Under the pieces are notes generated by a model, which saw only the letters and a program-made list of their open reading frames with translations, did no database searches and had not been told where the DNA came from. The translations under genes and the position numbers were made by a program. A DNA stretch of 36,305 nt, taken from assembly GCA_040384905.1 (NCBI GenBank), contig JAZKIJ010000029.1, positions 12,495-48,799 of the forward strand. The letters are read 5' to 3'. Of this stretch, positions 1-36,305 are shown one piece after another. The stretch is from Patescibacteria group bacterium (GTDB lineage: Bacteria > Patescibacteriota > Minisyncoccia > Phycocordibacterales > UBA918). Every line of letters begins with the position of its first letter. The stretch's first letter is position 1.

Positions 1-1
1 C

Positions 2-184
2 TCATTCTCTGGTAGTGGTGTCACGCCTGGCAATACTTCAGATGCTGACTATATCTTTGAAGCTGGCCAAAAAATTGCCCAAATGATAATTCAAAAAGTT
101 GAACACCCAGAGTTTATAGAGGTTTCTGAGCTTGATAGTACAGAGAGGGGAAATGGGGCATTTGGAAGTACCGGTGTATACTAG
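2..184 (+). CDS. dut: dUTP diphosphatase (dUTPase), C-terminal fragment; 5' end lies outside the window
   Basis: Frame 2 reads ...AGQKIAQMIIQKVEHPEFIEVSELDSTERGNGAFGSTGVY*. The RGxGGFGSTG tail is the C-terminal motif of trimeric dUTPases. TAG stop at 182-184. Confidence 0.7.
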   Translation, partial: SFSGSGVTPGNTSDADYIFEAGQKIAQMIIQKVEHPEFIEVSELDSTERGNGAFGSTGVY

Positions 185-202
185 CTACATAACATTTTTA
201 AT

Positions 203-895
203 ATGAGTACGGCAAAATTAATTGTGATTGACGGCGGAGCGAACGTGGGGAAAGCGACCCAGGCGGACATGTTAATGAATCGATTAATTGCAGAAGGGTA
301 CCAAGTCGGAAAAATTGATTTTCCACGGTACAGTCAAAACTCCATTGGGCACTTTATTCGAGAATGTTTAGATGGAGAAGAAGATAAGTTTGCTGAGCTT
401 GATCCGCGGATTGTGGCGATGGTCTATGCGATTGATCGATTTGAATCAAAAAAACAAATTGAAGAATGGATGGAAGAAGGACGCATCATTATTTTTGACC
501 GGTACGTGAGTTCCAACATGATGCACCAGGGTGCAAAAGTGCATGATGCCGATGCTCGTGAAGAATTCTTTTCGTGGGTGGAACATTTGGAATATGATAT
601 TTTAGGATTGCCACGACCTGATATGACGATTTATTTGGATATTCCACCACAGGATAGTCAAAAGTTACTAGAGTACATTGAAGACATTGGTGTGACTGTG
701 GTTGATCCGAAAGAAAAAGATAAACTCCACCAGGCAAAGGTTTCCAAGTGTGCGAGTTATTTAGCAAATACGCACAACCAATGGGTAACGGTGCCCTGTG
801 TGACTGATGGGGCCTTACGTCTCCGGGAAGAAATTCACGAAGAAGTGTACACTGCGGTAAAGGCCAATATTCCAGCGCCTCACGCAACGGTATAA
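203..895 (+). CDS. tmk: thymidylate (dTMP) kinase
   Basis: 230-aa ORF with P-loop IVIDGGANVGKAT, a DRY-type motif (FDRYVSSNMMHQ) and typical length. It sits next to dut, consistent with a nucleotide-metabolism context. Confidence 0.8.
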   Translation: MSTAKLIVIDGGANVGKATQADMLMNRLIAEGYQVGKIDFPRYSQNSIGHFIRECLDGEEDKFAELDPRIVAMVYAIDRFESKKQIEEWMEEGRIIIFDRYVSSNMMHQGAKVHDADAREEFFSWVEHLEYDILGLPRPDMTIYLDIPPQDSQKLLEYIEDIGVTVVDPKEKDKLHQAKVSKCASYLANTHNQWVTVPCVTDGALRLREEIHEEVYTAVKANIPAPHATV

Positions 896-922
896 CTGAA
901 TTAAGGAGTAAAAGATGGAGAA

Positions 923-957
923 CAAAATTGCCCGGGTTTGAACCCGGGCAATTTTTT
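923..957 (+). terminator. intrinsic terminator after tmk
   Basis: AAAATTGCCCGGG-tttgaa-CCCGGGCAATTTT perfect stem followed by a T-run. Confidence 0.8.
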
Positions 958-1048
958 GATGGGGTGATATACTGTACTAAATATTTTTTGCCTATGATTT
1001 AAGCTCCCGTACAATTTCTGAAGATTATATAAATTTTAAGTTTTAACT

Positions 1049-2317
1049 ATGCAAAATTACGATTTCATTAAAGCGCAGGATCCAGAATTGTACGCGACGT
1101 TGATTGGGGAAGAGGCTCGTGAAGCCCGGGGTATCGAATTAATTCCTAGTGAGAACTATGTTTCGCGGGCGGTCTTGGAAGCTAATGGTTCAGTATTCAC
1201 GAATAAATATTCCGAAGGGTATCCTGGCAAGCGGTACTACGGTGGGCAACAGTACACCGACATGATGGAGAGTATCACGATTGAACGCGCAAAAAAGTTA
1301 TTTAAAGCAAACTATGCAAACGTGCAGCCGTTAGGAGGAGCGGCCGCCAACGTGGCGATGTACTTTGCATTGATGGAACCAGGAGACACCGTATTAGGCA
1401 TGGACCTGAGTCACGGTGGACACCTTACCCACGGTCACCCAACGACAGCAATTAACAAAGTATTTAACTTTGTCCGCTACAAAATGAAGGATGTTGATAC
1501 GGGAGAAATTGATTACGAAGCTCTTAGGCAAACGGCCCTTGAACACAAGCCAAAAATTATCTTAGCTGGATTCTCAGCGTATTGTCGTGAGCTTGATTAT
1601 CAAAAATTTGTTGATATTGCTAAGGAAGTAGGGGCGTATGCGGTAGCCGACGTAGCGCATATTACAGGACTGATTGCTGGTGGGGTGGCAAAAAACCCGT
1701 TTGAATATGGTTTTGATGTGATGACCATGACCACCCACAAGTCCCTTCGTGGTCCACGAGGGGGAATGATTGTGGTGCGCGAGAGTGAAGAGATTGCAAA
1801 GAAAATTAACAAAGCAGTATTCCCTGGCATGCAAGGCGGGCCACACATGCACATTATTGCGGCCAAAGGTGTAGCTTTTGGTGAGGCACTCACTCCACAG
1901 TTTAAAGTGTACGCAGCCCAAATTCTAAAAAATGCGAAAGCGATGGAAGCGGTCTTTAAAGCGCACAACGTACGATTGCTTTGTGGAGGAACTGATAACC
2001 ACATGTTACTGGCGGACGTGTTTGGCAGTCTTGGTATAACCGGACAAGAAGCGGAGACAGTTTTGGATAAGGTTGGGATTACGCTTAACAAAAACATGAT
2101 TGCGGATGAAACTCGTACTGCTATGGATCCCTCAGGAATTCGCTTCGGCACGCCAGCCATGACCACACGTGGCATGAAGGAAGGGGAAGCCACCAAGCTC
2201 GCTGAAATTATGATCACCACCATGAAAGCTAAAGATGATTTGGTGAAGATTAATGAGTTGCAAAATGAGGTGCAGGCTTTGTGCGAGGCACACCCAGTCC
2301 CCGAGAAGTTCGTCTAG
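1049..2317 (+). CDS. glyA: serine hydroxymethyltransferase
   Basis: 422-aa ORF with LIPSENYVSRAVLEA, YSEGYPGKRYYGG and the PLP-lysine block TTTHKSLRGPRGG. Confidence 0.95.
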   Translation: MQNYDFIKAQDPELYATLIGEEAREARGIELIPSENYVSRAVLEANGSVFTNKYSEGYPGKRYYGGQQYTDMMESITIERAKKLFKANYANVQPLGGAAANVAMYFALMEPGDTVLGMDLSHGGHLTHGHPTTAINKVFNFVRYKMKDVDTGEIDYEALRQTALEHKPKIILAGFSAYCRELDYQKFVDIAKEVGAYAVADVAHITGLIAGGVAKNPFEYGFDVMTMTTHKSLRGPRGGMIVVRESEEIAKKINKAVFPGMQGGPHMHIIAAKGVAFGEALTPQFKVYAAQILKNAKAMEAVFKAHNVRLLCGGTDNHMLLADVFGSLGITGQEAETVLDKVGITLNKNMIADETRTAMDPSGIRFGTPAMTTRGMKEGEATKLAEIMITTMKAKDDLVKINELQNEVQALCEAHPVPEKFV

Positions 2318-2341
2318 TGTGGGCCAAAAATAGCACATTCC

Positions 2342-2413
2342 GTTGTTGCACTGCATAAAATAAAATTCACCGTATAAAAATACGGCTCATCTTATTTTAT
2401 TTGCGCGCCTAGG
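2342..2413 (+). repeat. bipartite hairpin element, copy A (long form with GTTGCAC / TGCGCGCC clamp)
   Basis: GTTGTTGCAC-AT-rich stem-TTCAC CGTAT aaaa ATACG GCTCA-return stem-TGCGCGCCTAGG. It starts 24 nt after the glyA stop. The core matches five other copies in this window. Confidence 0.6.
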
Positions 2414-2538
2414 ACTGTATCTATTTTAGACACATACTCGAGTTCTCGAGCATTATTGTGGTTGGAACTGCATCAATTTTAAAACGAATTTTTAGTTCAA
2501 ATAATAGATTTATAGTATTAGTCCCAATACGTATGTTT

Positions 2539-2566
2539 AAAAAACAGCCAAAAATGGCTGTTTTTT
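2539..2566. terminator. bidirectional-looking intrinsic terminator
   Basis: AAAAAACAGCCA-aaaa-TGGCTGTTTTTT, with an A-run before the stem and a T-run after it. Confidence 0.7.
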
Positions 2567-2594
2567 GTATAGTCAGCAGGAGGAGCAAAAAGGC

Positions 2595-2622
2595 TTGGCA
2601 ATTTGGGAAAAGATGCTATAAT
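2595..2622 (+). promoter_or_regulatory. sigma-70-type promoter with extended -10
   Basis: TTGGCA (2595-2600), 16-nt spacer, TGcTATAAT (2614-2622). Confidence 0.55.
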
Positions 2623-2628
2623 GTTTGT

Positions 2629-2716
2629 GAAGGCTAGGACGGAACCCCTATGCCCTCGCTTCACTGTCCCTCGTTCCACAACTTAGCGCCCCAACTTCGG
2701 TTGGGGCGTTTTTTTT
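2629..2716 (+). ncRNA. candidate ~90-nt small RNA or riboswitch-like leader (family unknown)
   Basis: The unit begins just after the promoter above. It ends in a CGCCCCAAC-TTCG-GTTGGGGCG stem plus T8 (2687-2716). Internal pairings include GTGAAG/CTTCAC and GGCTAGG/CCTAtGCC. There is no ORF. The next gene starts 31 nt after the T-run. Confidence 0.4.
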
Positions 2717-2747
2717 ATTTTAGATTATTTTCCCGGCAGCGTACCTG

Positions 2748-3842
2748 ATGAGTTATACTTACTGTATGACCTTTCGGGAAATGTTTCAGCAGGTAAAACA
2801 TCACTGGCTTACCGTGGCTTTTATTTTAGGATTCATCACTGATTATCTGTTACTCAATCGGATTGATGATACGTTTGATAATGCACTCCTGTTTTTTTAT
2901 GTGGTGTTAGCCTCGATTTCGATTGTATTATTGTACGGAAGTATTGCTCAAAAATTTGGCGAACGACCCTCGGCCTTTTTTCGAAAAGTAGCTCCGATGT
3001 TAATGCAGTATTCCTTCGGAGGATTATTCTCGGGGATGCTCATTTTTTATAGTCGCAGTGGAGCGCTCTGGGCATCGTGGCCGTTTTTACTTTTATTTAT
3101 TGCCGCTATTTATGGGAACGAGACGATGCGTAATCGTGGACAGCAATTGGTGTTTAACATCTTGTCTTATTTTGTGGGGTTGTTCTCGTACCTCGTGATG
3201 GTGGTGCCGGTGTTTCTCGGACGGATGGGCCCGGAAATATTTGTCGCTAGTGGATTGCTCGCACTCGTTATTGTGTATGCGCTAGTACAGCTTCTGACAA
3301 AAATTATTCCGAATTATATGTCGATGCAAACCAAGACCATTGTCTATATGGTGTTTGGATTATTCGTGGGGTTAAATACGTTGTACTTTACGAATGTGAT
3401 TCCACCGATCCCGCTCTCACTACAAGAAATACATATTGTGCACGAAGTCACACGATTAAACGATTCAACCTACGAGCTTACCTATGAGCCGGTAGAATGG
3501 TATCGCTATGATAAAAAAATGAGTATGGTATTTCATCCATCCGAATCAGGCACGGTGGCTTGTTTTACGAGAGTGTTTGCACCCGCAAAAATTGATACCG
3601 AGGTTTTCCATGTCTGGGAGTATCGTGACGCTGAAGGAAACTGGGTAGAGCATTATCGAAAATCATATGCCGTAACGGGGAAGGCAGTAAACGGCTACCG
3701 AGGTTGGACAGCACTTTCCTCAGCGCGCAATGGTGTATGGCGATGTAGTGTCGAGACTGCGCGCGGACAAGTATTGGGTCAAAAAGAATTTACCATCGAT
3801 ACGTCGATACCGCCGAGTACCTTAGAGAAAAAAGTTGATTAA
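2748..3842 (+). CDS. polytopic membrane protein with a C-terminal beta-rich soluble domain (possibly DUF2914-like)
   Basis: 364-aa ORF. The first ~215 aa contain multiple hydrophobic helices. The C-terminal ~130 aa are Trp/Tyr-rich and soluble (…GNWVEHYRKSY…GVWRCSVETARGQVLGQKEFTI). The start codon is uncertain, with several in-frame ATGs at 2748-2790. Confidence 0.6.
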   Translation: MSYTYCMTFREMFQQVKHHWLTVAFILGFITDYLLLNRIDDTFDNALLFFYVVLASISIVLLYGSIAQKFGERPSAFFRKVAPMLMQYSFGGLFSGMLIFYSRSGALWASWPFLLLFIAAIYGNETMRNRGQQLVFNILSYFVGLFSYLVMVVPVFLGRMGPEIFVASGLLALVIVYALVQLLTKIIPNYMSMQTKTIVYMVFGLFVGLNTLYFTNVIPPIPLSLQEIHIVHEVTRLNDSTYELTYEPVEWYRYDKKMSMVFHPSESGTVACFTRVFAPAKIDTEVFHVWEYRDAEGNWVEHYRKSYAVTGKAVNGYRGWTALSSARNGVWRCSVETARGQVLGQKEFTIDTSIPPSTLEKKVD

Positions 3843-3871
3843 TTAGAATTTTTGCTATAGTCTCAATATCT

Positions 3872-5557
3872 ATGGACTCTGTCATCCGAGCCGCCGTTGC
3901 TGAAGCGTTAGAAACTCTCGGTTTGCCCGAGGCAGATTTTTCTATTGAACACCCACATGAATTTAATCATGGGGATTTTGCTTGTAATGTAGCTATGGTT
4001 GTCAGTAAAGAAGTGGGACAGGCGCCACGAGTAATAGCCGAACAAATTGTTACGGAACTGTCTAATCAAATTGAATATATAGATCGGATTGAAATTGCGG
4101 GTCCCGGATTTATAAATTTCTTTTTAAGTCGAGATTTTTTTGTTGCCGAAACCAACCGCATTATTAGTGCGGGAGAGAGTTGGGGACGAAACGATTCATG
4201 GGAAGGTAAAAAAGTAATTGTTGAATATACAGACGCTAACCCGTTTAAAGAATTTCATATCGGACACTTATTTACCAACGCGGTCGGGGAAAGTATTGCG
4301 CGTTTATTTATGATGGCCGGAGCAGATGTTAAGCGTGTATGTTACCAGGGGGATGTTGGGTTACACGTTGCGCATGCCATCTGGGGGATGCAAAAAAGCG
4401 GACTCACTGCTACCAGTGCTTTTACTGCCAAAGATCTAGGCAAAGCCTATGCAGTTGGAGCTACCGCCTACAAAAATGACGAGACCGCTAAAGCAGAAAT
4501 TATTGCCTTAAATAAAATAATCTACGAACGTAGTGATGATTCCGTCACGGCACTGTATGATGCGGGACGCACGGTGTCACTTGAGTACTTTGAATCAATA
4601 TACAAACTCGTAGACACGCAATTCTCAGAATACTTTTTTGAAAGCGAAGCAGCGGGTGAAGGAAAGGCAATTGTCCTGGCTCACCCGGAAGTGTTTCCTC
4701 AAAGTGACGGGGCGTACATATTTGAAGGTGAAAAATACGGATTGCACACTCGGGTATTTTTAAACAATCAGGGACTTCCAACGTACGAAGCCAAAGAACT
4801 AGCACTTGCAAAACTAAAAGAAGAGCGTCTTGGTGCGTATGACCACTCAGTAATCTCAACCGCGAAAGAAATTAATGAATATTTTAAAGTGCTCAAAACC
4901 GCTATGGGTTTTGTGTATCCTGAGTTGGCCGCCAAAACCGAACATATCGGTCACGGGATGGTGCGGTTGGCTACCGGTAAAATGTCGTCACGTACGGGAG
5001 ATGTTATTTCGGCGCTTGATTTTATTGAAGATGTCGCACACTCTGCTAAAGAAAAAATGGTCGCCTCGGGCGTGGTAACCCCAAGTGGGGACTTGGCGCA
5101 TGATATTGCTATAGCCGCGATTAAGTACGCGACGTTGCGGGGCAATATTTTACAGGATTCAATTTTTGATAAAGAGCGAGCGCTTAGTTTTGAAGGAGAT
5201 TCCGGTCCGTACTTACAATACACACACGCTCGAATTTGTAGTGTCCTTGATCGAGCTCGCTTAGCGGGAATTGAGCCGTCACGTAAACAGGTGCCCGATG
5301 ATACGTACCTGGTAGAAAAAACTTTGTACCGGTTTGAGGAAATAGTCATGCAGGCACTTGATGAACGAGCACCGCATAAAGTAGTGGGGTATTTAACTGA
5401 ACTAGCGGCTGCCTTTAATACGTTTTACGCCCACGAAAAAATTGCTGACCCCAGTGATACCTACGCCGCCTACAAATGTCAGGTAGCCCAAGCAGTGGCG
5501 GTTACCCTTAAAAACGGACTTTTTATTTTGGCGATTAAAGCACCCAATCGTTTGTAA
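3872..5557 (+). CDS. argS: arginyl-tRNA synthetase
   Basis: 561-aa ORF. It has the N-terminal Arg_tRNA_synt_N-like IEIAGPGFINFFL, the HIGH-type motif NPFKEFHIGHL, the MSSRTG (KMSK-equivalent) motif and a DALR-like C-terminus. Confidence 0.9.
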   Translation: MDSVIRAAVAEALETLGLPEADFSIEHPHEFNHGDFACNVAMVVSKEVGQAPRVIAEQIVTELSNQIEYIDRIEIAGPGFINFFLSRDFFVAETNRIISAGESWGRNDSWEGKKVIVEYTDANPFKEFHIGHLFTNAVGESIARLFMMAGADVKRVCYQGDVGLHVAHAIWGMQKSGLTATSAFTAKDLGKAYAVGATAYKNDETAKAEIIALNKIIYERSDDSVTALYDAGRTVSLEYFESIYKLVDTQFSEYFFESEAAGEGKAIVLAHPEVFPQSDGAYIFEGEKYGLHTRVFLNNQGLPTYEAKELALAKLKEERLGAYDHSVISTAKEINEYFKVLKTAMGFVYPELAAKTEHIGHGMVRLATGKMSSRTGDVISALDFIEDVAHSAKEKMVASGVVTPSGDLAHDIAIAAIKYATLRGNILQDSIFDKERALSFEGDSGPYLQYTHARICSVLDRARLAGIEPSRKQVPDDTYLVEKTLYRFEEIVMQALDERAPHKVVGYLTELAAAFNTFYAHEKIADPSDTYAAYKCQVAQAVAVTLKNGLFILAIKAPNRL

Positions 5558-5661
5558 CGAGATACCTAGGCAAGCTCCAATTTCGTGATACTATAAAAAA
5601 GCTGGTCTGATACATCAGTTTTATTAGTATGTCTGATACACATACGTAACCTAGTATTTAT

Positions 5662-8600
5662 ATGAATAAACAACATGGTCGGGAAAATGACTCAGTAGCC
5701 GTTGTGCCTGAGACCGAAAAAAGTGACGTAGCAACTCGTGAAGAATTGATACAAGCATTTTGGCTTGAGCACGATATTTTTAATAAAAGTCTGGCTACGC
5801 CAGCAGGGGATACGGCCAAAGGAAGCTATACTTTTTATGATGGTCCGCCGTTTGCAACGGGAACTCCTCACTACGGACATATTTTAGCTAGTACCATCAA
5901 AGATGCAGTGCCCCGATTTTGGACCATGAATGGTATGCAGGTAGACCGAAAGTGGGGCTGGGATTGTCATGGACTACCACTAGAGAATTTAATTGAAAAG
6001 AAACTCGGACTGGCTACCAAACGGGATATTGAAGAGTACGGTGTTAAGAATTTTAACGAAGCGGCTCGTGGTGCGGTGATGGAATATGCTGACTACTGGA
6101 AAATGGCCATTCCGCGCATGGGACGGTGGGCCGACATGGAGGACGATTACAAAACCATGGACAGTACCTACACGGAGAGTGTATGGTGGGTTTTTTCTGA
6201 ACTCCATAAAAAAGGATTAGTGTTTGAAGGCTTTAAAACCATGCATCTCTGTCCACGCTGTGGGACTACCCTAAGTAACTTTGAAGTGAATCAAGGCTAC
6301 AAAGATATTAAAGATATTGCGGTTACGGTAAAGTTGCCGTTACTTGATGAAGCGGGCATGGTGACTAATACGTCACTGTTGGTCTGGACAACGACTCCGT
6401 GGACGTTGCCGGGGAATATGGCGGCGGCTGTTCACAGTGATATTGAGTATGTAAAAGTAAAAGTAACCACAGAAACCGGAGCAGAGTTTTTTATTCTCGC
6501 TAAAGAGCGCTTGTCACAATTGGGAGATGTATCCTATACGATAGAGGAAGAAATAAAAGGATCGACATTGGTCGGACGTTCCTATCAGTCACCGTTTAGT
6601 TTTTTACAAAACCAAGATTTTGACAAAACCAATGCCTGGAAAATTTGGCACGCGGACTATGTCGAAGTAGGGACTGAAGGCACAGGGGCAGTGCATATCG
6701 CGCCAGCGTATGGAGATGATGATATGCAGTTGGCCAAAGCCAACAACGTTCCTATCATGCACCACGTTGATACAGCTGGGCACTTTATGCCGTTGGTAAC
6801 AGAATTTGCCGGACGGTTGGTAAAACCAAAAGATGACGATGCTTCGGGGATTGATCACAAAGATACTGATATTGAAATATTAAAGTCTTTGCAAACCGCC
6901 GGCAAAATTTTCAAAAAAGAAAACATCACTCACAGCTACCCGCACTGTTGGCGCTGTGATACACCGTTACTTAACTACGCGACCACCTCGTGGTTTGTGA
7001 ATGTGCCGGCAATTAAAGATGCGCTTGTGGCTAATAATGCTCAAGTACACTGGGTGCCAGAGCATGTGGGCACTAATCGTTTTGGAAAGTGGCTGGAAGG
7101 AGCGAGAGATTGGGCGGTGTCGCGACAGCGGTATTGGGGAGCACCCTTGCCAATTTGGAAAAATCCTAAAACTGGTGAGTACAAAGTTTTTGGTTCACTC
7201 GCTGAGTTGCAGCAGTATATTCCGCAAACCGGCAACACCTTCTATGTGATGCGTCATGCGCAAGCGCACAGTAATCTGGGCGATGCCGTAATTGATGCGA
7301 TTCCGGATGAAGAAAATCCGTTAACTGATACCGGTCGCGAGCAATGTAAAGTGGCCGCCGAGCAATTAAAAGACGCAGGCATTACTCGCATTGTGCACTC
7401 AGGGATGCAGCGCACGCGTGAGACGGCGCTCGCTGTGGCAGCCTTGCTTGGGTTACCAGAATCAGCGGTGACGGTAGATACTCGCATTACCGAATTACAA
7501 ACTGGTAACGCCTTTGAAGGAAAAACCTGGGCAGAGTACAACGCCAACTACGCGAGTGAAGAAGAAAAGTTCACCAAAGTAATTCCCGGGGTAGAAAACC
7601 GCTACGACCTTATTAAACGGGCGGGAGCATTCTTGTATGACTTTAATGCGAGTCATCAAAATGAAACTGTCTTAGTAGTGGCGCACGCCAGTTCAACGTT
7701 TGCGTTGCGGTGCGTCGCGCAAGGCGCAGATCATACCCGTGTCATTGAACTTAAAAAGGAAGGGTACTTTGGTAATGCGGAAGTCCGTCCGTTACCGTTT
7801 ACCCCCGTACCGCATAATGATAATTACGCACTTGATTACCACCGGCCATACATTGATGAGATTGAACTGGTTGATACTGATGGTACTAAGCTTGTGCGCG
7901 TGCCCGATGTATTTGACTGCTGGTTTGAGAGTGGATCAATGCCGTATGCGCAGCATCATTTCCTTGGGGAAGGACGAGCTGACTTTGAAGGAACAAAATT
8001 CCCGGCGCAGTTTATTGCTGAAGGTCTTGATCAAACGCGCGGGTGGTTCTATTCACTGATTGTGTTAGGCACAGCTTTATTTGGTAAATCACCGTTTGAG
8101 AATGTGATTGTAAACGGGTTAGTGCTCGCCGAAGATGGAAAAAAGATGTCTAAATCTCTCAAGAACTATCCTGACCCGATGGAGTTAGTTGATCGTGTAG
8201 GAGCTGATGCTATCCGGTATTACATGCTCACCTCACCATTGATGAAAGGGGAAGATTTAAACTTCTCAGAAAAAGAAGCGCTTGAGTTACAGCGAAAAAA
8301 TATCGGCCGGTTGCATAACGTGCTCGCTATGTACGAGATGTTTGCCGATGGTACTAAAGCTAATCCAAGCTCCGACAACATACTTGATCGTTGGATTGTT
8401 ACCCGACTTAATCAAATCATTTCTGAAGCCACTGCCGGATACAAATCCTATGAACTTGATAAAGCCAACCGACCAATTGCTGATTATATTGATGATGTAT
8501 CGGTTTGGTATCTACGCAGAAGTCGAGAACGCTTAAAGGCCGATGATGAAGCTGACAAAGCTTTGGCTATTGGAACACTTCGTTATATCTTGCGTGAACT

Positions 8601-9225
8601 TGCAAAAGTCATGGCTCCCGCTATGCCGTTTTATGCCGAGTATTTATATCGTGCAGTTAAAGATGAGGGAGAAGCGGAAAGTGTACACCTAACTGCGTGG
8701 CCACAAGGTGGGGAAGTAAGTCTCGATCTTATTGAGAAAATGAAAGAGGTGCGTATGTTTGTGACGGCTGGTCTTGAAGCCCGCACTAAAGCCAATATCA
8801 AAGTTCGCCAACCATTGTCTGAGTTGTTTATTCGAACAGACATGCTGCCTGATACAGAGTTGCTTAATCTCATCAAAGATGAACTCAATGTTAAACAAGT
8901 AAGTTTGGATGGGGTAGAGAGTGGGGCTGAGGCCACCTCAAAAATCACCCTCATTACCGAGCTAACTCCAGAACTCATTGCCGAAGGTGCTGTGCGTGAA
9001 GTAATGCGGGCGGTCCAAGATATGCGCAAAGATGCAGGCCTTGAACCCGGTGACCGTATTGCTCTTATAATTGCAACAGATGAAACGGGGCAAGCTGCGG
9101 TTGAGTGTCATAAAGAACTTTTGCAACACACTGTCGGTGCGAGCACCGTTGAATATGGTGTAGCGTTTGGTACCACGGTAACTGCAGGTGAACATACGTT
9201 TACACTTTCGTTTGAAAAAATATAA
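5662..9225 (+). CDS. ileS: isoleucyl-tRNA synthetase (type 2) with an internal histidine-phosphatase-like domain
   Basis: 1187-aa ORF with GPPFATGTPHYGH, the editing block TTTPWTLPGN, WAVSRQRYWGAPLPIW, DQTRGWFYS and KMSKS. An extra ~190 aa (nt ~7240-7800) carry RHA..N, RTRETA, E and VVAHASS motifs. Confidence 0.9.
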   Translation: MNKQHGRENDSVAVVPETEKSDVATREELIQAFWLEHDIFNKSLATPAGDTAKGSYTFYDGPPFATGTPHYGHILASTIKDAVPRFWTMNGMQVDRKWGWDCHGLPLENLIEKKLGLATKRDIEEYGVKNFNEAARGAVMEYADYWKMAIPRMGRWADMEDDYKTMDSTYTESVWWVFSELHKKGLVFEGFKTMHLCPRCGTTLSNFEVNQGYKDIKDIAVTVKLPLLDEAGMVTNTSLLVWTTTPWTLPGNMAAAVHSDIEYVKVKVTTETGAEFFILAKERLSQLGDVSYTIEEEIKGSTLVGRSYQSPFSFLQNQDFDKTNAWKIWHADYVEVGTEGTGAVHIAPAYGDDDMQLAKANNVPIMHHVDTAGHFMPLVTEFAGRLVKPKDDDASGIDHKDTDIEILKSLQTAGKIFKKENITHSYPHCWRCDTPLLNYATTSWFVNVPAIKDALVANNAQVHWVPEHVGTNRFGKWLEGARDWAVSRQRYWGAPLPIWKNPKTGEYKVFGSLAELQQYIPQTGNTFYVMRHAQAHSNLGDAVIDAIPDEENPLTDTGREQCKVAAEQLKDAGITRIVHSGMQRTRETALAVAALLGLPESAVTVDTRITELQTGNAFEGKTWAEYNANYASEEEKFTKVIPGVENRYDLIKRAGAFLYDFNASHQNETVLVVAHASSTFALRCVAQGADHTRVIELKKEGYFGNAEVRPLPFTPVPHNDNYALDYHRPYIDEIELVDTDGTKLVRVPDVFDCWFESGSMPYAQHHFLGEGRADFEGTKFPAQFIAEGLDQTRGWFYSLIVLGTALFGKSPFENVIVNGLVLAEDGKKMSKSLKNYPDPMELVDRVGADAIRYYMLTSPLMKGEDLNFSEKEALELQRKNIGRLHNVLAMYEMFADGTKANPSSDNILDRWIVTRLNQIISEATAGYKSYELDKANRPIADYIDDVSVWYLRRSRERLKADDEADKALAIGTLRYILRELAKVMAPAMPFYAEYLYRAVKDEGEAESVHLTAWPQGGEVSLDLIEKMKEVRMFVTAGLEARTKANIKVRQPLSELFIRTDMLPDTELLNLIKDELNVKQVSLDGVESGAEATSKITLITELTPELIAEGAVREVMRAVQDMRKDAGLEPGDRIALIIATDETGQAAVECHKELLQHTVGASTVEYGVAFGTTVTAGEHTFTLSFEKI

Positions 9226-9809
9226 TGTCGTATCAGACGTATATAACAGAAGGTTTAATCTGCGGAAGTTTTGACTCCAATACTGCTGATAAATCGTACC
9301 TCCTGTTTACCAAATCGGCGGGGATGATTTATGCGTCGGCGCGCAGTGTGCGCGAGGAGAGGAGTCGTCAACGGTTTGCCTTGCAAGATTTTGGAATAGT
9401 GACCGTGTCACTTATTAAAGGGAAGACGGGGTGGCGGATTGGGAGTGTGCAATCGGAAGGAAACTTGTTTGCGAGCGCACCGAATCGATTGGTGCGGGGA
9501 AGTGTCGTGCGAATGTTTAAATTTCTGCGACGTTTTGCCGGTGCCGAAGAACCAGAGCCAGTCATCTACGATGAATTTTGCCTGGGGCTTTCGTATCTCA
9601 CAAAACCTGATGTAGAAAATCGAACCCTGATTGAGGAGGTGTTACAAGCCCGGATGTTGTACCACTTGGGGTATATTGCCGATACCGAGGATATTAACTT
9701 TATCTTTGAACAACCACTTCCAGTGGTAATTACGTCGGAGTTGTTGCTTCCATTGCTTCCACGATTAAAAACAATCACCGGCAATGCAACTACGGCCAGT
9801 CATTTATAA
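9225..9809 (+). CDS. recO: DNA repair protein RecO-like (short form)
   Basis: 194-aa ORF. The N-terminal OB-fold pattern (YLLFTKSAGMIYASARSVREERSRQRFALQDFGIVTVSLIKGKTGWRI) resembles RecO. Its start overlaps the ileS stop (TAATG). Confidence 0.55.
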   Translation: MSYQTYITEGLICGSFDSNTADKSYLLFTKSAGMIYASARSVREERSRQRFALQDFGIVTVSLIKGKTGWRIGSVQSEGNLFASAPNRLVRGSVVRMFKFLRRFAGAEEPEPVIYDEFCLGLSYLTKPDVENRTLIEEVLQARMLYHLGYIADTEDINFIFEQPLPVVITSELLLPLLPRLKTITGNATTASHL

Positions 9810-9826
9810 AGATAAGTGATATACTG

Positions 9827-11800
9827 GTGGATATTAGTATTATGTCACCGCTTAAAGATCAAGCTCAAATTGATGAAATTCGACGTCGTTTATACGAACG
9901 TGGAGCGCAACCGGGGGTCACACCCAGGCATAATTTATCAAAGGTAGCTGAAACTCCCCAAACGCGGTGGCCGGGACAAAAACCGTTACCGCAACCCGAA
10001 ATCTATCCTGCTGATCAACGCGGAGAAGTTCTTGATGAGCCAACTGTTGACGTGCATGAAGTTAAGGTACCCAAAAAGAGATTTAGGTTTACCTTTAGAA
10101 CGATAATGCTTATCTTGGCGCTTGGTACTTTTTTAGCGGCGATTTTATTTTCAAGTTTCTACATGCTGTTTGGAAACAATCAAATTTCCAACAAAAATAT
10201 TAGTATCAACATTAACGCCCCCTTAACTATTGGGGGAGGGGAAGTAATGGATATTCAGATATCGGTCACCAACCAAAATAAAGTCCCCATTGAATCTGCG
10301 GTGTTGATTGTGAATTATCCAGTCGGATCCAAATCAACGGATTTGCCCGCCAAAGATCTCTATGAAGAACGTATTACCCTCAACCGGATAGAGGCTGGTG
10401 AAGCAATTAATATTCCCCTCAAGGCCGTCATGTTTGGCGAAGAAAACCAAGAGCGACAAATTAAAGCCACCATTGAATATCGTTTGGTTGATTCAAACGG
10501 AACTTTCTACAAAGAGAGTGATCCGTTAACTTTTAAAATCAGTTCTTCGCCGGTAGTGATTCGCGTTGAATCAATTAAAAAAGTATCAGCGGGACAGGAT
10601 ATTGAAGTAAAATTGACCATTCAATCAAACGCGTCGACGCCATTAAAAGACGTACTTGTCACCGCCAATTATCCAACCAATTTTGATTTTAGCAGTGCAG
10701 AACCGACTCCTGTTTTTCGAGAGAGCGCTTGGTTGATTAAAGAATTACTCCCCGAAACCTCCACTACCATTGTGATTAAAGGGGGAATTCTTGGTAAGCA
10801 AACGGAAGAATTTCAAATTCAGTTCTCAGCCGGAACCGCCCAGCAAGATAATCAATTTATGATTGGATCGGTTCTAGCAAATGCCATCGCTGACTTTGTG
10901 ATTGAACAACCGTTTATTGATGTGGGGATTGGCGTTAATAATTTAACGACTGAAGTAGTGACACTACCAACCGGCCAAGACACGCAGGTTGAAGTATCAG
11001 TTCAAAACACATTGGATCAGACCCTCTACGATATGGCAGTTGAAGTGGCGGTTAAAGGAAATATTTTGGTACGGGAAAATGTGCAGGTAAACAAAGGGTT
11101 CTATGACTCGGTGAAAGATGTGATACGTTTTGACCCCTCAGGAGATAAAACGTTAGGGGCAGTCGCTCCAGGAGCCACAAAAAAATTCATCTTCACTCTA
11201 AGGCCCGGTGATCAAAAATCAACCCCATCATACACCCTGACTGCAAATGCGTACGCTCGGCGTGTAAACGAAACGAGTGCCACTGAACAATTAGTGGGTA
11301 CCGCCAAAACAGAAGTTAAATTTACTTCCTCGGTAGCGATAACCCGAACCATTGGCCGTAGCGTGCCTGGGTTTACTGATGTGGGACCAATTCCACCCGC
11401 ACCTGATATCAAAACTTCGTATACTGTTACATTGACGACCAGTGCCGGAGGGAATGATGTGACCGGTGGAGTGCTTACTACTTCTTTGCCCCAGTACGTC
11501 AGTTGGGAGAACCTCAGTAGTGGGGACGGCACGCTGGCTTTTAACCCGATATCAAAAGAACTAACCTGGACGGTAGGGGAAATTAAAGCCGGAGCCAAGA
11601 AAACCACCACTTTCCAAATCGCCCTCTTGCCAAGTCAGAACCAAATTGGTACAACTCCTGCAGTCCTCGGTACGCAACGATTTAGAGCGACTGACCGATT
11701 TACCAACCAGGTAATACGTGCCGAAGGGCCGCCCGCGAGTTCAGAATTAGGTATTGAATCTGGTTTTGAACAGAATAACGGTGAGGTGACTCGACCCTAA
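9827..11800 (+). CDS. single-pass membrane-anchored protein with a large repetitive beta-rich ectodomain, function unknown
   Basis: 657-aa ORF with a GTG at 9827 and a likelier ATG at 9842 (MSPLKDQ...). One TM helix (IMLILALGTFLAAILFSSFYMLF) is followed by ~550 aa rich in T/V/N/Q, with recurring 'xVxVxVxN' beta-sandwich-like segments. Confidence 0.6.
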   Translation: MDISIMSPLKDQAQIDEIRRRLYERGAQPGVTPRHNLSKVAETPQTRWPGQKPLPQPEIYPADQRGEVLDEPTVDVHEVKVPKKRFRFTFRTIMLILALGTFLAAILFSSFYMLFGNNQISNKNISININAPLTIGGGEVMDIQISVTNQNKVPIESAVLIVNYPVGSKSTDLPAKDLYEERITLNRIEAGEAINIPLKAVMFGEENQERQIKATIEYRLVDSNGTFYKESDPLTFKISSSPVVIRVESIKKVSAGQDIEVKLTIQSNASTPLKDVLVTANYPTNFDFSSAEPTPVFRESAWLIKELLPETSTTIVIKGGILGKQTEEFQIQFSAGTAQQDNQFMIGSVLANAIADFVIEQPFIDVGIGVNNLTTEVVTLPTGQDTQVEVSVQNTLDQTLYDMAVEVAVKGNILVRENVQVNKGFYDSVKDVIRFDPSGDKTLGAVAPGATKKFIFTLRPGDQKSTPSYTLTANAYARRVNETSATEQLVGTAKTEVKFTSSVAITRTIGRSVPGFTDVGPIPPAPDIKTSYTVTLTTSAGGNDVTGGVLTTSLPQYVSWENLSSGDGTLAFNPISKELTWTVGEIKAGAKKTTTFQIALLPSQNQIGTTPAVLGTQRFRATDRFTNQVIRAEGPPASSELGIESGFEQNNGEVTRP

Positions 11801-11829
11801 TACTTAACTTACAAACATTAAATTACGTT

Positions 11830-13218
11830 ATGACAAACCCCGACAGTACGACAAATAAAATGGAAAAAATTACCGCCCTGTGTAAGCGTCGGGGGTTTGT
11901 GTTTCAAGGTTCGGATATTTATGGGGGACTGCGGGGTACCTGGGATTTAGGTCCGCTTGGGGTTGCTCTTAATAACAACATCAAACGTGAGTGGTGGAAG
12001 ATGTTTGTAGATGGACGAGAAGATATGTATGGACTCGATGCGTCAATATTAATGAACGCCAAAGTCTGGGAGGCCAGTGGTCACACTGGCGCTGGTTTTG
12101 CTGATCCGATGCTTGAGGATACCGTGACAGGTGAACGCTTCCGAGCTGACCATTTTCTAAAAGATAACGGGTACGATGCGGAAGGGATGTCACTCGAAGC
12201 CATTGATGCGCTAATAACAGAAAAGGGAATTAAAAGTCCCAAAGGTAATCCACTGTCAAAAACCCGAACGTTTAACATGATGTTTGAAACTCGGATTGGC
12301 GCTACTGCCGGACCGGAAGGTTTGGTGTACTTGAGACCGGAAACAGCACAAGGAATTTTTGTGAACTTTAAAAATGTAGTTGACTCAATGGCGCCAAAGA
12401 TGCCATTTGGAATTGGACAGATAGGGAAGGCGTTTCGAAATGAAATTGCTCCCCGTGAATTTTTGTTCCGCGTGCGAGAGTTTGAGCAGATGGAAATTGA
12501 ATACTTCGTAAAAGAGGAAGAGTGGAAAGAACAATTTGAAAACTGGCGCTTGGCTATTTGGAATTGGTTTGACCATCTTGGACTTACGAGAGAAAACGTC
12601 CAGGAGCTTGAGGTAGCCGAAGGAGACCTCGCTCACTACAGTAAACGCACCATCGATTTTGAGTACAATTTTCCTGGTAAAGGCTTTGATGAGTTGGCTG
12701 GTTTTGCGTACCGAACCGACCATGACTTACAAGCGCACATGAACGCGAGCGGGGTTTCTATGGAATATATTGAATCAGACGGGACGCGCTTTGTGCCGCA
12801 CGTGCTTGAACCAAGTTTTGGGGTGGGTCGAGCAATAACCGCAGTATTATGTGAAGCGTATACGGAAGACGCAATGGGCGAGGATGGCCGAACGTTTCTT
12901 AAATTGCCAAAACACCTCGCGCCGTATGTAGCCTGTGTCTCACCGTTACTTCGTAACAAACCAGAGTTGGTAGAAAAAGCTCGGGGAGTGTTTTCTATCC
13001 TTAAAAAAGAGTTTGGAAATGTTACCTGGGATGACAATGGGAATGTCGGAAAACGTTACCGACGCCAAGATGAAATTGGTACCCCATACTGTATCGTGAT
13101 TGATTTTGACACCCTCGGAGAAAATCCAGAATTACTTGATACGGTCACCGTCCGTAATCGTGATACGGGGGAGCAGGAACGAATGGCTATTACGGAACTT
13201 GTAAACTACTTAAAATAA
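11830..13218 (+). CDS. glyQS: glycyl-tRNA synthetase (alpha2 homodimeric type)
   Basis: Motifs: ITALCKRRGFVFQGSDIYGGLRGTWDLGPLG, FRNEIAPREFLFRVREFEQMEIEYF and EPSFGVGR. The alternative start at 11860 (MEKIT...) is plausible. Confidence 0.9.
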   Translation: MTNPDSTTNKMEKITALCKRRGFVFQGSDIYGGLRGTWDLGPLGVALNNNIKREWWKMFVDGREDMYGLDASILMNAKVWEASGHTGAGFADPMLEDTVTGERFRADHFLKDNGYDAEGMSLEAIDALITEKGIKSPKGNPLSKTRTFNMMFETRIGATAGPEGLVYLRPETAQGIFVNFKNVVDSMAPKMPFGIGQIGKAFRNEIAPREFLFRVREFEQMEIEYFVKEEEWKEQFENWRLAIWNWFDHLGLTRENVQELEVAEGDLAHYSKRTIDFEYNFPGKGFDELAGFAYRTDHDLQAHMNASGVSMEYIESDGTRFVPHVLEPSFGVGRAITAVLCEAYTEDAMGEDGRTFLKLPKHLAPYVACVSPLLRNKPELVEKARGVFSILKKEFGNVTWDDNGNVGKRYRRQDEIGTPYCIVIDFDTLGENPELLDTVTVRNRDTGEQERMAITELVNYLK

Positions 13219-13254
13219 GTATAGTCTAATTTATAGATAGAAAGGAGGTGTGGC

Positions 13255-13680
13255 ATGCAGTTGCTACTGGGCAAGGTCAATCAAGAATCTAAAAAATTGA
13301 TATTCATGGCGCACATTCCTATAAGTGCACAACTCCATGATATCAAAACGGCAATTGAAAAAGTCCGATTTCTAAAAATCGCCGCTGAACGTTCCGGGTA
13401 CATCGCATACTCCACTGATGTGGCCACGTTGTTTGAATCTCGCTTGCATGTGAGTCTGGAGCTACAACAAAAACGCGAGCGGGAGTGCCATTTACTATCA
13501 ATGGGGACGTACGATGCTATCCAATATTCCGGAAGCGGTCTTTCCAGTGATCATTTGCAAGATATTGCTCGAGCGGCCTATTTTGGAGAAACGCCAGTCT
13601 ACTTAGATATACCAAAAGAGTCTTTGCTGGCTCAGTACATTATTAGGTTTAAATTTAATAAAGTGCAAAGGGATATATAA
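13255..13680 (+). CDS. hypothetical protein
   Basis: 141-aa ORF preceded by a strong SD (AAGGAGGTGTGGC-ATG) and followed by a terminator. No motif recognised. Confidence 0.6.
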   Translation: MQLLLGKVNQESKKLIFMAHIPISAQLHDIKTAIEKVRFLKIAAERSGYIAYSTDVATLFESRLHVSLELQQKRERECHLLSMGTYDAIQYSGSGLSSDHLQDIARAAYFGETPVYLDIPKESLLAQYIIRFKFNKVQRDI

Positions 13681-13714
13681 AGCAGCTGATTCAAAAGAAT
13701 CGGCTGCTTTTTTA
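13681..13714 (+). terminator. intrinsic terminator
   Basis: AGCAGCTGATTC-aaaa-GAATCGGCTGCT followed by TTTTTT. Confidence 0.8.
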
Positions 13715-13744
13715 TTTCCCACGCTGTGGTACAGTATTTTAACT

Positions 13745-15187
13745 ATGTCAGACAAAAAACCTCGCTATATCACCACCACCTTGCCGTATGTAAACGCTGA
13801 ACCGCATATTGGGTTTGGGTATGAACTGGTGGTTGCCGACACACTGGCGCGCCACTGGCGCTTACAGGGGCACGAAGTATTCTTTACCACCGGTACCGAC
13901 GAACACGGCCAAAAAATTGCTGAAAAAGCAGATAGTGAGGGCATCTCTAGACAACAGTATGTTGATACCTATGCTGCCAAGTTTGCGGAGCTAAAGGGGG
14001 CGCTCAATATTTCGAATGATAACTTTATCCGGACTACTGATGCAACGCATAAAGCCGCCGCCCAAGCTATCTGGAACAAATGTTTAGCTAAAGGTGACAT
14101 CTATAAAAAAACGTACAAAGGTCTCTACTGTGTCGGGGATGAGATGTTTCTTCGCGATAGTGATTTAGTGAATGGACGGTGTCCCAATCACCCGAATGTA
14201 GACCCGGTTGAAATTGAAGAAGAAAATTACTTCTTTAAACTTTCAGAGTATCAAACTAAACTGACCGAATATTTATCCGACCCCACCCGGACTCTGTCTG
14301 AATCGTACCGCACCTGGGCATTGCAGTTTGTAACGGCTGGACTTGAGGATTTGAGTATTTCTCGTAGTAAAAAACGAATGGATTGGGGAATTGATGTACC
14401 GGGGGATGATGAACATGTTATGTACGTGTGGTTTGACGCGTTGACCAACTACATCAGTACGCTCGGCTGGCCTGAAGACGCAGCTGGTAATTTTAAAAAA
14501 TTCTGGGTAGAGGGTGAGACGGTGCAGTTAGCGGGAAAAGATCAGGTTCGATTCCAATCGATTATTTTCCAGGCGATGCTCATGTCGGCTGATGTGCCCA
14601 CCACCGATACCATTTGTTATCACGGTTTTATTAATAGTGGGGGGCAGAAAATGAGTAAGAGTCTCGGCAATGTTATTTCGCCGTATGAACTTGTTGCACG
14701 CTACGGCACTGACGCTACGCGGTATTTACTTTTGCGTCACGTGCATCCGTTTGATGATACTGATATTACCTGGGAACGCCTCGATGAATGGTATACCGCT
14801 GATTTGGTAAACGGGCTGGGGAACTTAGTGGCGCGTGTGATGAAGATGGCAGAAACACATTTAACAGAGCCGGTAATTGTGACTGCACCTCCTGAAACTA
14901 TTCTTGGATACACTGATACATTTGTTAACTACTCACTGCAACAGGGTAGTGAATACATTTGGAAACAAATCGGTACGCTTGATGAACGAATCACTGCGGA
15001 TGAGCCATTTAAGCTGGTTAAGGTTGACCCCGAAAAAGCTAAAACCATTATTCGGGAATTAGTAACAACGGTACACACAATTGGCCATTTGCTTGCGCCC
15101 TACATGCCCGCCACGAGCGAGATTATTCTGTCTGCTGTACGAGACAACAAAAAACCCGATAACTTATTTGCTCGACTCGAAGCGTAA
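13745..15187 (+). CDS. metG: methionyl-tRNA synthetase (short form)
   Basis: Motifs: TTTLPYVNAEPHIGFGYE (HIGH-type), TGTDEHGQKI, a single Cys knuckle (CVGDEMF...GRCPNH) and KMSKSLGN. Confidence 0.9.
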   Translation: MSDKKPRYITTTLPYVNAEPHIGFGYELVVADTLARHWRLQGHEVFFTTGTDEHGQKIAEKADSEGISRQQYVDTYAAKFAELKGALNISNDNFIRTTDATHKAAAQAIWNKCLAKGDIYKKTYKGLYCVGDEMFLRDSDLVNGRCPNHPNVDPVEIEEENYFFKLSEYQTKLTEYLSDPTRTLSESYRTWALQFVTAGLEDLSISRSKKRMDWGIDVPGDDEHVMYVWFDALTNYISTLGWPEDAAGNFKKFWVEGETVQLAGKDQVRFQSIIFQAMLMSADVPTTDTICYHGFINSGGQKMSKSLGNVISPYELVARYGTDATRYLLLRHVHPFDDTDITWERLDEWYTADLVNGLGNLVARVMKMAETHLTEPVIVTAPPETILGYTDTFVNYSLQQGSEYIWKQIGTLDERITADEPFKLVKVDPEKAKTIIRELVTTVHTIGHLLAPYMPATSEIILSAVRDNKKPDNLFARLEA

Positions 15188-15188
15188 T

Positions 15189-15794
15189 ATGGGAAAAACC
15201 CCAATCGTCTTTATTCATGGTGGAGACTCGTTTGATACCACCGAGGAATTTTATAATTTTCTTCGGAGCTGCACCTATAATCCGTATGCAACCGAACAAA
15301 ATAAATGGCGAGATGGCATTAAGGATAATTTAGTCGAGACTCATGAATGTATCATGCCTCGAATGCCAAACTCAATGAATGCCGACTATAGAGCGTGGGC
15401 TATTTGGTTTGAAAAAGTCATTCCTTTTTTACGTGACGGTGTAATTCTAGTGGGTCATTCATTAGGTGGAGGCTTTCTCTTGCGGTACTTAAGTGAAAAT
15501 AAATTACCTATAACAATTTCCCAACTGCATTTAATTGCCGGAGTGATTGATGATCTGGATTGTCCAGGGGTAGGGGAATTTGGCATTGATATTACTCAGT
15601 GGTCGGGGTTTATAGCTACCATAGAAGAAATCCATCTGTGGCATAGTTCAGATGATGAATATGTACCATTACATCACACCGAGCGTCTCGCGAGTAAATG
15701 CCCACAGGCAATCACTCATTACTTTACCGACAGAGGCCACTTTCTCCAGCCAGAATTTCCCGAGCTGATACAAATAATTTCTCCCAAAAAATAA
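15189..15794 (+). CDS. alpha/beta serine hydrolase (YdeN/RBBP9 Ser_hydrolase-like)
   Basis: The ATG at 15189 is in frame in ORF 15081..15794 and lies 1 nt after the metG stop. Motifs: IVFIHGG, nucleophile elbow GHSLGG, SSDDEYVP and DRGHF (a Ser-Asp-His arrangement). Confidence 0.7.
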   Translation: MGKTPIVFIHGGDSFDTTEEFYNFLRSCTYNPYATEQNKWRDGIKDNLVETHECIMPRMPNSMNADYRAWAIWFEKVIPFLRDGVILVGHSLGGGFLLRYLSENKLPITISQLHLIAGVIDDLDCPGVGEFGIDITQWSGFIATIEEIHLWHSSDDEYVPLHHTERLASKCPQAITHYFTDRGHFLQPEFPELIQIISPKK

Positions 15795-15810
15795 ACTCAA
15801 ACATAAACCC

Positions 15811-15842
15811 ATTTAACCTTCCATTCGAATGGAAGGTTAAAT
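15811..15842. repeat. 32-bp perfect palindrome, copy 1 of the AACCTTCCATTCGAATGGAAGGTT element
   Basis: ATTTAACCTTCCATTCGAATGGAAGGTTAAAT is its own reverse complement. It lies between the converging hydrolase and TrpR-like genes, and its last base is the first base of the TrpR-like stop codon. Confidence 0.9.
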
Positions 15843-16255
15843 TATTTATGCACTAATCTTTCTACGATTTTCCATCCTTCTGAACTGTTTCCGTAATGGG
15901 GCAATAGACCACCTAAATGTAAAATTGAGTCGATGGTATCCAAAATAGCAAAATAATTTTTTTTCGATTTTCCTAATCTTTGTAAAATATGTTCATATCT
16001 TCCTGAGATTACACCAAATTTTATTTTGTCTGCCGTAGTTGGACTAATTTTTAATAGTCGTGATATCGAATAAAGTGATTTTCCCTCAATAATTAAAATA
16101 ATTGTTGCAAGTCTTTTTGCTACCATTATCTGTTCCTCTTTTCCCAAAATTTCACGTAAGATGTTATCTGACTCAGGGTTAATAAGATTAGAAAATTGTA
16201 AGAACAAATCGTTTAGCTGAATTTCAGTAAGCAAATTTTTATTGAGTCGTACCAT
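15842..16255 (-). CDS. TrpR-related YerC/YecD-like DNA-binding protein
   Basis: 137-aa ORF. ...EEQIMVAKRLATIILIIEGKSLYSISRLLKISPTTADKIKFG... matches the Trp-repressor-like HTH layout. Confidence 0.6.
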   Translation of the reverse strand: MVRLNKNLLTEIQLNDLFLQFSNLINPESDNILREILGKEEQIMVAKRLATIILIIEGKSLYSISRLLKISPTTADKIKFGVISGRYEHILQRLGKSKKNYFAILDTIDSILHLGGLLPHYGNSSEGWKIVERLVHK

Positions 16256-16270
16256 TTAAAAAGAATATCA

Positions 16271-16294
16271 AACCTTCCATTCGAATGGAAGGTT
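16271..16294. promoter_or_regulatory. 24-bp perfect palindrome, copy 2; candidate operator in the divergent TrpR-like/tatD promoter region
   Basis: AACCTTCCATTCGAATGGAAGGTT is identical to the core of 15811-15842. It lies 15 nt from the TrpR-like ATG (16255) and 24 nt from the tatD ATG (16319). Confidence 0.6.
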
Positions 16295-16318
16295 ATACAT
16301 GTGGTATTATTCTCCAAT

Positions 16319-17176
16319 ATGGATTGTAAATATATTGATACTCACGCCCATCTTAATCTCTCTGCTTTTTCGGAGGATGTTGAAGCGGTCATTGCTACGT
16401 GTGATGCGCAAAGTGTTGGGGTGATAAATATTGGTACCAAGGAATCAACTAGTGCTAAGGCCGTGGAGCTTGCGCTCGCACACCCAAATCTCTATGCTAT
16501 GGTGGGACTACATCCGATACAGACGGTGCCGCAAGCGCATGATGAAGATGAAATTGGTTTAGGAGGCGCACCATTTGTTTCAAAAGGAGAAACATTTAAT
16601 ACCGATTTTTACCGTAATTTAATTGCTACGAGTAACGGAAAAGTGGTGGGGATAGGCGAGTGTGGGTTTGATTATTATCATACCAATACAGATACCTATA
16701 TCACGCAAGAGATAGCGTTTATAGAGCAAATCAAGTTGGCTAATGAACTAAATTTGCCGCTTATGATTCATACCCGCGGACCCAAGCCTGGGGAGACTAG
16801 TCCTACCGGTCGCAGCGTCTATGCGGATGTTCAGGCAATTTTAAGTCAGTATGCCAAGGTTCCATTTAACGTGCATTTTTATGCCGGCACCTACGAAGAA
16901 GCCAAAGCATTTTTTGAGATTGGCGGCACTATATCATTTACCGGTGTTATTACCTTTGCCAAAGTCTATGAAGATATAGTAAAAGCGGTACCGCTTGATT
17001 TGATTCACGCCGAAACTGACTGTCCGTATGTAGCCCCGATACCACACCGCGGGAAGCGCTGTGAACCGTGGATGGTGCAGGCAGTCTATAAAAAAATCGC
17101 GCAGATACGCGGTGAAGATGAAGAAATGGTCCGGGAACAACTACTCCAAAACGCCCGTAGTTTGTATAAATTATAG
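16319..17176 (+). CDS. tatD: TatD-family metal-dependent hydrolase/DNase
   Basis: Motifs: MDCKYIDTHAHLN (HxH), GECGFDYY, MIHTRG and HAETDCPYVAP. The ORF track opens at GTG 16301, but ATG 16319 gives the canonical N-terminus. Confidence 0.85.
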   Translation: MDCKYIDTHAHLNLSAFSEDVEAVIATCDAQSVGVINIGTKESTSAKAVELALAHPNLYAMVGLHPIQTVPQAHDEDEIGLGGAPFVSKGETFNTDFYRNLIATSNGKVVGIGECGFDYYHTNTDTYITQEIAFIEQIKLANELNLPLMIHTRGPKPGETSPTGRSVYADVQAILSQYAKVPFNVHFYAGTYEEAKAFFEIGGTISFTGVITFAKVYEDIVKAVPLDLIHAETDCPYVAPIPHRGKRCEPWMVQAVYKKIAQIRGEDEEMVREQLLQNARSLYKL

Positions 17177-17218
17177 ATTTTTGTATAGTAAGGAGAGACC
17201 TGCAATAGGAGCACGATC

Positions 17219-17542
17219 ATGCTTATTGTTGTTGATGCCAATCCGTTCTTTGATAGTGATTTGCAGACTGATGAAATTGAGCGGTTATTTTTTGGTTTGC
17301 GACTGGAAGTGAGTGGGCCGTATAAAGATTTCTTCCCAGAAAACTTCTATAAGGTGTCGTTGCAAGAATTTTACACCAAGCTAAACGTTCCTCAGTACTA
17401 CCAAGCGCTCATAATTTTTAGGACCCAAGTGTGCACGTTTACCACGCTTGCTGAACAGCCGTTTTTTGATGAGGTCGCTCGGTTAATTGAGATACCGATT
17501 CGAGCCTCAGCTTGTCTCGTTACCACTGGCGCAATCCACTAG
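17219..17542 (+). CDS. hypothetical protein
   Basis: 107-aa ORF with GGAG 7 nt upstream of the ATG. Its stop codon lies in the loop of a terminator hairpin. No motif recognised. Confidence 0.5.
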   Translation: MLIVVDANPFFDSDLQTDEIERLFFGLRLEVSGPYKDFFPENFYKVSLQEFYTKLNVPQYYQALIIFRTQVCTFTTLAEQPFFDEVARLIEIPIRASACLVTTGAIH

Positions 17543-17557
17543 ATTGCGCCAGTTTCT
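17526..17557 (+). terminator. intrinsic terminator
   Basis: CTGGCGCAATC-cacta-GATTGCGCCAG followed by TTTCT. Confidence 0.65.
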
Positions 17558-17628
17558 ACTGCTTGTTAAGGACTGAGTTGTGTAAAAATCTAAGCCTACG
17601 TATAGTAGCGTAAGAATAGGAGTGAGAA

Positions 17629-17934
17629 ATGACAGAAATCTGTGACTGGTCAACTGGCCACTTTCTGATTGCTCGAATTGATAGCTTGACTGCCGAAGCT
17701 GGTGAATCATGGTGGTGCGAATGCTTACGACCGTATGGTCATGCCGGCCCACATCTCGTCAAGCGAGTTGAGAGAATTGGAGGTCAGTATGTAATCTGGG
17801 AGCAAGACTGTTGTGAGCCAGGGACGTGTGAAGGTTGTGACGGAGAAGATCCCGAAGACTACTGTTTGGCCTATGCAGAAGTAGCGGAAGATGTGGCCTT
17901 AAGGCTTATTGCCGACGGTTCCCTAGAATCATAA
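17629..17934 (+). CDS. small acidic Cys-rich hypothetical protein
   Basis: 101-aa ORF with an AGGAG SD 6 nt upstream and a terminator immediately after. It has 8 Cys, including CEC, CCEPGTCEGC and YC. Confidence 0.6.
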   Translation: MTEICDWSTGHFLIARIDSLTAEAGESWWCECLRPYGHAGPHLVKRVERIGGQYVIWEQDCCEPGTCEGCDGEDPEDYCLAYAEVAEDVALRLIADGSLES

Positions 17935-17965
17935 AGGCCAGCGAACAAACGCTGGCCTTTCTTTT
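17934..17965 (+). terminator. intrinsic terminator
   Basis: GGCCAGCG-aacaaa-CGCTGGCC followed by TTTCTTTT. Confidence 0.8.
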
Positions 17966-17983
17966 ATATAAATATCCAAAAAA

Positions 17984-18127
17984 TAGTTTAGTAGCTAAGC
18001 ATCCTCAATAAAACAAAATTGTTTCAAAAAAGTTTTTGAGATACTAAAAATTCTTAAATTAGTTTAGTAGCTAGGCTCGCTCAATTAATCTAAATTATCT
18101 CAAAAATGAGATGACCGCGCGACGCGC
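17984..18127. repeat. degenerate tandem duplication (~76-bp unit)
   Basis: TAGTTTAGTAGCTAAGC (17984-18000) recurs as TAGTTTAGTAGCTAGGC (18060-18076). The following CTCAAT.AA.C.AAATT.T.TCAAAAA segments also align. Confidence 0.6.
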
Positions 18128-18181
18128 GAGGAAAATTTCCCGAGCCTTACTTTCTGTAAGGTGAGGGGAATTTTGCCGAAG
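18128..18181 (-). repeat. bipartite hairpin element, copy R1 (short form)
   Basis: The minus-strand sense reads CTTCGGCAAAATTCCC CTCAC CTTAC agaaa GTAAG GCTCG GGAAATTTTCCTC. It begins 36 nt after the stop of the D,D-carboxypeptidase gene. Confidence 0.65.
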
Positions 18182-18217
18182 CGCTACAAAGCGGCCGCTC
18201 ATTTTTGTGGTAATTTA

Positions 18218-19168
18218 TTAGTCAAAGATGCTGATTAAATACTCATCAATCTTCCGCTGCTCCCAATCATAAAAACTGGCATCAGCTTTATCTAAATCCT
18301 TTGCTAAATCTTCACCGACAAAACGCCAGTGCCACGGTTCAAATACATAGTAGGCATTACCTTTTGGGTAGGAGAGGGTAAAGCCATACTTGGAAGCATT
18401 TTCCAACATCCAGGTATAGGCTGGAGTGCCCTCGAACCCATCCAGTCCACCACCGAGCCCTTCGGTAGTAAAATCGAGCGTCGTACCGAGTTGGTGTTCG
18501 GAGTAGCCCTGGTCGGCGGAGAATGTGTTGGCGCCACTACCGTAGGTTTGGGTGTAGGCACCTTTGAGACTGGCTTGTTCGTTAAACGATCGGTAGGCTG
18601 ACACGACCCAAATTTTAATACCATCTTCTAACGCAGCTTCTATCATTTCATTAAGATACGGTTCGACTTTGCCGTGAATTGATTTGGAAACAGCTTCGTT
18701 ATATAAATATTTTTTCTCAATCGGGACAATTTTTTCCGGGATGTAGTGTTCGTTTAGGAAATAGACTTTGGAATATTTTTGCAGTAACTCTTTGTCGGTT
18801 TTAGAGAGTTTATCGAGCACACCAACGGTACCAGAAATTTTCTTAATTTGATCTTCAAATTCATCGTTTTTATTCTTTTCTTTTCGATAATCGTCCTCGA
18901 TGTCATCTAGTTCTTCCGCGGTGAGGGAGAGTCGGCTGGAGAGTTCGGCGATCGTACTGCTCGCTAATTCTCGTTCTTCGAGGCGACTTTGGGTGCTAGA
19001 AGCGTTTTCCAAGAGGAAATAGTTACGTTCCGCCAACAGCATGTCGATTTTCTTGGCTTGTGACCAGGTAGAGTACGATAAATACCCGGTACCAATCAGT
19101 AAGACCACAATTGCCCCCAAATAGAGGTATTTTGGATGAATTTTCCGACGAACAATAACTCGTGACAT
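18218..19168 (-). CDS. membrane-anchored D-alanyl-D-alanine carboxypeptidase (VanY / peptidase M15B family)
   Basis: SAYRSFNEQ, SEHQLGTTLDF and EPWHWRFVG are the M15B zinc-site motifs. The N-terminus has a TM helix and a coiled coil. The ORF track opens at TTG 19228, but ATG 19168 (MSRVIVRRK...) is the likelier start. Confidence 0.8.
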   Translation of the reverse strand: MSRVIVRRKIHPKYLYLGAIVVLLIGTGYLSYSTWSQAKKIDMLLAERNYFLLENASSTQSRLEERELASSTIAELSSRLSLTAEELDDIEDDYRKEKNKNDEFEDQIKKISGTVGVLDKLSKTDKELLQKYSKVYFLNEHYIPEKIVPIEKKYLYNEAVSKSIHGKVEPYLNEMIEAALEDGIKIWVVSAYRSFNEQASLKGAYTQTYGSGANTFSADQGYSEHQLGTTLDFTTEGLGGGLDGFEGTPAYTWMLENASKYGFTLSYPKGNAYYVFEPWHWRFVGEDLAKDLDKADASFYDWEQRKIDEYLISIFD

Positions 19169-19307
19169 AGTTGCTCTTAAGTATATCACGCATGCTTGAA
19201 AGAGGGCACTAATTGTGGTACTGTACAAACATTATTAGAGTGGGGATTAGGGCGGGGTAACACTGGTTTGCCAGTTCCCGGACTAATTCACATAATAAAA
19301 AATAAGA

Positions 19308-19835
19308 ATGTCAGAAACAACAATGCCAGCTATCGAGGCAGAAATTCGTACTGATGAGCAAGAAATTGCCTCATACGAACTCGCCTACCACATACTTCCA
19401 ACGGTAGCTGAAGGGGAAGTGATGGCAGTGACTCAGTCACTCAAAGACCTTATTACTAAAGCCGGTGGTCAAATTTTTGACACCGAAGACGCAGAACGCT
19501 TCGAACTAGCCTACGAGATTGATAAATATCTTGAAGGTAAGTACCGAAAGTTCAACAGTGCATACTTTGGATGGACACGTTTCAAACTTGCTCCATTAGC
19601 GCTTAATCAACTCACTGAACACGTGGATGAGCACAAGCAACTCCTACGATTCCTCCTCGTTCGATTAACGAAAGTAGAAGAAGCTAATCCGTTCCGTTTC
19701 CACGAAGCGTTAGTAGACACAAAAGTACGAAACATTGATCTTGATGCTGAAGTTGCTACCGACACCGAAGTGGTAGATACTGAAGGTATCGTCGATGAAG
19801 TGGTTGAAGGTGGAGACGATGTGAAGATTGCGTAG
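19308..19835 (+). CDS. rpsF: 30S ribosomal protein S6 with an acidic C-terminal extension
   Basis: YELAYHILPTVAEGE...ERFELAYEI is S6-like. The gene order rpsF-ssb-rpsR is classical. Confidence 0.8.
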   Translation: MSETTMPAIEAEIRTDEQEIASYELAYHILPTVAEGEVMAVTQSLKDLITKAGGQIFDTEDAERFELAYEIDKYLEGKYRKFNSAYFGWTRFKLAPLALNQLTEHVDEHKQLLRFLLVRLTKVEEANPFRFHEALVDTKVRNIDLDAEVATDTEVVDTEGIVDEVVEGGDDVKIA

Positions 19836-19867
19836 TACCTTATTTCGTAATTTGTAACTAAAACTAT

Positions 19868-20332
19868 ATGTACCTTAACAAAGCCATGATTTACGGAAAT
19901 CTCACCCGAGACCCGGAAATGAAATCCCTTCCGAGCGGCATGCAAGTATGCTCGTTCTCAGTTGCTACCAACCGTTCATACAATGACCGTGATGGTAAGC
20001 GCCAAGAAGCAGTTGAATACCACAATATTACTGCCTTTGGTAAACAAGCCGAAGTTATCTCTAAGTATTTAACAAAAGGTAGTGGTGTGTACGTTGAAGG
20101 ACGTTTACAAACCAACAGCTGGGAAAAAGACGGAGTCAAACAATATCGTACCGAAATTGTCGTCGATAAATTTGAATTTGGTCCGAAAGGTGGCGGCGCA
20201 GGAGGCAGTAGTACCAGTAACGCAGGAAACGCAGGCAGTAATGCCACGAGTACCGGGGGTAATAACAATAGTGCACCGGTGCTACCTGAGTATCCAACTG
20301 AAGACATCAATCCCGAAGACATCCCATTTTAG
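19868..20332 (+). CDS. ssb: single-stranded DNA-binding protein
   Basis: OB fold MYLNKAMIYGNLTRDPEMK...WEKDGVKQYRTEIVV, a Gly/Asn-rich linker and an acidic DIPF tail. Confidence 0.9.
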   Translation: MYLNKAMIYGNLTRDPEMKSLPSGMQVCSFSVATNRSYNDRDGKRQEAVEYHNITAFGKQAEVISKYLTKGSGVYVEGRLQTNSWEKDGVKQYRTEIVVDKFEFGPKGGGAGGSSTSNAGNAGSNATSTGGNNNSAPVLPEYPTEDINPEDIPF

Positions 20333-20354
20333 AGGCTGGATGTACCCAATCTGC

Positions 20355-20424
20355 GTTGTTGCACATCAATTGTGTCAGTCACGGTAGAAACCTACCGCTT
20401 CTTCCAAAATTGATGTGCGCCTAG
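20355..20424 (+). repeat. bipartite hairpin element, copy B (long form)
   Basis: GTTGTTGCACATCAATT...GTCAC GGTAG aaac CTACC GCTTC...AATTGATGTGCGCCTAG. It starts 22 nt after the ssb stop, inside the ssb-rpsR gap. Confidence 0.6.
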
Positions 20425-20514
20425 CATCTCGGGCACCCCAGACTCTAAAATAAATCGAGACGTCTGGAATCTGCAAAATTAAAATTTTGAAAACTTATTA
20501 GTTAACATACCAAC

Positions 20515-20718
20515 ATGGAACAACATAATCTTCACAAAAAGGCGGCTTTGGAGCATATTGATTACAAAGACATCACTAGTCTCGCAAACAATATCAACCC
20601 ACACGCACGTATGAACAGTCGACGTCGAACTGGCTTCTCAGCCAAGGCACAACGTGACTTTTCTCGAGCGATTAAGCGGGCGCGGTTTATGGCCCTAATG
20701 CCATACATCGCCCGCTAA
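20515..20718 (+). CDS. rpsR: 30S ribosomal protein S18
   Basis: 67-aa ORF with YKDI...RRRTGFSAKAQRDFSRAIKRARFMALMPY. Confidence 0.9.
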   Translation: MEQHNLHKKAALEHIDYKDITSLANNINPHARMNSRRRTGFSAKAQRDFSRAIKRARFMALMPYIAR

Positions 20719-20751
20719 AGCTTCCATAGCAAGCCATCTGCTGTGTTGGGA

Positions 20752-20805
20752 CTGCGGTAAAATTTTACTCACCGTACAAAAGGTACGGCTCGCAAAATTT
20801 TCCTT
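20752..20805 (+). repeat. bipartite hairpin element, copy R2 (short form)
   Basis: CTGCGGTAAAATTTTA CTCAC CGTAC aaaag GTACG GCTCG CAAAATTTTCCTT. It begins 33 nt after the rpsR stop. Confidence 0.65.
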
Positions 20806-20865
20806 GCCCGCCTTGCATATGACTCACTCTGAAAGCTTTAGTAGAAGTTAATTCAGTGGAAAAAG

Positions 20866-20893
20866 AAAAAACACCCGGTGGGGTGTTTTTTTT
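20866..20893 (+). terminator. intrinsic terminator (end of the rpsF-ssb-rpsR unit)
   Basis: AAAAAACACCC-ggtg-GGGTGTTTTTTTT. Confidence 0.8.
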
Positions 20894-20941
20894 GGAATTG
20901 AGGTATATACTTATTTTTGGAACAGGAATTGGAGGGAAGCC

Positions 20942-21142
20942 ATGTCTGTTGGATATCTTGCAATACCGATGATTGTAGCACTCCTTTGTGCTCTGCTCTT
21001 CGGCCAGTCTATTCTTCATGGGTTTGCCATCTATGTAGGGGTAGGTATAGTTCTCACGATGGGGACAGCCACCTTGCTCAGCTACAATATGCCGCGGAGT
21101 CAAAAAAACCACCAAGCTGACAAAGCCCACAAAGCCTTTTAG
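20942..21142 (+). CDS. small two-helix membrane protein
   Basis: 66-aa ORF with a GGAGGG SD 5 nt upstream. It has two hydrophobic helices and a basic tail, and is bracketed by terminators. Confidence 0.6.
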   Translation: MSVGYLAIPMIVALLCALLFGQSILHGFAIYVGVGIVLTMGTATLLSYNMPRSQKNHQADKAHKAF

Positions 21143-21149
21143 GCAAACA

Positions 21150-21180
21150 AAAAAGCCGCAGCTCACGCCGCGGCTTTTTC
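21150..21180 (+). terminator. intrinsic terminator
   Basis: AAAAAGCCGC-agctcacgcc-GCGGCTTTTTC. Confidence 0.75.
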
Positions 21181-21339
21181 TTTGTAAAGTAAAATCAAGC
21201 TTTCTACTACTTTTTTTTTAATTCAATTTAAAACGTATAAATATTTAGTTAAAATGCTTAGATACTAGTGAAAAAGTGCCTAAGTGCCTGCTATTTTGAA
21301 AAAATAGCGAGAACCTGAACAGCTTCTATAGGAAGGGGC

Positions 21340-21393
21340 GAGGAAAATTTTGCGAGCCGTACTTTTTGTACGGTGAGTCAAATTTTGCCGAAG
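21340..21393 (-). repeat. bipartite hairpin element, copy R3 (short form)
   Basis: The minus-strand sense reads CTTCGGCAAAATTTGA CTCAC CGTAC aaaaa GTACG GCTCG CAAAATTTTCCTC. It begins 35 nt after the efp stop. Confidence 0.65.
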
Positions 21394-21428
21394 TACAACA
21401 ACGTAGATAAGTGTTTTTAGTAAATATT

Positions 21429-22004
21429 TTAAGCTTTCTCGATTCGTTCTGAGTAGTCGCCTGATTCGGTGTTGATGGAAATCACGTCACCTTCATTGAT
21501 AAACATTGGTACCATGACGGTGGCGCCAGTTTCTACGGTTACTTGTTTAAGGGCACTACTTGAGGTGTTACCTTTAACCGCAGGCATGGCTTCGGTTACC
21601 TTAAGTTCTACTTTAATAGGGAACTTGATACCAATAATCTCTTCTTCAAATACCAACGCTTGTACGTCACTGCGTTCCTTAAGGAATTTACCCGGGTCTC
21701 CAATAAAGTCTTCGGTGAGGGCAAAGCGTTCCGCTGGCTTGCCAGCGTTATGGAACCAGTATTCGCTTCCTTTGCGATAAATGAATGTTACGTTTTTGTT
21801 TTCAAGATCAGCCTCGTCCGCAGTTTCGCTTACGTGGAAGGTCTGTTCGTACTGACGACCAGACTTCAAACCTTTAAGTTTAGTAATGTTTACCGGCTTA
21901 CGTTGTTGCTTACGAAACACGTGAGTAGCGAGCACTAAACAAGGCTCATCGTTAAAGATGATGACTTTCTTGAGGGTTATTTCGTTGTATGAGAGGACAG
22001 CCAT
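21429..22004 (-). CDS. efp: elongation factor P (non-canonical loop-tip sequence)
   Basis: The 191-aa ORF aligns without gaps over residues 18-56 with E. coli EF-P, and the C-terminus DVISINTESGDYSERI matches. The canonical KPGKG loop is replaced by RKQQRKP. Confidence 0.85.
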   Translation of the reverse strand: MAVLSYNEITLKKVIIFNDEPCLVLATHVFRKQQRKPVNITKLKGLKSGRQYEQTFHVSETADEADLENKNVTFIYRKGSEYWFHNAGKPAERFALTEDFIGDPGKFLKERSDVQALVFEEEIIGIKFPIKVELKVTEAMPAVKGNTSSSALKQVTVETGATVMVPMFINEGDVISINTESGDYSERIEKA

Positions 22005-22098
22005 GAAATGAAGAAATGAGCGTAGCGATTATTCTGAATTTCGTTCCGAGTTTACCCCTTTCCTAGGGTAAACTCCTGGAACCTGTAATCGTTGCTAC
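22005..22098 (-). promoter_or_regulatory. conserved structured 5' leader element, copy L1 (upstream of efp)
   Basis: A 94-nt block abuts the efp ATG and is about 90% identical to 26977-27070. Its 10-bp hairpin is GAGTTTACCC/GGGTAAACTC, extended by GTTCC/GGAAC and an outer GCGATTA/TAATCG..GC stem. Confidence 0.55.
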
Positions 22099-22207
22099 CC
22101 AGTTAATTAAAATGAATAATAGCGTCACATTTATACCAAAATTACCCATTAAAAGCAACGCGTGTATAGCAACCAAAGCGTTAGTTTGGTGGTATTATTA
22201 AAGAATT

Positions 22208-22798
22208 ATGCAATTGTTTGGCAATTCAGAAAACATGAGCGAACTATCTGATGAAGATATTTTACTGCGCTCCCGTGCTCACCCTTGGCTGTTTTCAATG
22301 ATTCTCGAACGCTATCAAGACGCTTTTTTCCGTAAAGCCATGGGAATTATCCATACCAAAGAGGATGCCGAAGAGATAGTGCAAGACACGTTTACCAAAA
22401 TTTACCTGCACGCTGATTCGTTTAGTCCGGTTGAAGGCGCCAAATTTTCTTCCTGGGCGTACCGAATTTTAATGAACACCGCCTTTACCGCCTACCAAAA
22501 GCGCATCAAGCAAGGAGCGCGCTTTCAAAATATTGATCCGGAGTTTGAACAGTTTGTAGCTGATAAATCAGGTGGGGTAGCGGCGACGGAAATTCATGAC
22601 GGGGTAGAGCGCATTTTGGCTCGATTGCCCGGCCATTTCTCGAGTGTATTGCGGTTGCACTACATTGAACGCTGGAGTCATCAAGATATTGCCACCGAAA
22701 CGGGTGAAGCCGTAGGGACCATAAAAGCTCGTATCCACCGGGCCAAGGCCGCCTTTCGAAAGGAAAGTACCGAGCTGGAACAGCAACAATTACTGTAA
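22208..22798 (+). CDS. ECF-type RNA polymerase sigma factor (sigma-70 family group 4)
   Basis: Region 2 is DAEEIVQDTFTKIYLH...WAYRILMNTA. The region 4 HTH is LRLHYIERWSHQDIATETGEAVGTIKARIHRAK. The alternative start at 22235 is possible. Confidence 0.8.
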   Translation: MQLFGNSENMSELSDEDILLRSRAHPWLFSMILERYQDAFFRKAMGIIHTKEDAEEIVQDTFTKIYLHADSFSPVEGAKFSSWAYRILMNTAFTAYQKRIKQGARFQNIDPEFEQFVADKSGGVAATEIHDGVERILARLPGHFSSVLRLHYIERWSHQDIATETGEAVGTIKARIHRAKAAFRKESTELEQQQLL

Positions 22799-22831
22799 CT
22801 ATTATTTACTACCTTCTGTTATATACCATAT

Positions 22832-23185
22832 ATGAATAACCATACTACTAATCCATCATCCGTTACGCTCAGACGCGCTATTATGCGTCGTGTGTGGTAC
22901 ACGTATATGCTCAGCCTTATCTTGCGGGAAAGTACCGTGTGGGGACTGGCGTTTGGGGGGAGTGTGATTGGGTTTTGGAAATTAGTGTCTATCACCAGTA
23001 TCGTGCAGAATTTCCTGAATGTCCCGGTCGGTCATGTGCCGATGTATGTGCTTAATTCGCTCCTGCAGGCCGAAACCCTCGCGTTGATTGCCTTTGGCAT
23101 AATTGTATTTACGGTATTGTCGGTAGGATTTAAAATTAGTCTGCCAGTTTTTACCCCGCGTGCTCAGAAATTTAGTTCGGTCTAA
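22832..23185 (+). CDS. small membrane protein downstream of the ECF sigma (possible anti-sigma-like partner)
   Basis: 117-aa ORF with a basic N-terminus followed by 3 hydrophobic helices. The assignment rests on position only. Confidence 0.45.
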   Translation: MNNHTTNPSSVTLRRAIMRRVWYTYMLSLILRESTVWGLAFGGSVIGFWKLVSITSIVQNFLNVPVGHVPMYVLNSLLQAETLALIAFGIIVFTVLSVGFKISLPVFTPRAQKFSSV

Positions 23186-23203
23186 TACCTTCTACATAAC
23201 TAT

Positions 23204-23237
23204 AAAAAATCAGCCGGTACTAGCCGGCTGATTTTTT
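23204..23237. terminator. bidirectional intrinsic terminator between converging genes
   Basis: AAAAAATCAGCCGG-tacta-GCCGGCTGATTTTTT. Confidence 0.85.
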
Positions 23238-23256
23238 AATTGGATAGGGGATAGAG

Positions 23257-24339
23257 TTATTTGGTTTCAGCGTGTTCGGCCTTTAGTGCAGCGCGCACGT
23301 GTTTAAGCATCTCATCTTTGAGCTTCGTATTTTCTCTAAGGAATGTTCGGGCAGCATCATAACCTCGACCCAATTTTTCAGTAGTTGATTCATCTCCTCC
23401 GGGGGGAGTGTATGAGTATGAAGAGCCTGATTTGGTAACAAATTTATACTTTTCCCCGAGAGCGAGAATCTCACCTTCAATCGAGATACCTTCATTATAA
23501 ATTAGGTCAAACTCAGTACTCTTAAATGGAGAAGCCACTTTGTTCTTCACGACCTTAACGCGGTGGCGACCACCGACAATTTCTTCACCCTTTTTAATTT
23601 GGGCAATACGACGGATATCCAGACGCACTGAAGTGTAGAACTTAAGCGCCTTTCCACCGGGGGTTGTTTCGGGGTTACCAAACATAACACCAATTTGCAT
23701 ACGGATTTGGTTAATAAAGATAACCACCGTTTTTGATTTGGCGACAATACTCGTCAGTTTACGTAATGCCTGACTCATCAATCGCGCTTGCTTACCCACG
23801 TGGTGGGCACCCATTTCACCCTCAATTTCATCGCGGGGAGTAAGAGCGGCTACGGAGTCGATAACAATCACGTCAATTTTACCGGTTCGCACCAGAGACT
23901 CTACGATTTCAAGCGCTTGTTCACCGTTATCTGGTTGTGAGATTAACAGTTCATCGAGTTTAACGCCGAGGTTCTTGGCGTACTCTGGGTCCATCGCGTG
24001 CTCAGCATCGATAAAGGCACAGATACCACCTAACTTTTGTGCTTCAGCAATCGCGTGTAGGGAAAGGGTGGTCTTACCAGAAGACTCTGGACCATAAATT
24101 TCAATAATACGACCGCGCGGGAATCCACCAATACCTAACGCTTCATCAAGACCAATCGAGCCAGTCGGGACGACATCAATATCAACTTTACGACTCTCGG
24201 ACAAGGTCATAATCGCTTCATCACCAAATTTGGTTTTCAGTGCCCGGAGAGTTTCCGCGATATCAGCAATGCCGCCTTCTTTACTAGTAGCGGCTTCACC
24301 AACAACTTTTTTTTCTTTGGCAGCTTTTTTTGGTTTCAT
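23257..24339 (-). CDS. recA: recombinase RecA
   Basis: Motifs: [33 protein letters not shown] and [12 protein letters not shown]; loops L1/L2 are present. Confidence 0.97.
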
Positions 24340-24356
24340 AGTATAGTTATTTGTAT

Positions 24357-24740
24357 TTACAGAGGAATAATAGAAGTCGGGGTGTACACAAATTGTTTTA
24401 CAATACGTTGCGTTCGACCGTAGCGGTCCGTTGCTTGTATGGTAGCTACATTATACCCGTTTTCGAGCACAAGTGCCTCATCAAAGTACCCAGTGCGATC
24501 GGTAAATATCTGCCGACCATTTAAATTAATGGTGCTGATATTGCTCGCTTTACCGCGCAAATGAACCACCTGACTATTTTGGACACTCTCCGGTTCATTA
24601 ATCAGGGAAAGCTTCGGTCCTTCGAGTAAAAACCGTGCCTGGTACATGACATAGAGCACAATCAGGGTACAGGCCATCATAATCAGGACGGCGTAGACAA
24701 TTGAGCGAAATTGGATGTGGGAGCGAAAGATACCGGTCAT
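24357..24740 (-). CDS. membrane-anchored hypothetical protein with a small beta-sandwich-like ectodomain
   Basis: 127-aa ORF with one TM helix ([20 protein letters not shown]) followed by ~90 aa of beta-rich sequence. It is tightly packed between ftsK and recA. Confidence 0.55.
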
Positions 24741-24753
24741 TATAAATCACTAA

Positions 24754-26976
24754 TTACATCCGATTAGGTGTCTCAGAATCATCTTCCGCATCGTCACTAC
24801 CGCCCGCATCACTGCCGAGAATTTCCCGTGGTTTTGAACCATCAGCTGCACCAATGACGCCGCGATCTTCGAGTAAATCAATTAATCGAGCCGCCCGCGA
24901 GTAGCCGACACGCAATTTTCGTTGAATGTATGAGGTAGAGGCTTTACCCGCTTCAATGACGGCTTGTTTAGCGTCTTCGTAGAGCTCGTCGTCATCATCA
25001 CTATCGTCATCGTTAATCATGCCAATAAAACTGTCTCCTGAACCACCTGATTTTTCATCAAGGTTTATTGAATCAAGAGAGTGGGCACTGTCCTGCATCT
25101 TGAGGTACGACACCACGTTTTTAATTTCATCTTCAGAAATAAAGGCCGCTTGCAACCGCACTGGTTTTGGTGAATCACTTGAGAGATACAACATGTCACC
25201 CTTACCAAGCAATTTTTCAGCACCTACACCATCCAAAATGGTTCGTGAATCAATCTGAGAGGCAACGTTTAGGGCGATACGGGTCGGGATGTTGGCTTTA
25301 ATGGTACCGGTAATAACGTTTACCGATGGGCGTTGGGTAGCGAGGATAAGGTGAATACCCACGGCGCGGGACATCTGGGCCAAGCGCACGATAGCCGCTT
25401 CTAGTTCCCGAGGGTAGGCATGCATAAGGTCAGCCAGCTCGTCCATCAATATCACAATGTACGGGAGGGGTTCTGGGAGATTTACTAATTCTTCTTCGGG
25501 TGAACCTTTAGCTTCCCACGCTTTTTTAGCTGGTTTGTATACGTTGGCGTGGTACGAGTCGAGATTCTGGATTTTTTCGGTCTGGAGAATGTCGTACCGG
25601 CGTTCCATTTCCTTGATAGCCCACTTAAGCATCATCAAGGCTTTTTTAGCTTCTACAATTACGGGCGCAAGCAAATGTGGGATACCCTCATATAATGTAA
25701 GTTCTACGCGCTTTGGGTCCACCATAAAAAATCGCAGCTGGTCCGGTGAATTGCGGAACAAAAGAGAAATCACCAAGTTGTGCATGGTAATGGATTTTCC
25801 TGACCCAGTGGTACCGGCAACCAAGGCATGGGGCATCCGAGCGATGTTCGCAAAGTGGGCATTGCCGGTTACATCTTTCCCTAACGCTACATACAGTGGA
25901 TGTGGGGAATCAGTGTATTCCGGTGTCTTAAGGAGTGACGCAAGACCAATCGTAGAACGGGTGAGGTTTGGAATTTCGATACCCACCAGTGACTTCCCAG
26001 GAATCGGTGCTTCGATACGTAAGGTGCCCGAAGACAGGTTCAACTGGAGTTCTTGTTGCAGCCCGACGATACGCGCAATCTTCACTCCTTGCGCGGGCTT
26101 CAATGCATAGCGACTGATAGTTGGTCCAATCTCCACCGCATCCATTTCCACGTGTATACCAAATTCCTTAAGGGTTCGTTTAATAATATTTGCGTTAGCT
26201 TTTACGTCACCAGTTTGTGGTTTTCCTTGATCCTTCTTTAAGAGTGACAGTGACGGGGGAGCGTACGTTCCTGAAAACGTCGACACCACAAAATCTGCCC
26301 TCGGTGCATTCCCGAGCCCGAGCTTGTCGGATACTTTTTGCATGGTTGGTCGTTTTGCCACCGCTGTAGCATCCGGAGCATTTTCCTCTTCGAGCAACTC
26401 GTCAAAATCTTCTTCAGACTCAGGACCAGTTTGCAGGACCAAGTTTTCGATATCTGATTCGTCGTCGAGAGTCTGTTCCCGACCCATCCGTGGCAGTCGT
26501 AACCCGGTATTAAAAATGAGGAATCCAGAAATTAATATCAACCCTCCCAAAATCACTCCCGCTACTGACGCCCCAAATAAATACGAGAGGGGAGCCAGCA
26601 GCACCCACCCGACCATCCCACCCCACTCGGTTACCGAGATTTCCAAAATCCCCAAGAGTGAAATAAACAATAATCCAATACCAGTGATTTTCGACATACT
26701 CACCTCCTCGTTGTCTTTAGGATTTAACAACGCGTACACGTAAAAGGCACAGACCATGGGAGCAAGATAGGCTCCGGTACCAAAGAGCCAGTAGAGGGAA
26801 ATCTGAGTCCATGACCCCACCACCCCGCCATACTCAAACAGGGCAGCTGCAAAGAAAATACCGACGGTCGTAAGTAACACCGCCCCGATCGCTTGCCGAG
26901 CCTGGGGACTAAGGTCCTCAAAAAACGGCTTCGATTCTTTTACCTTCTCAACTTTTTTCGGTCCTCGTTTGCCCAT
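24754..26976 (-). CDS. ftsK: DNA translocase FtsK/SpoIIIE
   Basis: The N-terminus has 4 TM helices. Walker A is VAGTTGSGKS and Walker B is IVILMDELADL. The gamma-domain wHTH is ASTSYIQRKLRVGYSRAARLIDLLE. Confidence 0.95.
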   Translation of the reverse strand: MGKRGPKKVEKVKESKPFFEDLSPQARQAIGAVLLTTVGIFFAAALFEYGGVVGSWTQISLYWLFGTGAYLAPMVCAFYVYALLNPKDNEEVSMSKITGIGLLFISLLGILEISVTEWGGMVGWVLLAPLSYLFGASVAGVILGGLILISGFLIFNTGLRLPRMGREQTLDDESDIENLVLQTGPESEEDFDELLEEENAPDATAVAKRPTMQKVSDKLGLGNAPRADFVVSTFSGTYAPPSLSLLKKDQGKPQTGDVKANANIIKRTLKEFGIHVEMDAVEIGPTISRYALKPAQGVKIARIVGLQQELQLNLSSGTLRIEAPIPGKSLVGIEIPNLTRSTIGLASLLKTPEYTDSPHPLYVALGKDVTGNAHFANIARMPHALVAGTTGSGKSITMHNLVISLLFRNSPDQLRFFMVDPKRVELTLYEGIPHLLAPVIVEAKKALMMLKWAIKEMERRYDILQTEKIQNLDSYHANVYKPAKKAWEAKGSPEEELVNLPEPLPYIVILMDELADLMHAYPRELEAAIVRLAQMSRAVGIHLILATQRPSVNVITGTIKANIPTRIALNVASQIDSRTILDGVGAEKLLGKGDMLYLSSDSPKPVRLQAAFISEDEIKNVVSYLKMQDSAHSLDSINLDEKSGGSGDSFIGMINDDDSDDDDELYEDAKQAVIEAGKASTSYIQRKLRVGYSRAARLIDLLEDRGVIGAADGSKPREILGSDAGGSDDAEDDSETPNRM

Positions 26977-27070
26977 GAAATGAATAAATGAGCGCCAGCG
27001 ATTATTATGAATTTCGTTCCGAGTTTGCCCCTTTCCTAGGGCAAACTCCTGGAACTAGTAATCGTTGCTA
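26977..27070 (-). promoter_or_regulatory. conserved structured 5' leader element, copy L2 (upstream of ftsK)
   Basis: This block abuts the ftsK ATG. The hairpin GAGTTTGCCC/GGGCAAACTC differs from L1 by a compensatory A:T to G:C exchange. Confidence 0.55.
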
Positions 27071-27319
27071 GCGACTCATTTTGTACTAATGCTAATAAAA
27101 TATTCTACCTATATATGCGCGCATTATATCACTAAATATGACTATTATCTGTGCATATAATGAGGCGCGTAAGCACTCAAAGACACTTGTCATCTTCACT
27201 ATTTCATATCCAATTTTCTAACTCCCACCCGTGTCCTTTTCTTGCTTTTTGTCCAAAATGTCCTTATAATACAAGTGTCTTTAATCTATTAGACAGAGCA
27301 AAATCTTATAAGACATATC

Positions 27320-28042
27320 ATGAATATGAATACGTACAATCCAAACGACAGTCTCATATCACTCAAACGTTTGTCTGCAAATGATGACTATTATAATATC
27401 GTTTTCAAAAAGACAGAGCGTGTCGCATCCGCCGTCTTTTATATTTTGGCTCATGTTGATTTAAATGATCGGACCAAAGTCCATTACTCTAATCTAAGCG
27501 ACAAAGCGATGGCGCTTCACGAAGCAGTGATTGCTTCCCTCAACTTATATGAGTACGAAGCCCGGGACAAAATCTACACCGTCCAGCAAGCCCTCGTTGT
27601 CCTGCAAAGTGCTCTCCACCTCGCAGCGGCCGCTCAACTTATTACTCCTGATATGGAAGGAGTCGTCGCCGAAGAAACAGACGTCGTGTTACGGTATATC
27701 CGCAACCACTACATCAACCCCGCTGCCAGTCCTGTCTCGATTGCGCCACAAGCACCCAAACCTAAAGCGACACCAAAAGCTCCTCGTCGCGCTCGACCCA
27801 ATATCCCGTCCAATGACTTTAGTTCAGATGCTGTCCTTGTCTACAGTGATTTGTCCGATAGAACATCTCGTATCAAAACTGTCCTTGATGCCAAACCAGA
27901 AGCCACCATCAAAGACCTGTCTGAAATCATCACCGACGTGAGTACAAAGACAATTCAAAGAGACTTAAACAGTCTCATAGAAAGTGGAGAAGTAATAAGG
28001 CAAGGTGAAAGACGTTGGTCGAAGTATTCAATTAATAAATAA
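27320..28042 (+). CDS. putative transcription regulator: N-terminal helical bundle, Pro/Ala/Lys linker, C-terminal DeoR-like winged HTH
   Basis: 240-aa ORF. The C-terminus is TIKDLSEIITDVSTKTIQRDLNSLIESGEVIRQGERRWSKYSI. The linker is APQAPKPKATPKAPRRARP. Confidence 0.6.
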   Translation: MNMNTYNPNDSLISLKRLSANDDYYNIVFKKTERVASAVFYILAHVDLNDRTKVHYSNLSDKAMALHEAVIASLNLYEYEARDKIYTVQQALVVLQSALHLAAAAQLITPDMEGVVAEETDVVLRYIRNHYINPAASPVSIAPQAPKPKATPKAPRRARPNIPSNDFSSDAVLVYSDLSDRTSRIKTVLDAKPEATIKDLSEIITDVSTKTIQRDLNSLIESGEVIRQGERRWSKYSINK

Positions 28043-28089
28043 AAGACAAAGACGTGACTGTGCTAACAGTCACGTCTTTGTGTGTCTTT
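28042..28089 (+). terminator. long-stem intrinsic terminator
   Basis: AAAGACAAAGACGTGACTGT-gcta-ACAGTCACGTCTTTGTGTGTCTTT. Confidence 0.75.
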
Positions 28090-28702
28090 AATCTTCATAC
28101 GATGCAATTGTGGCTACTAGTAGTGAGAGGAGGGTAGTCTCATAGAACTGTCCTTCGCTTTCTCCGTGTGTTTTCACTATGTGAATGTGACAGATATATG
28201 TATACGCACTCTTAACCAAGTATAGAAAAATAGTCAGTAGTACTTGGTAAGACTACTCATCTTCACTCGTCATAGATACCAGAGCAAGAATTTTGTATGG
28301 CCAATTGAGCGTTAGAAGTAACGCTTTCCCCAGACTAAAAACTCGCTATTTTCCAATTAGTTGCTATACTATTTGGTATGCGCTTAGGCGCTTTTTTCCT
28401 AGCCTGACTAAGCGTCACCGTTAGAGAATAAAGCACCAACCAAGGCGTTCTGTGATCTTTGACAACTAGAGTAGGCTCGAACGCTCTCTACACATATCAA
28501 ATATAAAATCCAACTTAGTGTTGGTAATTTCCGCATCACCTTATCCCGCCCTGTCCGCATGACTGCCACACCCTTTCATTACAGCTAACCTCTCAGTATG
28601 GGCGTAATACACCTATATATGAGAGTTAGTGATATTACATAACGAGGTGACTCGTTATGAATATGAATTAATTCATATTATCAGTATTAGCCGGTCCCGC
28701 TA

Positions 28703-30715
28703 ATGGGACATAACCGCGTTGTTAACAAACGCACAAAACAAAAAATTATAATTATGACGAATACAAAAACTGTAGCATCAAAGGCTTTCGTAGCCATTGT
28801 TGCTGCTGCTATGGTGTTCTCTCTGATTGCTCCAGCTGCTAAAGCTGCAACAGCAGAAGAACTACAAGCACAAATCGCTGCTTTGATGGCACAGATCGCT
28901 GCGCTACAAGGTGGAACAACTACAACAACTACTACTACAACTAGTACTTGCGTAGCTATTCCTGCACCACTTACAATGAACGCTTCAGGCGCTAGTGTAA
29001 CTGCGTTGCAAAACTTTCTTATCGGCGCTGGACAATCAATCCCAGCAGGAGCTACCGGATACTTCGGAGCACAAACTCGTTCAGCTCTTGCCGCTTGGCA
29101 ATCAGCTAACGGGGTTATGCCAGCTGTAGGGTACTATGGTCCGATCACTGCAGCAGCAGTTGCTGCTAAGTGTTCAACTACAACACCTACAACTCCAACA
29201 ACACCTACAACTCCAACAACACCTGGTACAGGATCAACAGATCTACAAGGTGAAGCTTCACTTGATAACTTCGAACTCGAAGACGGTGAATCTACAATTG
29301 AAGAAGGTGATGAAGAACAAGTAGTTGGTGAACTCACAGTTGAGTTTGCTGATGGAGACGCTGAAATTTCACGTCTTGACTTCACTATTGAGTCAGATGA
29401 TGCAGGCGCAAGTCCATGGGATGCCTTTGAAACTCTATCACTTTGGGTAGATGGTGACATGGTAGCCGAATTTGACGCTGCTGATGAAGACAATTACCTA
29501 GATGAAGATACAGGCGAATTCCGATTCTCAGATCTTGATATCGTAGCTATGGAAGACGAAGAAATGGAAATTTCTATCGGCGCTACAGTTATGAACAATC
29601 TTGACGCTGAAGAACTTAGTGAATGGACAATTACCCCAACAGCAATGCGATTCTTCGACGCTGATGGTGTAGCTTCTACTGAAACTTCAGGTCTTGACGG
29701 AACAGCAGTATTCGATGTTGAAGTAGCTGGAGCTGACGAAGAAATCAAGGTATCTCTTGGTTCAGCAAACCCAGATGCAACAGATATCGTTGTTGACACA
29801 GATTCAGACACAAGTGATGTAACAATCATGGTTGCTGATATCGAAGCTGAAGACAATGATATTGAACTCAGTAAGGTAGTAGTTCGAATCGACACTGGTT
29901 CAGCTTCTACATCTGATGTTATCGATGAAGTTCGAGCTATTATCGATGGTGAAGAATTCACAGCAGAAGCAGTAAACGGAACTGGAGCTCCAACAGGTTT
30001 GGACTCAAAGAACGTTACTTCAGCTGGAACTTCAACATGGTATGTGTTTGATATCGATGGTGACATCACTGTTGATGCAGATTCAGAAGTTGAAATGGAA
30101 GTAGTTGTTGACTTTAACGACACAGATGACGGTGTTCGTTACGCTAACGGTACTACTATCAAAGCTTCTGTTACACAAACAGAACGAGAACTTTGGGAAG
30201 GAGAAGGTGCTGATGATCTTGCAGCTGGTCAGTTCACTGGTTCAGCAGTAGGAGATGAACACACTCTAGTTGCCGAAGGTATTCTTGTACCAGTAGATGG
30301 TTTCACTTCAGAAACTGATACACAAGGACAAGATGATACAACAGGTGTATTTACACTTGAGTTCGAAGTAACAGCTGTTGAAGGTGATTTCTACATCACA
30401 GACAACGCTACTACTTCAACTGCCGTAACTAACGGAGTTGTATACTCAGTAACTGGTGGAACTGCTGCTACTTTGACACAAAGTCTTACATCAACAGCTG
30501 ATGAAGATTCAGTTGGAGTATTCACAGTACGTGAAGGAGAAACAGAAACATTCACTCTTGTAGTAAATGCAACTGTAGCTGCTTCAGCATCACTACGAGT
30601 ACAGCTTGACGAAATCTGGTTCTCAGCTAACGCTGACGGTACAACTTCTAGCGAAGCATACTTGCCAACACCAGTTTCAGATTACCGATCTTCACCACAA
30701 TCAATCAACAGTTAA
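28703..30715 (+). CDS. very acidic cell-surface protein with signal/anchor, coiled-coil, peptidoglycan-binding domain and a large D/E/T/V-rich beta region (S-layer-like candidate)
   Basis: 670-aa ORF; the alternative start at 28754 is MTNTKTV. The hydrophobic segment is FVAIVAAAMVFSLIAPAAKA. The heptad region is AEELQAQIAALMAQIAALQ. The PG_binding_1-like block is SGASVTALQNFLIGAG...GYFGAQTRSALAAWQ. A (TPTTP)n linker follows. Codon usage looks biased and distinct. Confidence 0.7.
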   Translation: MGHNRVVNKRTKQKIIIMTNTKTVASKAFVAIVAAAMVFSLIAPAAKAATAEELQAQIAALMAQIAALQGGTTTTTTTTTSTCVAIPAPLTMNASGASVTALQNFLIGAGQSIPAGATGYFGAQTRSALAAWQSANGVMPAVGYYGPITAAAVAAKCSTTTPTTPTTPTTPTTPGTGSTDLQGEASLDNFELEDGESTIEEGDEEQVVGELTVEFADGDAEISRLDFTIESDDAGASPWDAFETLSLWVDGDMVAEFDAADEDNYLDEDTGEFRFSDLDIVAMEDEEMEISIGATVMNNLDAEELSEWTITPTAMRFFDADGVASTETSGLDGTAVFDVEVAGADEEIKVSLGSANPDATDIVVDTDSDTSDVTIMVADIEAEDNDIELSKVVVRIDTGSASTSDVIDEVRAIIDGEEFTAEAVNGTGAPTGLDSKNVTSAGTSTWYVFDIDGDITVDADSEVEMEVVVDFNDTDDGVRYANGTTIKASVTQTERELWEGEGADDLAAGQFTGSAVGDEHTLVAEGILVPVDGFTSETDTQGQDDTTGVFTLEFEVTAVEGDFYITDNATTSTAVTNGVVYSVTGGTAATLTQSLTSTADEDSVGVFTVREGETETFTLVVNATVAASASLRVQLDEIWFSANADGTTSSEAYLPTPVSDYRSSPQSINS

Positions 30716-30764
30716 TCTCTGATTAACTACTTGATTTGAATGTGAAAGTTCATAATCAAAGCTA

Positions 30765-30795
30765 AACAAAAGCCCCCGCAAGGGGGCTTTTGTTG
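30765..30795 (+). terminator. intrinsic terminator
   Basis: AACAAAAGCCCCC-gcaa-GGGGGCTTTTGTT. Confidence 0.85.
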
Positions 30796-30836
30796 TGTCT
30801 GGTGAATTTGATAGGGAAGCGAGTCGTTACTTAATA

Positions 30837-30867
30837 CAAAAACCAATCCACCAGGGTTGGTTTTTGT
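30837..30867 (+). terminator. second tandem intrinsic terminator
   Basis: CAAAAACCAA-tccaccagg-GTTGGTTTTTG. Confidence 0.6.
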
Positions 30868-31092
30868 TATTTATATACAAGTATATCCAGTACTTATACA
30901 AAAGTTATGCACAATGTTATACACATAGTTATAAAATAGGTATATATTCTAAGGGAAGGTAAGCATCTCTTAGATGCTCATAAATCCCGGGTGATCCCCC
31001 CGTAATCTTTACTATGAGTCAAAATAAGTTATAGAGAACAACATCGACAATTACGTAAAGCAGGAATATACTTTAATCATCTTAAAGGCAGT

Positions 31093-33669
31093 ATGAAGAA
31101 ATACCTCTTCACAACCCGAGTCCTGCATATATTCTCATATTTCTCCGCCCCTTTGTTTTTATTTGGACTCACATTCATTGTGAGCTTTTTTATATCATTT
31201 GAATCAGTGCAGGCAAAAGTTCTATTTGAGCAAAGTAAAACGGGTACCGCGTATGATATTTTTAAAGATGAAGGGCATAATACTGCTTTAGCACAAAGGT
31301 TACCTCAATACAGTGGCACACCGCCGGTATTGAATTCAAGCGGAACAATATCTTATCGAGGTACTGCAGAATGGGTAAGATTAAAAAGAATTTCTGGCGT
31401 AGAGTGCGACACACGCGTCTGGCTCACTCTGAGTGAACCCGATGGTGTAACACGTATTGGCGATGATGTTTTATACGGCAGACAAAATGGTGAATTCTGT
31501 GATTTTAAAATCACTGGTCCAAATCGAACAGATGGAAAAGTTGGCATTATACACATATGTTATAACGGCCAATGTAGTTTTCCTGACAATTTTATCTTGG
31601 ATGGTTCAAGAGAGAATGAAGGGTATGTATCTGACGGTTATTACAACTCTCCTGAATCAGGAGGTTGGGCGTTTCAAATATGCGACATAGACGGCTGTGA
31701 AGGCGGGTTTGAACCAGTAGCGACTACCACGGCCACCACAACTGCCACCAGCACCGGCGCCAGTAGCGTACTGTTCTTGCCAGGTATTCAGGCTAGTCGG
31801 TTGTATACAGATGGTGGTTCAGGTACTGAAGATCAAATATGGGTGCCAAATATTGATGCGGATGTTGAAAAGCTCAGGATGACATCATCAGGGATGAGTT
31901 TAAATGACATTTACACTAGAGATATTTTAGACGAACTAGCGCTACCTTATGCGGGGATTAACGTATATAAGGGGTTTATTAGTTTTATGGATGAATTAAA
32001 GAAGACAGAAGTAATAAAAGACTGGGAACCTTTTGCTTATGATTGGCGATATGATGTTGAGGAAATTGCAAAAAATGGAACAAAATATCAAAATGAAGTT
32101 AAAAGTCTCGTTGCAGAAGTGGAGCGACTCGCCTCAAGTTCTTATTCTGGTAAAGTAACTATCATAGGACATTCTAATGGAGGATTGGTAGGAAAGATGC
32201 TTATTTCAGAGTTAGAAGGACAAGGTAAAGAAGAATTGGTTGATAAGCTAGTTTTGATTGGAACTCCGCAATTAGGTGCTCCTAAAGCGGCTTTGGTAAT
32301 GCTCCATGGTTATGATCAAAAAGCAGTATTTGGATTAGTAGTAAATGATACTACTGCAAGAGATGTGATGAAAAATTTACCGGGCACTTATGGTTTATTG
32401 CCCTCAAATGAATATTTTATAAAAAGTGGTGACACTCTAATTTCTTCTGATAATTCAGTTACAACTGCAAGTATTGGAACGTATGGACCAATTAATTCAT
32501 ATACTTCGATGAACTCCTTACTTACGGATTCATTAAATAAACGAAATGACGAGGTGCCAATTAATGAGCCTAGCACCTTAAATAATAATTTTTTGCAATA
32601 TTCTATTAGCTTAAAACAAAGCCTCGATTCTTGGTTACCTCCAGATAATGTAGAAATATATGAAGTTGTAGGGACGGGTAATCCCACAATTAGAGGTGTG
32701 CAATATCAAAGTTTCCCATGCAGGCTAGGTTTTCTTACCTGCGAGACAGGAAGTTATATGAAAGCCTTACCTATTTTTACAAGTAGTGGTGATGAGACTG
32801 TACCAATTGTTTCAGCATCGGGACAAGATGGAAATAAAGTGACAGGGATAATAGATTTAATTGCAGAAGCGCCAAACACCTTAATACGACCATATAAACA
32901 TATGAATCTTACCGAAAGTCCAACCGTACAATCTTTTGTTGAATCAATCGTTAAGTTTCCATATTTGAGTCAGACTTTAGAAATACCAGAATATGCAAAT
33001 GTGGCACGCAATTTTAAAATCATTGGAGTACATTCACCTGTCTCATTGATGATTACAGATAGTTTGGGTAAAAAAGTTGGCAAAATTGGAAATGAAGTAA
33101 AAGAAGAAATTGTTGGTTCTCAATATCTTGATTTAGGGGATAGCTCATATGTAATTATCCCAGACGATATTTTATTTGAAGCAGAGATTAAGGGGCAAGC
33201 TACAGGTACATACTCAATTACAGTTGATACTTTAAAAAATCATAATCAAACACAAACATTCCGATATATTGGCGCTAGTTCTACTCCAGAAATGAAGGCT
33301 ACTTTTAGCTTTGCCACTTCAGGATACACAAACATTAAAACCGATATCAATAATGATGGTCTCACAGATTTAGAGCAGACTTTAAACGGACAAGTTATTT
33401 TACCTCCAGCTTTATACTCTTATCCGCTTTTGAAAACAAACATAAAAGCTTTAAAATTATCAAAAGTATTAGAAACCGTACTTTTAGTACAAGTTGATGC
33501 GGCTTTGTATTGGGATACGCTCACTCCTGCAAAACCAGCTTATCAGAAATTAGAATTTGCAGCACTAGATACACTTAAGGCTACGTTGTTAGTTTATAAA
33601 CAGAAAAAATATATTACACCAATGCAATACAGTGCTTTAGAAATAATAGTTTATAATTTAAGAAAATAA
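31093..33669 (+). CDS. secreted/anchored multidomain alpha/beta-hydrolase, LCAT / PGAP1-like lipase-acyltransferase family
   Basis: 858-aa ORF with an N-terminal hydrophobic signal and a Cys-rich N-domain. The linker is ATTTATTTATSTGA. Hydrolase motifs are SVLFLPGIQASRLY, FAYDWRYD (LCAT-type YDWR) and the nucleophile elbow IIGHSNGG. A long beta-rich C-terminal region follows. Confidence 0.65.
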   Translation: MKKYLFTTRVLHIFSYFSAPLFLFGLTFIVSFFISFESVQAKVLFEQSKTGTAYDIFKDEGHNTALAQRLPQYSGTPPVLNSSGTISYRGTAEWVRLKRISGVECDTRVWLTLSEPDGVTRIGDDVLYGRQNGEFCDFKITGPNRTDGKVGIIHICYNGQCSFPDNFILDGSRENEGYVSDGYYNSPESGGWAFQICDIDGCEGGFEPVATTTATTTATSTGASSVLFLPGIQASRLYTDGGSGTEDQIWVPNIDADVEKLRMTSSGMSLNDIYTRDILDELALPYAGINVYKGFISFMDELKKTEVIKDWEPFAYDWRYDVEEIAKNGTKYQNEVKSLVAEVERLASSSYSGKVTIIGHSNGGLVGKMLISELEGQGKEELVDKLVLIGTPQLGAPKAALVMLHGYDQKAVFGLVVNDTTARDVMKNLPGTYGLLPSNEYFIKSGDTLISSDNSVTTASIGTYGPINSYTSMNSLLTDSLNKRNDEVPINEPSTLNNNFLQYSISLKQSLDSWLPPDNVEIYEVVGTGNPTIRGVQYQSFPCRLGFLTCETGSYMKALPIFTSSGDETVPIVSASGQDGNKVTGIIDLIAEAPNTLIRPYKHMNLTESPTVQSFVESIVKFPYLSQTLEIPEYANVARNFKIIGVHSPVSLMITDSLGKKVGKIGNEVKEEIVGSQYLDLGDSSYVIIPDDILFEAEIKGQATGTYSITVDTLKNHNQTQTFRYIGASSTPEMKATFSFATSGYTNIKTDINNDGLTDLEQTLNGQVILPPALYSYPLLKTNIKALKLSKVLETVLLVQVDAALYWDTLTPAKPAYQKLEFAALDTLKATLLVYKQKKYITPMQYSALEIIVYNLRK

Positions 33670-33671
33670 AT

Positions 33672-34064
33672 ATGCGCTTAATAACAAATAAAAAATTCTT
33701 TTTAAGTTCAGTAGTACTCGTTCTGTGTCTTTTTGTATACGATTATTTAGTTATAGAATCTATAACAGACAGTATAAAAAAATATTATTATGAAGATTAT
33801 TTACGAATAGTATTATATTTTTCAATTTCGATAGCCGTTTCTTCAGGAGTTTTAATTTTTTTCAATAATGTAGTTTTTGAAAAATGGTTAAAAAAAATTA
33901 TTAGTTGGTATTTGCCTTTTGCAGCTATAATAACTTCAACAGGTAGTGAAGGTTCGTTTATTAATCCGGGAAAAGACGATTTCGCATTGTTTTTTAGTTG
34001 GCTACTATTGGGAGTAACATTACTTTTTATTCTCGTTCAAAAGTTTTATTTTAAGGTTAAATAA
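33672..34064 (+). CDS. small polytopic membrane protein
   Basis: 130-aa ORF starting 2 nt after the lipase stop. It has 4 hydrophobic segments and shares the AT-rich composition of the lipase gene. Confidence 0.55.
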   Translation: MRLITNKKFFLSSVVLVLCLFVYDYLVIESITDSIKKYYYEDYLRIVLYFSISIAVSSGVLIFFNNVVFEKWLKKIISWYLPFAAIITSTGSEGSFINPGKDDFALFFSWLLLGVTLLFILVQKFYFKVK

Positions 34065-34102
34065 CTTTTAAAAAACACAATCCATACGTTATACTTATTC
34101 GA

Positions 34103-34207
34103 ATGTTTAACAAGTCGTTCTATCAATTCCTGTTTAGCTTTATTGCGGTGATTGCGGGTGTGTTATTATTTATATTAATTGTCGGCATGGGGGCGACAGG
34201 TACTTAA
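34103..34207 (+). CDS. candidate 34-aa single-helix membrane micro-protein
   Basis: The hand translation MFNKSFYQFLFSFIAVIAGVLLFILIVGMGATGT* is not in the ORF track because it is too short. The TAA at 34205-34207 lies 2 nt before the next ATG. Confidence 0.35.
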   Translation: MFNKSFYQFLFSFIAVIAGVLLFILIVGMGATGT

Positions 34208-34209
34208 TT

Positions 34210-34692
34210 ATGATTCGTATCACCGATCAATACTTTTGGAATTTTGTCTTTGGCTTATTCTTTTTACTCCTGGTTGTAATGGGGGCTATCATTCTCGAAA
34301 CCGAAACCCGCATTCCGTTTGCAGACCTCACGCTTGTTGACTACACTTTGATTACACTCGCTACCTGGCGTGTTATTCGTTTATTTGTGTATGACGCGAT
34401 TACCAAATTCATCCGCGAGCAATTTTATGATGTCCAGAAAGTAGGGAAGAGCTTTCGGTTGGTAAAGCCTGCAACGGGACCACGTCGTACCGTAGCTGAC
34501 TTATTATCGTGTGCCTGGTGTTTTGGTGTCTGGTCGGCTGCTTTTGTTACATTCTTTTACTTACTATTTCCCATCTTCCAGTACTTTGCTATTTTCCTCG
34601 CCATTTCAGCAGTTGCTACGTTCCTACAAATCCTCACAAACATGATTGGCTGGCAAGCGGAGAAGTTAAAAAACGAAGTAGAGGGGAATTAA
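34210..34692 (+). CDS. DUF1360-like integral membrane protein
   Basis: 160-aa ORF with LATWRVIRLFVYDAIT and a CAWCFGVWSAAFV (CxWCxxxW) motif between TM helices. Confidence 0.55.
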   Translation: MIRITDQYFWNFVFGLFFLLLVVMGAIILETETRIPFADLTLVDYTLITLATWRVIRLFVYDAITKFIREQFYDVQKVGKSFRLVKPATGPRRTVADLLSCAWCFGVWSAAFVTFFYLLFPIFQYFAIFLAISAVATFLQILTNMIGWQAEKLKNEVEGN

Positions 34693-34708
34693 TGAATTTG
34701 TTATACTG

Positions 34709-34779
34709 CTCCGAAATACGGGGTATAGCATAGTGGTAGTGTGTGCGCATGGGGTGCGTACGGCGGCGGTCCGATTCCG
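34709..34779 (+). tRNA. tRNA-Pro (anticodon GGG), CCA not encoded
   Basis: Hand fold. The acceptor is CGGGGTA/TATCCCG (C1:G72, A73). The D arm is GCAT-AGTGGTA-GTGT. The anticodon arm is TGCGC-AT GGG GT-GCGTA. The variable loop is 4 nt. The T arm is GGCGG-TCCGATT-CCGCC. Confidence 0.8.
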
Positions 34780-34884
34780 CCTATCCCGACAGAAAGTTTT
34801 AAATAATAGGTAGAAGTCAACCAAACTATGATTTTTGAAATAGTGTGGTATAGTTCTGCGGGTTCAGATAGGAAAGGACGACTA

Positions 34885-35172
34885 ATGGAAATCAAAGCGC
34901 ACTTTGAGGCTATCTACGACAAGCAGGAATTCAATCCCGGCAATCTGCTTCAAAATGAAGTGGTGGTGCTGCGGAGCTGCCTGGTCCTGGATAATCGGGA
35001 CTCTTTGGATGAAGTGATGCAGAAGGAGGCGAACAAGATCTTTGCTGGCGACCCGATGGCCATTCGTGGCTATCGTCACCGAATCAGGATATTCGGTATG
35101 GAGCTAGACGGCGGCGGGTTCAATGCGAATCAGAATATGAATATCGCGGTGAAGATGAACCAGGCAGCGTAA
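34885..35172 (+). CDS. hypothetical protein (orphan, GC-richer than its neighbours)
   Basis: The internal ATG of ORF 34828..35172 (MEIKAHFEAIYDK...) is preceded by AGGAAAGGA. The upstream part of the ORF runs toward the tRNA. A terminator-like hairpin follows. Confidence 0.5.
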   Translation: MEIKAHFEAIYDKQEFNPGNLLQNEVVVLRSCLVLDNRDSLDEVMQKEANKIFAGDPMAIRGYRHRIRIFGMELDGGGFNANQNMNIAVKMNQAA

Positions 35173-35175
35173 ACC

Positions 35176-35208
35176 AAGGGGTGGCATCTCATATGATGCC
35201 GCCCCTTT
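35176..35208 (+). terminator. stem-loop, probable terminator (weak T-tract)
   Basis: AAGGGGTGGCATC-tcatat-GATGCCGCCCCTT. Confidence 0.55.
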
Positions 35209-35237
35209 ACCATTTGTATACTCTATAGTATTGTACT

Positions 35238-35414
35238 GGGCATCAGGCTCAAGACAGCTGGTGGTAGGGGGTCACTCTACCGTAATGTATACACAGCCGT
35301 GTATATGCCCGCCGAGGTCCAATTTCTTAGATTTTGGGGTCGAAGCCTAGGGTTATAAAAATTAATTTTGTAACCGTGGGCCTGTATTTATAAGATCGTA
35401 ATCACACAAATTTC
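35238..35414 (+). promoter_or_regulatory. candidate structured 5' leader of rplJ (L10-leader-like autoregulatory site?)
   Basis: GGGCAT (35238-43) pairs with ATGCCC (35305-10), enclosing the hairpins GGTAG..CTACC and TGTATACAC..GTGTATA. A further GGTTA.AAAA/TTTT.TAACC hairpin follows. The position upstream of rplJ is the only link to the known leader class. Confidence 0.3.
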
Positions 35415-35903
35415 GTGGCCATTACAAAAGCAAAGAAGGTAGATATCCTCAGTAAGTTGACTGAAGTAAAAGATACTGCAGACTCAATTGTGTTCGTTCA
35501 CTATAAAGGTCTTTCAGTAGCTGCTACTACAGCAATGCGCAAGGAACTACGAGAAAAAGGCGTTGGCATGTTCGTAGCCAAAAAGACTCTTATGGGTCGC
35601 GCATTTGATGGAGCATTCACCGGTACCATGCCAACACTCGACGGCGAAATCGCTGTTGCATATAGTGTTGACGCAATGGCGCCAGCTCAGAATATGAAGG
35701 AGTTTTCAACCAAGTTCAAAGACAAGATTACTATTGTTGGCGGTGTCTTCCAAGGTGCCTACAAGAATAAAGAAGAAATGATTGAAATTGCTTCGATCCC
35801 ATCACTTGATGTACTCCGAGGAATGTTTGCTCAACTCATCAACTCACCACGTCAGCGTTTTGCTGTGGTACTAGATGCAGTCTCAGGAACCAAGGGTGCC
35901 TAG
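35415..35903 (+). CDS. rplJ: 50S ribosomal protein L10
   Basis: 162-aa ORF with a GTG start. (M)AITKAKKVDILSKL...VFVHYKGLSVAATTAMRKELRE is typical L10, and rplL follows. Confidence 0.9.
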   Translation: MAITKAKKVDILSKLTEVKDTADSIVFVHYKGLSVAATTAMRKELREKGVGMFVAKKTLMGRAFDGAFTGTMPTLDGEIAVAYSVDAMAPAQNMKEFSTKFKDKITIVGGVFQGAYKNKEEMIEIASIPSLDVLRGMFAQLINSPRQRFAVVLDAVSGTKGA

Positions 35904-35930
35904 AGCATGTCCAAAAATCCCTCATACTGT

Positions 35931-35998
35931 GTTGCACTTCAATCGGTAACACTCAACGTACAATCAAGTACGTCTCGTATTACCTCAATTGTGCGCCT
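35931..35998 (+). repeat. bipartite hairpin element, copy C (long form)
   Basis: GTTGCACTTCAAT...CTCAA CGTAC aatcaa GTACG TCTCG...CTCAATTGTGCGCCT. It starts 27 nt after the rplJ stop, in the rplJ-rplL gap. Confidence 0.6.
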
Positions 35999-36055
35999 TG
36001 TCTGAGAAATTTTTGACCACACTCTTACTTAACTTACATACTAATAATTAAAAAC

Positions 36056-36305
36056 ATGACAAACGATCAAATTATCGAAGCCGTTGAAAAAATGACTGTT
36101 CTTGAACTCAACACTCTCGTAAAGACAATTGAAGAGAAGTGGGGAGTATCTGCAACAGCAGTAGCAGTAGCTGGTCCAGCTGCAGCAGCTGGTGGAGCTG
36201 ATGAACAATCAGAATTCACTGTTGAACTTACAGAAGCTGGTGCGCAAAAGATTGCTGTTATCAAGGTAATCAAGGAAGTACTTGGTCTTGGACTCAAGGA
36301 AGCCA
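36056..36305 (+). CDS. rplL: 50S ribosomal protein L7/L12, N-terminal part (3' end outside the window)
   Basis: Hand translation: [83 protein letters not shown]... Confidence 0.9.

Follow-up and report, generated by a model that had tools for sequence, protein, structure and literature searches.

The window analyzed here is a stretch of 36,305 nucleotides from a Patescibacteria group bacterium (GCA_040384905.1, contig JAZKIJ010000029.1), and it carries genes for arginyl-tRNA synthetase (ArgRS), isoleucyl-tRNA synthetase (IleRS), and a RecO-like protein in the order ArgRS>IleRS[phosphatase]>RecO-like, where the phosphatase is a domain within the IleRS reading frame (Table 1). The ileS frame contains zero stops or frameshifts. 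An earlier note on this DNA had described a complete phosphoglycerate mutase-like (His_Phos_1) domain lying in frame inside a type-2 IleRS, and profile searches bear this out: the whole protein scores 859.7 bits with TIGR00392 (ileS), above the equivalog cutoff of 621.4, and a Pfam scan returns tRNA-synt_1 in two pieces with His_Phos_1 between them. The motifs quoted in that note (HYGH, KMSKS, and, in the phosphatase, RH, R584, E611, and H675) all lie where it had placed them.

Table 1. Features of the ileS locus, in window coordinates.
Feature	Position	Strand	Details
argS, arginyl-tRNA synthetase	3872..5557	+	561 aa, directly upstream of ileS; Pfam Arg_tRNA_synt_N, tRNA-synt_1d, DALR_1
ileS, type-2 IleRS with nested phosphatase	5662..9225	+	1187 aa; ORF, profile, model
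HIGH signature HYGH, aminoacylation site	5869..5880	+	residues 70-73
CP1 editing-domain threonine-rich motif WTTTPWT	6385..6405	+	residues 242-248; identical in 68/70 orthologues
N-terminal half of CP3, upstream flank of insert, GAPLPIWKNPKTGEYKVFGSLAELQQ	7138..7215	+	residues 493-518
Inserted segment: variable short N-linker, histidine-phosphatase domain, conserved C-linker (...NAEVRPLPFTPVPHNDNYAL)	7216..7833	+	residues 519-724
His_Phos_1 (PF00300) match	7243..7743	+	residues 528-694; E=2e-25, 90 bits, gathering 21.7
Arg531-His532 of RH(G/A) motif; His532, predicted phospho-accepting nucleophile	7252..7257	+	70/70 conserved
Asn538, phosphate-pocket residue	7273..7275	+	70/70 genome orthologues; 32/39 in more diverse representative set
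Arg584, second phosphate-binding arginine, S..RT.ETA motif	7411..7413	+	70/70; aligns with R of PspA 4ij5
Glu611, predicted general acid	7492..7494	+	69/70 Glu, 1 Asp; aligns with E in 'RIIEID' of 4ij5
His675, second catalytic histidine	7684..7686	+	70/70; aligns with H in 'VVSHTV' of 4ij5
HRPYID, resumption of CP3 and second Rossmann half	7840..7857	+	residues 727-732; H727, P729, D732 invariant
KMSKS loop	8143..8157	+	residues 828-832; KMSK[SRKH] in 62/70 orthologues
Anticodon-binding domain (909-1053) and C-terminal DUF5915 (1064-1186), IleRS-type	8386..9219	+	Pfam
RecO-like gene	9225..9809	+	directly downstream, start overlaps ileS stop; weak RecO_N match

Conservation was assessed in a set of 70 sequences, the window protein and 69 full-length orthologues. 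In this family, the HIGH signature takes the form HxGH in 49/70 and G/AxHH in 17/70, and both variants have been described for IleRS2 (PMC10485003). In the CP1 domain, the columns W242-T248 are invariant in the orthologue alignment, and the GTG.VH motif reads GTGAVH (residues 340-345). The AF2 model of the full-length protein has a pLDDT of 89.4 and a pTM of 0.83, and Foldseek gives target-normalized TM values of 0.82-0.92 against the type-2 structures 8c8v, 6ldk, and 1ile. Known type-2 enzymes (Priestia megaterium IleRS2, 8c8v; Thermus thermophilus, 1ile; yeast/Candida, 8wnd and 6ldk) have the same domain order and share the HIGH/KMSKS and CP1 motifs, the anticodon domain, and DUF5915 with the window protein at 30-32% identity. 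Judged by its motifs and domains, the host has everything expected of a type-2 IleRS, with HIGH, KMSKS, CP1 editing motifs, and anticodon and C-terminal domains intact. The mupirocin-resistance models for MupA/MupB (NF000257/8) score 639 and 688, below their cutoff of 1900. GNAT-IleRS, which is also a synthetase with an extra enzymatic domain, is represented by NF040702, and this model does not match the window protein (301 against a cutoff of 1999). At least one orthologue is labeled by NCBI merely as 'class I tRNA ligase family protein', under which bifunctionality is invisible.

The insertion point in CP3

The insert lies between the WGxPxP and HRPYID/DxWFxSG blocks, as the earlier note had proposed. 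Its upstream flank (residues 493-518) can be aligned with the yeast, human, and Candida enzymes as far as chain residue ~490-497. In the alignment to human and yeast cytoplasmic IleRS, residue 518 of the window protein corresponds to chain residue 490 and residue 725 to 498, such that ~206 residues stand where these enzymes have ~7. The position given in the note (7237-7830) holds, while the boundaries found here are slightly wider (Table 1). Among 39 family members, the insert is 189-216 aa long, and its N-linker is short and poorly conserved. HRPYID also follows the short connector (7 aa) of L087, an unfused orthologue.

CP3 corresponds to residues 473-534 in CaIleRS and varies among IleRS, where it forms a zinc knuckle, a beta-beta-alpha-alpha arrangement, or three helices, and it is small in all those described (PMC7191050). 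Canonical type-2 IleRS have a CP3 connector of 7-14 residues at the position of the insert. While CP3 is small in every IleRS solved and described, that of the window protein is interrupted by a second catalytic domain of ~206 residues. The expectation that Thermus-type enzymes carry a short or zinc segment here agrees with the zinc-binding CP3 of the T. thermophilus enzyme (PMC7191050) and with the zinc motif CxxC...CxxC found on either side of the insert in 20/70 family members; this motif is absent in 50/70, and the window protein lacks it.

The nested phosphatase domain

When PF00300 was searched with the coordinates of the earlier note alone, the match reached E=5.4e-27 (90-95 bits over both searches; gathering 21.7). 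Whether the module folds independently had also been raised there, and the AF2 model of the domain on its own has a pLDDT of 94.3 and a pTM of 0.91. It shows an alpha/beta fold with a central sheet, with Foldseek TM values of 0.73-0.76 against GpgP Rv2419c, PspA, and PhoE. The profile match and the models show the insert, as predicted, to be a complete branch-1 histidine-phosphatase domain that folds independently and sits within the variable CP3.

The domain shares its fold, its size class (~190-210 aa), and the catalytic set R-H...N...R...E...H with branch-1 phosphatases such as PhoE/YhfR (1h2e), GpgP Rv2419c (4pz9/4qih), PspA (4ij5), HFP (9mmh), and CobC, and it falls in the short, ~190-aa phosphatase type. 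These relatives are free-standing, whereas the window domain is nested in a synthetase, and identity to them is only 22-27%. The best sequence match in the PDB is 4ij5 (E=2.9e-7). Searches with NCBIfam models for phosphatase subfamilies ended below cutoff in each case: CobC (TIGR03162) at 64.3 against an equivalog cutoff of 162.9; dPGM/GpmB (NF038349, NF002901, and TIGR01258) at 52.9 against 225, 38.5 against 261, and 17.8 against 81.7; the metal-independent phosphoserine phosphatase PspA (NF045917) at 44.9 against 350; and SixA (TIGR00249) at 31.9 against 74.5, with a match confined to the N-terminal 79 residues. The second-best NCBIfam phosphatase match, at 60 bits far below its cutoff of 326, is NF005567, the bifunctional RNase H/acid phosphatase of the Rv2228c type. 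In that protein, a CobC-like His_Phos_1 domain is likewise fused to a nucleic-acid enzyme, but the fusion is terminal and the partner is another one, whereas the window domain is nested. Since no subfamily model is reached at its cutoff, a substrate specificity cannot be transferred to the domain.

The catalytic residues align residue for residue with the solved phosphatases 4ij5 and 9mmh, and they are conserved in 69-70 of the 70 sequences, which upholds the view in the earlier note that the signatures are intact and the domain is not a decayed relic. Mean pairwise identity in the same set is 0.38 for the insert, compared with 0.48-0.59 for the synthetase core. That R531, H532, N538, R584, and H675 (70/70) and E611 (69/70) are retained at an insert identity of 0.38 points to selection on catalysis. 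The domain is probably catalytically active through the standard two-step mechanism. His532 would attack the phosphomonoester to give a phospho-histidine, with Arg531, Arg584, His675, and Asn538 holding the phosphate, while Glu611 would protonate the leaving group and then activate a water molecule.

The domain could instead be a catalytically inert structural module without turnover, serving as a scaffold, as a tRNA- or phosphate-binding surface, or as a substitute for the zinc knuckle of CP3. The missing CxxC...CxxC motif in the window protein and 50/70 of the family would suit such a role, as the domain might then stabilize CP3. Moreover, the glycine of RHG is replaced by alanine in the window protein and 4/69 of the other full-length orthologues (5/70). 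Pseudo-enzymes normally lose catalytic residues, however, and here the nucleophile, the general acid, and their partners are invariant or nearly so in a domain that has otherwise drifted to 38% identity. RHA is also what 9mmh reads at the aligned motif, and the PDB title of this phosphatase says catalytic. We therefore consider an inert module very improbable.

Recurrence and origin of the fusion

The earlier note had asked whether related genomes carry the same fusion. At least 237 species-level Patescibacteria/CPR genomes, most of them from named Paceibacteria-type lineages, encode the in-frame IleRS[phosphatase] architecture. It also occurs in ~276 protein clusters at 50% identity (E<=1e-10), where residues ~460-780 of the ~1100-1275-aa proteins are matched. 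In 80 retrieved independent loci, both junctions lie inside one continuous ORF, bar a few that are cut by contig ends. The loci come from many independent studies and include one on a complete chromosome (CP060229.1). These data show that the architecture is common to hundreds of Patescibacteria species.

The repetition of the junctions in 80 independent loci excludes a chimeric assembly. A broader artifact, be it a pseudogene, a mobile element inserted in the manner of an intein, or a wrongly joined contig, might be read from the GC content of the insert, which is slightly higher than that of the remaining ileS (0.498 vs 0.453), and from the lack of an exact match to the window protein in the contig index searched. 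Against it stand the identical in-frame junctions in the 80 loci (from at least 237 matching genomes), the uninterrupted window ORF, the confidence of the full-length AF2 model at both junctions, and the nature of the insert, which is a conserved enzyme domain in which the Pfam scan detects no intein or transposase features. The probability of an artifact is accordingly negligible. Recent horizontal acquisition was considered and rejected, as the GC/GC3 shift is merely slight and the distribution is clade-wide.

In 47 of the 62 fused loci with enough upstream sequence, the next gene upstream encodes ArgRS on the same strand, and a RecO-like match is present in 57/80. A second phosphatase was looked for in the neighborhood of the fused loci, and none was found. 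An SHMT gene is located nearby in the window and in two other loci (L002/L006).

The sister family of the insert is a stand-alone phosphatase of ~190 aa (range ~185-195 aa), and at least 1,736 such relatives make up a CPR protein family. In a neighbor-joining tree, calculated without support values, the stand-alone proteins P0134, P0144, and P0162 are sister to the IleRS inserts. The short matches P0102, P0109, P0129, and P0132 were rejected as free genes: they cluster within the IleRS-insert clade and are probable gene fragments. The stand-alone gene is positioned directly downstream of argS in 7/7 contexts and adjoins an insert-less ileS in 5/5 contigs that are long enough. It overlaps argS or is separated from it by 1-6 nt, and this spacing is kept even where the orientation of ileS is flipped. 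Two loci (L089 and L090) read ArgRS>phosphatase>IleRS>RecO, with a full RecO 3' of ileS, and are collinear with the window; the conserved cluster there also includes smpB. One representative, P0358 (Ca. Nealsonbacteria, GCA_026396195.1), is annotated as 'histidine phosphatase family protein'. Phosphatases of this type share the N-x(5)-RHG start motif with the nested domain and have the same neighborhood as the fused gene (argS, ileS, and recO), but they are encoded by a separate gene between argS and ileS and are 27-31% identical to the window domain.

Members of the fused clade have no free phosphatase gene between argS and ileS; instead, ileS itself contains the domain. The stand-alone sister family, its adjacency to argS and ileS, and the collinear loci together suggest that an operon neighbor was internalized. 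We infer a single move of the phosphatase into CP3 at an early stage of the fused clade, and our verdict is that the fusion is ancient.

Valyl-tRNA synthetase (ValRS) provides a parallel. At two or three sites, ValRS harbors nested domains that belong to other histidine-phosphatase lineages, with up to four phosphatase modules in one protein, and ValRS has acquired its modules separately. Some ValRS genes are fragmented; these are assembly errors. A code in which UGA is read as glycine (table 25) was tried as an explanation and rejected: the terminator in P0068 is TAA, and the pieces of L084 lie in different frames and stay unhealed.

Candidate functions and significance

The operon with ArgRS, the nesting in IleRS, and the separate nestings in ValRS lead us to think that the substrate is linked to tRNA charging. 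Our preferred reading, to which we assign a probability of roughly 0.7, is that the fused protein is a genuine, ancient, bifunctional enzyme in which a former operon neighbor is nested in CP3 and acts on a substrate tied to tRNA charging. The substrate would be the end of a tRNA, a phosphorylated nucleotide, or a synthetase, and not a compound of general metabolism. As speculative targets, the earlier note had named a phosphorylated nucleotide or tRNA-end species and an inhibitor.

The closest solved structures (GpgP, PspA, HFP, and PhoE, at the identities noted above) are small-molecule metabolic phosphatases, an observation that speaks against a link to translation. This raises the possibility that the domain is an active phosphatase for phosphoserine, a sugar phosphate, or a cofactor precursor, unrelated to aminoacylation. 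It would then be a neutral operon neighbor from a streamlined genome, trapped in a permissive surface loop of a protein that is essential and constitutively expressed, and kept solely because the organism needs the phosphatase. The best structure and sequence matches, PspA 4ij5/4ij6, GpgP 4pz9/4qih, HFP 9mmh, and PhoE 1h2e, fit this model, and the short, poorly conserved N-linker suggests a loose tether. Since CP3 is variable and permissive among IleRS (PMC7191050) and domains are often found inserted in synthetases (PMC13114784), nesting does not have to mean that the two functions are coupled. Phylogenetic inertia may account for the conserved gene order: recO is equally conserved beside ileS and has no obvious functional link. 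The cluster also includes the likewise unrelated smpB, and the nearby SHMT gene would at least put serine metabolism in the neighborhood. However, one local accident is an improbable source of the separate ValRS nestings, with their several sites and up to four modules. The tight spacing of the stand-alone gene to argS, retained despite the ileS flips, also argues against it, and for co-expression alone a terminal fusion would be far easier to obtain than a nested one. Collectively, we regard such hitch-hiking as a reasonable possibility, although with the odds somewhat against it.

Within the preferred reading of a substrate tied to tRNA charging, a more specific case is repair in cis of the tRNA end or of the synthetase, restoring charging. 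HipA-type kinases are known to phosphorylate class I synthetases, and in one variant the phosphatase would strip an inhibitory phosphate off the synthetase itself. In addition, pyrophosphorylation at the 3'-CCA terminus of tRNA, which prevents aminoacylation, is an established mode of toxin action (10.1101/2021.04.30.441581; PMC11559606). The family is tied only to class I synthetases, all handlers of the CCA end (the ArgRS operon and the IleRS and ValRS nestings), and the insertions lie within the catalytic Rossmann domain and are not terminal. Set against this, our literature search yielded no branch-1 histidine phosphatase that acts on the ends of RNA, the nearest structures belong to enzymes for small molecules, and the conserved neighborhood (the window and the L089/L090 loci) contains no toxin or kinase gene. 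Repair in cis is consequently an unlikely, if specific, form of the preferred reading. A wider proposal, which we offer as speculation with a low chance of being correct, is that the argS-linked and the IleRS- and ValRS-nested phosphatases form an unrecognized translation-protecting family of the CPR, a second kind of 'proofreading' directed at the chemical state of the tRNA end. Nesting in the catalytic domain would then put repair where the uncharged tRNA docks.

The IleRS-phosphatase fusion appears to be undescribed. The author of the earlier note knew of no synthetase with an internal phosphatase, and a search of the literature on IleRS, ValRS, and other aminoacyl-tRNA synthetases with histidine phosphatase or phosphoglycerate mutase, on CPR/Patescibacteria, and on inserted domains yielded neither a description of the fusion nor of a phosphatase in any synthetase. 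The CP1 editing domain, which is universal and acts on mischarged tRNA, is the sole hydrolytic domain so far known from inside the catalytic core of class Ia enzymes. Like the phosphatase, CP1 is an extra enzymatic domain nested in the Rossmann fold, and a 2026 survey of domain insertions names synthetases as hosts, with the IleRS-phosphatase pair absent (PMC13114784). With the fusion, the class Ia core would gain a second catalytic domain, unrelated to CP1 and intact in its active-site residues.

That a nested phosphatase is fixed across a major CPR lineage and echoed in ValRS would be surprising for specialists. The two arrangements, with the phosphatase either as its own gene between argS and ileS or as a domain inside ileS, give a clear evolutionary before and after, and hence a clean natural example of how a nested multidomain protein originates. 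For annotation, the nested phosphatase of at least one fused IleRS is hidden under the class I tRNA ligase label. The fusion also offers a concrete handle on an abundant CPR protein family, with its many stand-alone relatives, in a translation gene cluster. If the substrate is the tRNA end or the synthetase, the domain would reveal a further, new level at which organisms with minimal genomes control the quality of translation or defend themselves against toxins.

The phosphatase domain and its insertion site

In the 1187-aa protein encoded by the window ileS gene, Pfam recognizes the tRNA-synt_1 catalytic domain in two stretches with His_Phos_1 (PF00300; residues 528-694, E=2e-25; 90 bits, where the gathering score is 21.7) between the halves, together with Anticodon_1 and an IleRS-type C-terminal DUF5915. 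The protein scores 859.7 bits with the NCBIfam ileS equivalog (cutoff 621.4). These scores bear out the in-frame phosphatase domain within IleRS that the earlier note had described; the segment it delimited gave E=5.4e-27 for His_Phos_1 when scanned separately, and every motif string it quoted is present, with coordinates re-derived. The phosphatase-in-IleRS observation is real.

Alignment with human and yeast cytoplasmic IleRS equates residues 518 and 725 with chain positions 490 and 498, giving an insert of ~206 residues (519-724) compared with ~7 in canonical type-2 IleRS. In Candida albicans IleRS, CP2, CP3, and the second Rossmann half span residues 427-461, 473-534, and 535-649 (PMC7191050). 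Since residue 518 is equivalent to position ~497 of the type-2 IleRS structure 6ldk, the alignment places the phosphatase in CP3. This subdomain varies by IleRS type, being a zinc-binding beta-alpha-alpha-beta-beta element in T. thermophilus, beta-beta-alpha-alpha in Candida, and three helices in S. aureus (PMC7191050). The zinc segment that the earlier note gave for Thermus-type IleRS at this point agrees with the T. thermophilus CP3 and with 20/70 fused IleRS in which the phosphatase is still flanked by a CxxC...CxxC zinc-knuckle pair. All four flanking cysteines are lost in the window protein and most others of the 70.

In a sequence alignment, the catalytic residues of the insert pair one-to-one with those of the solved phosphatases PspA (4ij5) and HFP (9mmh). 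An AlphaFold2 model of the whole window protein (39 family sequences) has pLDDT 89.4 and pTM 0.83, with ~79-96 pLDDT in the insert, and its synthetase body superposes on type-2 IleRS with TM values, normalized by target length, of 0.92 (1ile), 0.89 (6ldk), and 0.82 (8c8v). Modeled separately (pLDDT 94.3, pTM 0.91), the insert resembles the small histidine phosphatases GpgP/Rv2419c, PspA, HFP, and PhoE at TM 0.73-0.76, yet shares only 22-27% identity with them. With the NCBIfam subfamily models, the scores stay well short of every cutoff (CobC 64 against 163, dPGM 53 against 225, PspA 45 against 350, SixA 32 against 74.5). The aligned residues and predicted fold identify the insert as a bona fide branch-1 histidine phosphatase, with no subfamily specificity reached.

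Distribution and conservation of the fused protein

A homology search with the junction region retrieved independent metagenome fragments that carry PF00133 and PF00300 with both junctions kept. HMMER, run exhaustively over 1.84 billion representatives, gave 276 clusters at the 50% identity level (E<=1e-10), and full-length proteins (1100-1275 aa) among the top 150 clusters match at residues ~460-780; scanning one genome per GTDB species found the fusion in at least 237 genomes. Among the matches listed, all named records, the complete chromosome CP060229.1 among them, are Patescibacteria/CPR, most belonging to Paceibacteria-type lineages (Nomura-, Kaiser-, Adler-, Vogel-, and Taylorbacteria), and many third-party MAGs are labeled "uncultured Candidatus Saccharibacteria". 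The fusion lies in a single continuous ORF of ~1110-1280 codons in 80/80 retrieved loci, except where a contig end cuts it. The architecture is clade-wide and not an artefact; chimerism is untenable because the fusion is reproduced across assemblies.

Fused-IleRS sequences are already public, annotated generically, and we found no paper describing the architecture, distribution, or origin of the IleRS-phosphatase. At NCBI, the CP060229.1 orthologue (USN92677.1, MCA9355325.1) bears only the name "class I tRNA ligase family protein". The insert presumably breaks the naming rule, and therefore both the IleRS identity and the phosphatase are invisible in this record. Multidomain and bifunctional aaRS are a known kind, and the nested-phosphatase IleRS is not a new kind of system.

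Across the window protein and 69 full-length orthologues, R531, H532, N538, R584, E645, R653, and H675 are present in 70/70, and E611 in 69/70 with Asp in the remaining one. Mean pairwise identity is 0.38 in the insert, 0.59 and 0.52 in the Rossmann N- and C-terminal halves, and 0.48 in CP1. The IleRS motifs are likewise intact (WTTTPWT in 68/70; GTGxVH and KMSK[SRKH] conserved). RHA takes the place of RHG in the window protein (5/70 overall) and also occurs in 9mmh, termed catalytic by its PDB title. Near-invariant catalytic residues in so divergent an insert, alongside intact IleRS motifs, indicate at the level of sequence purifying selection on two active sites, a pattern that argues against a relic and against an inert scaffold.

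The HIGH signature is dimorphic in fused IleRS, with HxGH in 49/70 (HYGH in the window), G/AxHH in 17/70, and HxGS in four. The swapped form, G/AxHH, has been reported to make IleRS2 hyper-resistant to mupirocin (PMC10485003).

Origin of the insert and the nestings in ValRS

In a rough NJ tree with no support values, genuine stand-alone ~190-aa phosphatases (P0134, P0144, P0162) are sister to the IleRS inserts. With a profile of the three, 1,736 relatives were detected (E<=1e-15), of which one carries an organism name, Ca. Nealsonbacteria. In the seven loci examined (L083, L085-L090), the stand-alone gene is always directly 3′ of argS on the same strand; in 6/7 the two genes overlap stop to start or are 1-6 nt apart, and in L086 295 nt separate them. 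The next synthetase gene is an insert-less type-2 ileS (connector 7-14 aa) in 5/5 contigs of sufficient reach. L089 (GCA_026396195.1) and L090 (804-kb contig) carry smpB on the minus strand, then, co-directional and in this order, the genes for argS, phosphatase (185 aa), ileS (959 aa), recO, and a large surface protein. The window, with argS, fused ileS, recO-like, and DUF11-type genes in this order, is collinear with both, save that the phosphatase lies in CP3 of ileS instead of ahead of it. Given this collinearity, the position of argS directly upstream in 47/62 fused loci of sufficient length, and the lack of another phosphatase copy at all 80 fused loci, the simplest interpretation is a single internalization of an operon neighbor.

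The uncharacterized stand-alone CPR phosphatases (at least 1,736 proteins) occupy a conserved cluster of IF3-L35-L20, smpB, argS, phosphatase, ileS, and recO, their start usually overlapping or abutting the argS stop. The insert-less IleRS of L085 has a single in-frame TGA exactly at conserved Trp430 (HSYPHC[TGA]RC); the contig also has Ns, and the codon is a sequencing error or else hints at UGA=Trp decoding.

The ValRS examples are mostly fragments, two of them from low-quality assemblies; P0068 terminates at an in-frame TAA on a contig with 2x coverage. In the same NJ tree their modules form three groups, none of them within the IleRS-insert clade, which suggests separate captures by ValRS; in three modules the motif is of another subtype, RHG[EQ]TDWN. 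Free-standing proteins of ~405-436 aa with two tandem His_Phos_1 domains (P0172, P0173, P0184, P0196, P0205) are related to the ValRS-nested modules.

Features of the window, which includes a dense synthetase and housekeeping gene cluster (203-17176), and of related loci
Feature	Coordinates	Description
Thymidylate kinase	203-895	
SHMT	1049-2317	
DUF2914 protein	2748-3842	
argS (ArgRS)	3872-5557	
Fused ileS (IleRS)	5662-9225 (+)	
HIGH signature	5869-5880	same column in L001-L080
Flanking cysteine columns	7138-7215, 7858-7910	
Phosphatase insert	7216-7833	
recO-like	9225-9809	
DUF11/DUF2393 protein	9827-11800	surface-type, 657 aa
Class II aaRS	11830-13218	HGTP anticodon domain
Short MetRS	13745-15187	480 aa
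TatD	16301-17176	
tRNA-Pro(GGG)	34719-34790	sole tRNA gene of window
CP060229.1 orthologue	L006:4396-7962	
Stand-alone phosphatase cluster	L089:3404-9180	
Insert-less IleRS, TGA site	L085:4340-4375 (-)	
ValRS P0068	L081:366-3851	one module after QWF motif, at least 3 tandem at CP3-type site; Pfam 417 bits, four stretches
ValRS of L084	L084:4369-8188	nested His_Phos_1; indel-rich MAG
ValRS fragments P0165, P0166, P0169, P0171		one module each, between WGHRIPVWY(CxxC) and DTLDTWFSSG (IleRS CP3-homologous site)
ValRS P0170		one module, different loop, after DTWFSSGLWTF

Possible roles of the nested phosphatase

The fused IleRS of the window holds two complete catalytic units in one polypeptide. 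By the established branch-1 mechanism, His532 would form the phospho-enzyme, Arg531, Asn538, Arg584, and His675 would hold the phosphoryl group, and Glu611 would act as general acid/base. The toxSAS toxins pyrophosphorylate the CCA end and block charging (10.1101/2021.04.30.441581; PMC11559606), and a phosphorylated tRNA 3′ end is a candidate substrate class, an improbable one because we came across no histidine phosphatase with known activity on RNA ends.

The link to synthetases might be merely historical, the phosphatase having hitch-hiked with its neighbors: recO and smpB are equally conserved as neighbors, CP3 is a permissive site, inserted domains are frequent in aaRS (PMC13114784), and the nearest structures to the insert are metabolic enzymes. 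We consider this somewhat less likely. The argS-phosphatase junction is tight even with ileS inverted (L085, L087, L088), and histidine-phosphatase modules are nested in ValRS too, which makes a translation-linked function somewhat more likely. A phosphatase nested in IleRS would come as a surprise to specialists and is immediately testable.

Follow-up and report, generated by a model that had tools for sequence, protein, structure and literature searches.

The three near-identical hairpins singled out in the preliminary description of this DNA are, with very little doubt, the apexes of an undescribed multi-copy family of 115- to 190-nt rods, found throughout Patescibacteria/CPR at the stop codon of mostly highly expressed housekeeping genes and in the same orientation. 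A covariance model (CM) run over 224 kb of DNA from Patescibacteria/CPR, among them Saccharibacteria, Kaiserbacteria and Campbellbacteria, detected 39 copies, with E-values as low as 1e-29 and a density of about one copy per 6 kb. In the window, the whole 36,305-nt stretch analyzed here, the model gives six copies instead of the three first reported. At gathering thresholds, Rfam 15 returned only a tRNA-Pro for the whole window; with the cutoff relaxed to E<=10, neither 17900-22200 nor the best copy (L036, 7650-7950) gave anything beyond noise with no relation to the element. Neither a matching Rfam family nor a published description of the element was found.

The hairpins themselves were recovered where they had been reported. 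Their core, CTCAC-N15-GCTCG in the sense of the gene, lies at 18141-18165 (-), 20768-20792 (+) and 21353-21377 (-); these three matches in the window compare with 0.01 expected, and none of 100 shuffles reached three. The hairpin arms also turn up as repeats I1, I2 and D3. Calculated from the sequence and the ORF list, the distances to the stops of the VanY-like gene, rpsR and efp are indeed 36, 33 and 35 nt, respectively, and the identities of the three genes were confirmed with Pfam. What did not hold is a 54-nt hairpin placed about 35 nt past the stop as the unit, considering that the hairpin (48-54 nt) is the apex only of a 115- to 190-nt rod that includes the stop codon. Since the rod extends at its base as far as the stop codon, the start of the element lies only 0-12 nt past the stop.

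The CM scan did not place the copies at random with respect to genes. Of the 34 informative copies, 32 have a rod that begins at a gene's stop codon, often pairs with it and has one orientation (an apparent exception, L029, was resolved in favor of the rule). The idea of a dedicated, non-terminator element at gene 3' ends, fixed in its orientation to the gene, is supported, and the rule extends to many genomes. Measured from the stop, the CM match begins at -8 to +12 nt, and predicted stems extend to the stop codon in 27 of 29 copies. Stop codons at the copies are TAA (15), TAG (13) and TGA (1), and the stop-to-element distances are spread over all three frames. The products of the partner genes include S18, SSB, EF-P, L10, S7, S12, L21, L28, L31, EF-Tu, NusG, SecY, SecA, SHMT, VanY, NDK and FtsA.

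From base to apex, the rod is composed of an A/U-rich basal helix P1, P2 with tandem G.A, an A-rich internal loop, P3, P4 (usually AAAAUUUU), an invariant C-G/G.A/A.G/G-U stack, a 6-7-bp P5 and a variable loop; a branched variant exists beside this plain rod. P1 is semi-conserved (UCARAA/UUYUGG), and its helix runs on outward into locus-specific sequence including the stop codon. Tested statistically, as the preliminary description had suggested, covariation gave a strong signal: 95.3% of cells were paired, a share that fell to 72.7% in shuffles and to about 40% when the partners were slid. None of 500 shuffles equaled the real alignment. Double changes were present in 28 of 29 pairs, and RNAalifold run on an unfitted MAFFT alignment showed compensatory changes in 31 of 36. 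The compensatory change first noticed in the inner stem is real and holds across the family (CCGUAC/GUACGG, CCUUAC/GUAAGG, CAUACU/AGUAUG, CCUUAU/AUAAGG and others).

We then describe the six copies of the window, with the strand of the rod in brackets. Copy A (2320-2434, -) lies 3' of a serine hydroxymethyltransferase gene (1049-2317, stop TAG; Pfam SHMT), with a CM match at 2324-2430 (92.4 bits) and a fold of -46.4 versus -32.8 kcal/mol on the other strand; its core is the variant U-A/G.A/A.G/G-U, the usual closing C-G being replaced. Copy R1 (18084-18222, +) is a full rod with its apex at 18130-18177; its 3' arm pairs across the tandem stop codons (18215-18220) of the VanY-like gene (Pfam VanY), and it folds at -63.7 kcal/mol (z -7.8) versus -48.8 on the other strand, with a CM score of 102 bits. 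Copy B (20326-20451, -), a divergent rod between ssb and rpsR (39 bits; -66.1 versus -50.3 kcal/mol), pairs at its base with the ssb stop codon (20330-20332) and the last four bases of the ORF. Copy R2 (20712-20844, -), a full rod with its apex at 20754-20803 and the rpsR stop codon (20716-20718) in its base, scores 107.6 bits and folds at -61.4 kcal/mol (z -5.4) versus -39.5 (z -1.7). Copy R3 (21239-21429, +; apex 21342-21389) is the long branched form, ending at the efp stop codon (21429-21431) and carrying, in the 5' strand between P2 and P3, an insertion of about 65 nt (21269-21335) with three hairpins; its apical part scores 75 bits, its fold is -51.7 versus -38.1 kcal/mol, and L008 and L018a share this branched architecture. 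Copy C (35898-36028, -) lies between rplJ (Pfam Ribosomal_L10) and rplL, with the rplJ stop codon (35901-35903) in its base and 27 nt left to the rplL ATG (36056); it scores 54.8 bits and folds at -55.9 (z -7.3) versus -35.9 kcal/mol. Outside the core the six copies differ widely, with scores of 39-108 bits. Two canonical bidirectional terminators lie nearby, outside the element: the intrinsic one already noted at 20866-20893, 3' of R2 in the rpsR sense, which the terminator scan recovered, and another at 21149-21180, distal to R3 (from the sequence and terminator-type alignments).

Comparison of the two strands revealed a strong asymmetry. In each of the 36 copies compared, the antisense strand of the gene had the lower minimum free energy, with a mean of -56.0 versus -41.9 kcal/mol. 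On that strand, variable pairs are G.U far more often than A.C (57 versus 9, p about 1e-9), two tandem G.A motifs are present, and unpaired bases are 45% A and 27% G. The fold is optimized on the antisense strand and bears there every mark of a functional structured RNA. Moreover, the C/G ratio of the sense strand is 1.45 in rods versus 0.98 in rod-free 3' flanks and third codon positions, a skew specific to the element. The internal loop that had been called invariant is a 3x3 loop on the gene-sense strand only, while the opposite strand forms a closed C-G / G.A / A.G / G-U stack at this place, and the three apexes fold at -35.2, -28.1 and -21.4 kcal/mol on this opposite strand versus -23.6, -17.8 and -14.1 on the gene-sense strand. 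The tandem sheared G.A pairs suggested earlier for the opposite strand proved to be the key point. As for the proposed 3'-UTR element, the tie to the gene 3' end stands, but the selection signature sits on the strand antisense to the gene. Because this signature (G.U far exceeding A.C, tandem G.A motifs, A/G-rich loops) is antisense, a simple folded 3'-UTR RNA motif is insufficient without the added assumption that selection keeps the mRNA copy soft and poor in G.

We also looked at differences between strains. R3 is missing in the 95%-identical strain JAZKFU, and in close strains copy B has another apex and the block 20702-21429 has been exchanged, with recombination breakpoints falling at rods. 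Between the orthologous copies L018a and L021a, an internal module was inserted or deleted at the same site. Such fast copy turnover between 95%-identical strains would be expected of a mobile or recombining repeat no less than of a regulatory element. The R1 orthologues of the window and of L011 differ by two compensatory double substitutions, and in the different allele of copy B carried by a close strain, the last codon and stop (TTT TAG versus TTC TAA) co-vary with the distal arm. That orthologous copies compensate in place and that the distal arm adapts to the stop and last codons of its own gene point to selection at each locus and not to the decay of dead copies; as copies diverge within one genome as much as between phyla, no recent bursts have occurred.

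Judging from context only, namely flanking terminators and operon positions, the sense strand appears to be the transcribed strand. In at least 10 loci (R2, L010, L020, L032, L033, L003, L034 and others), the stop is followed by the rod and, after another 10-45 nt, by a canonical bidirectional terminator, and separate canonical terminators lie 3' of 14 of 35 copies. Rods are also intercistronic in conserved operons, between ssb and rpsR and between rplJ and rplL in the window, and elsewhere between rpsL and rpsG, tuf and rpsJ (26 nt left) and rpmE and the next gene (11 nt left), leaving overall 11-40 nt to the next start codon. Terminator-shielded rods score as high as unshielded ones.

We tentatively favor a co-transcribed 3'-UTR or intercistronic element that is deliberately soft in mRNA, in agreement with the position, the orientation, the context and the fold described above. 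The element would be transcribed with the upstream gene, forming either its 3' UTR or the stretch up to the next cistron, and the mRNA would form a soft, G-poor rod, about 90% Watson-Crick, with the remainder as C.A or pyrimidine-pyrimidine mismatches, which would correspond to G.U or G.A on the complementary strand. The stop codon lies within the A/U-rich base; therefore, each terminating ribosome must melt this base, and a hard helix there would presumably hinder termination. The refolded interrupted duplex, of about 50 bp with conserved internal loops, might then serve as a private 3' boundary of the upstream cistron, blocking 3' exonucleases, offering a processing site or binding a putative conserved protein; this is also how REP/BIME, ERIC and chloroplast 3' inverted repeats work. 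Against this stand the RNA-type marks of the fold on the other strand, the fact that some sense copies fold hardly above shuffled sequence (R2, z -1.7), and the fast turnover of copies between strains. A stabilizer would normally be strongest in the mRNA. In addition, the assumption of an mRNA copy that is soft on purpose and G-poor is ad hoc.

A strand-specific DNA repeat (REP/REPIN-, ERIC- or attC-like) is possible but rather unlikely. Here the selected form would be the folded single-stranded template strand, recognized by a conserved spreading or maintenance enzyme, e.g., an HUH/Y1 transposase or a recombinase, and the fixed orientation would be a host filter, the only orientation tolerated being that with the weak strand in mRNA at the stop codon. 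G.T and tandem G.A are the most stable mismatches in DNA hairpins too; thus, this explanation accounts for the strand asymmetry without antisense transcription. It also agrees with the high copy number, the presence/absence and allele replacement between close strains (R3, the copy B apex, block 20702-21429), the breakpoints at rods, conservation independent of flanking terminators, and the module gained or lost between L018a and L021a; ERIC variants are known with similar internal insertions. On the contrary, in-place compensation in orthologues, the fit of the distal arm to each gene's stop and last codons, and a within-genome divergence equal to that between phyla speak against it, as do A-rich loops and branched expansions, which are more typical of RNA. 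Orientation also tracks the gene and not replication, with three flips within 3.3 kb, and no transposase was found beside any of the copies. A palindrome-flanked 137-aa ORF at 15842-16255 gave no Pfam match.

Less likely still is an antisense-acting RNA, in which transcription entering from the gene's 3' side, or from an own promoter, would produce the well-folding RNA. One possible role is that of a polar barrier or tag, by which antisense transcripts would be terminated, arrested or marked ahead of a head-on collision with a heavily transcribed gene; another is that of a cis-antisense regulator of this gene. All RNA-type signatures are indeed on the antisense strand, P1 has a terminator-like A-rich 5' arm and U-rich 3' arm in about half of the copies, and at the convergent pair of L029 the r-protein gene rpmB gets the weak strand and the incoming ComEC-like transcript the strong one; a conserved AT-rich block upstream of R1 could hold a promoter. 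Yet at 10 loci or more an efficient bidirectional terminator lies immediately upstream in the antisense direction, and those copies are equally conserved; at L010, L032 and L033 this position leaves no room for a promoter. Operon-internal rods (rplJ-rplL, ssb-rpsR, tuf-rpsJ) have no plausible antisense source, about a quarter of the copies have a reversed P1 A/U polarity and cannot be intrinsic terminators, convergent gene pairs are not enriched, and a consistent promoter motif was not seen. Finally, ordinary intrinsic terminators or chance hairpins, alike by coincidence, would suit the position downstream of genes and the A/U-rich P1, whose 3' arm carries U4-5 in many copies, but this highly improbable reading is already refuted by family-wide conservation (loops and non-Watson-Crick pairs invariant across phyla, E-values to 1e-29) and by separate canonical terminators that follow rods which the terminator scan does not call and which also occur inside operons.

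We compared the element with known systems. A Rho-independent terminator closes a transcription unit and has a GC-rich stem with a U-run directly after it, 5 U or more within 8 nt. In the rods, NAAAAUUUU comes after the apex and pairs back, the 3' arm of P1 holds no more than U4-5, with polarity reversed in about a quarter of copies, and the positions include those between ssb/rpsR, rplJ/rplL, rpsL/rpsG and tuf/rpsJ. In a kink-turn, a 3-nt bulge on one strand comes before the tandem G.A/A.G; the tandem G.A of the rods does not fit, as there is no bulge and the pair flanking the G.A step covaries in Watson-Crick manner (C-G 34, U-A 4, G-C 1). The segment GAGCCGUAC...GUACGGU resembles the lower stem of group II intron domain V (D5), whose 34-nt consensus hairpin has its AGC triad paired and bears a 2-nt bulge; in the rods, the A and G of AGC face G and A, the bulge and upper helix are absent, and the stem covaries away elsewhere. 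A recoding signal (SECIS, PYLIS or read-through hairpin) calls for one particular stop codon, a hairpin after it that holds firm in the mRNA, and a reading frame that stays open past the stop; mixed stops, all three frames and the mRNA strand being the weak one do not match it.

Chloroplast mRNA 3' inverted repeats and bacterial 3' stabilizer hairpins are likewise post-stop stem-loops, inefficient as terminators, that define and protect 3' ends, but unlike the rods they are short, gene-specific, without conserved loops and strongest in the mRNA strand. Integron attC sites (e.g., the Vibrio cholerae repeats) are 57-141-nt imperfect palindromes directly 3' of ORFs in fixed orientation, whose functional fold is bottom (template) strand ssDNA, with structure kept above sequence and a variable, sometimes branched terminal structure. 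Their basal R and L boxes (RYYYAAC/GTTRRRY) are conserved and their apex variable, the reverse of the rods, where the foot is variable and A/U-rich and a conserved AAC is unpaired in the internal loop in place of R''/R' boxes. In addition, attC sites belong to promoterless accessory cassettes in one-directional arrays next to the integrase gene intI, whereas the rods accompany core genes on both strands (ribosomal proteins, EF-Tu, EF-P, SecY, etc.) in conserved operon order.

REP/BIME/REPIN sequences are abundant extragenic palindromes at gene 3' ends and between cistrons. They are co-transcribed and are known to influence mRNA stability and, when near the stop, translation termination; they also show strand-specific recognition of folded ssDNA by a Y1/HUH enzyme and long vertical inheritance. 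The earlier label "REP-like" was a fair analogy in copy number and turnover, but not in the palindrome: REPs are 20-40-nt GC-rich hairpins with a terminal GTAG or CGTC tag, near-identical within a genome, while the rods have 115-190 nt, an AT-rich base, wide within-genome divergence and a conserved apex, with GUAG only inside the P2 3' strand of roughly half of the copies. A RAYT gene was not seen in the 36 kb of this genome covered. ERIC/IRU elements (enterobacterial repetitive intergenic consensus) are of unrelated sequence and from a different phylum, and the rods differ from them in a palindrome base locked to the stop codon, a nearly invariant gene-relative orientation, conservation of the apex and not the ends, and the strong strand asymmetry. 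A TA target-site duplication, as in ERIC and Correia elements, is indistinguishable from the palindrome since TA is self-complementary, and ERIC is not known to have a transposase. The likeness to ERIC/IRU is that of imperfect palindromes, about 120-130 nt long, which lie in transcribed DNA between genes or at their 3' side, in tens to hundreds of copies, unusually conserved across distant genera and with length variants from insertions at fixed internal sites; the mRNA effects of ERIC depend on orientation. The rods indeed show the features of the ERIC/MITE type, being imperfect palindromes of about 100-150 bp (lengths from the folds) in intergenic DNA that is transcribed, to judge from context, with internal insertion variants.

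The three hairpins R1, R2 and R3 of the preliminary description are real, larger and far more widespread than first reported, and statistically solid. Their cores, CTCAC-N15-GCTCG, lie where they had been placed, at 18141-18165(-), 20768-20792(+) and 21353-21377(-); 0.01 chance matches to this pattern are expected in the window and none of 100 shuffles reached three, and the repeat finder paired the same stretches at 78-92% identity. We also confirmed the distances of 36, 33 and 35 nt from the stop codons of the VanY-like gene, rpsR and efp, the identities of these three genes (Pfam) and the canonical terminator at 20866-20893. However, the hairpin is not the complete unit, as with 50-60 nt extra on each side R1 and R2 fold as single long rods. 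The elements had also been read on their weaker strand, although the accompanying remark on G.A pairs of the opposite strand was right.

On this opposite, well-folding strand, the rod is built of helices P1 to P5 from base to apex. P1 is A/U-rich, often UCARAA/UUYUGG, and P2 is variable with frequent tandem G.A pairs (for example GAUAC/GUAGAU), followed by an asymmetric, A-rich loop (RAGGC versus AACRMAG), a P3 of 4 bp (GNGC/GCNC) and a second loop (AA versus GCAG). P4 is usually GGAAAAUUUUG/NAAAAUUUUACC and covaries, reading AAAAAGCCG/CGGCUUUUU in locus L020. Beyond it stands an invariant stack of C-G, G.A, A.G and G-U, in which the G-U pair was found in 39 of 39 copies and the closing C-G changes to U-A or G-C in five. 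P5, of 6-7 bp, ends in a variable loop of 4-6 nt.

A covariance model (CM) of the family found six copies in the window where three had been reported. With extents taken from the folds, these are copy A at 2320-2434 (-) after the serine hydroxymethyltransferase gene (92 bits), R1 at 18084-18222 (+) after the VanY-like gene (102 bits), copy B at 20326-20451 (-) after ssb, between ssb and rpsR (39 bits), R2 at 20712-20844 (-) after rpsR (108 bits), R3 at 21239-21429 (+) after efp (75 bits) and copy C at 35898-36028 (-) after rplJ, between rplJ and rplL (55 bits). A, B and C are probably the copies to which the preliminary description gave the same letters. The folds of the R1 and R2 rods reach -63.7 kcal/mol (z -7.8) and -61.4 kcal/mol (z -5.4), respectively. 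R3, though degenerate at first sight, is a long branched form: three small hairpins, together about 65 nt, are inserted downstream of its true 5' arm (GCUUAGAUACUAG, 21256-21268). This architecture and its conserved junction (...ACAGCUUCUGUAAGAAGGGGC) recur outside the window in L008 (Kaiserbacteria) and in copy L018a. L018a (L018, 8730-8975) and L021a (L021, 1424-1531) are orthologous sites of two close strains with an identical 3' rod half, and they differ by a three-hairpin module of about 110 nt inserted in L018, where the P3 strand no longer matches; such a pattern suggests a gene conversion with a long-form copy as donor and a breakpoint in the conserved GCAAGG. As for the surroundings of R1, the block upstream is tandemly duplicated (17969-18030 and 18045-18106, TAGTTTAGTAGCTARGC...CTCAAT...), including the 5' arm of P1. 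The first duplicate ends in a small palindrome, TCAAAAAAGTTTTTGA, resembling an "empty" P1, and sequencing runs X2 and X3 contain strains without 48 nt upstream of R1 (joint 17974 to 18023).

We looked for the family in other genomes. Scanning one genome per species with the inner stem of the pattern left free returned 12 loci, mostly in Patescibacteria MAGs (Saccharibacteria, Kaiserbacteria, Campbellbacteria and unclassified), two being labelled Elusimicrobia, while a metagenome scan in which neither the flanks nor the 5' half of the outer helix were constrained gave 25 further loci. The CM scan that had been proposed, using a model built from 25 copies and run on these loci plus the window (224 kb), revealed 39 copies at E<1e-6. 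Loci L014, L017, L022, L025, L031 and L037-L040, from human-gut and viral contigs, were left out as chance look-alikes; their hairpin, CCACCGAGCCAUACGAAAGUAUGGUGAGGAGAAUUUCC, is recurrent in phage-like contigs and fits the search pattern with unrelated flanks, apparently in coding sequence. A viral origin was rejected, the viral matches being only an unrelated phage coding hairpin, CCACCGAGCCAUACGAAAGUAUGGUGAG, which was left out. The covariation first noticed among three copies was borne out, with 28 of 29 pairs changed on both sides and no equal in 500 shuffles; it extends from the inner stem to the outer helix and to three more helices in the flanks. RNAalifold on a plain MAFFT alignment of 30 copies gave 36 pairs, and 31 of these show compensatory double changes. 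In the 39-copy alignment, which is fitted to the CM but with which the unfitted MAFFT alignment agrees, 95.3% of cells are paired, versus 72.7% after shuffling and 36-47% with slid partners.

The fixed position and orientation relative to a stop codon also hold in the family, the well-folding strand being antisense to the partner gene in 32 of the 34 informative copies. Among the 29 copies with a readable neighbouring ORF, the start of the element falls between -8 and +12 nt relative to the partner stop codon, and predicted stems, some of whose longest extensions may be spurious, reach or include this codon in 27; the gene on the other side lies 11 to 876 nt away. The true orientation exceptions are the Elusimicrobia-labelled copy L002 and a weaker second element of L010 at 3006-3135 (-), between rpsL and rpsG (34.5 bits). 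The latter is the only exception in CPR DNA; it lies in reverse orientation directly after the regular rod of rpsL, with 67 nt left to rpsG, and its mRNA-sense strand is the well-folding one (-39.5 versus -22.1 kcal/mol). L029 was dismissed as an exception, being an artefact of ORF picking at a rod that abuts the rpmB stop codon. Partner genes are strikingly often core and highly expressed: they include S18, SSB, EF-P, L10, SHMT, VanY, NDK, NusG, L21, SecY (twice), EF-Tu, S7, S12, L31, L28 and FtsA, and inspection added SecA, GyrA, MreB and a PilB-like ATPase. Their stop codon is TAG in 13 of 29 cases versus 50 of 188 background ORFs (about 27%), a mild excess. In the window, 3 of the 5 TAG-terminated long ORFs bear an element. 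Read-through or coding of the element was rejected on the stop-to-element distances, which occur in all frames.

The antisense strand folded better in all 36 copies tested (mean -56.0 versus -41.9 kcal/mol). On this strand, G.U exceeds A.C by 57 to 9 in the variable pairs (p about 1e-9), and the unpaired positions are 45% A and 27% G. A general compositional or mutational skew is excluded as the cause, because C/G is 1.45 on the sense strand of the rods versus 0.98 in rod-free 3' flanks and third codon positions. A replication-strand explanation fails as well, since over 3.3 kb the orientation changes three times, each time with the gene. The context, on the other hand, points clearly to the gene-sense strand as the one transcribed. 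At least 10 loci show the order stop codon, rod, 10-45 nt and textbook bidirectional terminator, and rods occur within universally co-transcribed gene pairs, in the window ssb-rpsR and rplJ-rplL (with 27 nt left to the rplL ATG at 36056) and in other loci rpsL-rpsG, tuf-rpsJ (26 nt) and rpmE with its next gene (11 nt). A search for RNA runs found none for the organism of the window or for L034, and the contigs of a wastewater metatranscriptome sharing words with L018 did not cover the rods. Given this sense-strand context and the antisense-strand fold, the strand that resembles a functional RNA is the one least likely to be made, and this is the central unexplained fact.

The explanation that we tentatively place first, giving it somewhat less than an even chance, is that the element is transcribed with its partner gene, in the 3' UTR or between cistrons. 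Its copy in the mRNA would be held soft, since the rod base contains the stop codon, and the element might serve as a cistron boundary, a stabiliser or a protein platform, as for REP, ERIC and chloroplast 3' inverted repeats. Position, stop-codon pairing, operon context, gene class and selection at each locus all fit a co-transcribed element, which needs the extra assumption that the mRNA avoids G and prefers C.A over G.U.

The comparison of strains bears on a second explanation, possible but rather unlikely in our opinion, namely a strand-specific DNA repeat whose folded template strand would be read by a putative enzyme, with the host filtering its orientation. Rod loci are hot spots of allelic exchange. 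JAZKFU, the MAG of a close strain with about 95% identity to the window, keeps R1 and R2, and of the three changes in R2 one replaces G-C by G.U in the well-folding strand. Copy B is replaced there by an allele with another apex and another P1; the last codon and stop read TTT TAG in one allele versus TTC TAA in the other, and the distal arm fits each version. R3 and its adjoining small ORF are swapped for a block with a plain terminator. In contigs of the source metagenomes we saw these replacements again, and a third variant with 20702-21429 exchanged. In a strain of run X1, 424 other bases replace 20702-21429, from 16 nt before the rpsR stop to the efp stop, a region in which R2 and R3 enclose the small ORF with a terminator on either side, and the efp allele beyond is only about 82% identical. 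The DNA runs revealed block replacements only, with no clean excision boundaries. Such turnover and module exchange fit a DNA repeat, as do the asymmetry and the independence from terminators. However, two of the differences between R1 and its counterpart in L011 (about 89% identical) are compensatory double substitutions, and such changes between orthologues, together with the arm-matched alleles, indicate that the copies are under selection for pairing in place; this compensatory change, like the RNA-like loops, agrees poorly with a DNA repeat.

We consider doubtful, too, that the active form is the well-folding template strand, either folded as ssDNA or copied into RNA in some unrecognised way, and read by a conserved CPR-wide factor. 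This putative factor would recognise the two tandem G.A motifs and the A-rich loops. If true, CPR genomes would carry, at the stop codons of their most highly expressed genes, a strand-specific "punctuation mark" of a kind not described elsewhere, be its role in recombination, gene exchange, transcription polarity or self-propagation. An antisense-acting RNA would fit the fold signature best of all, but it is contradicted by the terminator and operon contexts and is, to us, improbable. In L010, L032 and L033 the terminator leaves no space for an antisense promoter, terminator-shielded copies have CM scores as high as the others, and in the 90-nt upstream stretches of 34 copies we saw no consistent -35/-10 recurring at a constant distance. 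Also excluded are plain terminators and chance hairpins, and a terminator logic, in which an extra terminator would accompany every copy lacking a U-rich 3' arm, does not hold among the copies.

The window contains other repeats. A second, unrelated family (22024-22108 and 26997-27081, 88% identical over 85 nt) forms hairpins roughly 100 nt long, 20 nt ahead of the efp and ftsK starts (both minus strand) and followed by a conserved motif, GAAAUGAANAAAUGAGCG. Both strands fold equally (z -3.6 to -8.3), Rfam gave no match, and metagenome contig depth rises 3-5 fold over the repeat, so more copies exist elsewhere. Identical perfect 25-nt palindromes, AACCTTCCATTCGAATGGAAGGTTA, at 15815-15839 and 16271-16295 surround a 137-aa ORF at 15842-16255(-) without Pfam match; no alignment was obtained between segment 15766-16331 and the 95%-identical JAZKFU, so that the segment resembles an inserted cassette or small mobile unit. 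A motif of about 30 nt (ACTTAACTTACAWAC...) is common to 11794-11825, 20492-20523 and 36019-36050, directly upstream of the starts of the gene at 11830, rpsR and rplL, which have no visible Shine-Dalgarno; it may represent an organism-typical promoter or signal for translation initiation.

CPR/Patescibacteria genomes are among the smallest and most streamlined of bacteria. Extrapolated from about one copy per 6 kb, the element would occupy roughly 2% of CPR DNA, beside genes of the translation and secretion machinery, and across classes the family shows a conservation nearly as tight as that of a riboswitch. Resolving the strand paradox would reveal a new mRNA 3'-end or operon-punctuation logic in a major, barely cultivated branch of life, or else a new strand-specific DNA element with its enzyme, or a new class of antisense-acting RNA. 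In practical terms, the CM can also be used as a marker when CPR genomes and gene ends are annotated.

The element appears to be previously undescribed. Rfam 15 gave no match for the window or the best copy in gathering and permissive E-value searches, full-text literature searches including literal sequence strings found no description of a CPR repeat, and the text of a 2026 preprint on intergenic features does not include CPR. We know of no precedent for four of its features: the stop-codon anchor, the near-invariant gene orientation, the conserved apex with variable base, and a fold optimised on the non-mRNA strand. Measured against the features that define REP, attC, kink-turns, group II intron domain V, SECIS or recoding signals and intrinsic terminators, the element fails in each case. 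We file it among the interspersed extragenic palindromic elements, where its closest families by behaviour are ERIC and REP/BIME, while by geometry it comes closest to integron attC, with a template-strand fold just 3' of an ORF.
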